A stretch of 59,274 bases of DNA, filler included, from Dugesia japonica (Eukaryota): NCBI GenBank assembly GCA_001938525.1. It is 4 parts of 4 records of this genome, joined end to end, with 100 filler letters (N's around TTAATTAATTAA, not from the genome) between each part and the next. Parts side by side here need not be neighbours in the genome. Positions count along the whole stretch, not along the records: positions 16,092 to 25,720 come from MQRL01598936.1; 3 more parts are not named here. One strand, 5' to 3'. The position numbers and the translations under genes were made by a program. How positions within the stretch are numbered: the stretch's first letter is position 1; every line of letters begins with the position of its first letter. Shown here one piece after another: positions 1-59,274 of this stretch. The notes beneath the pieces are model-generated. The model had not been told where the DNA came from. It worked only from the letters and a program-made list of their open reading frames with translations, and did no database searches.

Positions 1-1229
1 AAAAATCTCTTTTTTCAAACTGATTAATGATGTATCTGAGATTTTTATATATTAATTGATTCTTAAAAATAATTGATTCAGTATTGATTGATTGTTCAAG
101 CTTATTTTAGTAATGATCATACTGTAGGCACATTTCTGAACCTTTACAGAATCCTAACTTAAAATATTAATAAAATAATTGAAAAATAAATCATAAGCTT
201 CTTGAAAAAGTTCAATTCATAATTGTAGTAATTCTGCGGCTTGATTTGATATCTATAGATGACGTATTATCCTTTGTAAGAGTAATGAATTTCAGTTTTT
301 AAAAAAACGAAATTATTAATAAAAAAATTTGCTTTATGTAGTAGTAAGTACATGTGTGTGTAATAAAGATGATGTGTGTTCCAATTTGATTCAGTAAAAT
401 AAACGATTCGTTGATTTAATTTTAATCATTATTAAATATTTTTAAACTTATATATTATTAATATTGCCAGGGGATTATTAATATTAATATTGACCGTGAT
501 CAACTAATGTTGTTATTTTTTGGAACGCAAATTCACATAATTACTTAAAAAATGGTATTTATTTTTAAAAAAAATCTTTTAATTTGAATTAAAAATTTCA
601 AAAGATTTAAATAAAAAAATTATTTAATATCACTTAATTTTAACAAAAATAAATAATTTCATCTTATTTAAACAAAAACTCATCAATTCAAACAAAAATT
701 ACAATTACATAAAAAATATCATTACATAACCGTTACATAATGTTTCTATAACCATGTTATTATTACGTTATCAACACACCGATGTTTACGTTATTTCCTT
801 GTCGTAAAATTACCTAACCACTTACTGACTAATTTTTAGTACTATATAAAATAATAAATCTGAACTAAATTTTCAAGATAAATACATAAAAATCTAAAAT
901 AAGCGTGCATTTTATAAAATAATCACTTAATTCCTTAACACCTACAGAAAAATTGATGAATAAAACATTATAAAGAAAAATTGTATAACACTAAAATATT
1001 AATATTGAAATAAGACTACATAACGCTTGATTTGTTTATTTAACGATGATATTATAACAGAGCAAACAATTAAACAGCTTATTGAAATACGTTTTTATTT
1101 TCATCTTTTTAAATAGGAACAGCCAACGCTAATTGGTCAATAGGAAGTTTGCAAAATTCAAAATGATTAAGAATATATGTTGTAATGACAAATAACATGA
1201 TTTGAATACTTCTTTTAACATTTAAATAC

Positions 1230-4200
1230 TGTAAGGAAATAATTAATAATTTCAGCAAATAGAAAACGATTAAAGTAACAATATTTATTATTTCTATTTA
1301 CTTATAATCATATTAATCAGTCTTCTGTGTTAATTGTGAAATGAATATGTCTACAAATAATTATTTTGATCTCGAAAATAAATTATCATTTTAAGATTTA
1401 CCTAATATGTTGGCTTTATTAGGTATTAATAATTAGAATTATTATAATTATAATTATTATAATTATTATAATTATTAGTATTATAATTATTAGTATTATT
1501 ATTACTGATTCTATTACAGATAGGTTATTACCAAATGTATTCTACAGATGAGATGATATCGAAAAATTCATAAAGCGTTGTGAATTGTGCTTTGAGTCTA
1601 AAAGTAACCGGATGAAACAATAAGAGAGATTTGTCTCTTGTTTATTAGCTGAAGATTTGTTGGAAGAATATAAAAAGACGTTGAAAAGACTCTCTTACGT
1701 TTGACATTTTAGAAAGAGAAAGATGTTATCAAAGATTTTCAAGTTTTGATTGATTAAAGCTTGGAAATGAAGAGAATTAAGATTTTTTAAGAATGTAAAA
1801 AGATTTAGTGAAAAGAATATTTGCAAATAAAAATTTTACTGAGGGAAAATTGATGGCAAAAATATTTTTCAGATATTAAAAATGCTGAAGAAGAAGTTAC
1901 TCTGCGGAAATGACAGAATATAGAATAAATTTAAGAAACAATGAAATTAGTAGATCAAATAAAATATTGAAGAGATAAAGTTGATTCAAAGTTACGCCAG
2001 AGTTACAAGGATAAATTATCAGAAACTTGCAAATCATACAGCGAGTAGACATGTAGATCAAAGAAAGGAAAAACGAAATATCGAATGTTGGTTAAGTTAT
2101 AATATCGGTCATACAAAGGACATATAAATTGAGTTTTCCAGATAAAAAACCAACAAAATGCTTTGGTTATGGTAACGTTAGTCACATTAGATCGTTATAT
2201 CAAGAAGTGTGATGTAAACGAGGTTGGAAATTAGGGTTGAGCTTTTATCGTGTTTTAAATGTACTGGTAAAATGGTAAAAATTACAAAACTTACCGGTAA
2301 TATCTGTAAAAATGGTAAATTTATATAAATATTAATATACTAGTGAGAAATAGTTATACTAATAATATACGAGTTGTGTTCAGTAAATAATTCAAACAGA
2401 GAAATAAAAAATGTTATGTAATATGTATTAAAAAGTAGGATTTCAGAAAACACAATGTATCAAGAAGCTCATCACTAATTCTTGACCTAATTTCTTTCAA
2501 AAATAGTTCAGCATCTGAAAATGCCCGCTTTGACTCTACGCTGGTTGGAGGAATTGTTTCCAAAGTTTGAAACAATAGTTCAAGATTTGAGGTTCTCTTT
2601 CATGTTGCGTCAGCATTTATTTTGAAATAGCCTGGAATTCATCATGTGAGTTATGTCTTTGTTTTTTTGAAGAACGATTGATTGCATCTTCTAGCTCATC
2701 TTGAATTGAATGTTGGCATTTTTTTTGCTATTACTACTGTGCCACAATTTTCTAAGACTTCGGGATTCGTTGGAAACAGTCTGGACAGCATGTTCTAGGA
2801 TGTCTTTTGAAGTACAGACTTTGATGGCATATTGAAGGTTTTATGCTCCTCAATCTGGGAGAAGCATTCGAAATTTGAAAGGTATTTATACAAATTAACC
2901 AAATTAGTATGTCTTCTTTCGGCAAATCGTCTCAAAATAGCATCTTTCATTGATTTACAAAGAAGTGAATTCTTTTGTTGTAAATTATTAACAAGAAAAT
3001 TAAAGATTCCTTCTGCAGTAAGTAGAGTTGCATTTTGTTTNNNNNNNNNNNNNNNNNNNNNNNNNNNNNNNNNNNNNNNNNNNNNNNNNNNNNNNNNNNN
3101 NNNNNNNNNNNNNNNNNNNNNNNNNAAAAGTGGTGAAATATCTTTCAATACTTTGATTATTGGGTCCTTAATTTTTAAAAACTGTTGAATCAAAACTGTT
3201 CCATCTGGTCTTACAATCAAGAACAAGAGAAATTTTTCTTCCTTGTTGTTTCTTTACTTCTTATTGAAGTACATCATTTTAGACAGGGGATTTTCAAAAT
3301 AACTTGACAATTTTTTGAACTTTGTTGATGACAGACTGGAAGTAGATTTTAACCTCTGGGATTGATATGCTTTCATTCATGTCATCATCGAGAAGATCAG
3401 TGCTGTGCTCATCATCAGAACCGTCACTATTATCATCTTCCTCAGTGCAATAATTATCATCGAATTTATTTTCTTCTTTAGAACTGCTGCTTAAATTTTG
3501 AACTGTTTTGGCCAATTTCTCATGCAATACTTCCTCGACAGCCAAATAAATTGCATGTGAATAGCAAGTTTGATGTTCAGTAGGAATAAATTTTCAAAAC
3601 TTTACCATCACAGATGATCCATCAATAACAGAGCAAATGATATTATCTGTAATGTTTAATCCGAATTCTTCCAGTTTTTTCAGTCACAATTTCAAGTGCT
3701 TTATCTGCAGGAAGAGACCCAGATATTCTATTGAGCCCAAGATTTCATGTGATTATTCTTTTGATAAAATTGACAATAATAAATCTTTGATTTTAAAAGG
3801 AAGTATATTATTCTAGAGTAACTAAAAAACGTTGGCCACTTGACATCATTGAAATGAAATTGTCTTTAAGTTCATTCTTCACAAATCAAGCAAACGTTTT
3901 TATTAATTGAATAGCTTGTTTGTAGTTTTTAGGAAAATCATAACATTTTTAAAACATTGCTGATCGAATAAATAATCTTTTAACTATTGCATGGAAACTA
4001 AATCTGTCAAATGATGTCAGTTTTGAAATAACCTCTTCAATTGATTCTTTTTTAAAAAAGACTTTTGGAATTTTTGATACTCCGAAAATTTTTGTTGTTT
4101 CATTTTCCTTTTTTTGTTTGATTTTCCATGTGTTTTTTGTAAGTGATAACACATTCCAGTTGTAGAACCTATAAAATGGATTTTCGTACCACATAGTACA

Positions 4201-5560
4201 AGCACTATTGCATCCCTTTGTATCTTTTAAAAAATATTTCCAAACCTCTGACATTTTAAAATTAATCAATATAATTATAATAATTTTGGAAATCAGTAGA
4301 AAANNNNNNNNNNNNNNNNNNNNNNNNNNNNNNNNNNNNNNNNNNNNNNNNNNTAAGTGATAACACATTCCAGTTGTAGAACCTATAAAATGGATTTTCG
4401 TACCAGATAGTACAAGCACTATTGCATCCCTTTGTATCTTTTATAAAAATATTTCCAAACCTCTGACATTTTTAAATTAATCAATATAATTATAATAATT
4501 TTGGAAATCAGTAGAAAAATATTTGCAAATTTACCAGTAAATAATCGGTAAAAGCTCAATCCCAGTTGGAATGATGGACATAAGACAGAAAAGTGTTACA
4601 CAAATTTGAAAATGAAAAGAACAACTGGAAATGTCAGGAAATCAATAAAATTGATTTTAAGATAAATATATCAATAAAAAAAATATATACGAGAAAGTAT
4701 ATGAAAGCAATTTCGGAAAACATTAGCTGAAAGACAGGACTCCATCAGTAGAAGAGTTGGTTCAATTAGATAAATGGGATGTAGGATTCACACATCTAAC
4801 AAAACACAAAAATAACCACAAGTGGTGAATCAATCAATGTTAAACTGTACAGGCAACCAATGAACTTAGAGACTAACATGAAAGAAGCTAGCCAAAATCT
4901 ATTTGAAAATAATATTATGTATGGAATACTCTATTGATCTTTGTTTGGGAAAAGGAAAATAAAAATATTAGAATATGTTTGGATTTTAGACANTTGAATG
5001 CAGTAACAAAAGGACAAGTATTTACTATGCTTAACTTTGATGAAATACTTGACAAGTTAGATGTAGCAAAATATTTCAGTTCAATAGATTTGATAAATGC
5101 GTACTAAAGTAGTAGGAGTAATTAATAGAGCTATGACATGTCAAAATGACATTATAATATTTACAAACTATAAAGATCAATACTTTAAAGTAATTGATTC
5201 AAGTTCAACATGGTATTGCAAATATATTATGTAGATCAAGATGTGAGGTATGTATACAGTGTCAAATATCACATGAAGATGCTAAAAAATGAAGATTAAA
5301 ACAATAGTATTGAGCACAATTGAAAAGAAAATATAAAAGCAAATAAAAACTTTTGAAAAAAAGATGTAATCAAGAAAATAAAAATCCCAGTTGACAAAAT
5401 ACATGAAACAATAGAAGAAATACACATATTATTACGCCATGCAGGAGTTTAAAAGGTGTACAAATATATGAAAGATAAGTATATTGTGAAGAATTTGTGG
5501 AGCTAAATACAGAAAATAGTTCGTAGCTGTGAAACCTTCCAGAAAGGTAAAGAAGTGACA
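1230..5560 (+). mobile_element. Degenerate Ty3/Gypsy LTR retrotransposon (gag-pol remnant), interrupted by a hAT insertion
   Basis: Gag-like DDIEKFIKRCELCF (~1555) and decayed zinc knuckles (KCFGYGNVSHIRS ~2157; KC...GHKTEKC split by the hAT). RT motifs ICLDFRxLNAVTK...DEILDKLDVAKYFSSIDL at 4970-5100; integrase H-x4-HAG...IVRSC at 5420-5540. Possible LTR TGTAAG(1230)..TTACA(1518) is weakly supported. Many stops. Confidence 0.8.
2232..4564 (-). mobile_element. hAT-superfamily DNA transposon, both ends present, decayed transposase
   Basis: TIRs TAGGGTTGAGCTTTTATCG (2232-2250) and CGGTAAAAGCTCAATCCCA (4546-4564) match at 16/19. Flanks GTTGGAAAT and GTTGGAAT form a near-perfect 8-bp TSD. BED-finger start MSEVWKYF...LCGTK...STTGMCYHLQKTH; CYSHAIYLAV motif; C-terminal IPPTSVESKRAFS dimerisation-type motif. 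Confidence 0.92.
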
Positions 5561-5951
5561 GTTGGTAGATGTGTCAACATGACACCACTAATTTGATTTG
5601 CCCATTTTTTTAAACCACGTTTTTGATTGGTTACTTGAAAAATATTTTCAGATGAAAACTGGTAAGTCTAACTTGGCATGGGTTATCGTGGATATATTGA
5701 TTTTTTAATTATTGATCGGATCAAAATCGAAAAATAATTTTTGTTGTTTTTATTCACGGGGGATTTTGTGGGAATATAAAACTTTGTTTTAATTTTTTTG
5801 AACTTTTAAAAAAATTGTTTACTGTAGATATTGTTGGTATTGAGCTTCAACGGTAAATATTAATGAAAAGCAATTTTGATTCACATAGACTTTATACAAA
5901 TCTACTGTAAATCATACGTGACTTATATTGCACCCAACATGTTAAAACTAT

Positions 5952-6190
5952 TTAAAAATCAATATATACTTTATTTTCTTGTGTTTCACATCCTTTTAGC
6001 CAAAATAAAAGCATGTTTTCAGCCATTTTATTTAATCCTCTGTCCTGATTGTGTAATTTAATAGATTCCATTCTAGTTTCTGTTACCCCTAAATGTAAAC
6101 CAAGATCCCACCAATTAGAACCAATTTTTCCGCATATTACTTTTATAATTGAAAGACAGTTTCCTAAAGTTGAAAAAATACAAATCATAT
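5952..6190 (-). CDS. Death-domain-like exon of a probable UPA/death-domain protein (DTHD1/PIDD/ankyrin-like); may be a pseudogene
   Basis: IGSNWWDLGLHLGV...ESIKLHN...MAENMLLFWL fits the death-domain pattern. Splice acceptor TTTTATATTTCAG immediately upstream (6191). Frame ends before a clear last helix. Confidence 0.6.
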
Positions 6191-6888
6191 CTGAAATATA
6201 AAAATATATTTTTACTTAAATTATATTGTGCGATCTTTATTATTTAAATACAATGTTATTTATATTTATTTCAAATGTTTTTAACTTAATATTTACGAAG
6301 CATTTGTTAAATTAGCATTTGAATTTTAACTTAATATAAATTCNGCCTCCTTCAATGTTAGAGAACATTGTAATTAAATTTTGAAACTATCATGTCATTT
6401 CTTTTATTTGATAAATTTTGGTCGTTTTTACTGCGTTTTTATCTGCATTTAAATAAAATGTTTTTGATCGGAGGTGTGGAATTCATTATTGATTAACACT
6501 TAGCATTATTTTCGCGTACTTAATACTTGTATTTCTGACGATCATTATGTTTTATTTTGTAAAAAGAGTCATTTTAGTCAAGGGATAAATACTCTTGACC
6601 ATATATATTGTTAGGTAATTTTTCAATTGATTATTTTATTTTCAAAATCTCAACTACTTTTAGACATAATTTATTTCAATTCAAACAGCTATCGCACTTA
6701 TGTTATCATATGATAATAGAACCATTAAAATAATATAAACTTAAATCGCTTTCTATAGGTTAAAAGTATTACTTAATAATTAATTCCTCATATATATAAT
6801 CCATAATTTGTGCACTTTCCGAAAACATAATATTTTAAAATTTTAATTATTTATTTTTCTAGAAAATATTTTTAAAATAAAAGCTTAC

Positions 6889-7141
6889 TATAATTCTTAA
6901 ATTTAAATTGGTAATCAACAAATGATGAAATCAGAGGTAACTTTCGCTTGCTAATACAAATTAGTAAGTGACATATCATCACATTTTCTTCTGCCCAAGT
7001 ATATTGAATTTGATTCTTTCTAATTTTACTGTCAACACTATTTATAGGTCTTTTCACAAGTGACGTAGTATACAAATTTAAATAGCCTCTAAATGTTAAT
7101 ACTGCACGCTGAGCATATGGATCTACTTCTTGAACTCTAAA
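6889..7141 (-). CDS. Exon encoding a UPA-like segment, upstream of the death-domain exon (same gene inferred)
   Basis: FRVQEVDPYAQRAVLTFRGYLNLY...ICHLLICISK resembles the UPA region of ZU5-UPA-DD proteins. Bounded by an AG acceptor (7142-7143) and a GTAAGC donor (6888). Confidence 0.5.
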
Positions 7142-10100
7142 CTGAATATATTTATTATTAATAAAAAGTGTATGCTTAGAAATATACAAATATGAAAAGA
7201 GTATTTATTTATTTTAAAATGATTGATGTTTTAAAATTATTATATATAATAAAAACGCTATTCTGTGTATCATAAGATATCGAGTTTTTGCATTGTTTGA
7301 CCAAACTATTCATGATAGCTTGGTAAAGTTAAGAAGTACAATGCAGATTTTTTATGACAAACCAAACGCTATATAAAACTTTCATGAAACATTTGCGTTT
7401 CAAAAATATATTGATAAAATATTTCAGTCAGCCATCAAAACATGAATTATTTGATAAAAAATAGTGAACACAGTCAATAACATCAATTTTTTCCGTTTCT
7501 TTTTGATTTAATTAATTAATATTAATCAAGTCATTTAAATTATTTTCATTGTTTTATCCAGTAGTTTGAGAATTATTGTTATCACATTTAAAATTTTTTT
7601 TCTATCAAGATTTATTGGCTTACAAATTAAATGTAGAAATAAAATGCCATCAAGAAAAAACCAAATTACGAAACAAAATTACGAAACACGGCTACACGTA
7701 ATGAACAACAATTAGCAGAACAAAATCAAGTTGAAACTTCGTTAAGAAGACGAAACGTTAATCAAAGACATTGTCAGAATTATTTTAATAATTAATCTCA
7801 TGATCAGATGCAAGAAGATCAAACACAAAATCTTAAAAACTACATCGTTTTAATGAAACTGCCAAACAAGCATCAAATCGACGTTAAAGTGATTTTAAAA
7901 TGTTATCTATCATTAGGTTTTAAATTTTTTACAAAATACATGTTTGCTTTCTTTCATTTCAAAACGAATATTATCAAACTGCAGACAAAATAACTATGTA
8001 AGTTGAAAGTGTTCAATTAAGGTAAGAATAGCTGGAAATTGCCCTCACTAAGCATTTAAAAATCGAGAAACATTTTAACTTTAAATTAAACTATTTTTGT
8101 TCATATACTTAATTCTGAACAGTAGATGGATACTTGCTCACTGACACAGTACCCTCTCCCCATACCTTTCGACTTCATTAAAAAATTTAACAATTTCAAT
8201 GTGCTAGTATCCCAAGCATTTTGGTTAGAAAATATTTTTGAATCTGATTGGTCGAATCTTTGATCAAGAAGATTGAATTTTGAAATTTAAGTTTATAATT
8301 CTTTTGCACAATTTTTAATTTATGGTTTTGGTACCAATTAACTTAAAATTAAAAACTGAACATGTTTTGTATAGGGTTTGCTGTATAAATATACTTTGTT
8401 CTAGGTGGAAAATGAGTAGTGCACTGGAGCACTTTAACTTGTTAAATAAATTTCTTGGTCAGAACGCATTGTATTGCTTTGTGCTTAGTACGATTCAGTT
8501 CTGAGCATGAAGTCCTGAACATATTTTATGTAGAGTATAGTAACTTGTTAATCATATATTGTTTATAGGTATAAAAAATAATATATAAGTAAATAATAAC
8601 ATTACCATTAACAAATCTTAATAAATAAGTTAACAAGTTGCTTTTTTATTGCATTTTGCATCATGTATACACATTATTGCGTTAATCGAAGTCACAATGA
8701 AGATTTTCATGAGAAAATGGAAAAATACTATGGTATTTTTCATTACGGAAAGAAATAATATATTTGTCCTTCATGTGAAACATTAAGTTCAGACATATAC
8801 GATGAATTTTATAAGACTCATACACACCATTTATCGCCATTTATTAAATATAATAAGAAAGAATTATTACTTAAAGTATTTGATAAAGATAAAATAGTTG
8901 CTCTACTCTATAAGAAATCTAAACTTGGGGTTAATAAAGTAAGCATTAATGATTATGACATTTATGTTGCTCCAGTTGTTAATCCGGTTGTTGATTTGAT
9001 ATAGTTAATAATCCGACTGTTGATCTAGTTGGTTGTTCTTCTTAAGGAAATAGGTGATGAAGAGGTGGTTTCCAAAGATGAGGAAATAAATGCAGATAAA
9101 TTGTATAATATTCAAGCAGGTGGTTTCGTTTATTAAACTGCAATTGAAACCGACTCGTATTGCTGTTAACAAATATTGAAGCTTGATTTTTTGAGATTCA
9201 ATATGAGATAATTCTACCTGTTAATTTGATCCAGAGTTTATTTACGATAATTGATGAACTGAAGTATGTTAAGATCCAGTTTGGAATTCATATGTAATTT
9301 ATTAGGGATGATAAGATTAAGACCTGTAGGTTATCGAATAGTCTGATAAATTTATTTATATTTATTTGTAAGTAGTATAAAAGTGTTTAAAAATTTTCGG
9401 GAGGGGGAGAGTGGTATGTGTGGAAAGAGAATTAATTTTCGGTTTCAAAAAGATTTATTTGAAATTTTTCGGGCATGTGGTTATGACGTCATTATCTTTT
9501 GAAATCTTTATTTGGGTTAAAAATGCTGTACTTTGCATAAAATGATGAATGTGATGAAAGTAATGGTATTTTTGTAAAAATGATGTATTTTTGAGTATTT
9601 TTTGAGTATTTTTGAACAAGGAAGAGTTGTTTTTAATATTTTTTGAACCGGGAAGAGGGGAGTCTTGATATTATTTTTTGGCGGGANNNNNNNNNNTTTT
9701 TTTATTTTAGCGAGAAATTCACTTAAATTTAAATAAATTTAATTATATTTTTTAGCAGAATTTATATTTATGTATGAGATGGGGTAGTCTTGATATTTTT
9801 AAAAGAAATTGAGGCATTATTGATTTTTTAAACACATTTTTCCTTTAGATGGGACAGTCTTGATATTTTGCAAGGGATGGGACAGTTTAAAATTATAGGC
9901 ATGTGATTTTCAGTGTATGCCTGTTGCATCTGAGTTGCATTTGACTTGCATACCTATTGAATTAATTTTTTTAAAAAATCAGTAAAATTCCCAGGTGTTA
10001 CTGTATTGCGATCATATTGCATCCATATTGCATTTATTATTAAAACATTGAGGTAGTATTATTACTTTTTTATACTATAGCAAGATATTAGGCAGTCTAA

Positions 10101-10439
10101 AATTAATATGATAAAATATTCAAAGAGGTGAATCTTCGTGATATTAACAAGATAAAATATATCTTTTAAGAATATTTAAATTAAAACGTTTCTTTATAAG
10201 ATGATAAAAACATAGAACTATTTTCATATAAACTAGGTAATGTTTCTATAAAAAACATATTAGTCACGTAATGTTTCCATAAAAAACATATATGGAGTGA
10301 CGAGTTTCAATAAAAATAACATATATGGGGTGACAATTTTCTATACAAAATGATAAAAACATAATACTTTTCCAATTGCAATTATTACGAGAATAATTGT
10401 TGGATAAATTTAAATTTTGTCTGATAAATGTTTAGAAGA

Positions 10440-10930
10440 AGAAATAAAACAATTAAATGAGAAGATAGTAGTAATGTCTGAACTATGAAGTAATTGGATT
10501 CTTAGTAGCATATTGAATATTAAATTTAAAATTAGTGATCTAAGCAGGTTGTCGGGAAGTAGTTTTATTTCAAACATCAGAAATCCTTGTGAAAACAGCT
10601 ATTCATAATATTCTAAACAAAGACAATATGTGTTTCATTTAAGTATTCTGGTTATACTTAAAGAAAATATAATTAAAAAGAATAATTATCGAGCATTCGA
10701 AATATAGTATATATAGGAGAACTCGTATTTTATGAGGCAGTTAAGTTGGCTAATATTCCGAAGTTATAGAAACATCTTGCAGGACATGTCTTGTCTTGGA
10801 ATATTAATTTAATAGAAGATACCGACGATGAATTTCCTATAAAGCATCCCCATTTGGATATAATTCATAAGAATGAAGGGGGGCAGAAAATAATTATTTT
10901 ATCATTATCAATTTTTATCGTATGATTTCA
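10440..10930 (+). pseudogene. N-terminal fragment of Polinton protein-primed DNA polymerase B
   Basis: SNWILSSILNIKFKISDLSRLSGSSFI...IHNILNKDNMCFI*SIL matches the GSGW...GSYI...INIxNxDxxCFxWSILA pattern; a similar piece lies at ~9170-9430. Confidence 0.7.
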
Positions 10931-11037
10931 AATTTGGTATCATTTAACTCGGAATTAAAAACTGAACATTTTTGTATATGCTTTTCTATATGAATACTTT
11001 TAGTTTCTAAGATAACGGTATGTCAGTACTGGATTAG

Positions 11038-11543
11038 TTAACCTTGAGGTTTCTCAATTAAACTGTCCAAATCTGACATTATATTATAAACTTGATTTTG
11101 ATATAAATTCTTGAGACCAAGAAATATAAATTTTCAACTAGCAAATACATTAAAACATGTAGGATTGTATTTAGTAAGTATCATTGCTGGAAATAATTTG
11201 GGTTCATACATAGACTTAGTTATTCTTGCTAATTAACTGATTGATTCAAATTGACGACAATAGTTAACGATTGTAACTGAATGTTTTTAATGTCATACTG
11301 TAAAGTGCTTCATTTTTATTAGTTTCTTGCATCCCATAATTTTGCAATTTCCTGATTAAAAGAAAATAGTCATATACTTTATACTTTTATCAACGATTTG
11401 TGATGATTTACCGATAGGCAATTTAATTTTACTGGTGATTTCTTGAGATATTTGTTCATTATAATTAATATAATGTGCTTGTTGTAAATAATTCGTTTTA
11501 ACAATATAAAAAAAGTTCTAAATTATTAATTTTTAAAATGCAT
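11038..11543 (-). pseudogene. TATA-binding-protein (TBP)-like gene inside the Polinton relic
   Basis: Two TBP-type repeats: TIFF*SGNCKIMGCK (cf. TALIFSSGKMVCTGAK) and MYEPKLFPAMILTKYNPTCFNVFAS*KFIFLGLK (cf. YEPELFPGLIYRM..PRIVLLIFVSGKVVLTGAK), then a terminal helix QNQVYNIMSDLDSLIEK. Confidence 0.75.
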
Positions 11544-12129
11544 AAATTAAGAAATTATACTGTATATCAAATATTGGGCCCCAGCGGTAGTGGAAATAAA
11601 CTATTTGTATGTAAATTATGGAAATCCAATGTATTTAAATAAATTTCAAAAACGTTTACTGGCATAGAGCGGCAGATGAAGAGCATGGATTGACTAAATT
11701 ATAGATAAATTTGATGATAATTGGAGCAAATGAATGAAACCATGTGATGTAATTGTTGTTGATGATCTATACCTGGAAGCAAACAAGAAAAATGACTTTA
11801 ACAATTTATTCACAAAAATATCAACATATTGTAATGTGACTATGATTTTCATTACTCAAAATCTGTTTCATTAAGGAGTTGGTCATATAACCAGTCATTT
11901 AAATGTACAATACATATTTAAAAGTCCAAGACATAAAACAGTGGTTGTTTTTCTAGCAAGACAGGCGTATCCTAATAATAGAAAATTCTTTATGGATTCA
12001 TTCAAGGATACAATAGTAAATCCACATGGGTATTTTTTTGAATTTGTCCAGGTGACCAATGTCCAGATGAACTTAGAGTTAGATGTGATATTTTCAATCA
12101 AAGTGGAATTACAGTATATAAACAATTGA
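11538..12129 (+). pseudogene. Polinton DNA-packaging ATPase (A32/FtsK-like)
   Basis: Walker A GPSGSG (~11577), Walker B VIVVDD, FITQNLF, FKSPR...FLARQAYP...PHGY; frameshifted. Confidence 0.9.
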
Positions 12130-12457
12130 ACAAATAAAGTAATTATTTGATTATAAAATTTCTGAACTTAAAAAAGTTTTGGTTGATCAGGTAAACGATG
12201 GTTTTATAAACGAGAATAGTTCAAAATTGAAAGGTAAAAAGCTAGCTATAAAAAACAAGAAACAAACAAAGAAGAATTCAATAAAAAAGAAGAGAAAGAA
12301 GAAGAATACAAAGAGGAAGCATATAACAAATAAACAGGTAAGGAAACAGTTAAACAAGTTAAAAAACTATCAAAAAGCTTTGAAAAGAAAATTCCAAATG
12401 TTAATGGAAATGGATCAAGTTATAAACAATCTGTCTGTTTGTATTTAAATAAACATT

Positions 12458-12750
12458 ATGAAATTTAAACAAAGTCTTCCGATTTTGAATATATTACTAA
12501 GGATTCCAAAATAGTCGACAAGTAAATTGTTACAGTTATTTCAAACATTTGTTATAGATGATTTGTTAGATATTATTGTGAATATTGTTCGTAGTAATTT
12601 AATTATAAGTAAATAAATATAGAATAACAACGTCATAAAAGTCATTTGTAAATACAAAAAATAGGAAATTGATGAGAAAAATAATATATAAACAAAAGGG
12701 GGGATTCCTTGCTGTTCTTTTACCAATTGTATTAGCAACATTAAGATAAG
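12458..12750 (+). pseudogene. Small Polinton protein with adenovirus pX-like GGFL motif
   Basis: TKGGFLAVLLPIVLAT at ~12692-12740, preceded by the helical segment IDDLLDIIVNIVRSNL; a Lys-rich ORF (12179-12448) lies upstream. Confidence 0.65.
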
Positions 12751-12759
12751 TAAATAAAC

Positions 12760-13703
12760 ATGCAATCATTGTCACATATTTATCTTAAATCGAACCAATA
12801 TGGAAAGACCCAAAATATCCACCAGGGTTCAAAGAAGTATAAAAATTATAGAAGGCAACACACAATTCAAAAGCGATACAAAAAAGTAGTTATTGAACCA
12901 GCTAGCGTACAGTCTGAACAAGCCAATATTGACAAGATTCCCAACAAGACCGTATAAAACATTTGGCGTTGATGATGTATGGCAATGAAAATGATACCTT
13001 ATTGGAGAATTAATAAAGGATATAAGTATATTTTGACATGTGTTGATGTATTTAGTAGATTTTCAAGAGTTGTACTAATAAAATGTAAATCTGCTAATAA
13101 AGTGGAAGCTGCAATCAAAACGATCTTTTAAGATGGCATCAAGATAATTTGCAAACTGAATTTTATAAGTCAAAAGTCAAAGATCAAGATTAATCATTTC
13201 AAGATCAATCATTAACCTTTATTTACACAATACAAAGCACCGTATGCTGAAAGATTTAACCGAACATACACGTTTTATCGAAAGTAATCCATAGTTATAA
13301 TCATACAAGTCGCAAGACATGTTAATGTATAATCTGATAATTCAATGAAATTATGACTTTGAGACTACAAGCAAAAGTTATCAAGAAAGCAAAATATAAA
13401 ATTGGTAATCATTTTAGAATATCAAAGATATCAGCTTCACTATTCATCAAGAATTTTGATAGTAATTGAAATGATGAAGTGTTTTAAATATCAAAATTCA
13501 ATACAAAACAGAATCCATGCATGCATGTGATTAAAGATCATGAAGAAAATATCATTGTTAGAAAATTCTATGAGCAAGAATTACAGGTTATTCCACAACC
13601 AACTGTATTTAGAATAGAAAAGATTATCAGATCAAAGGAAATTAGGAAATATAAAGATTTTTATATACATTGGTATGTATATGAAAAAGCAAGTTGGATA
13701 TAA
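12760..13703 (+). pseudogene. Polinton retroviral-like integrase with C-terminal chromodomain
   Basis: GYKYILTCVDVFSRF, AERFNRT, YKIGNHFRISK, KFYEQELQV, FRIEKIIRS...HWYVY...SWI. Confidence 0.92.
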
Positions 13704-13740
13704 TCATCTCAAGTAGTAAATTAAACAAAGAAAAGAAAGA

Positions 13741-14450
13741 ATGAGCAAAGTGAATAATTTCTATATATATTTTTGCCGAGATATAGTTGTCCACTTATTC
13801 ATCCTGATAATAATGCTAGTAATTTCATTGTTGAACTTCAAAACCTCATTTATATGGATGGTAAATGGGAATAAGTCTTGATGGATTTCACCTTTGTGTA
13901 CTCAACGTTTCTAATTTATAGCATATCAAATATTGAATATGTAACAGGAAAAGAAGAGTGGAAAGAAATTCTTGTTTCAATTGATAATAAAGAAAAATGA
14001 TTCAGTGCCAATGGTGCTGATGTTATTCAAATATATGAAAATGATTACTTGCACCTTAAATTGTTGCATCATGGTAATGTATTGCAATTTGAGAATCTTG
14101 AAGATGCAAAGCGATTTGAATTTGACAATTTAAATAACGACATTTTAAGACAAAATTCTTTTATTTCGATCCATTAAAAACAATGATTCAATAAAAACCA
14201 TAAAAATAAAGTTATTTCGATATAAACGGTCTTACATAACGAAAATGAAACAATTGAATAAATTATTTATCGAAAATTGTTATTATATATTCAAAACTCT
14301 TCATCTAAAGAAGGATGAGCCATTCAGATTTTTTTTGTTGGATGATGTAAAAGTGTAACATTTGATAGAATCTTAACAAAAACACTATTTGGTTTTTTGC
14401 AACTGGATTTTATGAATCAATCAAAATGTCTTATTACTAGTGTTAATGTT
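13741..14450 (+). pseudogene. Polinton minor capsid (penton) protein
   Basis: N-terminal NFYIY..P...IHPDNNASNFIVELQNLIYMDGKWE matches the Maverick penton start; directly follows the integrase. Confidence 0.75.
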
Positions 14451-15425
14451 CACATTTGAATGAATAGAGCAGCCAATAGAATGGATTTAGAATCTATAAC
14501 AGAAAAACCAAAATTTGTATTGCTCGATCTAAAATTAATGGTTAGAAGAGTTCGAGTTCCAACGACCTCCAAATTGTTATCCGAATTAAGATCTTTTCTG
14601 AAATCTACTTCTAAATCATCTTCAATTTTATCAGCAACAAAATTTTCGATATCGTTCAAATCAACACTATTTGGTATTTAAGAATTTATTGGTATATAAA
14701 AACAGTCCATAACGACTAAATGGAGTGCATGATTATGACAAAGCTCATTTAAAACATCTAATTATTATTTTTCCGTAGTTTTTATTACTGCTGCTGCATC
14801 GTTAGTTGATGCAATAATATAACTTTTTAAAGAAATGCCAAAGTTTGCTAGCTTAGGTTCAAATGAATGTTTAATAGTTTCTTCATTTCCTGTTTAACTA
14901 TTTCTGTTAAATCCAGTACTTCGCATTCAACTTTATTTGATTCCATTCAAACTACGGGAACTGTTACGTTTACATAACCTAAGATGGTGCAATCTGTCCA
15001 TTCATCCACAATAATAGTAAATTTACGATTAGCTTTTTTAAATTTTTCAAATTTATTTCGCAATTTAATACATTTCTCTTTATAAAAGCTGATGATGCAA
15101 TTTGAAATAGTTGTTGAATTTTTTGGCATTTTATTACCTTTTTGTTTCACGCATCCAGTTATTGCATTGGATCTGCTTGGATTCACATCAACTGCTGCGA
15201 TTTTTGACAATATTTCATTAAAAGACTGTTTTTTTACAAATTTCAAAATAGTACTTGCTTCAACTTTTGGCTTTTGCTGCGGAACATTATGTTCTTCATT
15301 AATAGTTGAGTTTGGAAGACTCAACGTATCATTAATATCAAAATTCGAATTCATTACAACATTTTATTGAAAATCAAAAATTATATCCAACAATATTTGT
15401 TAAACAAACAAATTAAAATCCCGTG
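14450..15425 (-). mobile_element. Partial hAT transposase, related to the 2232-4564 element
   Basis: FVKKQSFNEILSKIAAVD parallels FFKKESIEEVISKLTSFD of the first hAT; FTIIVDEWT catalytic-Asp motif; HALHLVV motif followed by an acidic tract. Confidence 0.8.
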
Positions 15426-15445
15426 TTTTCATTGGTGATCATTTT

Positions 15446-15991
15446 TTAAAATCTAAACTTTTTTAAAACACTTACATCTCCCTTTTTAAGAATTTTTTTG
15501 ATCTTCTCTACGTTTCTTTCGAGAATTTTTCCGTTCGTATTTTCCAGGATGCAACGTCTGTTGTGAACCTTTCCTTTGATTTTATAAGGTCCTTCAAAAC
15601 GATCTTGGTTCTTGTTTCTTGTTTCAGCTTTCACTAAGATCTCATCATCGATCTTGAATTGTCTTTTGGTTAATATTTCTTCTTCTTGTTCTTTGTGTAC
15701 TCTTTGAGTATTGGTTTTATACCATTTTTCTCTGCTTATTCTCTTCCCAAATATGATGTCAGCTGGGCTTTTCTAGTTTTCTGTTTTGTAGCATCTAAAG
15801 TAAATTCTATCTCTGGTAATACTTCTGCCAATCTGAAGTTTTCCTTTCTTTAAGCATTGTATTAATCATATCCTTCATAGTTCTAAACTGCCTCTCGATT
15901 TGATCATTTATGTTATGATGATATGAACTAAAAACTTTGAGGGTAATTTCATGTTCAGCTGCAAAATCTTTCATTTATTTTGAATCAAATG
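15446..15991 (-). mobile_element. Ty3/Gypsy integrase 3' end with polypurine tract and start of the 3' LTR
   Basis: SSYHHN, SPADIIFG, RFEGPYKI...ILERNVEKIK; purine-rich AAAAAGGGAGA followed by TGTAAG on the minus strand (~15471-15487). Confidence 0.8.
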
Positions 15992-16091
15992 NNNNNNNNN
16001 NNNNNNNNNNNNNNNNNNNNNNNNNNNNNNNNNNNTTAATTAATTAANNNNNNNNNNNNNNNNNNNNNNNNNNNNNNNNNNNNNNNNNNNN
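15992..16091. other. Artificial scaffold spacer N44-TTAATTAATTAA-N44
   Basis: Exactly 100 nt with a six-frame-stop linker; identical spacers at 25721-25820 and 48572-48671. Confidence 0.95.
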
Positions 16092-16939
16092 ATTCTTTTG
16101 TTTTTCCGAATTGATAATATAGCTATTAAGATTATAATCAAATATAGAGTGACCGAAGTAAGGACAACCCCACAAAACGGAAAATTATAAGTGGATAATT
16201 GTAAAAGCTAGTTGTGAGAAGTAAATCAAGCGAGTATCATGTAAAACGAACCCGAACCAAAGGAGTGCGAGTCTGTACTCGAGTTACGAGTCAACGGCTT
16301 CATTCCGAAGAACTGGATTTTTTGGGGGACACCAGATTCAATTCATCGCGGGGTTTTACCACGTCAATTAGCCTAGACTTAATTTTATAAAAAGTTCGAC
16401 CCCCCCTAGATTTAATCATATAAGAAATCAACCCACCTAGGGTAAAACCCCAACATTATTATGTAATTATTATTATTATAATTATTATGGCGTATTTTGG
16501 AAAATACTGAAAAATGAAAATCGGGCGTAGAAGACCAAATTTCGGTGGTGCAAAAATGGAAAATATATGTACCGAAAGGCAAAAATTAGTAGAATAATAA
16601 AAATAATATACTATAATATAATAAAGTATTAAAGGGGCCTCTACGACCCTATTTAATTACTATAATAACTCTATTCAGCGTTTAATATTATTTATTATTT
16701 CTTAATTAAGAAATAATTTGGTCCAGTCATTGTCTGNNNNNNNNNNNNNNNNNNNNNNNNNNNNNNNNNNNNNNNNNNNNNNNNNNNNNNNNNNNNNNNN
16801 NNNNNNNNNNNNNNNNNNNNNNNNNNNNNNNNNNNNNNNNNNNNNNNNNNNNNNNNNNNNNNNNNNNNNNNNNNNNNNNNNNNNNNNNNNNNNNNNNNNN
16901 NAAAAATGAAGAGGTGCACACCAGAGGAGAACCACGCAT

Positions 16940-17060
16940 CAACCAATCAGAAACCCGGAGGAAGAAAAGAAAGAAGATGATTGGCGAACGAATGGATAAT
17001 TTCGAGTTGGGGTGCAAACGAGGAATAAAACTCGTTTGCACGAAGAACTTGGTCAGTTTC
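16940..17060 (+). promoter_or_regulatory. Pol II-like promoter: convergent CCAAT boxes, TATA-like GAATAAAA in a hairpin loop, TCAGTT initiator
   Basis: CCAATC (~16943), GATTGG (~16979), GTGCAAACGAG-GAATAAAA-CTCGTTTGCAC (17012-17041), TCAGTT at 17053, 30 nt after the TATA-like box. Confidence 0.6.
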
Positions 17061-17289
17061 ACAATTAAATTTTAAAAATTTTTACTTGTATCGAGTTATA
17101 TTACATCTATTTTAAACAACTACTATTGTGAATTACAGAGAAGAAGTCCGAAACCTACTGACGAAGGAATCAACAATTTGAAAAAGTAAATTCTATTCTA
17201 GGTAGAAATTGTTAATTAATGAGACTAAATTTCCATGATTCAAGTGTAACCAAAAGCAACTGATGATCGGACTCCCATGGAAAACAAGT

Positions 17290-17500
17290 AAAAATTCTTT
17301 ATGAAAATCGCCACGAAAATTATTTATGAAAAATGCAATGAAAATTCTTCATGAAAATCGCCACGAAAGTTATTTATGAAAAATGCAACGAAAATTATTT
17401 ATGAACAGTGCACTGAAAATTACGTATGAAAACTACAAGGAAAATCATTTATGAAAATCACAATGAAAATCATTTATGAAAATCGTAATGAAACAAATTT
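17290..17500 (+). repeat. Degenerate ~23-bp tandem repeat within copy A
   Basis: About nine units of GAAAATT(A/C)TTTATGAAAA... Confidence 0.8.
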
Positions 17501-18417
17501 TATTCGAGTAAAACCCACAGTTGATTTCGAAAAGATCTAAGGAGAAAATCGCCAATTAATGTGATTTGGTCGAGATGACAATAGAAGTGCTATGCGATTC
17601 TTGAAGTTGAGTCAGGTAGCGATGAGATTTGTCCGAAAGACTTTTTGTGTGATCTCGAGGTGACACGGAAGAAGATCGCTGACAAAAATTTTCTTTTTAT
17701 GAATTTATCTGAGCGAAATTCATGTGTGATGTTGAAATGGTAATTGAGAAAATTTGAAATGATGAAATTTGGTTGTGGCAAAACCTATATTGTCCGGGAA
17801 TCATAGAAATCGATCCAGCACATATGAAATACTGGCTAAAAGCAAGGATACGAAAAACAGATATCTGCAGGAGCTCGGTTATCGCCTTTGATAATTTGTT
17901 CCAAAGTTTATTGTTCAATTAGATATGCTTTGTGAAATACGTTAATTAAAAGATTGTTTTTTNAAAAAAAAATATTATTTTCTTTCATAATTTAATGTTC
18001 GACGGTTTTGTTGTAAACGTAATAGTTAATAGAGGCCGTTAAGTTTATTTGATTAACGATTCATACATGCAATTGAATAATATAGCTTCAATCGGAATTT
18101 TCCTCGAGATTCTTACATTTTTATATTTAAAAAAAGATTTATTTTGCCAGAAGTATAATTTTAATTCGTTCTTATAAAGGTCATCGTCATGTTGGACTTG
18201 CTATTAAGCATATCTTTCGAGAGCTCTGGAAGCATGGGAATGAGGAAATATGATGGTTCTGTATCATCATCTTCTCTGGTTCGCATGTGAGGAGCGTGGA
18301 ACAAGAGCAGATAGGCCACATGCCGAAGAAACGTTTTATTAATTAAATTTATTTTTTTTGTATTTATGAATCTCATTTAATATTGTCATAACAAATTTTG
18401 ATAAATTTATTTGCCAG

Positions 18418-18857
18418 AAATCATGACCGAATACTATCAACCACACATCCCGTTGGTCCTAACAAACGATGGAGACAAGGGAACCTTCTGGATTCCGTGG
18501 AGAAACATTGTGGAGCTGCTAAATGAGCAACGCACAAAATATGAAAAGGAGAAAACCGAGTTGCTGCATAAGGGTGGACAGTTGGTGGTGAAATTTCGGA
18601 GTCCCAAGCAACAGTTGGTCGATACTCAGAAAAAGCTGCAATTATGTCAGCAGGACAATGAGAAGCTCCGGCAAGGAATAGAGATCATCAAGGGGAGTGT
18701 TACCAAGTTGGTAACGCAACAAGTGACGAGCCGTATTCAGTTGGATCATTTGGAAGATCAGGTACTGACATTGACACCCAAGGGTGCCATAGAGCAGGCA
18801 GTGACCCAGGAAATCGTCATCATAAAGGTGGAGTCCTTGTCTACCGACGAAAAATAA
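18418..18857 (+). CDS. Coiled-coil ORF2 of the unclassified element (copy A)
   Basis: Open, GC-richer frame after acceptor TTTATTTGCCAG; GTFWIPWRNIVELLNEQRTKYEKE aligns with GQFYVEWSEVQFMLRREQEKWKKE of copy B; AATAAA overlaps the stop. Confidence 0.55.
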
Positions 18858-19307
18858 ATGTTTCTGAGTGACGGAATTGTGTTTTATTGATGTTCTTCTA
18901 CTTAAGTACAACAACAAATTAATTATTAAGTGATATGTATGTCACATCGTGGTTCAAACATTTTTTTTGTTGTCGGCCGAGGCAGTAATAAGTTTGAAAG
19001 AGAAATTTTATTAAAATTTTTATTATTAAATTGTGTCAGTATGGAAAATGCCGATGTGGAATAAGTAGTTATTTAGTCAGTTCTTAAATAACTTTGGATT
19101 TTGTGAAACATTTTAACTTGCAACTATTAGTTATTTTAATTNNNNNNNNNNNNNNNNNNNNNNNNNNNNNNNNNNNNNNNNNNNNNNNNNNTATTAGTTA
19201 TTTTAATTGTTGATAGTCACTTATATAAATTACACCTGGCATAATCGAATTAAAATTAAAATTTTGATTTTAGTGAATCGATCCAACAACGAGAAAATGT
19301 TAAAGTG

Positions 19308-19590
19308 AGATGCAACCGCTGCTCAACAAAAATGGAAGGAAGAGCGGAAAGAATTAAAAAATGAAATCCTGAGGTTGAAGGGGCAGGTACTGAAATCGAC
19401 AGCTAAGTATAATCAGATCAAAGAAAAGGAGCTGTCCCTTCAGCACGCGAACCGGTTAATGGCATACATCATAAAAACATATGCCGACCGGGAGAGTTCG
19501 ATGTTTGTATCGCTAAGAACTCTATGGCTGACAACTGGTAAACTGGAATTTAAAGAAACGCTATATTTATTAATAAATGTTGCAAACTAA
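19308..19590 (+). CDS. Coiled-coil ORF3 of the unclassified element (copy A)
   Basis: DATAAQQKWKEERKELKNEILRLKGQ...KEKELSLQHANRLM...DRESSMFVSLRTLW; homologs at 23971-24218 and 33265-33610. Confidence 0.65.
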
Positions 19591-19800
19591 TGAATTTGTT
19601 TTGACTGACGTGTATGTAAATCCAATGAAGCAATAACAACCATTAATACAAAGATATTCTACAAAGATAATTAATTATTTGTATCCATTATTATATTAAA
19701 AGTTGCATCTCAGTTGATCTCATCAGTAAAAAAATATACATATACTAAATTTAAAGGTGAAAGAAACAGTATTGAATTTTTTAATATAAATATTATTTAC

Positions 19801-20115
19801 CTGTAAGGAAAAATTTTTAGTTCATTTAATTTCTGTTGTATTAATTCGAGATCTTCGATTTTCTTTTTCAAGAAAAAATATTCTAAAAAACTAATAATAA
19901 AATCGATATAAAAAATTTCTTCAGATTCCGATATTTCTAATAAGCCATTTCTAAATCTCATAGCAAGTTGCAGCCACGCTTCTCTATAAAGCTGCATAGA
20001 TGAACCGAAATTTCTTCTACTCAAAGATTGGGCAATTTCTGGAGTAAAAATATCCCCAATTAATTCTTCATTTATATTTAATGTTTTATCCATTTTGAAA
20101 TTGTTCATACAACCC
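19801..20115 (-). CDS. Probable exon of an unknown host gene
   Basis: About 105 open codons in AT-rich DNA, bounded by a TTTTTGCAG acceptor and a CAG|GTAAAT donor; no recognisable domain. Confidence 0.4.
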
Positions 20116-21599
20116 TGCAAAAATCAAATATAATGAAATTGAGGTTATTTAAATGTATACGTAGTTCTTCAGATTTAACTTAATCAACTTTTAGTTCAAA
20201 AAATTATTACAACTCAATATTAAACACTAAAAAATATATATATAAATATATATTAAACACCGATGCTGAAAATGGACTTTTCAACAGCTAAAAAAGATGC
20301 GATTTTAATCAATTTGTTTTGCTTGGAATTAAATTAAATTAGAGTTATTTAAAACACACTATTATAATTATAATTAAAATTATTGTGTGGAATCGATGGT
20401 AGAATGTTTTTAATTAATTTAGAATTAAATTAACTGTTAATGGTTATGAAATCCAAGTTTTGTTTAAATAACAGAATGGTGTCAGTTTTTTAAAAAATTT
20501 ATTCAAGTGTGAAATTTCTTGGAACAGATTTAGAATTTACAGATTGTAACTAAGATTGATTAGATTATATAATTACATTTTCTTAGTATTTTTTTGTAAT
20601 TACAATTTAGTTTATTATTAAGTAGTAACTAAAAGATATCTATTAATTGTTAATTGAATTGTCAAGGATTTTGTCAAGTTAGACAACAATTGTTATCACA
20701 TTTTATTCTATTATTAGTCACAATTTAATAATGCTTTTATAATTGATTGCAAACTTTCTGAATTTATTTCAATTATAACTATATAATTATTATTTTATAC
20801 ATTTAGGTCTATATTGATTATTGCTATATTGATCATTTTATTAATAAAAATTATAATCATTTTCAGTAGAATTTAGAAAGATTGAAAATCTTGCAACTTG
20901 AAATTATAGAAAAGCTATTTGTTTTATTAACAAATATAGAAAACTAGAATTTATTGACTAGTTAGTATAAAAGCTCAACACCTAACAATTACAACAAAGA
21001 TAGTTTTGATAATTTATTCATTATTTTAAAGATTCAATGAATTTCGTTGGTAAAATTGTTGGTCAAACAATAAATCCTCATTTCCTCAAAAAAATTTAAT
21101 AGAAATGAGAATATATTGTTGCATCTTTTTGTCACATTGTTGCATCTTTTATCATATTGAAACGTATTTTTGTTATATTGATACAGTTTGTGAATACAAC
21201 TATTAACAAAGATTTATGCATAAAAATTCAAATTATTTCAGTTAACATATTAAAACTAACTTCTTTAGTTTAGAAATCATTTATATAAATAATTTGAATG
21301 AGAGAATTGAGTAAAATTCATTTCATTTGATGTAAACTGAGTTAATTTCATCTCATGTATAAAATTCGAAAACTCAAATTACTTATAAAAAATGTCTTTT
21401 AAAGTTTAGATTAAAAAAGCTCAAACTATAGATGAAGAAATGGAATTGAATATAATTAATAATTGAAAAATCTAAATAAATCAAATGGATAAATATTTCA
21501 ATAAGAAAATTAAATTTCAACATCAATAAATTTAAGTATCAATCATGAGAATTTTTTCAATGATATGATTTTATTAGTAATATTATTATTATTTTTTTT

Positions 21600-24480
21600 T
21601 CCAAAGTAACAATCAGAGGTCACATGAGGTGACCGAAAATATAATTCAGCGCAAAGTTGGTGTGCACAAAAAATCAGTAAAGTAATAGAGAGAAGGGAAT
21701 GCACACCAACCACTCCAATCAGAGGAAGGTATTGAAAAACATCGGGATCTGATTGGTGGACTAATGGGAGGTCCCAAGTTGTGGTGCAAACGAGGAATAA
21801 AACTCGTTTGCACAGGAAAGCAGTAGCACTTTTTGTATTTTCATTAAAAATTTGAATTAATCATTTACAACAGTTGGTCAACTATTTTGAATTATTTATC
21901 ATAAATTACAAGAATTGTTTGTAACTGACAGCTTTAATATTACCATTGGAGAGGATCAAAATATTATAAAGTAATTTTTAAGCTATTTATTGATAATTTG
22001 ATAACACCTATCTTACATGTTCGAGTGTCCTAAGAGGTCGTATGGTTGTGCTCCCATACGTGTCATGACATAAAATATAATCGAAATACGTTATACAAAG
22101 AATCCTGCCGAGATAAAATTATCACATGAAATGAGCTAATCGCAAACGCTTACAATGGCCAGTGAGAGTTGTTGGCAAACGGTACAATGTCCTTATGAAC
22201 ATCATGGCGGGATAAAATGATATTCTAGAATCTGGCAGAACCAAAATTATAAAATGAAATAAATCGATTGCATTCAGTTACGAGAAACTGTGAGAGTTGT
22301 TGGCAGACGGCACAAGTATCCATATCACGAAATGAAAACGAAATAAAATAAAAATTATATCAGAATCTTGCAGGACTAGAAGTCGGAAATGAAATAAATT
22401 AATCGTAACTATTTACGAGAAACTTTCAGAGAGTTCGGTAGCCGATACAAGGTCCTTGTTAACCGTAATGACGAGAAGAAATTATCCGAAATGGAGTCCA
22501 ATACTATGAGGTAGATTAGAGAACGGTGGCGGTAATGTAACCGCAGAATGTACTGTAGAAGCGAAAATGTTGAGTTGAAGCGAGAATACAGGTTGATAGA
22601 GCTGTAACGATAGAATGAGACTATTTGGCGTTCGGAAATAAACAAATTTCGATCAAGTATATTATGAATGAGATGGGAGCTCGGTTATTATGATTTATTG
22701 CTGATAGTAATAAAAGTGTTCAGTGTCACTTAATATAATAATTTTATAAATTTTGTTTTCGTTTGGTCTGGGTTTTTAACCTGAAAAAGTGAATAAATTT
22801 TTATAGTGGAATTGTCACCGTGTGTCAAAGTAAAAATTTTATTGGTCTGAGTTGAATATGCACTCTTTTTCGTTCTTTAAGATTTAAAAATGTGAATGTA
22901 AAATAATCATATAATAAATTGAATTATAATTAAAACATAATTTATTGTTTTATTAAAATTTGAATATGTAAATGATCATATAATCAATTGAATAATTTAT
23001 GACGGCTATACATGCTGTCGGGATATTTGCTTTGATGTGAATGAATTAAGGACAATGCTTATCAGAACTTCGACGTAGCNAGAACTAGAAAAGATGGCGG
23101 CTTCGGTGGACATCTTCTCTGGTTCGTGCTACAGAAGTGGGGACGAAGAAATATGAGGCCGCTGGCCGAAGAGACGAATAATTAATTCTTTTGTTATTCC
23201 ATTAATTTATTAAATAAATATCTTTGAATTTAACTTTTATTGGTCATAGGTGCATAATTCGAATCCAGATGAGGGCAATGATAGAAAGAAAGAGGATTCT
23301 GGCGCTTATATAGATGAGGTCGGACAATTTTATGTGGAGTGGTCAGAAGTGCAATTCATGCTGAGGCGAGAACAGGAAAAGTGGAAGAAGGAAGTCGCAA
23401 ATGTGCAAGCCGATCTAGAAACAGCCCAGTTGCAAATGTTGATTAAGGATACCAATTATCTTCTGGCCGACTATCAAAGGAAATGTGACCAGAGGGTTGT
23501 AAAGGAAGAGGTCTCGGTGTTGCCAGATTCCACTAATAGTATTTCATTGTAAATCATCAACGTACGAACATTGGTGGGATCAACTGACAAGGAGATGGAA
23601 GCCGGAGAGTTGCAAATAATCCAGCAATTGATGGGGTTGAGAGAAATCGCCCCCGTGAAATGGGATTAATGATTCAATAAATGTTTATAGCATAGATATA
23701 ATGATTTTATTTTTTTTTAACGATAGTAATGTGATATGTATGTAGCATTGTGGTTATAAATTCTAGTGTCTGCAGAGGCCGTAATAAGTTTAAACAAATG
23801 TTTATTTGTTTTATTTTTTTTGCTGGTGTAAAAACGCAAACGCGGAGTAAATAGTTCGTTCTCGAATAATTTTCTGTTGATGATAAACAATTTTGTTTCT
23901 TTTACTTGATTATTATCTTATCTCAGTTAAGCTTATTATAATCAAATTATGACTAAACATTTTTTTGTAGATCTAATGAAGAAAAGATGCTAAAAAAGAT
24001 GCAATCGCTGCGCAGCAAAGGTGGAAGGAGGAACGAAAGGAGCTAAAAATGAGATTTTGAGGCTGAAGGGGCAGTTGATGAAATCGTTAGTGAAATATAA
24101 CCAAATTAAAGAGAAAGAGCTGTCCCTTCAGCACGCGAATAGACTAATGGCGGACATTATAAAGAACCATGCCGACCGAGAAGGCTCCATGTTCGTCACG
24201 CTAAGGACCCTCTGGTAAATTACCGAACAACGGAAGAACCGACCGAAGCAACGGAGCAGATCGTGGATCTGGATGCTTAACGAATGAGGCCGAGGATGTA
24301 AATAATGAAATAAATATTAATGGATGATTGGTTGATCGAGTAATTGCTGTCCTGGTTTACAAATTCAGAGAGTAAGACGCGATACCGCAAAGTCGCAAAG
24401 TGGAAAGATAGGGGCACGTCACAGAGGTGACGCAAACACTTGAGGATTGTAGGTTGCCCCTATAAATGACGGTGATAATA
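21600..24480 (+). repeat. Unclassified dispersed element, copy B (promoter, leader, ORF2 23250-23670, ORF3 23971-24218)
   Basis: Same 30-bp hairpin as copy A at 21784-21813, CCAAT pair, HLLWF block, ORF2/ORF3 homologs carrying a stop or frameshift. Confidence 0.8.
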
Positions 24481-24699
24481 ATGATTAAAAGTGGGATCAG
24501 AGAATTTAAAGAACAATTTAAACATCAAAATCCTAAAAAACCTAACAATAATAATATTAGAATAATTGTTTTTAATAAATTTCTAAATTCAATTTCTAAA
24601 GATAAAAATTTATCTCCAAAATGTTGTGCTGCATCATGTCCATAATATTTGATATATTCTGATTTTCTTAAATTTTGATAATTATTTGTTTTTTAAATT

Positions 24700-25080
24700 T
24701 TAATTTCAATATTAATTGAAGATAATTTCGTTGAGGATTTTTATTGAAGATAATTTTATTGAAGAATTCAATTGAGGAATTGTATTTTAAAATATCCCTC
24801 ATGATTTAAAAATATAATTGAAGATCCTCAAGCAAAGCTTTGCGAGCATTTAATTGATGATAACTTTATTAGGGATAATTTAATTGAAGATAATTTTTAT
24901 TGAGGAATTTAATTTAAAAATATAATTGAAAATAATTTAATTGAAAATAATTTTATTGAAAAATTTTATTTTAAAAATATCANTGAAAATTTTTATTTAA
25001 AAAATATCATTGAAGAATATTATTTAAAAAATATCTCTCATGATTTAAAAATATAATTGAAGATTAATTCCTCAATGTAA
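24700..25080 (+). repeat. AT-rich degenerate repeat (ATTGAAGATAATTTT-type units)
   Basis: Repeated ATTGA(A/G)GA...TTT motifs; TCATGATTTAAAAATATAATTGAAGAT occurs twice. Confidence 0.6.
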
Positions 25081-25820
25081 AACTTTAAGAAATAGAATAA
25101 ACTTTTATATAGTACTATTAATTTAATTTTTTTAGAGTAAATGGCTGAAATTTATATTTTAAAAATATGATTTAAAACACAAGTAATGTTAGAATGGGGG
25201 CACTTTTGAATTTGTATTTATATTGTATATTATATGAATATATATTTTTACCATATTATTATATATTTCACATCCTGCCTAAACAAGTGTCAACCGTATT
25301 AAGAATCATACGGCCCTCATACTAACATTACTAATATCTACTTTAATACAGGTCTCGGAAACCTTATTTTACTTCGAGTCAATACAAATCAATATGAATA
25401 CTAAGAATGCGTTTCGGATCAAGAGTATATTAATTTTAGGACGTTTTTTAACGAATTATAATAAGATAAAATTTATTGTAAAAATAATAACAATATGCTT
25501 TCATTAATTTTTTTAAAAAATTTTTAAATAATTAAATATGATTTTAAAAAATCTTTCTGTTTGTCTGTCATCATTGACTATGCTTCATATTCATGCATTT
25601 TTTGACGGAACATTACAAACTATTTCAATAAAATAAGAAACACAATATACTCAAATAACTGAAAAATGCAGAGAAAAAAATATTTTTAAATAATCTTTTC
25701 AGGTTTAGTTAGGATAAGTGNNNNNNNNNNNNNNNNNNNNNNNNNNNNNNNNNNNNNNNNNNNNTTAATTAATTAANNNNNNNNNNNNNNNNNNNNNNNN
25801 NNNNNNNNNNNNNNNNNNNN

Positions 25821-28260
25821 GATTTAAATAAATACCTGTTCCAGATGTTGTATTATTAGTTGGAAAAAAATGATCTGGTAATAATTCTTTTTTCGTATCT
25901 TTTATCTCTTTCCATATCTTTTTTAAATTATAATTGCACTTCTTGAATTACTTACAGCAATTGCAACTCCACCAGCAACTCCAGCTGCAGAAGCTCATCC
26001 AGAAAGAATTGCTAAAATTGGAATAACCATACCTTCTTCAATGAATTTGGATTTTCATTTAAATGATTTTAAATTGCTTCTTTAGCTTTCTTTCAGATCC
26101 AATAAATTTTACCATTTATAACTATTGATTTACATTTTGTTGAATTTATTAAATTTAATAATTCTTGTTCTGTAATTGACTGAGACATTTTCTTTTAAAA
26201 ATTAATTAAGGCATTTCAATCGGTAATTATTTTCAAATTAATTATTTTTTTTAACATGAATTTTACACATATTTTTTCAATCTCTTTTAAATTATCTGAA
26301 ATTTTATACCATGAAAATGTACTTGTTAATATTTTTTGGATATTTATTTGCTAAATTATGAAACTTGATTAATTAATAATTATAACTAATACTATAATTA
26401 ATATGACTATTATAAAATTAAGATAAATCATTATTATTTTTTATTTGATTTTTTAATAATTACATACTACCTAATTCATTATATATTAATTAACTTATTT
26501 TTTTAATTAAATATATTTTCTAAATCTTTTTTTTTGTTAATTTTTTTGATACCCATAATATATCTTGTTTTTTTAATATCTATTTGATCAGTTGGATAAA
26601 AACTTAATAATTTTATAAATATAAATTTAAAATTTATAACATTACTAATTGAAACATCATCATCACCATATTTTTCTTGAAATTCTAATTTCAAAGAAAC
26701 GTTAAAGTTTCTTTAATTTTTCTATATTACATCTGGATCTTTAGACTCTCAGAACTCTGCTCGAGAATCGCAAAGCTTTGCTTGAGAATCACAGAACTCT
26801 GTTTGAGAAATATTATTATTCCATTCTAATATTTTACTTTTTAAACTTTGTTCATTTTTTGGAAGTGCACTTTTGTAAAATAATTTTTTTCTTTTGGAGA
26901 ATTTAAATTTTTAAGTTTTATATTAAACCAATCTCTTATTATTAAATCACATTCTTCACATAAAATTTCCAACATATAATTAATTAAATCACTCAAAACA
27001 TTATTATTATTTCTTTTCAAATATTTTATAAAATCTTTTTTTAGAAACCATATTATTAAATAAAAATTTTAACTCACGAGCCTCCTCCTGAAATGACTCA
27101 TGTGAGTCGTATTTTATTCTAAATTTTTGTCATAAATTTTTTTATCAAATCGTTTTTCAAAATTTTTTATCATTTAATTAAAATAAAGAAAAAGTCTCGA
27201 TCAAAACAAAATGTATTTTAATAGAAATTCAAATTTTCAACAATTGTCTTCTTCACGAATATTTTTTTCAAAATGTTTTCATCACATATCACAAATTATA
27301 AGTCACGAATCAAATAAGTCTTCCATTAAAATATCAGCTTCTCTATCTAAATAAAAATAATTATATATTGTTTTCCAATGTAATATTACTTAATAATCAT
27401 ATTCTAATTTATTGTAAAATATATTACTAAATAAATAATGATATACATCATTTTTATGTGTTTTAATTAATTTGAAAAATATATAATTACTATTATTTCT
27501 TATTGAATTTTTATCTAAATGAAAATATATTTGTGATAACATTATATATAACATTACGATTATTGTCTTCATCTTGTAAATTAAATTCCTTTTATTTTTA
27601 CTAAGTTGATCAGAAGGAATAAGATTATTAGTTTTATTACTTAGAGTTATATATACATATATACTTTGCAATTTTTTGTCTATAAATTTTTTTATTAAAA
27701 ACCATTTAACAACTTGTAGTGTATAATATACACCCATAATTACCTATTAATTGTGGAATTAAATTTTGCTTTTCAATAATTAATATGACATCTTCTTTAG
27801 ATGAACTATTTTCAAATCCTTCTCTCATTAATTGTAACGCAAATTGATTTATTGTTGTTGAATAAATAATTAAATTATTATAATATATAAATTCTGTTAA
27901 TAACATTTTTAATAATAATTTATTTGTACCACATATTAATGATCCTATAATCAATAAACTAAGATTGGATGGAAAATATTTTATTTTTAAATACTTTTTA
28001 ATTCTTGTTCCAAATTAGTGGTGCTGAGCTTTTAGACATTTCTATTAATTTAAAATATAGTTTTTGAAGTTAATTCTCACAAAATCTTCTTAAAATCTTT
28101 TCATTATTTAAATCTGTAATTCCATAAGTTTTTGGTTTTGTATTATAAACTTTTGTTACAATAAATATTTCATTAATCCATTTTACAGTAAAACATTTTT
28201 CAAATTTATATTTGTATTTAAATATTCTAACTCAATCACCTATTAAAAAAGTCTCTAATT
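25821..28260 (-). mobile_element. Maverick/Polinton relic 2 (integrase C-terminus, packaging ATPase, pX-like protein)
   Basis: IGD*VRIFKYKYKFEK...WINEIF...TYGITDLNNEKI (integrase end); IIGSLICGTNKLL...LSQIYFHLDKNSIRNNSNYIFFK (ATPase); VIPILAILSG*ASAAGVAGGVAIAV (pX-like). Confidence 0.8.
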
Positions 28261-28329
28261 ATTTGGAAAAGTAAGAATCCGAGGTGTTTTAAAAATCAAA
28301 ATTTGACGAGATACAAACAGTATTTCAAT

Positions 28330-28600
28330 TCTCAAGCATGGATAACTTGCAGTATCTTTGAAGATGAATTAACCTAATGGGATTCAGAACTTAGAAGAAA
28401 AGGAGATGGAAAAAAAATTATTTGTCGACAATTGCTGCACTCATCCAAATATAAACGATTAATATTCAAATTAAAACGGTGTTTTTGCCATCGAATACAA
28501 CGAGCACTTTACAACCACTTGACCAAGGAGTGATAAGAAACTTTAAAATTTATTATAGAAAATCATTAATAAAAGCAAGCGTATTTACATCACAAGATGA
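28330..28600 (+). mobile_element. pogo/Tigger-type DDE transposase fragment
   Basis: LFVDNCCTHP...VFLPSNTTSTLQPLDQGVIRNFKIYYRK. Confidence 0.9.
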
Positions 28601-29247
28601 TTTGGAAAAGAAGAATAGTTAAAGAAAAGTGCAAAAGATTATTGTTTTTCTAATAAAAAAAATAATGGCGTTATTGAGATATATTTAACGTATATGTAAT
28701 TGTTTATGTTTATTATTGAATTTCGATCCCGTGAAAGTTTGNNNNNNNNNNNNNNNNNNNNNNNNNNNNNNNNNNNNNNNNNNNNNNNNNNNNNNNNNNN
28801 NNNNNNNNNNNNNNNNNNNATCGAATGGCTAAAGATTTCAAATTAAACAATGTAAAGAGCAACCGATTATAATAAAATTATTTTTAAAAAAAATAACAAA
28901 TTAATATACAAAAAAATCTAAGGAAAATATTGACAAAACCACTCTACATTTGGTTTCTTAAACTGATGTAATTTCACATCAAACGTAAATGTTTCCTGAC
29001 AACAAAACGGACAAGACTACTACGTATTCAGATTTCGAGTTTTCTCCATTATGAAAATTATACAAAATTCATTTCAACAAACGTACCAAATCGAACTATT
29101 TCAGTGAATTGTAACAAATAAATATTATTAAAAATCAATATTTACACAAATATTTTATAAAAGTGCCGAATTAAAAATTAAATTTTCTTACTAAACTTGT
29201 AATGATAAGAAATTTTGATCAACTCTCTGTTCCTTCTTCACTAATAA

Positions 29248-29821
29248 TAAATAAATTATAATATATAAATTATAATAATATATAAATTATAATAATATAT
29301 AAATTATAATAATATATAAATTATAATAATATATAAATTATAATATATAAATTATAATAATATTTAAATTATAATAATATATAAATTATAACAATATATA
29401 AATTATAATAATATATAAATTATAATAATATCTAAATTATAATATATAAATTATAATAATATATAAATTATAATATATAAATTATAATAATATATAAATT
29501 ATAATANNNNNNNNNNNNNNNNNNNNNNNNNNNNNNNNNNNNNNNNNNNNNNNNNNTTATAATAATATATAAATTATAATAATATATAAATTATAATAAT
29601 ATATAAATTATAATAATATATAAATTATAACAATATATAAATATATATAAAATATATGTTATAATAATAATTAAATTATAATATATAAATTATAATAACA
29701 TATAAATTATAATAATATATAAATTATAATAATATATAAATTATAATAATATATAAATTATATTAACATATAAATTATAATAATATATAAATTATAATAA
29801 TATATAAATTATAATAATATA
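29248..29821 (+). repeat. 17-bp A/T minisatellite (ATAAATTATAATAATAT)n
   Basis: About 30 units with 14-bp variants and an internal N gap. Confidence 0.97.
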
Positions 29822-30199
29822 GGAACAATAAAATAAAACAAAATATGAAAACATGGACAATAACTGTTTGCCATAATTCACAATAATTTCTATATGGACT
29901 AATGCTAAGCAGTAACAGGAATGTATTCACACTTGATTGTTTGTAATTTGTTTCCCTATAAACAAATCTCGCAGCGATTATTTACATTTCGATTGTTTCA
30001 TTCAAGTGGAAAATATCAATTGAAAATTATAGAAAATGAATACAAAAATATGAACAAAAACTCCTCGATAATTCGTACCAAATTGAACTATTTCAGTGGA
30101 TAACAACAAATTAATCATAATGAAAATCAATATTTACAGAAAATATTTTATAAAAATAAATCAAATTTCTATTTAAACATGTGACGATGACGATGATTA

Positions 30200-31588
30200 T
30201 TATTCCTGATCAAATTCTTTCTGTTCCTTCTTCACTTCTCGCTGAAGACCACAAAATATCGATTGATTATTATTATTATTATTATTATTATTGGGTTCTT
30301 CTTCTTTACAAATGTTTTCCTGAGAAAAATAATTATTATAATTCTCCGTTTTCCTCGGTCGTCCGCGTTTTCGTTTGACAGATTCAGTTAAATTATCGAT
30401 TATTCCCCCAGTTGATTTATCATTTTCTCCTCCTCCTGCTCCTCCTGCTGCTGCTTCTGCCTCTACTTCACCATCAAACAATCCATTGAACAAATCTCTT
30501 GCGTCTGGTAATTTCCTCTTGCGTCCACGCTTCATAGGTTCGTGTTTAACCTGCTCCAAAGTTCCTTTCTCGTGTTTCTCAATGTGACACTTCATGTGCA
30601 TCACAGTGTTTGCAGTGAATCCACACTCGTCATACGGACAAACAATCTTACCGGTGGCTCCTCTCGATTTCCTCGTATTGATCTCGTCTTTATGGTACTG
30701 TTGTACGTGAGTTTGTAGTTCTTCTGTACTGCTGAATGTTACTTCACAATACCGACAAACCTCTTTCCGATTAACCTTTCTGCCGTGATTCCTCGTGATG
30801 TGATGATTCAATTTGTTCATCTGTTCGAATCCCGGTTTATTACAAATCGGACAACTGAATTTACTCATGTGTTCTTTCAAGTGTTGTCGGATTTCTTTCA
30901 CATCGGCAATCAACAAACCACAACTATCGCACTTGAAATTCTTCTCCAATTCCAAATTGCAAACTTTTCTATGGGTTTTCACATGGTAAACATTGGTAAA
31001 TCTCTCGTTACAACCCAAACAAATGATTTCCAATGAATTATTATTCACTTGTTCAACATGTTCCTGTAATTCGTGTTCACGGGTTCTCAAATGCGACAAA
31101 TAGATGTCGTGGGTTTTGAATTTCTTTTTACAAAGCAAGCAATCGAATTTCTTTTCGTCGTTATGCCGGCTTTCGTGGGTGTTTCTATTGGTTTTCTGAG
31201 TGAAAGTTTTATGGCAATATTGGCATTTGTACGGTTTAATTTTCGTATGAGCTCCACAATGGTGTTCAAATGTGCCACCGTTATTCGTCATATAATCACA
31301 ATTCGGAAATTTACAATGGTATCGGTATTGAGACGGATCTCTCGGTGGTTTATTCGGGTCAACGTGATCTCTACGTGCATGTAAAAACAAATCACTTAAC
31401 TCGAGAAAAATTCTCGGACATTGTCGACAAACGAAAATCTTTTCTTTATGTAATTCTTTATAATGTTTTGTTAATGCACTGGCATTGGAAAACGTTTTCT
31501 GACAATTTGGGCAAGGATATTGCGTATTCAGATTTTGAGTTTCTTCAACTAAAATATCTCCAGTTTTATCCATTTTCACAAAATACAT
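30200..31588 (-). CDS. C2H2 zinc-finger transcription factor (about 10 fingers) with C-terminal AT-hook(s)
   Basis: Intact 462-aa ORF; nine C2H2 fingers and one C2HC, HTKIKPYKC linker, KRGRPRK AT-hook, KRGRKRK, poly-Asn tract. Confidence 0.95.
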   Translation of the reverse strand: MYFVKMDKTGDILVEETQNLNTQYPCPNCQKTFSNASALTKHYKELHKEKIFVCRQCPRIFLELSDLFLHARRDHVDPNKPPRDPSQYRYHCKFPNCDYMTNNGGTFEHHCGAHTKIKPYKCQYCHKTFTQKTNRNTHESRHNDEKKFDCLLCKKKFKTHDIYLSHLRTREHELQEHVEQVNNNSLEIICLGCNERFTNVYHVKTHRKVCNLELEKNFKCDSCGLLIADVKEIRQHLKEHMSKFSCPICNKPGFEQMNKLNHHITRNHGRKVNRKEVCRYCEVTFSSTEELQTHVQQYHKDEINTRKSRGATGKIVCPYDECGFTANTVMHMKCHIEKHEKGTLEQVKHEPMKRGRKRKLPDARDLFNGLFDGEVEAEAAAGGAGGGENDKSTGGIIDNLTESVKRKRGRPRKTENYNNYFSQENICKEEEPNNNNNNNNNQSIFCGLQREVKKEQKEFDQE

Positions 31589-33199
31589 TTTTTCGTCTAA
31601 CTAATTAATTTCATTAAATTCACTTATTTATAAATTGCATATTATTAATTATTACTATAACTGTTTTATTTATATATTGCTTAGGATTTTTTTGAATATC
31701 TTCTAATATTGAGGTAACTTTCTATAAACAAAAATTAAACAACTTACATTTTAAATTCAACCAACTTCTTCATTTACTAAATTTTCTAATACAATTTCCC
31801 CTGCATTTTCAATAACATTAAAATACTGATCATTAATCTATTTAGTTAAATTTATTATTAATCCAAAATGATTAATTTAATAATATATGATTACCTGCAC
31901 AATTTGATTCAAAAAAGGTCTAAAATCTTCATTTAACTAAAAAAATTCAATTATAGGGTTTATTAAAAATTTCAATATAAAAAAAACATTTGATGCAGTA
32001 AGATTGCTTTCATTTTTTATTTCAATATCCTAATTTAACAACAGATTAAAATTAATTATGAATAATTGGGAAAAACAAACTTCAAAATTGTTACTATCGT
32101 GAATTTCTTGAAACATAGTTAGTGTGAAAATCAAATTGAAATATTAAAACAAATATTTGATTTTTTAGGTTTTTAATTTTGATTAGGAAGTTAAATGAAA
32201 TTTTAGAATTGAATATTGAAACAAAAGTTATTATATTAATCAAATTCAAAAGCAATTTAATTTTGTTTGACTTGAACAATTAAAAGAAATATTTTATAAA
32301 TGATTTTTTCAGAACTGGTTATATTTTTTGAAATATTTCGTTTTGATTTTGAACACATAATTTGAAAACCAAAAATTTTTTAAAATTTGAATATTTAAAA
32401 AAACCATTTAATTTTTTTGTATTAAATCATAAATATTGTTGAAAATAACTTCAAATAAATAACATTGATAGTTAAAACAACTTAAATCCAAATAAAAATA
32501 TGCCTATCAAAAATATTTTTTGTAACAACTAAAAAATAGTAATTCAAAATTATATAAAAAATATTTAAAAACATTCTATAAAATCAAAATAAAATATTAT
32601 TCCACTAATGTGAAGAAATGCAGGGAAATGAAATCGTACAATAATTAAACAAGGTAAATAGAAATTTAAAAATACAGAAACCAAGAATGATTTTATATAA
32701 TTGCTAAACAGATAAAACAATAAAATAATACAAATTTAAAACTCAATGCAATTTAAAAAATTCCAAATAAAATCAGGATAAATAATAAAAGTAAGAAGAA
32801 TGAAAAAATAATAATAAAAAAATGAAATATTAATGAATTTTCAGAAGTTAATGTTTTCCAAAACAGCGATTCACAAACTAATAGTCTCGGAATAGTTTAA
32901 AAAGAAATGCAACTTTTAAGCATAACAAATATATATACATTTTAATAAATTTTCATCACATAACATTTATCATACTGTCGTGCTCCGAGGATTTGATGTT
33001 TTTTTTTCTTCTATTGTAACTCTTGGTACTTCTTTCTTGTCATTAATTTTATCTCATTATCTTCTAGGAACAGATACCCGAGAGCCGGCAGAAATTTGCC
33101 AACACTCCTCGTGTTGCTCCATCCACCCCGAGTCCATGCGGGACTATGTGGTATCCCGTCTTTTAGAAAGTCTTAGTTGTTATGGCTCTTATTAAGTTG

Positions 33200-35500
33200 A
33201 ATCAATTTATTCTTTAAACAATGAAGAGACTCCGATAATAATTAAACATTTATTTTGATATAATTCATAGTGACCCTAAGATTGTTTCCTCGGTAATCAC
33301 CCATTCATCGTCACTTTTGTTCTTCACCTCAAATTCCTTCCACAATATCTTTACGTTGGCGAGGACGGATGCTTCTCGATCTTCATAGAATTTGATTATC
33401 TCGATAAACATTCGGTTTATCGCGATGAGTGCGAGTTCTCTCTGGCGACTCACACTCAATCGTTCTCGCAATGTAGATATTCTTCGCTTGGTGAGGCTGG
33501 CCGTTTCTCGTAGTTCTTTGTTTTTCTAACTTAGCCTTTTTGGTTCTAGTCTGGCCATGCGCTGATCGATTAACAACTCTTCCTGGGTGGGTTTGGTGAT
33601 TCTCATTGACATTCTATAATTAAAATAGACTAATCATTCATGAAAAAATAGTTCGTTTTTATCGGTATAACAATTTTATCATATAAATTCATAATAATTT
33701 ATTAATTTTCATTATAATTATGGCGTTAAATTATTGCAGATTTTATCTCTTTATTTTATCATTGAGTATTTACTTATTTGCTTGTATTATATTTAACACA
33801 TTTCATATTCTGTCGTTTAAGTGTCACTTGTTTCGTTCAGCGGGACTAGAATCTGTCCCAGGATTGTTTCGACTCTTGTTGCCAGTCTCTCATATCTTTG
33901 TGTATTCTTACGCCTCGATTTGCATCGATCGCATGGACTGAATAATCTGTTGCTGTCGTTTGGCCAACTCGGTGGATTCATGATGGCTTTGGTTATTTGA
34001 TGTTCATACTGTTGCTCTTGTTCCCTGATTTTCTCCTCTAATCGCTTCAATTTCTCGAAATGTTGTTGTTCCTGAATAGCCATTTCCTCCTCCAGAATTT
34101 GGATGCGATCCTCCTTCTGATTCATTCTATCTTGTATCATCCCCCAAGGCCCAGTATCTGTACCTTCCAGCCCTAGTGCGTTCCATGAATTCGGCAAGTC
34201 ATTTGCTGTATTGGCCCGAAGCCTCCAACCGTCGTTGCTCAAACTCGCTTCGGCTTAGTTTAGTTTGATCAGGTGTGACATCTGCATAACAAAATTTCAA
34301 TCATTATTATCAAATTAGTGAATTATAGTTTTCAAAGATGGTAATCAACTCGAACAGTGTGATCGTTCATAAAAATCTTTTCCAGTTATTAAAACATCAT
34401 TAATATCATGGTCGTTAATTCTTGAACAGGTACCGGATCACCGAGAGTACATGACCGTATTTCCAATTTAGCAGTTTGATATCGTGAAGTTAAATCGTTA
34501 ATTTTCATTTTTATTTAACCACTCCAATTCACTCTAGGTTCGTTCGCCATAACGAATGATCCTCCTGCCGTTTCCCGTCTATTTCACATGATATCTTTTC
34601 CTACCGAATAAACAGTTAATATCAACTATAATCATTAAAATAATGAAAATGAGAATTTATTATCAATTAAAAATTTATAATATATGAAACAATAATAATC
34701 ACGAATAATCAAAACAAAATATAAAGTATTATGATATTAAAATGGCATAATTTAATCAGTTAGAATCATGTATTGAACTATTAACTAACTCAACTTGATA
34801 TTTTTATTGAAAACCATAAACATTTCTCATAATAATACAATAGTCAAACAATTTTATATTAGAAGAAGTTCAACCACCACTTATCAACTGTAAAACATCT
34901 TATTTCATGTATTCATGTTCAATCTCATATTCATGCTGCTAATGCTTAATTCATCGAGATTCTTTACCAATTTATCTCACTCATACTAACAATATTTATC
35001 TCTCATAATATCTCACTTCTCGTAGTCTGCTCAAAATCTTTCCACACAATATCTTAGTGGCCCACTTTCACTTCACCCAACAAGATGTATCTCTTTCATT
35101 TCAACAATGTTTGTCTCCCTCACGTTCATAACATCATCTCATAATCATCTCATAATCATCTTAACAATATTCCACTTGCACAGTGTATAAATTCATGGTG
35201 GATGATCTGGTGCCTTGGATATCTAAGTTGTGATGATCGTCACTACCAACAAGGCTAGCGATGATGACCATCGCCTCAGTTTTCCGTTTTATAATTTTGG
35301 CATAATAATTTTTAAAATAAATTAAAAGATTTACTTCTTTGCTTTTCGTTTATATTTTGGTTTTTCCGCTGGTAATAGTAAATGCTGCTTAAAAGTTCGG
35401 TTTAATTGACTAATAAGAGCTCCAGAAAAATTGAATTTTTAAGACTGATTTTCCACTGATTTTGATTTCCTTTTATACCTCACTGTATCGTCAAATTTTG
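33200..35500 (-). repeat. Unclassified dispersed element, divergent copy C (ORF2 33817-34281, ORF3 33265-33610)
   Basis: GAGGTATAAAAG and TCAGTC on the minus strand (35481-35443), leader exon with GTAAAT donor, and ORF3 RELALIAINRMFIEIIKFYEDREASVLANVKILW homologous to copies A/B. Confidence 0.7.
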
Positions 35501-36139
35501 ANNNNNNNNNNNNNNNNNNNNNNNNNNNNNNNNNNNNNNNNNNNNNNNNNNNNNNNNNNNNNNGTAGCTTCCACATAGATGTCCAAATATGGGCGTGATT
35601 ATTTTTATTTTTTGTTAATTCTGTAGCGGTTTATGTGCTCACAGATGCTCTATGTTTTTTCCTCAAGTGGAGAGGCTTAAAAAATAATATTTTTTTAAAA
35701 CTTGTATGAGTTTTAGAAATAAAGATAACTACACAATCACATGCAGATATGAACACATCAACCCTAAATTCTAACATAAAATCATCAGACCTTCTTCTAC
35801 ATATAACGTTTCTTTTATAATTCCTTCTTGTTCATTATAAATAATAATATTTATTGAATTATAATAATAATTTTAATTATATTTATCGATAATAATAATT
35901 TCACATTTTATATTTTTAATAAAATTATAATAATTCCATTGTTGTACTTTAACCTGATAAATAATCTATTATTTTCTTATTAATGTTGGGCTAGAACACA
36001 TCTTGAAATAATACGAAAATCTGCAGGAGAGCAAGCAGAAAATTAAGTGAAAATTGGTGCTGGACCAGATATTTTACTTTATATTATCATTATTATTATG
36101 TAATTATTATTAATATAATTATTATACTATTATTGAAAC

Positions 36140-37300
36140 GAGAAAAATGAAAATTGGGCGTAGAGGACCCAAATTTGGAGATACAACAATGAAATTTGGA
36201 TGTACGAGTAGGAAATAATAGGCTGGATAATAAAAGTAATATACACTACTATAATAATATATTAAAAGAGCCTCTACGACCCATTATCGTTATAATAAAT
36301 AACGCTAATTAGTGTTTAATATTATTGAAAAATAAATTTATTCTGGTCCAGTCACGTTTAATTCTGGTTTTTCCAAGCGACGATTCAGTTGACAAACCAG
36401 ACAGAGAGACAAGGACATTACCCTGACGACACGAATTTGGTTTTCCAAATTCGATGTCAATCATCAGTCGGAGAGAAATCCACACGACAAAATATTCATG
36501 AGAAACAGGAACCAATAACCAATAGGAGGTCGAGATTGCAGGATAAGCACAAACGATTGGGTGACCAATGAGAGCTCCTCAATCTTTAACTAGGAGAAAG
36601 AAATAAAATATGGATACCCGAGAAAAGTAATCAGAAAAATTCTTCAAAATTTTATGCAAATATATTTCCAAAATTTTTACTTCGACATTTTATCGAAATA
36701 ATCAGGAGGACGACAAAGTAAAATTTATTTATATTTTTTGTTTTTTATTTTAATAAAATATCTAAAATCATAAACAAAATCGATATCCGAGTGCCGTTCC
36801 TAGGAAAGAGTCTAGGATGGAACATGGTGATTGATGCACGTATATTATTGGAGAGATTTTTTTGGAAGAATGAGAGGACAGAATTAGTTGATAAAAATGA
36901 AAAATAGGTGTTAATACTTTGGGTGAGATGAACAGGACGTTTGTGAGTAAATGCGAGAAATGAGACTCTGGGAATTTCCAACATTTCGAATTGTGATCTT
37001 GAACTATTTATGATCCTANNTTTNTTTTGGTTTNNNTGATTGGGGAGTAAAATANCATATGTCCTTTGTAAAATTATGTTTTTATCAGTAAAAGAGTAAT
37101 TAAATCATTTAGTTATTATTATTGCTTATTATTACTTTTTATCATTCATTTCAATAATAATTTATAATGGAGATAACGGGAACGACAAAAGATGACTGTT
37201 TCCAGCAGGTATCTTCTCTGGTTCGCGTTATGAAACGGTGGGAAATAATGTTAGGCCTCAGGCCGAAAATATCGTTTGAAAAAAAAAATTTAAAACTTTA
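36140..37300 (+). repeat. Unclassified dispersed element, truncated copy D
   Basis: 36144-36355 aligns with 16511-16730; several CCAAT boxes; ATCTTCTCTGGTTCG...AGGCC..GCCGAA block at ~37210-37275. Confidence 0.75.
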
Positions 37301-37567
37301 CATTAATGATATTATTAATATTAACTCTATATTCATGCTTCTTCTCGAAGGAAGAAAATCTAGTATGCACAAATAAGATTGCTTAAAATTTTGTTTCTAA
37401 CAATACGAATAATAAAATTGTTTAAGGTTTTGCGGTTGATTTTTATTCATTATTTGGCGTACAATTAAAATTAATTGTTTTTTTGGGGTAAATTTAATTG
37501 AATTTTTCATGGGCAATTTAAAATTATTAATTCTTAGAAGATTTTTATATCATTCGACTACTTCTCA

Positions 37568-38260
37568 TTACAAATGGTAGCGACGCAACAAGTCATTGCC
37601 TGTTAGTATTGGTTTTAATATACCTGTGCTGTGCAAAGTTATATGTGCTAGATCACTAAATTGCTGTCGTAAGCTGTAATTTTGTTGAATCATGTTTTCG
37701 ATTGCTTGATTATTTGATTTTTTATTGAACCCTTGATTATTATTTCCATACCCACTTTCTTTCGTATTTATAAAGAAATTTCTTCTCGTATGACCTGATT
37801 TATTACAAGTATAACATATTAGTGATTTTGATTTATAAAAATATTCTGCTATATGACCCGTCCTCTGACACACGGTACAACTTAATGGGGCTGAACGACA
37901 TTCTCTTGCAATATGTCCATATTATCCACAATTAAAACAATTTTGATTACCCGCTGATTGCCAACTGTTTTGCCTATTGGCGCCTTCTCCTATCGAGTTA
38001 TTGAATTTCCCTCTGTTATTTTGTCGCTTTTGTCATGCAGTTAGTAATTTAAACAACGGTTACGTATTTGCCGCTGCGACTGGTTGCCATATTGTAGCTA
38101 TTGAGTTTTAAATTGATTGTGGGGGTTCAAGATTTGTAACCCTTTTGGTCGAGGTGGTGCAGATGCGACTCCCGATGTAACAATTGAGTGAGAGATTAGT
38201 TGCTGAGCTGCATGAGATTGTTGCAGACTTTTTATCGTTGAGAACTTTCCGATAAATTGT
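37568..38260 (-). mobile_element. LTR-retrotransposon gag remnant with three CCHC zinc knuckles
   Basis: CFNCG*YGHIAREC, CTVCQRTGHIAEY, CYTCNKSGHTRRN. Confidence 0.8.
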
Positions 38261-38299
38261 TGTTGTTTTTGGGCTAGTTCATATTCTTTTTCTCGGCAG

Positions 38300-39640
38300 A
38301 TATTTCTCAGATCGATTATTTCTTGTTCAAGAATTGCTTTGTATTGTTCATAGTATTCACTTTTTTGTTAGTAATCCTAGACGATGTGGTCAAATTCCAG
38401 AGGTAATTTGTCGATGCTTGACTGAATCCCTGTCTTTGGATCCTATATCTACCAAAGTTCTCCATAATGGTAGTATTACTACGTCTGACTGGTTCTTCAT
38501 CCACTCTGCAAGAATTAATATGCCGCCACTTGGGTTTCAGCCACAATACAACAATACAGACCAACAATGTCGAAAATGCCACTCTGGGATAGAATCGCAA
38601 TGGCACATATTTGATCACTGACTTGCTAATCATTCTCTTCTCACCAGCCGTCAAAACACCGTATTGACATCCCCCGACTGCAAAGGAAACCGCTAACAGA
38701 GCCAACCTAGAAAAATACAAAGGACTTAGCCACGTATTGAAACATCTTCCATCTTGGAACAGCATTTCGAACCTTCAAAAATCTTCAAATATAGCTGTAA
38801 GATTCATTCTGAACGAGCACGGTATCTGCCTCAAAGTAGACTGGCCCAAAGATAGACTGATCACAAAGTATTCACAAAGCGTAATTTGAAGAAAACCTGC
38901 TTCAATCTCCACAGATTTTATCATCTCAACCAATTCCAATACTGATCTGACCAGATCAAAGCTGGAATTTCAGCTCCGCGATCTCGCGTGATCCGGCCTC
39001 TACTAAAGCTGTCCACAATAGCAGAATTATCATTTCTGATTGATATTTTATTCGCTCAGCACGTACTCACTGTCTCCCAATTAGAGCGCACCCACAATAC
39101 AAAGATAAAGAAAGGCTCTGTCGAAAATGTAAAGCAGTAGAAGAAACACAGCGTCACATATTTGGTCATTGCCCCTCCAACAGACCTTTTGTGATTAATA
39201 AACGCAATGACATTCTGTAACTGCTCTACAATGCTATACACTTCGAACAGCCAGACCACTTGATTCTAAATGATAAAAGATGTGAACTATCTTCCGCCAA
39301 ACTCCGCGTTGATCTCAAAGTGGAAAAAAAATCAAAACAACAACTTCATCTTATTCATGTCATGACACCCTATGATACTATTGGGATTATAGAAGAGGTT
39401 CAAAATGCTTATCTCACCAAATATGATTATCTACGAGCAAACTTACAACGCCTTCTACCGAAATGAAAAATTCAACAAGACACCTTCATTGTAGGCTGCC
39501 TAAATAGTTGGCACCAAAGGAACAATCAGATTCTTCAAAAATAAAACATTTCTGCAAAATCTGAAAATAAATTAAAGCTCAAATGCATCGCCTCAAACCT
39601 CACTTGGGTCAGCCCAAATATGGCATGCACATTACACACT
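38300..39640 (+). mobile_element. Two tandem 3' fragments of an RLE-type (NeSL/R2-like) non-LTR retrotransposon
   Basis: DWFFIHSAR...CRKCHSGIESQWHI zinc knuckle; second copy with LRVDL...HLIHVMTPYD...TFIVGCLNSW restriction-like endonuclease. Confidence 0.85.
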
Positions 39641-39659
39641 TAAAACAGCAAACTAATCT

Positions 39660-41260
39660 AAAAGTTTTGAAAATGTGAAACAACTTTGAGACCCGCAATA
39701 AACTAAAATTTCTCAACTACTCTATCCTTAAAAAGCCTGGTGTTTTCCTATCAGCCCACAAAGATCTCAAACTTAATATTAAAACTAAAACCCTCCTCAA
39801 AAGACTCCATAGTAAACTCAATACTCAAATGTCCACAGAAATAACATCTAATACAGAAGAAACCTCAGAAAATTGCCCTGTTGACATCTATTCAGATAAA
39901 ATACCTCTCATTATAGAAGAAAAACAACTACTTCCGGATTCTAATCCTTCCACGGAATCCACACATTTATCTGAACTCCTCTCGGAGTCAATAGATATTA
40001 CGGAGTAAGATATCCTTCCGGAACTACATAGCAACTGCGTGACCAATCGCACTCACAGCCACGAAGCAAACATTGTTACTTCCACCCCCGGGAAAAATAA
40101 CTCATCGACTAACATATGAAGTTCAGGCATCACCATCGGCTCGAACCACCGGACTGTGAAAAAGCCGTCTGATAACCATCAAATCTGTTTCAGTGACGCT
40201 CAAATCGAAGCGTTCACTTTGAATTTTCTCGATGCATCTTTTGCTGCTTTTATTCCTCTGTGAGCCACTCAATATGCCACCAGATATAATATCTCTATAT
40301 CCACTGTCTGGAAAGAAGACACTATAAATCTCGACAAAATGATCTTTGCCACTATTCATGGCAATCAAAATAATTGGCTCTTAATCTTCATTGACAACCT
40401 CATCGCTACTATTATTGACCAAATTGTTGACATTAATAATGATTTAACAGTCTGTAAAGAAAATAAACTCACCTGCAAACTTATCGACAATTCCTAAACC
40501 CATCTAGCATCAACTACAATCTAATGCATATGATTGCGAGCCTCTTGTATGTAGTTATATACAACTGCTCTAAGCGAAGAAATCACTCTTCGACGCAAAT
40601 AATCAATACATTCGCCAATGGGTGAATGAACCTACAATGGGTAGTGAATCTACAAGCCTGAATCAGATCCACCTGTACAAACCTCTATATTGGAAGCTGA
40701 TAAGGGTTGTGGATCCCAATATACTATTCCTGCTGACTCTATGTGTCTCCCGATATACTTAATAATAATAATCCTATATCAATTCCCGTGGCCTATCTAG
40801 ATATCTTGGATGCTTTTGGGTCTATCCCAATATCACATATCTCTGGCATCTTATCCCAAATGGGTATCAAAAATGCTATCTAGAGATCTTATTACTGCAG
40901 TCAACAACGGATGCTCATACACCTGCAATCACACTTCTACCTCGTTCATTCCTAATAATAGAGGGATTCAGCAAGGTTGCCTACTCGCCATGATTTCATT
41001 CAACGTCGGGTCAAATCCAATCTTGATTAAATGTGACAATCTTCCAAATGCTGGAGTTCATCTTGCCACGCACAAAATCTCTCTTCTAGTCTATGCTGAT
41101 GACATCGTGTAAATCGCGGACAGTCACATAACGTTCCAAAAAATGGTCAATACAGCCTTTCATTGGTCAGCATCGAGCAGCTTAAAATTCAACGCATCAA
41201 AAAGTGGGTACCAAGCCTACTACTCTCATGGTGACAAAAATATTATAATCCTCAATCAAG
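39660..41260 (+). mobile_element. NeSL-like non-LTR element 5' part: decayed C2H2 finger, Ulp1-like protease, reverse transcriptase
   Basis: FETRNKL finger remnant; MIFATIHGNQNNWLLIFID...QLQSNAYDCEPLVC; RGIQQGCLLAMISFN...LLVYADDIV. Confidence 0.8.
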
Positions 41261-42089
41261 CTGTTGGGGAAAACCAAAATCAAAATTGACACACAGCAAA
41301 CAAATCACATGCACATATTTATATAACATAAAGAANNNNNNNNNNNNNNNNNNNNNNNNNNNNNNNNNNNNNNNNNNNNNNNNNNNNNNNNNNNNNNNNN
41401 NNNNNNNNNNNNNNNNNNNNNNNNNNNNNNNNNNNNNNNNNNNNNNNNNNNNNNNTTCTTAATTGTAAATTTTTATTATTATCAATCTGAACTTCAATTG
41501 ATTTTTATTTAATTGATTTTTATTATTATTATTTATTGTGTATTTGATATGTATAATTTATCACAAAATTTTTAAACAATGTATATTTGGAATTTTCAAA
41601 TCATGTATAAAATTTTTAATATAAATAATGATAGTGTATATTTGGAATTTTCAAAACATGTACAAAATTTTCACTATAAACAATGATTGATGTTTAATGG
41701 AATTTTTATAATATTTTGGTAAATTTATGGAAAATTTTTGTAAGTTATATTTATTTTTGAATGATGATCATTTAAATTATTTTTAAAATATTTTGGTAAA
41801 AATACTGATTGAAATTTTAGTCAATCACCCTCTTTTTTTTAAAGTCATACAACAGTTTGAATTGTCTTTTAATTCACAACTGGTACTAAAAATATTATCG
41901 CTTGTAATTGTATAATTGAATTAAAATATAATTTGAATTTTAAAAGTAATTTTATTTTTATTCTTTGATAAGGTCTACTATATACTATATTTATAATCTA
42001 TAGTATCTATAATAAACATATTAAGGCTTATAGGAATTTATTATAGACTTTAATATATTGGGATTTTTTCAATTAATAGTTAAACTCAC

Positions 42090-43560
42090 GCATTGTTGAC
42101 GTATCTTGCCAAAATCCCACAAGGTATCTCAACAATGCCATTCCTAACATTCTCTACCTCAATGCCTATCATTATATTGGTGTCAACATTGGAAAAAATA
42201 AAAAACACACTCATGTGCCTGTCTTGAGAAAATCTTTCATTCTCTTCTCCTACCATTACAAAAGAATCGTGCCTACCGAACACTCTTACACTCCCGCTTT
42301 GCTTTTTGTTTTAGTAATTTCAATATCTCAAACCGGGAGTTTTATATTCACAATGGAAATCGATATTTAGAAAAGATTACTTGTCAACGGGGTATTGATC
42401 CAGAAATCAGACATCATCCTTAAACGCTTATCTCTATGCCCCCATGAAATATGAAGGACTTAGTCTTATTTCTGCTAGATCAGAGTATAAAATCTATTGT
42501 CCATACCTTTCGAAGCCTCAACTGTTCCGACAGCACTACTGATAGTTGCCTCTTCAGCGCTTGAAAAGCAGCACAATCTCACCTTAATCATGCAACAATT
42601 CCATCCATAGGAGAAAAATTAGACTGACTCAGTTTTGGAGATCGTGAGTTCTTGGTGGAATAAAATAAGAAATAGTGTTCTGCACCTAACAAACGATTGC
42701 AANATCAACATTCGATTTCTATAAAACGAAAATGGCATCTGTTTCAAAGTTAACTGCAGCTTCGACAATAAACTATTTAAGAAGCTCCATAAAAGTGTTG
42801 TCTGCTTCAATATCCATAAAATCTACCAATCCCCTCAATTTCCCATCTGGGCCGATCAAATCAAAGCCGGGAAATGTGCGTTGTCCATCGCTTAAGATCC
42901 CATCTCTGCGAAGGCCATCCATACATGGCATGTCAACATCACTGACTGGTATTTCGTCCATCAAGCCAGAACTCACATGCTACCGGTTAAACTCCAACCT
43001 CAATTTAATGAGACTGATCAATTATACAGGAAATGTGGCACCGCAAGAGAATCTCAAAGTCATGTTTTGTGTCATTGCCCTGCTAATCGCCAAACAATCT
43101 TAAACAGACATAATGCCATTCTACAAATACTATTTAAGTCAATCAATATCGAACATTCCGAATGGCTAATCCTTAAGGATAAACGCTGAAATCTATCTTG
43201 CACGCTGCTCCTTGTGGACATCCAAATTAAAATAAAATTAAAGGAATTGCACCTAGTCGATGTCAAAACTCATTATGACTTTGCTAACTCACTGCAGATG
43301 GTCCACGAAGCAAATGTCAAGAAATACGAAAGTCTCAAATCCGAAATCCGATAACATCTTCCGATCATGGAAAATAAAACTCAATACCTTCGTGGTCGGC
43401 TGCTTGGGAAGTTGGAGACCAGAAAATGATAGTCTCCTAAAATCTCTCCTGATCTCAAATACCTGTCAACAAAATAAAAGGTCTTTGTGTCTCCTCCAAA
43501 ATCAAATAAAGCTGCATCACTTGAAGAGTACACATTCTTTCAAATCTCAATAGCAACCAA
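42090..43560 (+). mobile_element. NeSL/R2-like non-LTR element 3' part (RT end, zinc knuckle, RLE)
   Basis: DWYFVHQAR...RKCGTARESQSHVLCHC...RHNAIL...VDI...HLVDVKTHYD...TFVVGCLGSW. Confidence 0.88.
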
Positions 43561-44079
43561 CCAACATACTCTGAGTTTCTCAATTCCAACGAACAACTCA
43601 TCAAAGAAAAAGAAAAACAACTCGTTCAATTCCCAACAGAGCACCCTTTGGAATCACATGAAAAGATCGAGATGGACTGGAAAACAATGACAGAGACAAA
43701 TCTATATTTGTATGTTTTATTTTACACTTCTGCTCTTTCTGGACTTGTATTTATATTCTCTTTGAATCAATCCCCCGGCGCTCTAGCCATCGGATTGATG
43801 ATTAATGCCTCGGCATCGACTGTAAATGTAAATATGAAGCAAATATATTTTTGTAAGTACTGACTGCTGCGGTGTAACGGCAAAGATGAACGTAGTTAAG
43901 TTTGTAGAAAGCCCGTGAGAGTAGTACTAACTGCTGCGTCGAAACGGGATTGGAAAACGTAATTTACTATGTATATGTACAATTGATGGGTGGTCAATCA
44001 CGATATGGAGGGTGATTAATTAAACCAGGCGGTAAATAATTGAAGTAGAGGCCAACAACAATGCGAATTGCTAGCTAGG

Positions 44080-44500
44080 ATGAACATGAACTCAGACCTA
44101 CTCAGAGGTGGTTCAACATGATGATTCAAGCCTAATATGCTCAAATGTATTCCAACATGTTCAGATATGATTGAACATGCTTGTCCCGCTCAGCTTAGCT
44201 CAGATCTAATCAAATCAACCCAAATGTGCTCCGATATGTTCAGATATGATTGAAAATGCGCGTTTCGATCAAATCAACTCAAATCTACTCAGAAAAGCTA
44301 AATAAACTCAGTTATCATATGCTCAAAAGATTTGCGATAGACTAAATATTATCAGATTTATTCTAACATCATTGGATCTCTCTGAATGTGCTCATTGTCC
44401 TCAATATATTTGATTATGTTTATATTATATTCAAGAATTTTATTTCACTTCGCGAACTTAGATGTATTCCAAGATTCTCAAATATGCTCATATACTCCCA
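44080..44500 (+). repeat. Degenerate ~10-bp-period tandem repeat
   Basis: ATG(C/T)TCA(G/A)AT-like units; ATGTTCAGATATGATTGAA occurs twice. Confidence 0.6.
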
Positions 44501-44989
44501 TACAATTGAATAAAGTATATGTAGTCAGGTCACGCTCCTAGATAATAAATGATATAAACACATCAATGGTTCTCAAACGATAAATGAAAACTGACTAACT
44601 ATTTTTAAGGTAAAATTGGTATAGTGTATTTAGAAAAGTTGGTAGCAATGTAATGCTCTCAAAAAAATCTATAACAATATGATACTCTCAGCCAAAATCA
44701 CAGAAAACCTTATGCACTCTGATAGAAACAGATAATGAAATCACATTATCATCAATAGAACTGCAACTTATTTTATGTACCCTTTGTCATGGTTAATGTA
44801 ATAAATATTTATATCATTATTTCTCTCATTTTTAAAAGGCAAACAATACAGGATTATGTTTGATTTTGATCATTTTAGACCTTCTATCGCTCACATAACA
44901 AGAACCTAAACTAAATCGGTACGCGCCTGCTTTTTTCGATAAAAGTCACCGACGCTGCCGCGAAGACTGGTTTCAGGACGACTGAGTAA

Positions 44990-46200
44990 ATTATGGGCGG
45001 GTATGGATAATCCCTAGATTCAAGTAAATAAAATAAAGTCCATGCCTCAAAATTATTATTATTATTAATATTATTATTAATGTAATGATCCTTATTATAA
45101 AGAAATAATTATTATTTAATAATTTAAGTCAACAGAAAGTGATTAAATTGAATATTAAAATTTAATCAATTCTAACCACTTATATATTTATCTTATCAAG
45201 TATATGTTGAAGTAGAAAAATAAATTATGTCTCAAAATAATAGTTTTGATATAGAAAATGAATTATGAATTGAAGATTTACCTAACACTTATTATGTTTA
45301 TTAATTAAATCGAACAAGCACTCGTTATGTGTCCAATTAATCTAGTTTTTCCAAAGTCTGAATCAGCTACGAAAACAGTTGATTAGACAAAGCACCAGCA
45401 GGTTAGACACGGGATTTAGAAAATCCAAATCTTGTTTCAATCATCAGGTAACCAGGTACATGAGAAATGATGATACGTGGTAAATCGAGATTTATCAGGC
45501 GAGTAAGTGTGCGAGTAAAAAGAAATGTTACTGGTGAAAGACAGTGTGCGTGTACTGCGATAGGAATCAGACGTGTAGGTATGCGGTGAGATGCACTTGA
45601 AACAAGAAGCCCACTAGGAGTTGGCATTACGAAATAATATGCGTAAGTTATTAGTTGCAAGGTGATGGATACGACAATCAATAGGGTAACTGCTAATAAC
45701 GTCGTAGATACAGCGATTAACTAATAATGATGCTAGTAAATCATTTGACCAAACTGATATAAATGCAGTGTGCGGAGAAATAGATTAAAATAAATTCTAT
45801 TCACAATTGTTTATATCCGTCTACCGAATTTTAGTGTGGGCAAATTATCGAATTTCATATCGAATCCAGTTGAAAAAAATACTAATTTTTTAGTTTTATT
45901 TTTTAGGTAGAATGTAACAAAAGTTCACCAAGTGACAGGACAGCGAAACAATGATCGGGCTCTTAACACAAAAAACAGTAAATTCATTTCGAACATTAAT
46001 TGAGAATTGTTGGCAATGAAATGAATAAAAGCAGCAAATTAATTTCGAACGTAAATTGAGAATTGTGGGCATTAAAATGAGAAAGCATAAAATTGATTTC
46101 GAGCATAAATTGAGAATTGTTGACAATAAAATAAAAGCAGAAAGTAAACCTCGAAAGTAAATGGAAATTGCCTTGATTGAAGCAAGATTAAGAAAACGCT
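44990..46200 (+). repeat. Unclassified dispersed element, partial copy E with ~45-50-bp tandem repeats
   Basis: 45330-45450 aligns with 36346-36470; CAAGTG...ATGATCGG block as at 17241; about four AATTTCGAAC.TAAATTGAGAATTG units at 45975-46160. Confidence 0.55.
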
Positions 46201-46939
46201 TGAATCGGGAGTATGATGATGATGATGATGATGAGTAAAAGTAAAATACGGAGTGGTAAGTGTTATGATTATGGGAGCAGTCATGCGCGGCACTGTCAGT
46301 CGTCTGTTGAAAGATGTGTATTGATCAATATAACTTTTCATTCTTAAATATCTGTGAATGCGTTATTTGAACTTGGTCATATACATTTATTTCAATTAAT
46401 CGAAAGCAATTTTTATGAATTTATGAATTTAAATTATTTTTTACACATTTAAATAGTAATTTGATCATGACTTTAGAACATCGAAAGCGAATATACAATT
46501 TTATAATAATAGTCAATTATAGGTTCTGATATAACAAAAATAGTTTTTGATTAATGATCATTTTTATTATTTACCGATTGCATGGCCTAACTAATTTTGA
46601 TTCACAATTAGGTTGAAAGATCAATATTATTTATTTTACGAATATTTTAATGACTTAGGATAATTGCTTTAGGAATTTAATTAATTAAATATGATAATAT
46701 CTCAGTTAAGTTTAATTTGATAAGAATTGAAATAGTTTAGGTGAAATATTTATAATAAAAATTTGAGATAATTCTTCAGTAATAATTTTTAATTCAATNT
46801 GGTTTTNATTCCATATAAATTTCAATGATCTAGTTTAATCTAGTATTTAGTTTGATATATATTAGGAAATTTTGGTTATTTAATTACTTAGTGAGCTTAT
46901 AACATTATTGTAAAGGGTTGTAGAATGACTTGATGAGAA

Positions 46940-47610
46940 TTATCTATTGCACCAGCTTAATTGTTATGGAAGAGCCAGTGTTTGCTCGCCAGGCAATGGA
47001 TTTCCTTATCGATATCAACCCAAATTGCCTAATCACACTAGCCTTGAAACCCACCTGTTTTAAAAAAAAGACTCGTTTTCTATTATTATCTATGACTATT
47101 TTGATATTATAAGAAGTGTGATAGGGAATCTTCACATCTAAAAGGATAACACGCTTAGTCCCGCTATTTTATCAGCTAAAGATCGATGAGATCAGTTCTG
47201 TTGACAAATTCACAAGTCTGGTCGACAATGACCTTATAACTGGTGTTGGATTTAACAAAGCTGGCAAGCAGCTCAAGCACATCATTGTGTTTTCCAATTC
47301 GGAATGAAGAAGGACCACAATGACAAAATTTGTGCTTGAGTTTCGAGATGAAAAGAGCATTTCCTGCAGGATTTAAAAGGCATACCATGATTGCTCCTTA
47401 CAAGAAGGGTGATTGTTCTTGCCTTATGAATGAAACTCCAGCTTTCCATATTGATAGATCCATCAAATAGCGGCTTAGTTGAGAGAGGTGAAGCCCCGAT
47501 TGCAGTTGACAGCCTTCCTGCCTTCAACAAACTGCTCCACTTTCTCGTGTGAGAGCTTTGATTAAACCAGTGAAACCCATCTGTGTCAACAAACCAAGAA
47601 TATGCTCAAT
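46940..47610 (-). mobile_element. RLE-type non-LTR retrotransposon 3' fragment
   Basis: WSFIHKAR...SCRKCSFHLETQAQIL...HNDVL...IDL...ILLDVKIPY. Confidence 0.85.
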
Positions 47611-48671
47611 TGTTAATCTACCGAAGCATCAGCTATATCGAAAAATGCGACATGCAAGTTAAACTTGACAACTCTGAATCTATGTAAAATAAAGGTACTA
47701 ATAATACTAATTTTATTAATAATTCTAAAAATGAAATGGAAAATTTTCTTAAAATATTTTCGAATTTGGAAATAAATGGTGATTTTAAAAATACTGATCA
47801 TCGTGGTAACATTTCATTGTGCTACTACCACAAAAAAATTGGAAATGCCGCCTTTAAATTTAACAAGTCGTGTAAGCACTACTCACAAAGAAGCATGCCT
47901 AATGATCTCCTTATTGATTTGGATAACAAAAATGTAAAAGCTTCCCGTTTAGTAAGATTTCTTAGTGATTATAAAAAGTTTCCAAAATTGGATGTCAAAT
48001 TCTACAAAGATTGTGATAGATCCTTAAATCACATTTCGGATCAAAACAAAGATTTGGCAAAAATCTTGCATATGATCCTTTGGGATTTTGAAAATAGCAG
48101 GGAATAAGAAATTCATTCTGAACTCTATTTCCAAAGACCTCAATATTTTAGCTGCAAATTATTCTGATAAAGGCTAAGTTTTACAGATGATGCTAGGACA
48201 TATTGTTGAAATTGCAACTGACCTGAATATGCAAGAAGTTGCTTGCGTTCAACAGGCAGCAGGATCCCTTATTGTTATTGAGGATAATGCGGTTATGCAG
48301 GACAAAATTCCAGATGCCAGCACACACTTAGAGAACCCACGGTTAAAAAGTCTGGTAACACAAGAAAAAATCTCTGGTGACGACAGCAACAAGGATCGAA
48401 GAAATCCTCAAATAAAGGCGCTAGATTAATGAAAAAAGAAGAACCTGCTCAGCATATGATAAATATCAAAAAACGAGCAACGGATTTTGTTATAAGTAAA
48501 TTTATCGAATAGAAAAATTTAGATTTTATCAGAGTTTATGATAAATTAGTCTCTGATGATCCAACGCATTCNNNNNNNNNNNNNNNNNNNNNNNNNNNNN
48601 NNNNNNNNNNNNNNNTTAATTAATTAANNNNNNNNNNNNNNNNNNNNNNNNNNNNNNNNNNNNNNNNNNNN

Positions 48672-50461
48672 TTTTATCCTTTCTTTTATTTTATTTAGAT
48701 CGTATATAAACAAGAAAATAGTAGCTAATGTTGGAGCCCATAAGGAACCCATTGCTACTCCATCAACCTATCTTTACAATTCACCATGAAAAAGAAATTG
48801 AACATTCTATGCTGCGTAAGTTAAAAGATCAAGAAACGCTATAATATAGCTGCTATATAATCTAAAGAGGATTTATTAGGATTAAACTCACTCCATATTT
48901 CACAACACAAATCTTTAGTCTCTNNNNNNNNNNNNNNNNNNNNNNNNNNNNNNNNNNNNNNNNNNNNNNNNNNAATAAATAAATAAACATATAGATTTCC
49001 AGCAGTTGAGACTGTTGTTAATATAATTTCATATGATTTGCAAGCCTAATAATCTTTGGATATACCATTTTCCTCGAATTCGGCATTGTTTTACTCAATC
49101 AGACAATTATATAATTTGTTTTATAGACTACTCCGACATGTTTTGTTTTCTTACAAATCTTTTCGATCGGTTGCCCTTGAAACAAGTGGCGTTATTTTTG
49201 ATTCTTTTTATCCTTTCTTTTATTTTATTTAGATCGTATATAAACAAGAAAATAGAAGCTAATGTTGGAGCCAATAAGGAACCCATTGCTACTCCATTAA
49301 CCTATCTTTACAATTCACCATGAAAAAGAAATTGAACATTATATGCTGCGTAAGTTAAAAGATCAAGAAACGCTATAATATATCTGCTATATAATCTAAA
49401 GAGGATTTATTAGGATTAAACTCACTCCATATTTCACAACACAAATCTTTAGTCTCTTTTAATGGAACATTAACAAATAAACTTGTTACATCAAATGAGA
49501 CCATGAAACAATCCATACTAGCCAATGGATACAGAGAAATGAAATATGAAAATTCATAACTATCTTTGAACTTAAATTTAGATGTAAATTTAAGTTCAAA
49601 GATTTAATAAGATCATCTAACAATTTGGTAACTTTATCATNNNNNNNNNNNNNNNNNNNNNNNNNNNNNNNNNNNNNNNNNNNNNNNNNNNNNNNATTTT
49701 CGCAGGTTGTAAACATCTAGGACATCATTTCTGAAAATATCTTTAGTAATGTTATCAATTTTTTAACAATTTAATAAGCAAAGAAATCAAATATTCCTCA
49801 TCATTAAATAATGGAAATTTAGCATTTTTTTCGCAAATGACCAGTTTTCAAAAATTGAGAACTATTTAAAATAGATAACAATTTATCAATATAATCCTTA
49901 TGTTTTACAATTGTAATTATTGCGAGAATAATTGTTGGACGTAACCATTGATCGTTTTATAGAATTAATTAAAATAAAAGCTTCGATCAAAAATTATTTT
50001 TTGTTTTAGATAATAATTACAATTTTCGACTTTGTCTTNNNNNNNNNNNNNNNNNNNNNNNNNNNNNNNNCTTATGATTCAGAATAACAAATCCATTAAC
50101 TTTATCAAATTTACAAACCTTAATATTTTTTGAAGATAAGTTTTTCAATATTAAATAGTCTTTATTATCTTGTTTATTATTTTTTGAAAAATATTTCAGT
50201 GTTTTTAAAAAACATGTGTTTTAAATAATTTAAACATGAACCATTTTTAATATTAGAATTTTCATTCTTTTTTGAAAAAAAATTGAAAATTGATTCAATT
50301 TTAGACTTAAATCTAACATGGCTTATTTTTTTCTTCATACCCTGTCTTGGTTCATAACGCAAAATTTTAATTTTATTATCATTTAATTTAATATCACTCA
50401 TATTTAAAACAGTATATTTTATATTAAATTTATATACGCCAAATAATTTTCTAAGTTTCAT
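48672..50461 (-). mobile_element. Penelope-like element, N-terminal region and reverse transcriptase remnant
   Basis: TVLNMSDIKL N-terminal motif; MVSFDVTSLFVNVPLKET (RT motif A); GVAMGSLLAPTLA (motif B). Confidence 0.85.
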
Positions 50462-50565
50462 TGTGCAGTGATTTTATTGAAGTTTAAGTTTAAAGAATTA
50501 CTAATCACAATCTCATAAGGTTATAAATATGTTCAATAATAAATTTATAACCCTTTTAGGCTTGT

Positions 50566-50854
50566 GATCTTGTCCATCATTTAAAATGTAATGGGTGTAA
50601 CGCCACATACATGGGAAAGACTTCCTGTCATCTCTGCATCAGAGTATAGTTGATATTGTGAAAAAAGTAATATTGTTGAGCATCGGAGAAAATGTAGAAA
50701 ATCAATAGGGTATTCTGATTTTAAAATTCTGAGCAGTGGATTTAATAATTATTGGGAGAGAGTGACGTGTGAAGCTTTGTTGATAAGGTCATTTAATCCT
50801 AAAATTAATGTTCAGTTGACGGATTCTCCATCGCTTTTACAATTATTTTATTGA
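50566..50854 (+). mobile_element. Penelope-like GIY-YIG endonuclease 3' fragment
   Basis: LVHHLKCNGCNATYMGKTSCHLCIRV...SNIVEH...FKILS...EALLIRSFNPKINVQ. Confidence 0.9.
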
Positions 50855-50931
50855 ATTTTTTATTGAGATTGCACAATTGAAATGATATAATCATTTAAAC
50901 CTTATAAATAGTTTGTTTTAATAATCATTAA

Positions 50932-50972
50932 TTGCCTGACGATGACGATTATTCTGTTGAAATTAATTGCAG
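50932..50972 (+). ncRNA. Minimal type I hammerhead ribozyme (Penelope-associated)
   Basis: UUGC-CUGACGA-U-GAC[loop]GUU-GAAA-UUAA-UU-GCAG: complete core, 4-bp stem I, palindromic loop III; AATAAA follows. Confidence 0.75.
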
Positions 50973-51920
50973 CGAATAAATATATTTGTTAAATGGCGTT
51001 CTTTTATTTTTATATCTAATTTTGATATTATTTATAATTTATTATCAAAGTTCATGTCGACGATCGAAAACAAAGAAAAAATAGCGTTTAGCACATGAAA
51101 ATTTATAATAAGCAATTATTATCTTCAATGTAGATTTCTAATTTGAAATAAATACGAAAATAAATCGCTGAAATACTACTTATAAAAATAATATCCAACA
51201 TTGATATATTTTATCACAAAATTAAATCCGATTTCTTAATTTAATCTCTAACCGAAACTAACAAAATCAAATTGACTAAAGGCTTCATTGGTGAAATCAA
51301 TAAAATGGTTTACAAAATTAATATTGATCATTTCAATCAATAAATTAGTATATTTGAAGTTATATTGGGAAAATATTTGAATTACCAACATAAAACTTTA
51401 TTCAAATTACTAAATTCACGGATTTAATCAGTTGAAATCAATTACAATTTGTGTTGATAATTGATTTAATTATAATTTCAATTTATGCTATGTTCAATCA
51501 ACTCCAAACTGAATCAGCTAATTTTCATTAATTTAATTGATTTATTTTGATTTCCACTGTTTATTTTCTTTCAACAACCAAGTTAAACATTAATTTTAGT
51601 CGATAATTTGTAAGAACAAGAATTATATTTGTTTTTAAATAATTGATTAAATTTAAACTAAAATCAAAGGATATCAATAAAACAAGTTTCGGGTTTTAGT
51701 AAGTAGCATTTATACTATTTCTTTCAGAAAATTGTCAAATAGTGACTGTGAATCTGAAGTTCTCAAAAACAAGAAAACCATTGAGAAATTCCTTCTCTAA
51801 TATCAATTGAAAAATAAGTTGTTATAAATTATTAATCTGGGATCTGTTATAAGAATAATATTGTCCATGTAAAATTCACCTATTAGAAACAGTTCGATAT
51901 AAAATCTGTTATTACTGCAT

Positions 51921-54900
51921 AGTAGTTAGATAGTGGAGCACGGGAACACCCCCCCCAGGAGAAAAAAATTTTTTCGGTCGATTTTTTTGGTAGAATTTTT
52001 TTTCCTCAATTATTTTTTTAAAAATTTTATTTTTAAGAATTCAAATTTTGTGCGTAGGCGGATGACGTCATTGTTTTTTAAATAACGCGCAATTCATTAT
52101 TTTTTTTAATTAAGTAAAAATAATTACTTTTGTATAAATTAGTTGATTTTTATGATTTCTTGTCTAAATTAACCAAAATTTTCTAATTTTAATTAGTGAA
52201 ACAATCATATCTGGACAATTTTAACATTAGAAGTCTCGAGCAATATTAATAACAACAATAATAATAATGAGAAAATCAAAATACATCAAAACACAAAATG
52301 TATTGTTTATAATACACAAATAATCACAGTCATTACATTAGTTACAATCATTTCATAGACATTTCAATCTTGATCTTTATTGAAAATTGNATCTTAATAG
52401 TACAAATTAATAACTACAAATAACAAAATAATTTACCTGTACATGCGCTTCTTTTCATCCAAGTCTTATTTATTACAATATAGAAAAATGCCCGTATGGT
52501 ATGCTTATGTTTTTGTCAGTCCACACTCTTTTGTCATAATTATTGGTTAATGGGACTTTTGGTCCTAAGAAACTGTACAACTGGTGGTTTTTCGTTCCTA
52601 TTCTAAATTGTTTTACTTAGACCGATTGACTGTTATTGTAACAATCAAGGTATGACTAATGATTTATGTTCGTACCTTTTAATGTTATGCCTTTAACCTT
52701 CATCGATTCCTTCTCGCTGAGTAGGCTATAACACTTCGGTCTCAGAAAAACCCATTCTTTATATTTCCTTCCTTTATTNNNNNNNNNNNNNNNNNNNNNN
52801 NNNNNNNNNNNNNNNNNNNNNNNNNNNNNNNNNNNNNNNNNNNNNNNNNNNNNNNNNNNNNNNNNNNNNNNNNNNNNNNNNNNNNNNNNNNNNNNNNNNN
52901 NNNNNNNNNNNNNNNNNNNNNNNNNNNNNNNNNNNNNNNNNNNNNNNNNNNNNNNNNNNNNNNNNNNNNNNNNNNNNNNNNNNNNNNNNNNNNNACATTC
53001 GTAATTTGCTTAAATCAAGAACTGTCTGTCCTATGTAACTTGGCCTTTTGAGACACACAATATCTTTATTTTAGTTGTACCACTATTAAATCTTGATCGA
53101 TCTTAATGGTTCTCTTAAACCCTGATTTTGAGGTATAGGTTACTAACGTCTTTGCTGAATTACATATTCTCAAGTTTATTCGTTTCTTCAGATTTTCAAC
53201 TGATTTACGATACAAGCTGTTGTTCATGAGCTTATAGTAATTTTTATCCAATTTATTCACACTTTCAGCCCTTAATTTGGTGTTTTCGTCGATGTATTGC
53301 TTGAAAATATGATCTTGTGAAAATCTAACTGCCCTGTGAACATTTGTAACTTGCACACCTAATTTCAAGTACATTTGTAGTAATCTCCAGTGTACTATAT
53401 AATTGAACTTTGAATAATGAGTCAACATTTATTTCTTGACCTTGCTTCCTGCACATTGATGTTCGGCTGCAATGGGTAAGTCATTGAGATAATTGTGAAG
53501 TTCGTTGGGAATCTCAATGTCAACTTCTAGAGTGTATCCATATTTTAACGACTCGAGATCTGCATATTTACATTCTTCTAAAACTACTTCTAATCCACAA
53601 TATACCCATTCTAAATTTTTGTATGGTAACTTTTTGCTCAAAGCTCATCCGTACAGGTTATTTATATCGATGTATAACAACTCTGTTTTCATCTGACATA
53701 ATATGGTGTTTGCTGACAAAGGTGAGGCCACCTCTAATTCCACGTTCGAAAAATGTGTACATGTCGTTGTCAGTCAAATGCCTGATGGGTTCGTTTAAAG
53801 TCATCAGATTCGATGCCCAGCTCATACCTGGAATGCCAAAGAAATTTAAGGGTTCCAGACGGTTGTGAGCTAATGACCTTGCTCGAAATTGCTGAAAAAA
53901 GTCAGCTAAGAGAAAGACATCCAACTTCATGTACACCAGCATATAGTCCAGTAAGTTTTTGCATTTCAAGATTTTACACATATCCACCNNNNNNNNNNNN
54001 NNNNNNNNNNNNNNNNNNNNNNNNNNNNNNNNNNNNNNCTTTTTCCTGTTCTTCATCACTATTTCCATCCCATTTTGGCGGCATTTTCTTTGTATTCACC
54101 AGTACTTGTAAACTGGCAGCGTGATTGTATGGGAAAATCCCCTTTGTCCTTTTAATTCTGCTGTCGATAAATTCTTTTGNNNNNNNNNNNNNNNNNNNNN
54201 NNNNNNNNNNNNNNNNNNNNNNNNNNNAATTGATAAATTGATATGAATCAATAAATCGAATGGTAGGTGATTTTGTTTGATGTGCAATAAGACACAAGAA
54301 TTTTTCGCTTGTAGTTGGAAATTGACAGAGTCCATGCTTTAGGATATGGTGCATGTCATATTTTCTTAAATTATGGAATACAACATGTAATTGCATATTT
54401 ATTCTTTTGCTTAGATTGCAACTGTTGCATGCTTCACACATATATTCACCTGTAAAATGATCGTGGTCTGTAACAGGATTTACTAATAATTTCTCACATA
54501 AATGACATGTTTTGGTAGCAGCAAAGAAAATTTCTTGATCCAGAGTTATATTTATCCTCTTTTTTCCATTATTCATATAATATATTTACACAGTATTCTT
54601 GCTGATTTTCTCAATCTCTTTCAAAAACTTAAAAACACAGTCGTTTCCGATAAATTCTTGATATTTTATTTCATTATAGTAATTGTTAACTAGCAAAGGT
54701 CCGGCTGTAATAGGTAAATGTTTTTAATAATAATCCTCATATGGTGATAATACTGATTCAAAATATATGATGAATGGAGGACTTATAGTTTTTTAAAAGT
54801 CCGTAAATTCTAAGTTAGGATCGATCGGCATGGTATATAACGCGGTTCCTGTCTGGATTTTACTACAAAGAGGCTCATGTTTTTCAAAAGCTGCATTATC

Positions 54901-54960
54901 TCAGACAATTAGGGCACCATATTGACCGTATTTGGAAACCGTTCTTCCCTTTTCTAAAGT
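51921..54960 (-). mobile_element. Maverick/Polinton relic 3, with terminus and pPolB
   Basis: AGTAGT terminal motif at 51921 followed by a GC-rich TIR-like stretch, about 550 bp beyond the polymerase stop. Confidence 0.85.
52470..54960 (-). pseudogene. Protein-primed family B DNA polymerase (Polinton type)
   Basis: DHDHFTG..CNSCNL, VFHNLRKYD, FIDSYQF, KGIFPY, DVFLLADFF, IRGG, DINNLYG, KLMNNSLY, DLSKLRM, LRPKCYS, PYGH; stops, frameshifts and N gaps. Confidence 0.95.
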
Positions 54961-57073
54961 AGCATCATTGAATAATGTGTAATGTAATTCAATCGATAAA
55001 TATATATAATTAATAACTGTTAATTTAGTTTTTTATTGTTTTGACATCATTCAATAATTTAACTTGTTTTGTTGTGATAAGTCTTCAATTAACAAAGATT
55101 ATCTAAGATATTTGATTCATAAAAAAATGAGTTTCATTTGTTTTAACGAGAATTTCATCTAATATCGACTTCTGGATTTCATCTCAAGCTCATTTTTCTT
55201 TGTCACATATAACTTACTTTGATTTATTTGAACATAACTAACGTTTGTCATTGATATCATGGTGGGATTCATCTGAATATAATTTCGGTTTTTCATCAAC
55301 TGAATAATTTGATTTATCTGATTAATACGTTCAATAATAGTGTTAGGTATTTTAGAAATGTTCACCGTAGAATTTGAAGCATTTTATTTTCATTTATAAA
55401 ATTATTTAGTTTATTCAAGCTAAATAAATCAAAATATTAACTTCAATTTTTAAAATCCATTTTTTAAAAAACATTCTAAATAAAAATTNNNNNNNNNNNN
55501 NNNNNNNNNNNNNNNNNNNNNNNNNNNNNNNNNNNNNNNNNNNNNNNNNNNNNNNNNNNNNNNNNNNNNNNNNNTCAATCAAGTATGAATGATTATGTTG
55601 AGTAACAAATAAAGTTCTTTTATTACGTTTGTGTGTTATTTATTATTTGCAGTAATCAATTAATTCTTGGAAAATCCAAAACAAATTGCATGTTGTGTAT
55701 GCTATATTTTCTTATGATGTTTGCGCAAGAGTACAATTAGCACAATAAATTTCAAATAAATGTTCAAATTTGTAGTTTTTAGAGATATTTTCTTTACTCT
55801 ATTTTACGCGCTTATTCTACTCGCGCACCCTATATTTATGAATTTTTTTATATTTACTTGGTAACGACGTAAAAATGTAATTTGATTTTTAAAATTATTT
55901 CTACGAATTTTTTGCCAAAGAAGTTTTATATTAATTATCAGAATCCATCAGTTTTCATACAATTAAATCGTACGAAGTGGGATAGAGGATTTCAAACAAT
56001 AATTTCTTGTTGTATTGTTCTTGGAATATTGATTGTACTTATTCCGCTTGTCCAAATCTATATGAATTTATACAGACAAAGATTTAAATTAAGTAGGTCT
56101 CATCTAAAAATAGTAATTTCAATAAAGTTTATAAAACCTTAGTTTTTACTTTCAAAGATAATCCCAATCAAATAGATATTCACAAAAATGTATGTTCTTT
56201 CTGCAAGACTGACTTTTACTTTATTATCTGAGGCAAGCCAGTTTCGAATTTTTGAGTTGGAAACAACAGATATTTTCTCGAAAGAAATGGTTATATTTAA
56301 TTGTTTAAACATTTCGTTTCACTAAACAAAACCAAATAAGACAACGAAATTAAAAAATGTTATATCTACTCAATCAACCGCGAAATCTAAGTCTCGTGAA
56401 AAATATGACAGTTCGAAGAATATTTCCAAATAACAAGAATTACACAAAAATGAATAATATTTATAAAAAACTACGTAATATTCCTTTCTTAAAAATCCAT
56501 TTGTCCAATATCTTACAACAACTATTTCTATTTTTCATTTAAAAGTTGCTGTAAAATTTTGAAAAATATGGCGGTTAATGGGAAAATTACTGCAGTATTT
56601 GATATTTCTTCAAAAAAATAAATGACGGTTAGGATGGACGGAGATTAAGAGACCAATTACTATAACTGGTTTTGAACATTTTTATCCCTTTTGAAATAGT
56701 ATTGATTTTTTGCATTTTTGAGTCCAAAAGTTGTAAAAAACTTTTTAAGGAACACCAATTACAAATAAGTTATTCTTTTGTCTTATTACATGTGTATCTT
56801 AAAACGTCAATTATATCAATAATCTTTTTCAGTGGTGCACAACCCTTTTTATAGACAGGTTGCATCATCAGTCTACATGCAAATTTTTCTGGCTGAAGGT
56901 TGTGCCTCCTGATTTATATAATTAAACTTTAATATAAACATTTGAGATCTCTAAAAATACTAATTATATCATAATACTATTAATCTATTATCGATTTCAA
57001 TATGAAAGTTGAATTTAAAAAGACAATTCAAAACTTTTCTGAAAAATAAAATGGTAATTTAATACGATAATAA

Positions 57074-57397
57074 ATGCTAACACGTTTTCAAATATTTTCC
57101 ATTAATTTCTTATGTTTATTTGTGGATTTAATCGAAAATATTACTTATGATGAAGCTATAAATTCTCAGAATCCATCAGCTTTCATACGATATGATCGTA
57201 CGAAATGGGATAGAGGATTTCAAGCATTAATTTCTTGCTGTATTGTTCTTGGAATATTGATTGCATTTATTCTGCTTGTCCAAATTTATATGCATTTATA
57301 CGGACAAAGATTTAAACGAAGAAGTAGTTCGCATGTAATAGAGAGTAAATTGAGAGCTCATATTCAAGAATCCACCAATAAAGAAACAACCGCATAG
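57074..57397 (+). CDS. Probable terminal exon of a single-pass membrane protein; partial duplicate at 55934-56095
   Basis: Hydrophobic ALISCCIVLGILIAFILLVQIYM followed by a basic juxtamembrane stretch; close copy about 1.2 kb upstream. Confidence 0.45.
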   Translation: MLTRFQIFSINFLCLFVDLIENITYDEAINSQNPSAFIRYDRTKWDRGFQALISCCIVLGILIAFILLVQIYMHLYGQRFKRRSSSHVIESKLRAHIQESTNKETTA

Positions 57398-57603
57398 AAT
57401 TTTTTCAAAAGAAATATAACATTAAGAAACATTAATGTTTAGAAATAATGTAAAAATTATCTTTTTAATTTTAGTAAATTATTTCTTCAAAAAAACAAAA
57501 ACAAAGTTGTGACGTTGATTTCGTAATTTAATTTCAAATTTATTGTTTTGTGGTATTAAGTAATCATTTTTTTAGTATTGTAATGTAAATTAAAATAGTT
57601 TAG

Positions 57604-57900
57604 ATGGCGCAGTTAGATGAAATTATATCAATAACAAAATTAAATAATTTTCGAAAAGGATAGATTGTGGCAAATACAGATTGTGGATTATCTGGGTGAC
57701 AAATCACAAAGAAAATTGGAAAAGCTCAATCGAGTCACTAAATTTCTTCAACATTACAAGTTGACTTTGAACTATAAACGTGAAGTTGGTAGTGGAATAA
57801 AAAGGAAAACAACCAATACTTATAATAAAATATAGTATCTGTGGCATTAAATGCTCGTACTTATGTCTTAATTTCTAAAAAAGAATCGGAACGCACTGAA
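57604..57900 (+). mobile_element. Tc1/mariner transposase N-terminal HTH fragment
   Basis: LNNFRKG*IV...GLSG*QITKKIG...REVGSGIKRKTT. Confidence 0.7.
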
Positions 57901-59274
57901 AAGTAGTGTTAATTTACTAGGTTTTTTTTTTACAAAATTACAATTTTAAAGACAGAGTTCATTTCAGTTTAAATATTTATTATAATAAATTCTATATTTT
58001 CGTCATATATTTCCTAGATCTCGATTTAATGTCTAGAGCGCTATGTTTTCCTTTGACTAGCCAACTGCGAACATACATTTTGCGATCAAAAGAAGTGAGT
58101 GGAGGACTAATAAGTTTTATAAATAGCAAATTTGAGAGAGGTCTAGTTAATAAAGCGAACGTGTTGATGTAACTATTAAATTCATAGCTAAAATCATCGC
58201 TCACATTCTGCACTTGAATTAGAAATCTGATTGCAGTTTCTTAATTTATATTAAATTTTTGTGACAACAAATATACCTCTTCTTCGCCATATCGTATGCC
58301 ACATTTTTTTATTTCAGGCAACACTAGAATTAGGATACAATACTTTAAACTGTGTCAGTAATTTTTCAGATTCATTTGTATTATTGTGTCAAATTACTCT
58401 TGCATCTTTTGAAGCTTCAGAGAAATGCTTAAATAAAGCAGGATAATCTACCCAAAGTGCTTTTACGATTCTCAAAGAGGATGAAGCCCAACAAACGTCT
58501 AAAATTCATCCAATTTTCAACATAACCCTGGTCGTACTTTTTCAGCAAGACTAATGAAAACCTTTTTGTCTGGTTTTGGAAGTGATCGGATTATTTTTGC
58601 GTATTCAATTCAAATATGGGTATTAAACGACATATATATATATATATATGATTGTCAAAATATGATTGTAGCACCTCATACAAACATGTGATTAACATGC
58701 TGAAATCTAACATCGAAAACAACAAATGTTCTGTTAATAAGCACCCAGATCTATTAACGAAATCAGGATATTTAGGCTATAAAATACTTAAGTATTCATA
58801 GCAAGCTTCATTTCGATATACATTTTAAGAAATAGAATTTAATTTGATATCAATGATTATAATGTGTAATATTTTTCATTTTAACCTTTTAAATATAAAT
58901 GTACGTTTCCTAACTTAAACCACCACAAAATCCCTTCTTCGGGATGGTCCAATATATTTAAATTATCCATTTTTACATAGAAAATGTCAAAATGTGGTAG
59001 ATGTGATTAGTGGAAGAAAATGATTTCAAGTCAAAGATGGGATTAAACGACATAGCTTAAGTATATAACACACTAAAGTAACTTTAAAACAAAGAATAGA
59101 ACACGGAAAAAGAATTGCGCATGGCATAAAAAAAGAAATAAGGACGAGACACTGATCTTCCATCAGTTATCGAAAAAGAAATAGTAGATCATATTCTTCT
59201 GTTAGATAGAAATTTACTTGGAATTACTTGAAAGGATTTGCAAAAACTTGATTAAGATGTTGTATAATCACATG

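Follow-up and report, generated by a model that had tools for sequence, protein, structure and literature searches.

A stretch of the Dugesia japonica genome assembly, 59,274 nucleotides long with filler and referred to below as the window, raises the question of whether a Maverick/Polinton element carries its own gene for a TATA-binding protein (TBP), and what such a protein would do for the element. The original prediction read both halves of a TBP fold from the minus strand and proposed that this Polinton lineage encoded a divergent TBP to drive its promoters or redirect host transcription. Both peptides quoted there were found in one minus-strand frame. Read with X at the stops, the stretch matched PF00352 (TBP) at an E value of 3.3e-6 with 27.3 bits, above the gathering cut-off of 22.9, and in a search of PDB sequences TBPs made up the top 35 of its 39 matches (best E 7.8e-6). 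A profile of the family described below, which we call mini-TBP, scored 112 bits on the window copy and no more than 3.1 bits when the six-frame window was reversed. The copy was colinear with an intact homolog, P0002, at 67% identity across 146 columns, which agrees with the prediction that it is intronless. Based on PF00352, the identity to P0002 and the per-frame match, we placed the gene at 11038..11481 on the minus strand; it has about 148 codons rather than the 165 or so estimated earlier, the homologs beginning at codon 11481-11479.

The window gene is a real member of the TBP family, but it is dead, a pseudogene or fossil copy. In-frame stops lie at 11358-11356 and 11136-11134, frame-by-frame comparison revealed frameshifts near 11304 and near 11231, and codon 11481-11479 does not read as a start codon here; with two stops, two frameshifts and no start codon, it cannot make protein. 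The gene had been described as readable in one frame with stops. The stops were confirmed, but the 24 residues between the two frameshifts lie in another frame, where they are 24/24 identical to P0002, so the single frame was out of register there. The copy belongs to a short subgroup without the second helix of the N-terminal repeat. No TATA or initiator was seen within 130 nt upstream of it, and no second TBP copy was seen elsewhere in the window. One contig of sequencing run X2, which may share its source with the assembly, spans the TBP/ATPase junction (11481-11766) with 0 differences. Two RNA runs gave few reads over the gene, mostly less than 95% identical and equal on both strands. Just past the TBP stop, a 65-nt segment (10933-10996) has a second copy 2.6 kb upstream (8327-8391) with 83% identity.

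The copy sits inside a decayed Maverick. Beyond its 5' end, on the plus strand, lies a decayed A32-like packaging ATPase (11538..12134), identified by tblastn and profile matches to cluster C1 (best iE 2.9e-40), a member of which matches Pfam Pox_A32. It is followed on the same strand by a decayed small conserved Maverick gene of cluster C11 (12458..12746, with ATAAAC upstream at 12422 and 12449) and a decayed retroviral-type integrase (12784..13718, with ATAAAC upstream at 12754), which matched rve at an E value of 0.0023 and whose intact relatives match rve and chromo. Next comes a decayed gene of cluster C6 (13761..14258, plus strand) without a database match, which we take to be a putative minor capsid gene from its position and a motif. 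A fragment of a double jelly-roll major capsid gene (cluster C8; 14376..14675, plus strand) was located by protein and profile searches from related loci. The capsid profile gave 0 matches to PDB sequences, and the identity was settled by fold, a model of an intact C8 relative matching double jelly-roll capsids with an E value of 8.7e-15. The sequence that cuts off the capsid gene (14500-15990, minus strand) had no Pfam match; from its motifs it presumably resembles hAT transposase and Gypsy integrase. No cysteine protease was found in this partial element.

On the other side, a weak N-terminal remnant of a protein-primed polymerase (10288..10930, plus strand) faces the TBP gene tail-to-tail. 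Its tblastn E values were 6.4e-4 and 0.031 to two protein-primed B polymerases (pPolBs); these matches come from a 2-kb search, and the end point was read from the translation. The remainder of the gene is missing, and the remnant has no Pfam match and no polymerase domain. The predicted position between a pPolB fragment and the ATPase therefore held for the ATPase, while the pPolB side amounts to this weak N-terminal match. A candidate left end of the element lies at 9371..10496, where AGTAGT at 9371 precedes a very high-copy stretch that would be the terminal repeat; from one bin to the next, summed contig depth climbs from 434 to 221,277 (about 500-fold). An (AGT)2 motif marks the ends of Mavericks/Polintons in the available text of PMC8097293. 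No inverted partner of the end at 9371 was found within the window. In two assembled runs of the same organism, an AT-rich eukaryote, 20,845 and 18,154 contigs mapped to 8000-14800 at 85% identity or more, the TBP stretch included, so related copies are many, although depth is not copy number. The window copy is an ordinary fossil of a high-copy family, and the interest lies in the family.

Further remains were seen elsewhere in the window. A nearly whole decayed protein-primed polymerase lies at 52470-55050 (minus strand), a decayed Maverick ATPase fragment at 56288-56497 (plus strand) and a decayed Maverick integrase fragment at 28058-28258 (minus strand). A 37-nt segment occurs at 10368-10404 and 49903-49939, 92% alike between the two places; hundreds of RNA reads contain it between unrelated flanks, and it is probably a short high-copy repeat. 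An open 466-codon frame at 30200-31600 (minus strand) encodes many C2H2 zinc fingers and is probably a host gene exon.

Two of five candidate homologs were intact, P0002 (151 aa) and P0003 (149 aa). Of 523 candidate proteins, 402 matched a profile built from these two sequences at E<=0.001; 107 of the 120 matches listed (of the 402) were aligned after 13 short or long ones had been dropped, and these 107 homologs are 144-170 aa long. Of 368 pattern matches in a metagenome scan, 181 were confirmed as relatives, and the best 80 of the 181 were taken as loci. A hallmark ORF (ATPase, integrase, capsid, protease or polymerase) was present in 37 of these 80 and in 19 of the 23 loci of at least 4 kb. 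Another 32 shared accessory genes with the hallmark loci, and the other 11 were at most 3,008 bp long and uninformative on linkage. Protein-primed polymerase B occurred in 8/80 and cysteine protease in 7/80, and Pfam searches of neighbour ORFs returned Pox_A32, rve with chromo, Peptidase_C5, DNA_pol_B_2 and PLA2-like matches. These results show that the mini-TBP gene belongs to the Maverick element.

The linkage to Polinton genes was thus upheld by the hallmark ORFs, but a fixed head-to-head arrangement with the ATPase was not. That arrangement is true in the window; among 26 related loci the two genes were co-directional in 24 and directly head-to-head in none. The ATGCAT palindrome to which the prediction drew attention is present at 11538-11543, but the ATPase starts at its ATG, and ATGCAT accounts for 8 of the 1,445 six-base palindromes in the window (24/kb). 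We rejected the palindrome and head-to-head layout as a feature; the 2 divergent loci of the 26 have genes in between.

The mini-TBP gene is under purifying selection. Among 20 pairs, 3 of them saturated, dN/dS was below 1 in 17 of the 17 computable pairs, with a median of 0.19. TBP distances co-varied with those of the ATPase (Mantel rho 0.66, n=22), the integrase (rho 0.65, n=13) and the capsid (rho 0.48, n=11), in part as an effect of subgroup structure. The loci showing selection and co-variation span 27-47% GC. With intact homologs numerous, a TBP fold, Maverick genes around them and purifying selection acting on them, the results bear out the claim that a Polinton lineage encoded its own divergent TBP; the homologs are linked to element genes and are not merely unlinked host retrocopies. 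The observation with which we started is confirmed in part, and its interpretation is supported.

Several neighbours of the gene were recorded. SSB-like clusters C19, C3, C14 and C17 lie near the TBP gene (L064:1039-1503, L004:1788-2135, L047:1660-2256 and L055:943-1713). In the Atlas, C19 matched clusters from giant viruses and linear plasmids, a minority of whose members carry Pox_I3, DUF2738 and DUF5871; an Atlas search for C14 gave no useful match, and hhalign links were weak (C3-C17 63%, C3-C14 24%). One 357-aa protein, P0122, appears by eye to fuse mini-TBP to a C14-like domain; it comes from a single contig and could be a read-through. Among 8,000 scored candidates, 6 longer matches were found, one of them a fusion, which is weak evidence on the rarity of fused forms. 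tRNA genes were seen in 4 of 20 scanned element loci (L061:3449-3523, L062:10601-10684, L067:5518-5589 and L088:8855-8938), the last interrupting the polymerase region. A ubiquitin-conjugating enzyme (L013:225-719), a dual-specificity phosphatase (L012:4008-4316), a RING finger (L048:1710-2168), a leucine-rich repeat protein (L030:1918-3327) and a KilA-N gene (L081:606-1739) are cargo or flanking genes. Neither the window protein nor the alignments of capsid and ATPase, nor a second TBP type described below, found relatives in IMG/VR; the family alignment found one giant-virus TBP.

Structure modelling of P0002 gave a confident model (pLDDT 95.9) in which the mini-TBP product is a two-lobed TBP saddle. 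Compared with cellular TBP, the model scored Z 13.1 with an rmsd of 2.7 A over 148 aligned residues, residues 1-150 lying on yeast 66-240, and every listed Foldseek match at E<=0.001 was a TBP. In the N-terminal repeat of the model the first helix is short and the second absent. The corresponding spacer measures 17-22 residues in 102/107 homologs, against 32 in the TBP of the giant-virus contig L001. Helix loss is not family-wide, because 22 of 65 parsed loci form a longer subgroup with a spacer of 25-31 residues that keeps a helix-length segment; L082:969-1469 is one of its members. N-lobe helix 2 of TBP has regulator-binding residues, according to the available part of PMC10491584.

To describe the DNA-binding face, we compared the 107 homologs at the contact positions of cellular TBP, whose roles are given in the available texts of PMC12529657 and PMC1636458. 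Equivalents of F116, F190, F207 and E188 are present in 107/107, P191 is kept in 97/107, and E186 is E in 103 and D in 4, so that the acidic Glu-Pro-Glu stirrup that binds TFIIB (E186/E188) is kept. Three of the four intercalating phenylalanines of cellular TBP are retained; no Phe aligned to F99 in either of two alignments, whose register differs there and is uncertain. In the N-lobe, V71 is changed to N in 104 homologs, V122 to R in 106 and T124 to M in 107; the other changed contacts are N159 to S (105), V161 to T (98), V203 to C (107) and L205 to N (107), and T215 is changed to L as well. The altered-specificity mutant TBPm3 is defined by three positions, V203 and L205 among them (residue roles: PMC12529657, PMC1636458, in part). 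The aligned sequences point to a DNA face that is polar, strongly conserved and systematically unlike that of cellular TBP.

The upstream regions of the element genes fall into two promoter classes, shown as a sequence pattern. ATAAAC, a word we had initially spotted by eye in the data used for the test, was the top de novo 6-mer in the 130 nt upstream of core genes, and it occurred in 106 of 126 dereplicated core-gene upstream regions, against 11 expected from dinucleotide shuffles. It preceded 23/23 ATPase, 10/10 major capsid and 11/15 integrase genes and was almost never antisense, and 72 of 144 sites lay 30-50 nt before the ATG. The family word, (T/C)ATAAAC(A/G), precedes ATPase, integrase, protease and capsid genes, and its seventh base is C in 122/144 sites. 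At a GC content of at least 0.40 the word was found in 20/20 regions, hence there is no GC effect, and overlap with stop codons explains 31 of 130 sites and is not the main cause.

The TBP gene itself belongs to the other class. Its start could be placed, with enough flank, in 55 of the 80 loci. ATAAAC was seen upstream in 4/41, against 3.5 expected, whereas a canonical host-type TATA was present in 19/41, against 2.9 expected, and missing in 22/41. A TCATT word, presumably initiator-like, was also seen there, and CCAAT enrichment was not supported (12/41 vs 9.2 expected). Canonical TATA preceded 6 of 8 genes of the SSB-like neighbour C14. In the window, ATAAAC occurs 9 times sense and 0 times antisense within the 3.2 kb of 11482-14700 (P 1e-4). 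The box before the window ATPase is not the family word but the TATA-like octamer TATAAAAA (11505..11512, plus strand), 33 nt before the ATPase ATG and at the distance where relatives have ATAAAC. Confinement of the word to core genes fits the proposal that the Polinton TBP drives the element's own promoters; the companion proposal, redirection of host transcription, gained no direct support.

We then compared elements found without reference to the TBP gene. These controls were 5 loci found by ATPase alone, few, partial, mostly GC-rich (0.51-0.59) and from two bins. L082, found in this way, has mini-TBP and carries ATAAAC at 4/4 genes. In L083-L085 no TBP was seen by a profile search, and ATAAAC occurs at 0/12 core genes; the search that cleared these bins, G002 and G003, likewise failed to pick up the second TBP type in G004. 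L089 has ATAAAC at 0/3 genes. L086 was withdrawn as a TBP-free control, its contig carrying another TBP-like gene. The element represented by L086 and L088 has this different TBP type, and ATAAAC is absent from all its core genes. L088 (G004:C86, 22.9 kb) is Maverick-like, with ATPase, integrase, both capsids, protease and polymerase. Its second-type TBP-like gene (L088:2476-3042, minus strand; 189 aa, Pfam TBP E 1.9e-11) has no acidic stirrup and lies directly upstream of a TFIIB-like gene (L088:1778-2533, minus strand; 252 aa, Pfam TFIIB E 4e-6 plus a zinc ribbon). No convincing candidate for a promoter word of the second type was found in this one element. The link between the mini-TBP gene and ATAAAC is a correlation within one lineage.

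Taken together, the sequence patterns suggest that mini-TBP, a protein of about 150 residues in intact Mavericks, probably acts as the element's late transcription factor. Host TFIID and Pol II would make mini-TBP early, via the host-type TATA box, and mini-TBP would then bind the ATAAAC box before the ATPase, integrase, protease and capsid genes. Its near-canonical C-terminal lobe would read the 5' half of the box, and its altered N-terminal lobe, with one Phe fewer and Asn/Arg/Met contacts, would read the 3' half with its C. In cellular TBP the N-lobe contacts the 3' half-site, where C is disfavoured (PMC1636458, available part), so an altered N-lobe fits an altered 3' half; positions 7-8 are where the second Phe pair enters (PMC1935006, available part). 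The retained Glu-Pro-Glu stirrup would recruit host TFIIB and so Pol II, and loss of N-lobe helix 2 in the short subgroup would free mini-TBP from docking by TAF1 and Mot1. A protein such as P0002 would be expected to bind and bend TATAAACA and to favour the C-containing box among TATAAACA, CATAAACA and TATAAAAG, with cellular TBP as comparison, and transcription starts would fall about 25-30 nt downstream of the ATAAAC word. In its widest form, to which we give an even chance, Mavericks run an early-to-late cascade on host Pol II with a minimal TBP, a private (T/C)ATAAAC box, host TFIIB and a shed regulatory surface; part of that proposal is that Mavericks acquired basal initiation factors on more than one occasion, a second lineage having a different TBP and TFIIB.

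It is unlikely, in our judgement, that mini-TBP instead mainly antagonises host transcription, as a TFIIB sink or by occupying TATA boxes, while host TBP or a paralogue reads ATAAAC. A retained TFIIB stirrup and the loss of the host-regulator surface in the short subgroup would suit such an antagonist, and a crystal structure of cellular TBP exists with a TATA variant that has C(-25) (PDB 1qn3, by its title). However, the DNA face is conserved yet unlike that of cellular TBP, and a conserved, systematically altered face fits a distinct DNA target. The word also marks core genes and avoids the TBP gene, and it is absent from control elements where the mini-TBP gene was not seen.

Similarly improbable is the reading that ATAAAC serves other machinery, from a co-infecting large DNA virus or another element gene, with the TBP-fold protein working elsewhere, for instance on the terminal repeats in replication. 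The TBP gene often adjoins viral-SSB-like genes, the two being apparently fused in P0122, and plasmid Rep initiators have a fold similar to that of TBP (Z 6.7). The use of helper-virus late promoters by virophages also speaks for this reading. A replication role would not need a TFIIB stirrup, though, and the word is TATA-like and lies 30-50 nt before the ATG in half of its sites. Furthermore, no TFIIB-like or other initiation factor was found in 97 Pfam scans of mini-TBP neighbour ORFs, nor by phmmer. That the gene is a host TBP retrocopy or recent host-gene capture that decayed in or beside a Maverick is already contradicted and most improbable: it is intronless and broken in the window, and the family's separation from cellular TBPs has no strong support (82/72, in a tree of 44 rows with 6 outgroup rows, none animal), but the window copy shares 67-68% identity with intact homologs of about 150 aa against 17-27% with cellular TBPs, the best PDB profile scores of the family are archaeal and microsporidian rather than animal, human TBP not being best, and the gene shows purifying selection and co-variation with element genes across its GC range.

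A role for mini-TBP as late transcription factor would matter for how these elements are studied. Mavericks/Polintons are abundant in animal genomes, and no particles have been observed, according to the available text of PMC8097293. A small element-encoded TBP and a promoter word make the switching on of capsid genes in Mavericks testable with one protein and an 8-base site. If the role is real, the herpesvirus approach of pairing a viral TBP with a late box of its own extends to small integrating viruses, and mini-TBP would be a natural minimal TBP for asking which surfaces Pol II initiation needs. If the full cascade holds, Mavericks would be autonomous nuclear viruses needing no helper virus, and mini-TBP a natural altered-specificity TBP.

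Among known systems, the relatives resemble Mavericks/Polintons and adintoviruses in carrying pPolB, rve integrase, A32 ATPase, C5 protease, double jelly-roll capsid and a PLA2-like gene. TBP is not listed among the eight Maverick core genes in the available text of PMC8097293, where the word TATA is also absent. Figure legends of Starrett 2021 place 'TBP' on adintovirus-like elements, including Fig. 5 (PMC8502044; 10.1101/697771). Section 3.4 of that paper, as available, does not discuss the gene, and the figure label may or may not denote the same family; one supplementary file, possibly incomplete, had 0 matches. Neither 'TBP' nor 'TATA' occurs in the available texts of PMC11161782, 10.64898/2026.10.13.758929 and 10.64898/2026.06.19.733378. 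The Starrett label is the one published mention of the family that we found; figures, Repbase, preprint supplements and subscription papers could name the gene.

Like cellular and archaeal TBP (PF00352; 1ytb, 1cdw, 1mp9), mini-TBP has the two-lobed saddle and keeps three intercalating Phe, P191, N69 and the E186/E188 stirrup. Unlike them, it is about 25 residues shorter, mobile-element encoded and, at 17-27% identity, distant; it has no Phe at F99, lacks N-lobe helix 2 in the short subgroup and has a polar DNA face, the equivalents of V71, V122, L205, N159 and V161 being changed. Mini-TBP is a TBP-family protein that departs from two canonical features, four phenylalanines and two helices per repeat.

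Mini-TBP shares a virus-encoded TBP fold with Nucleocytoviricota TBPs, seen in BFVD matches and in L001, and with poxvirus VITF-3. Nucleocytoviricota TBP homologs serve a viral RNA polymerase. The L001 giant-virus contig carries a full-length 182-aa TBP beside family B polymerase, ribonucleotide reductase and heliorhodopsin genes. VITF-3, a TBP/TFIIB pair, likewise serves a viral RNA polymerase (PMC12917281, available part), whereas neither an RNA polymerase nor a TFIIB was seen in mini-TBP elements.

A likely functional parallel is with KSHV ORF24 and EBV BcRF1. ORF24 engages a non-canonical late box through a polar TBP face; it is large, binds Pol II directly, lacks the acidic residues for TFIIB and acts together with five cofactors of viral origin (PMC12529657, available part). 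Mini-TBP shares the polar TBP-fold face and the division into host-type early and non-canonical late boxes, shown in the herpesviruses in the text available and here suggested by promoter sequence. Unlike ORF24, it is a bare domain of about 150 aa with its stirrup kept, other residues changed and no cofactor seen. With no extra domain and the stirrup retained, mini-TBP is not a member of the ORF24/BcRF1 family, but by analogy it may work like them.

Follow-up and report, generated by a model that had tools for sequence, protein, structure and literature searches.

An old dispersed repeat family of Dugesia japonica with a selected reading frame and a conserved hairpin, and its likely dependence on a helper

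Non-autonomous mobile elements are normally non-coding. Helitrons (HLE1) are recognised by a 5' TC, a 3' hairpin followed by CTRR, and insertion between A and T; Helentrons and their non-autonomous derivatives (HINE; HLE2) are recognised by subterminal inverted repeats of 11-18 nt common to both ends, and further by a TT target, empty paralogous sites and a RepHel partner whose ends match. According to parts of two published accounts (PMC4067079, PMC7492417), non-autonomous Helentrons combine inverted repeats with a microsatellite, central tandem repeats particular to each subfamily, hairpins at the 3' end and interchangeable flanking modules. We compared these and other systems with a window of 59,274 nt, filler included, from D. 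japonica (GCA_001938525.1), the whole stretch of DNA analysed, for which an earlier note had proposed five related units of a multi-copy element lacking an enzyme. The units belong to an old dispersed repeat family with several subfamilies and a unit of ~3-3.5 kb, likely a helper-dependent mobile element with an ORF3 gene, a second, less conserved gene and a hairpin.

Repeat units and their distribution

Units A, B and C share one collinear layout and belong to a single old family (A, 16934-19545, and B, 21701-24233, aligned by nhmmer with E 2.6e-61), whereas D and E, two of the five units proposed earlier, are only 5' fragments, E being marginal. A and B lie on piece 16092-25720 and C, D and E on piece 25821-48571, in agreement with the claim of at least two joined pieces. 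The features are as follows.

16224-16454, unstranded: very high-copy module upstream of unit A, next to the AAT tract (from depth)
16455-16729, +: unit A IR module, made up of the AAT tract, the inner inverted repeat and the outer arm on the right (from motifs)
16943-17190, +: unit A CCAAT boxes facing both ways, an 11-bp hairpin at 17012-17041 whose loop is AATAAAA, and a predicted leader with its splice donor at 17186 (from donor context)
17291-17493, +: unit A central tandem repeat, 8 x 25 nt, non-coding
18232-18327, +: unit A long hairpin (18232-18289) and GGC-loop-GCC mini-hairpin, the former "HLLWF..RPxAE" block
18423-18857, +: unit A ORF2, 144 aa, open, coiled-coil-like, matching no family
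19297-19590, +: unit A ORF3, in-frame stop at 19306
21595-21975, +: unit B 5' part, five hairpins, opposed CCAAT boxes, predicted donor 21971
22099-22451, +: unit B central repeat in three copies, set 128 and 135 nt apart
23075-23170, +: unit B long hairpin (23075-23132) and mini-hairpin
23250-23669, +: unit B ORF2, internal stop at 23550
23987-24280, +: unit B ORF3, frame breaks near 23995, 24045 and 24216 (six-frame translation)
24374-24534, +: unit B structured 3' end, aligning to that of C (z 4.2)
32988-33162, -: unit C structured 3' end, X1 depth 5068 inside vs 122 in 32800-32940
33265-33612, -: unit C ORF3, stop at 33528
33817-34281, -: unit C candidate ORF2, stop at 34257
35330-35501, -: unit C promoter-like region, TATAAAA 35469-35477, predicted donor 35334
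35564-36056, unstranded: high-copy centre with AAT tract between head-to-head C and D, X1 depth 8,600-106,000
36057-36354, +: unit D IR module, complete, with the AAT tract enclosed by an inner and an outer inverted repeat
36357-37290, +: unit D 5' block of hairpins with CCAAT boxes, a donor predicted at 36718 and the conserved hairpin at 37173-37231
45330-46230, +: unit E, marginal member, 55-nt repeat and 5' block in common with D

The full order of modules claimed in the earlier note is found in no copy: the IR module occurs in A and D only, the conserved hairpin in A, B and D, and ORF2 and ORF3 in A, B and C. The IR module of A, from which the left arm is missing, matches 36092-36326 of D at 77%, and the complete module of D folds with z -4.5. 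A had been taken to start at 16340, a position that falls within the far more abundant 16224-16454 module (X1 depth 232,753 vs ~10 in single-copy-like flanks). This module has mixed loose ends before 16228 in run X1, an internal inverted repeat (16350-16360/16441-16451) and a weakly similar counterpart upstream of E (z 5.1 against A), and may be a separate element favouring AAT tracts. At the other end, family similarity of A stops near 19545, where single-copy DNA starts (exact piece 19529-20221, X1 depth 9.8).

Unit B is 5'-truncated against unique DNA (exact piece 21270-21728 at depth 12); its 5' part folds with z -6.3/-7.4, and a 30-nt promoter-region hairpin is identical in A and B. The structured 3' ends of B and C end at the same point, with B stopping at 24534 rather than 24480 and C at 32988 rather than 33200, and 6 of 18 predicted pairs are compensatory between these two sequences. 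The end of C abuts low-copy AT-rich DNA, with a host zinc-finger gene 1.4 kb away; its promoter-like region matches the B leader weakly (z 3.0), and the N gap from 35501 to 35587 is bridged by one X1 contig. Unit D is truncated before ORF2. Unit E has no more in common with D than a 5' block of ~110 nt (z 8.9) and is without the conserved hairpin, ORF2 and ORF3. Upstream of D, a short stretch resembling the 3' end was not significant (z -0.1) and was dropped. No gap-free complete copy with both ends was found within the window.

Copy figures were obtained by dividing summed contig depth in run X1, which is not itself a copy number, by the ~10 of the single-copy-like flanks. This gave ~190-330 copies for the hairpin, ORF2 and ORF3 bins of A, 145-500 for C, 24-40 for B ORF2 and the D arm, and 750-1,900 for the 5' modules, so that subfamilies are estimated at tens to hundreds of copies in this AT-rich animal genome. 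The C/D depth profile was reproduced in a second sequencing run (X7), diverged copies are present in a second organism, and parts of the family were detected in 20 of 24 listed runs from 10 studies. GC content is 34-36% in A, B and C vs 19-21% in the flanks. Judged by titles and abstracts, no published description was found, and the three text supplement files of PMC11410931 gave 0 matches; the family may already stand in a repeat library. Neither protein queries nor the promoter hairpin returned loci in metagenome, viral or prokaryote collections, and no family was matched in Pfam, PHROGs, PDB, Rfam or the ESM Atlas.

Reading frames and the conserved hairpin

Over 56 codons, the differences between A and B in ORF3 fall 11/3/25 by codon position, with pN 0.08, pS 0.79 and pN/pS 0.10 (95% bootstrap 0.04-0.19). 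The frame thus shows strong purifying selection, as the earlier reading of mostly synonymous change had held; the ratio is not near 1 and further copies exist by depth. ORF3 of C matches that of A (tblastx E 2.3e-6) and keeps the residues EL.L...NR....IIK...DRE.S......LW listed for it previously. All three ORF3 copies in the window (A, B and C) are broken, the usual pattern for transposon copies, and some frame breaks in B may be assembly errors. ORF2, for which selection had also been proposed, shows only weak similarity between copies, with z 5.5 for A against B and z 1.8 for A against C, and the B copy is without a start codon after the predicted acceptor.

A pyrimidine tract and AG, predicted as acceptors, precede all six ORFs, in A ORF2 just 5' of the frame. 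The motif AATAAATGTT follows four of the six, overlapping the stop of A ORF2, with 6 matches in the window vs 1.8 expected (0/100 shuffles). Depth of poly(A) reads over the ORFs is at most 2.8 (1,888 million letters), including 11 diverged reads on ORF3 at 19341-19362, and no spliced read was found among 15 of 88 joints listed.

The ORF3 product is a single long helix. Matches in Pfam, PHROGs, PDB and the Atlas were only to generic coiled coils, all under the cut-off, and the unit ORFs matched no RT, DDE, recombinase, Rep or capsid, as noted before. The ORF3 homolog search gave one match among one candidate, P0001 (75%), in which the frame is open. A representative search with P0001 returned itself, P0002 and P0003; P0003 is a genuine if distant relative, and the repetitive plant protein P0002 was set aside as spurious. 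Protein relatives total two, neither with a name. An ORF3 profile gave 0 matches in 7,999 longer proteins, and the ORF2 search 0 among 27 candidates.

The "HLLWF..RPxAE" block, previously read as an ORF, is a non-coding hairpin, because its differences are even across codon positions (7/6/8) and its pairs covary. It spans ~59 nt, occurs in A, B and D, and gave no copy in C or E by model search. The three sequences show 28 paired columns with small loops, an invariant 15-nt 3' arm, and compensatory change in 8 of 27 pairs (reached in 1/500 shuffles). MicroRNA precursor hairpins are ~33-35 bp long and yield precisely cut reads of ~22 nt from each arm. From its geometry the hairpin resembles a microRNA precursor, with conserved pairing and one conserved arm as in microRNA genes, in the three sequences compared; its G-U pairs favour function in plus-strand RNA. 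The arm has no match in Rfam or the literature, with nothing at the Rfam gathering score. A likeness of this arm to the hairpin ribozyme was dropped, its partner loop not being conserved.

Element ends and competing explanations

As no mobilising enzyme is encoded, the family is likely a helper-dependent mobile element, and depth, ORF3 selection and the missing enzyme matches bear out the earlier proposal of a multi-copy mobile family. Our tentative preference, held at somewhat less than even confidence, is that the family is a non-autonomous DNA element which brings a small spliced gene cassette of its own and is probably mobilised by a helper of the rolling-circle (Helitron-like) type. Such an element would be copied in trans; one promoter would yield a short leader that is joined by splicing to either ORF2 or ORF3, the two frames having separate poly(A) signals, and the end hairpins would be signals for the helper. 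Both helical proteins and the hairpin RNA would serve the element, in helper recruitment or protection from silencing, so that selection would act on active master copies and inserted copies would decay. An intron and poly(A) signals on the coding strand would fit a DNA intermediate. Against this, the defining Helitron ends were not found. The hairpin-CTRR-T end was not found in B or C, whose CTRR sites near the 3' end have no T after them at the shared end, and no RepHel gene was found in or adjoining any copy in the window. A search of 5 end pairs (at least 11 nt, 1 mismatch, at least 4 G/C) found no shared terminal repeat in either orientation and none of the 11-18 nt subterminal inverted repeats of HLE2; both ends came from one copy only in C, which has a 62-nt gap. 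The HLE2 microsatellite, central tandem repeats and 3' stem-loop are all present, features not exclusive to HLE2.

Strong selection would not be expected on proteins that act in trans, as those of a non-autonomous DNA element do, and linkage to an autonomous element is a simpler account. This is offered by a possible but rather doubtful alternative, that the units are LTRs or the accessory-gene arm of a giant Gypsy (Burro/Ogre-like), as solo or deleted relics, with ORF2 and ORF3 as spliced accessory genes, possibly antisense to gag-pol. Parts of PMC6431247 describe Burro elements with accessory ORFs, tandem repeats and three CCHC knuckles, and parts of PMC5408684 describe extra LTR-element ORFs as often spliced and coiled-coil. 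On the minus strand, a gag remnant with three knuckles is found 270 nt away from the end at which D is broken, and the module upstream of A reads TGTTGGGG on the minus strand; plus-strand function of the hairpin fits a retroelement equally well. The remnant adjoins one of five units, on the opposite strand. Against this reading, the remnant may be an independent insertion. No direct repeat was found between ends in the tested ranges, the B 3' region showed no run of 10 purines, and no TG..CA pair, primer site or target duplication was seen by eye; beyond the common B/C end lies AT-rich DNA, not pol, and a sense LTR would contain two poly(A) signals. Polinton ends close in CT, as does the common 3' end. 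This point, with a compact, virus-like layout, pri-miRNA-like geometry, ends matching no class tested, no homolog family in five libraries, and the presence in this genome of remnants of Polinton-type polymerase B and endonuclease VII, could suggest a new satellite-like class, a virus-like helper-dependent cassette that uses its proteins and small RNA to hijack a larger element, either Polinton-like or unknown. We consider this unlikely: terminal inverted repeats and a 6-bp duplication were not found, no Polinton gene is linked, and database absence is expected for fast-evolving repeats of an under-annotated genome. Slightly more speculative still is an enzyme-less animal satellite whose two coiled-coil proteins, from one alternatively spliced transcript, and microRNA-like hairpin would exploit a helper or evade silencing; if true, it would be a eukaryotic counterpart of phage satellites, outside current transposon classes.

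A host gene family specific to the lineage, dispersed through segmental duplication or by hitch-hiking in repeats and among the options first raised, would accommodate the purifying selection, the normal-looking predicted promoter, splice and poly(A) signals and the few poly(A) reads on ORF3. It is very unlikely given the dead ORF3 copies in the window, the sharp 3' end in common and the near absence of poly(A) reads; copies also number hundreds, and no protein relative has a name. Least probable is an arm of a Penelope-like/Terminon retroelement with coiled-coil ORFs and a hammerhead ribozyme. Coiled-coil ORFs are known in Terminons (parts of PMC6431247), and one hammerhead-core-like string occurs in E (minus strand, 45447). 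This string was rejected as a ribozyme since it has no helix II, which is long in Penelope-like hammerheads (PMC4209133). Its D counterpart differs in the core, none occurs in A, B or C, no hammerhead in a terminal repeat and no Rfam match was found, and no telomeric repeats were noted.

Comparison with described elements

Among Penelope-like elements, Terminons and Athena share with the family small coiled-coil ORFs, a structured 3' end and truncated copies, but the family shows no hammerhead with helix II, RT or telomeric junction. Polintons/Mavericks are similar in their compact genes with a poly(A) signal at the stop; unlike them, the units are without terminal inverted repeats and polymerase B, integrase, ATPase and capsid genes. 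The planarian giant Gypsy elements Burro/GYPSM1, and Ogre, are alike in long modular non-enzymatic regions, tandem repeats, accessory ORFs and the gag remnant beside D, and differ in that no LTR pair, primer site, purine tract or duplication was found here. Domains named in parts of PMC6431247 are unmatched in the unit ORFs, Burro being compared by description, not sequence.

The preferred reading, a helper-dependent DNA element, has its nearest likeness in non-autonomous Helentrons (HINE, DINE-1, Cg_HINE; HLE2), which likewise have inverted repeats and a microsatellite at one end and hairpins close to the other, central tandem repeats particular to each family and flanking modules that can be exchanged, and which also show neither a visible target duplication nor an enzyme. 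The family differs in being much longer and without the subterminal repeat pair, and, unlike HINEs, described in parts of PMC4067079 as without coding capacity, in having putatively selected ORFs and a conserved internal hairpin. Since the family keeps the ORF3 protein (synonymous sites saturated) and the hairpin (compensatory change), it must gain from them, as a functional satellite of another element or as an uncharacterised accessory part of a giant one. Either reading places two small proteins and one hairpin within reach of test in a much-sequenced organism.

Units, layout and copy number

The window is eukaryotic and AT-rich, with a GC content of 29%, and its pieces are joined at 15992-16091, 25721-25820 and 48572-48671; to judge by base composition and the repeats present, the host is probably a planarian flatworm. 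Five copies of a ~3-kb repeat had been taken as related in the earlier note, given here with revised bounds:

16934-19545 (+): unit A, the span aligned with B
21595-24534 (+): unit B
32988-35501 (-): unit C
36057-37290 (+): unit D, head-to-head with C
45330-46230 (+): unit E

The relationship stood for A, B and C, which share a collinear layout, and for D in its 5' part alone, retained as far as the conserved block; E is a marginal member, which has only ~110 nt in common with D (z 8.9). Units A and B are collinear across 2.6 kb (E 2.6e-61) and alignable mostly as short blocks, in the order hairpin, donor-like site, central tandem repeat, conserved block, ORF2, conserved spacer motif and ORF3 (ORF2 and ORF3 being reading frames of the unit). 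A 30-nt hairpin with an AATAAAA loop, identical in both, sits behind opposed CCAAT boxes, with the donor-like site 120-175 nt downstream of this CCAAT/hairpin block. Each copy has its own central tandem repeat, of 25 nt (A), ~130 nt (B) or 55 nt (E). The layout recurs in unit C, on the minus strand (ORF3 identity ~30%, E 2.3e-6). A pyrimidine tract and AG lie upstream of all six ORFs, and AATAAATGTT downstream of four of the six. Short non-coding motifs are also kept in A and B before ORF3 (18930-18995 / 23731-23791) and before the hairpin (17870-17882 / 22676-22688); these had no conserved fold and are possibly extra donors or promoter elements.

Units B and C have a common hairpin-rich 3' region whose similarity ceases at one shared motif (24534 in B, 32988 in C; z 4.2, 0 of 500 shuffles), with compensatory changes in 6 of 18 predicted pairs between the two sequences. 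Folded singly, this region scored z -2.9 in B and merely -1.4 in C.

Depth in sequencing run X1 was obtained at likeness thresholds of 85% (A/B profile) and 80% (C/D profile), with a flank depth of ~10 for long exact pieces as single-copy-like reference. Values were 1,961 (hairpin), 2,455 (ORF2) and 2,790 (ORF3) in A, 248 (ORF2) and 12,884 (5' hairpins) in B, and 232,753 for the module upstream of A. The C arm reached 325-5,068 against 122 in its 3' flank, the D arm 367-1,467, and the centre between them 7,631-106,341, in part microsatellite. Run X7 gave the same C/D profile, and a second organism (X16) held diverged copies at low depth. Summed contig depth is not copy number, and the copy figures are estimates: tens to hundreds per subfamily, and thousands for the 5' modules, in part owing to their conservation from one subfamily to another. 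On the unit ORFs, poly(A) reads had a depth of at most 2.8 and mostly differed from the window copies; among the 15 joints listed, out of 88, none had RNA support, so splicing in the units is predicted.

Selection on ORF3 and a conserved hairpin

The ORF3 differences between A and B are largely synonymous, as had been claimed: 56 in-frame codons contained 11 differences at the first codon position, 3 at the second and 25 at the third (pN 0.08, pS 0.79, ratio 0.10, bootstrap 0.04-0.19), and 17 additional codons contained 1, 2 and 8. Two unnamed protein relatives, P0001 (75%, open frame) and P0003 (E 4e-5), were identified, and ten columns are invariant across five sequences. The predicted structure is a single 104-residue helix (pLDDT 84, pTM 0.43) with a heptad of hydrophobic residues. 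For ORF2, conservation is weak in the A-B pair (z 5.5) and no similarity is demonstrable for C (z 1.8 against A); the case for selection is thus confined to ORF3. Frames are broken in ORF3 of all three window copies (A, B, C) and in ORF2 of B and C. Some of the single-base breaks in B could be errors of assembly: an otherwise identical contig has three gaps within 456 nt nearby. Selection between subfamilies combined with decay inside copies is the signature of selfish DNA. The frames of B ORF2 (23250) and P0001 are open from a predicted acceptor with no start codon near; an upstream exon or spliced-leader addition could possibly supply the start.

The 'HLLWF' block, written as a peptide motif in the earlier note, is not a gene: whichever frame is read, differences are spread evenly over the codon positions, and the frame is not kept in D. 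It contains a ~59-nt hairpin whose 3' arm is a 15-mer shared without change by A, B and D (3 matches against 0.1 expected). Across these units 94% of cells are paired and both sides have changed in 8 of 27 pairs (1 of 500 shuffles), compared with 27-44% paired in a slid control that is lenient, as the structure was derived from the same three sequences. Single folds gave z -2.9, -2.7 and -2.3. One-sided changes leave G-U pairs on the plus strand, which favours coding-strand RNA as the hairpin's form; for unit D, however, the minus strand folds equally well (z -3.1). With its basal extension the stem has 28 pairs, a geometry expected of microRNA precursors; it is just as likely to be a signal for packaging or for protein binding. 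No match was found in Rfam or the papers searched, and no copy in C or E.

Neighbouring repeats

Besides a C2H2 zinc-finger host gene, the window contains Gypsy, non-LTR and Polinton-type remnants, along with other features:

1229-1408, 6598-6792 (-) and 45095-45288: further ~190-nt repeat; the copy at 1229 stands before an AAT tract and the decayed gag-pol of a Gypsy element (1510-5570)
11700-14100 and 53000-54600: remnants of Polinton type, with polymerase B and endonuclease VII (Pfam), and presumably, by eye, packaging ATPase, integrase and chromodomain
16224-16454: module (~230 nt) with a subterminal inverted repeat, abutting the AAT tract of unit A
30200-31600 (-): intact C2H2 zinc-finger ORF (466 codons) that also encodes AT-hook-like motifs and a run of Asn; it lies 1.4 kb from where unit C ends
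37571-38200 (-): decayed gag that has three CCHC knuckles and presumably a protease tail, directly past the broken end of unit D
38200-43500 and 47280-48570: several pieces of decayed non-LTR retrotransposons (RT by Pfam), with restriction-like endonuclease ends that we take to be NeSL/R2-like
44891-45045: distant relative of module 16224-16454, at the equivalent place in unit E
~50560-50830 (+): presumably, by eye, a Penelope-like element at its GIY-YIG endonuclease end
55929-56119 and 57157-57351: tandem exon copies, 85% identical, encoding a membrane-spanning segment (weak claudin-family match, E 0.005)

Module 16224-16454, estimated at 20,000+ copies, could be an element, akin to a HINE or a solo LTR, that targets AAT tracts. 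Flanking modules are swappable, A and D sharing one and E having another; in E the ~190-nt repeat takes the place of the IR module, the AAT tract with inverted repeats at the 5' side of A and D.

Nature of the unit and comparison with known elements

Library searches of the unit ORFs gave no enzyme or capsid match, in agreement with the earlier note; as the 3' end of C also abuts low-copy DNA, the unit appears to be self-contained and to depend on a helper. In five end pairs, searched in both orientations, no terminal repeat was found. Our tentative preference, somewhat short of even, is for a DNA element that would be mobilised by a helper in the manner of non-autonomous Helentrons (HINE-like), and the predicted coding-strand intron and poly(A) signals would suit a DNA intermediate. 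We infer both the helper and the roles of the unit proteins. Membership of a Gypsy (Burro-type) element, with the traits of such elements taken from PMC6431247 and PMC5408684, is a less likely reading: it would explain the selection better than a Helentron-like origin, and the three-knuckle gag remnant adjoins unit D, but no LTR hallmark was found in the units. A new satellite-like class is rather doubtful, and a host gene family improbable. Least credible is an arm of a Penelope-like element (compared with part of PMC4209133). Only one string in the window, at 45400-45455 (-) in unit E, matches the hammerhead core exactly and has stems on either side; it is without helix II, and the homologous block of D differs in the core.

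What is solid is that the family exists, that ORF3 is under selection, that the hairpin covaries and that B and C have a 3' end in common. No name for the family was found, in a comparison that reached neither Repbase and Dfam nor the repeat library of the species nor the original Burro paper; bioRxiv and some supplements may also matter here, and the accessible portions of PMC8532177 and PMC11410931 describe no such unit. Unit ends fail the end-motif tests, by the definitions in the part of PMC11417382 available, so the family would at most behave like a HINE and is not classed as one. It nevertheless resembles non-autonomous Helentrons, as portrayed in parts of PMC4067079 and PMC7492417, in its inverted repeats, microsatellite, variable central repeats, end hairpins and swappable modules. 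We regard the family as real and unclassified, a variant of a non-autonomous element whose novelty is its coding cargo.
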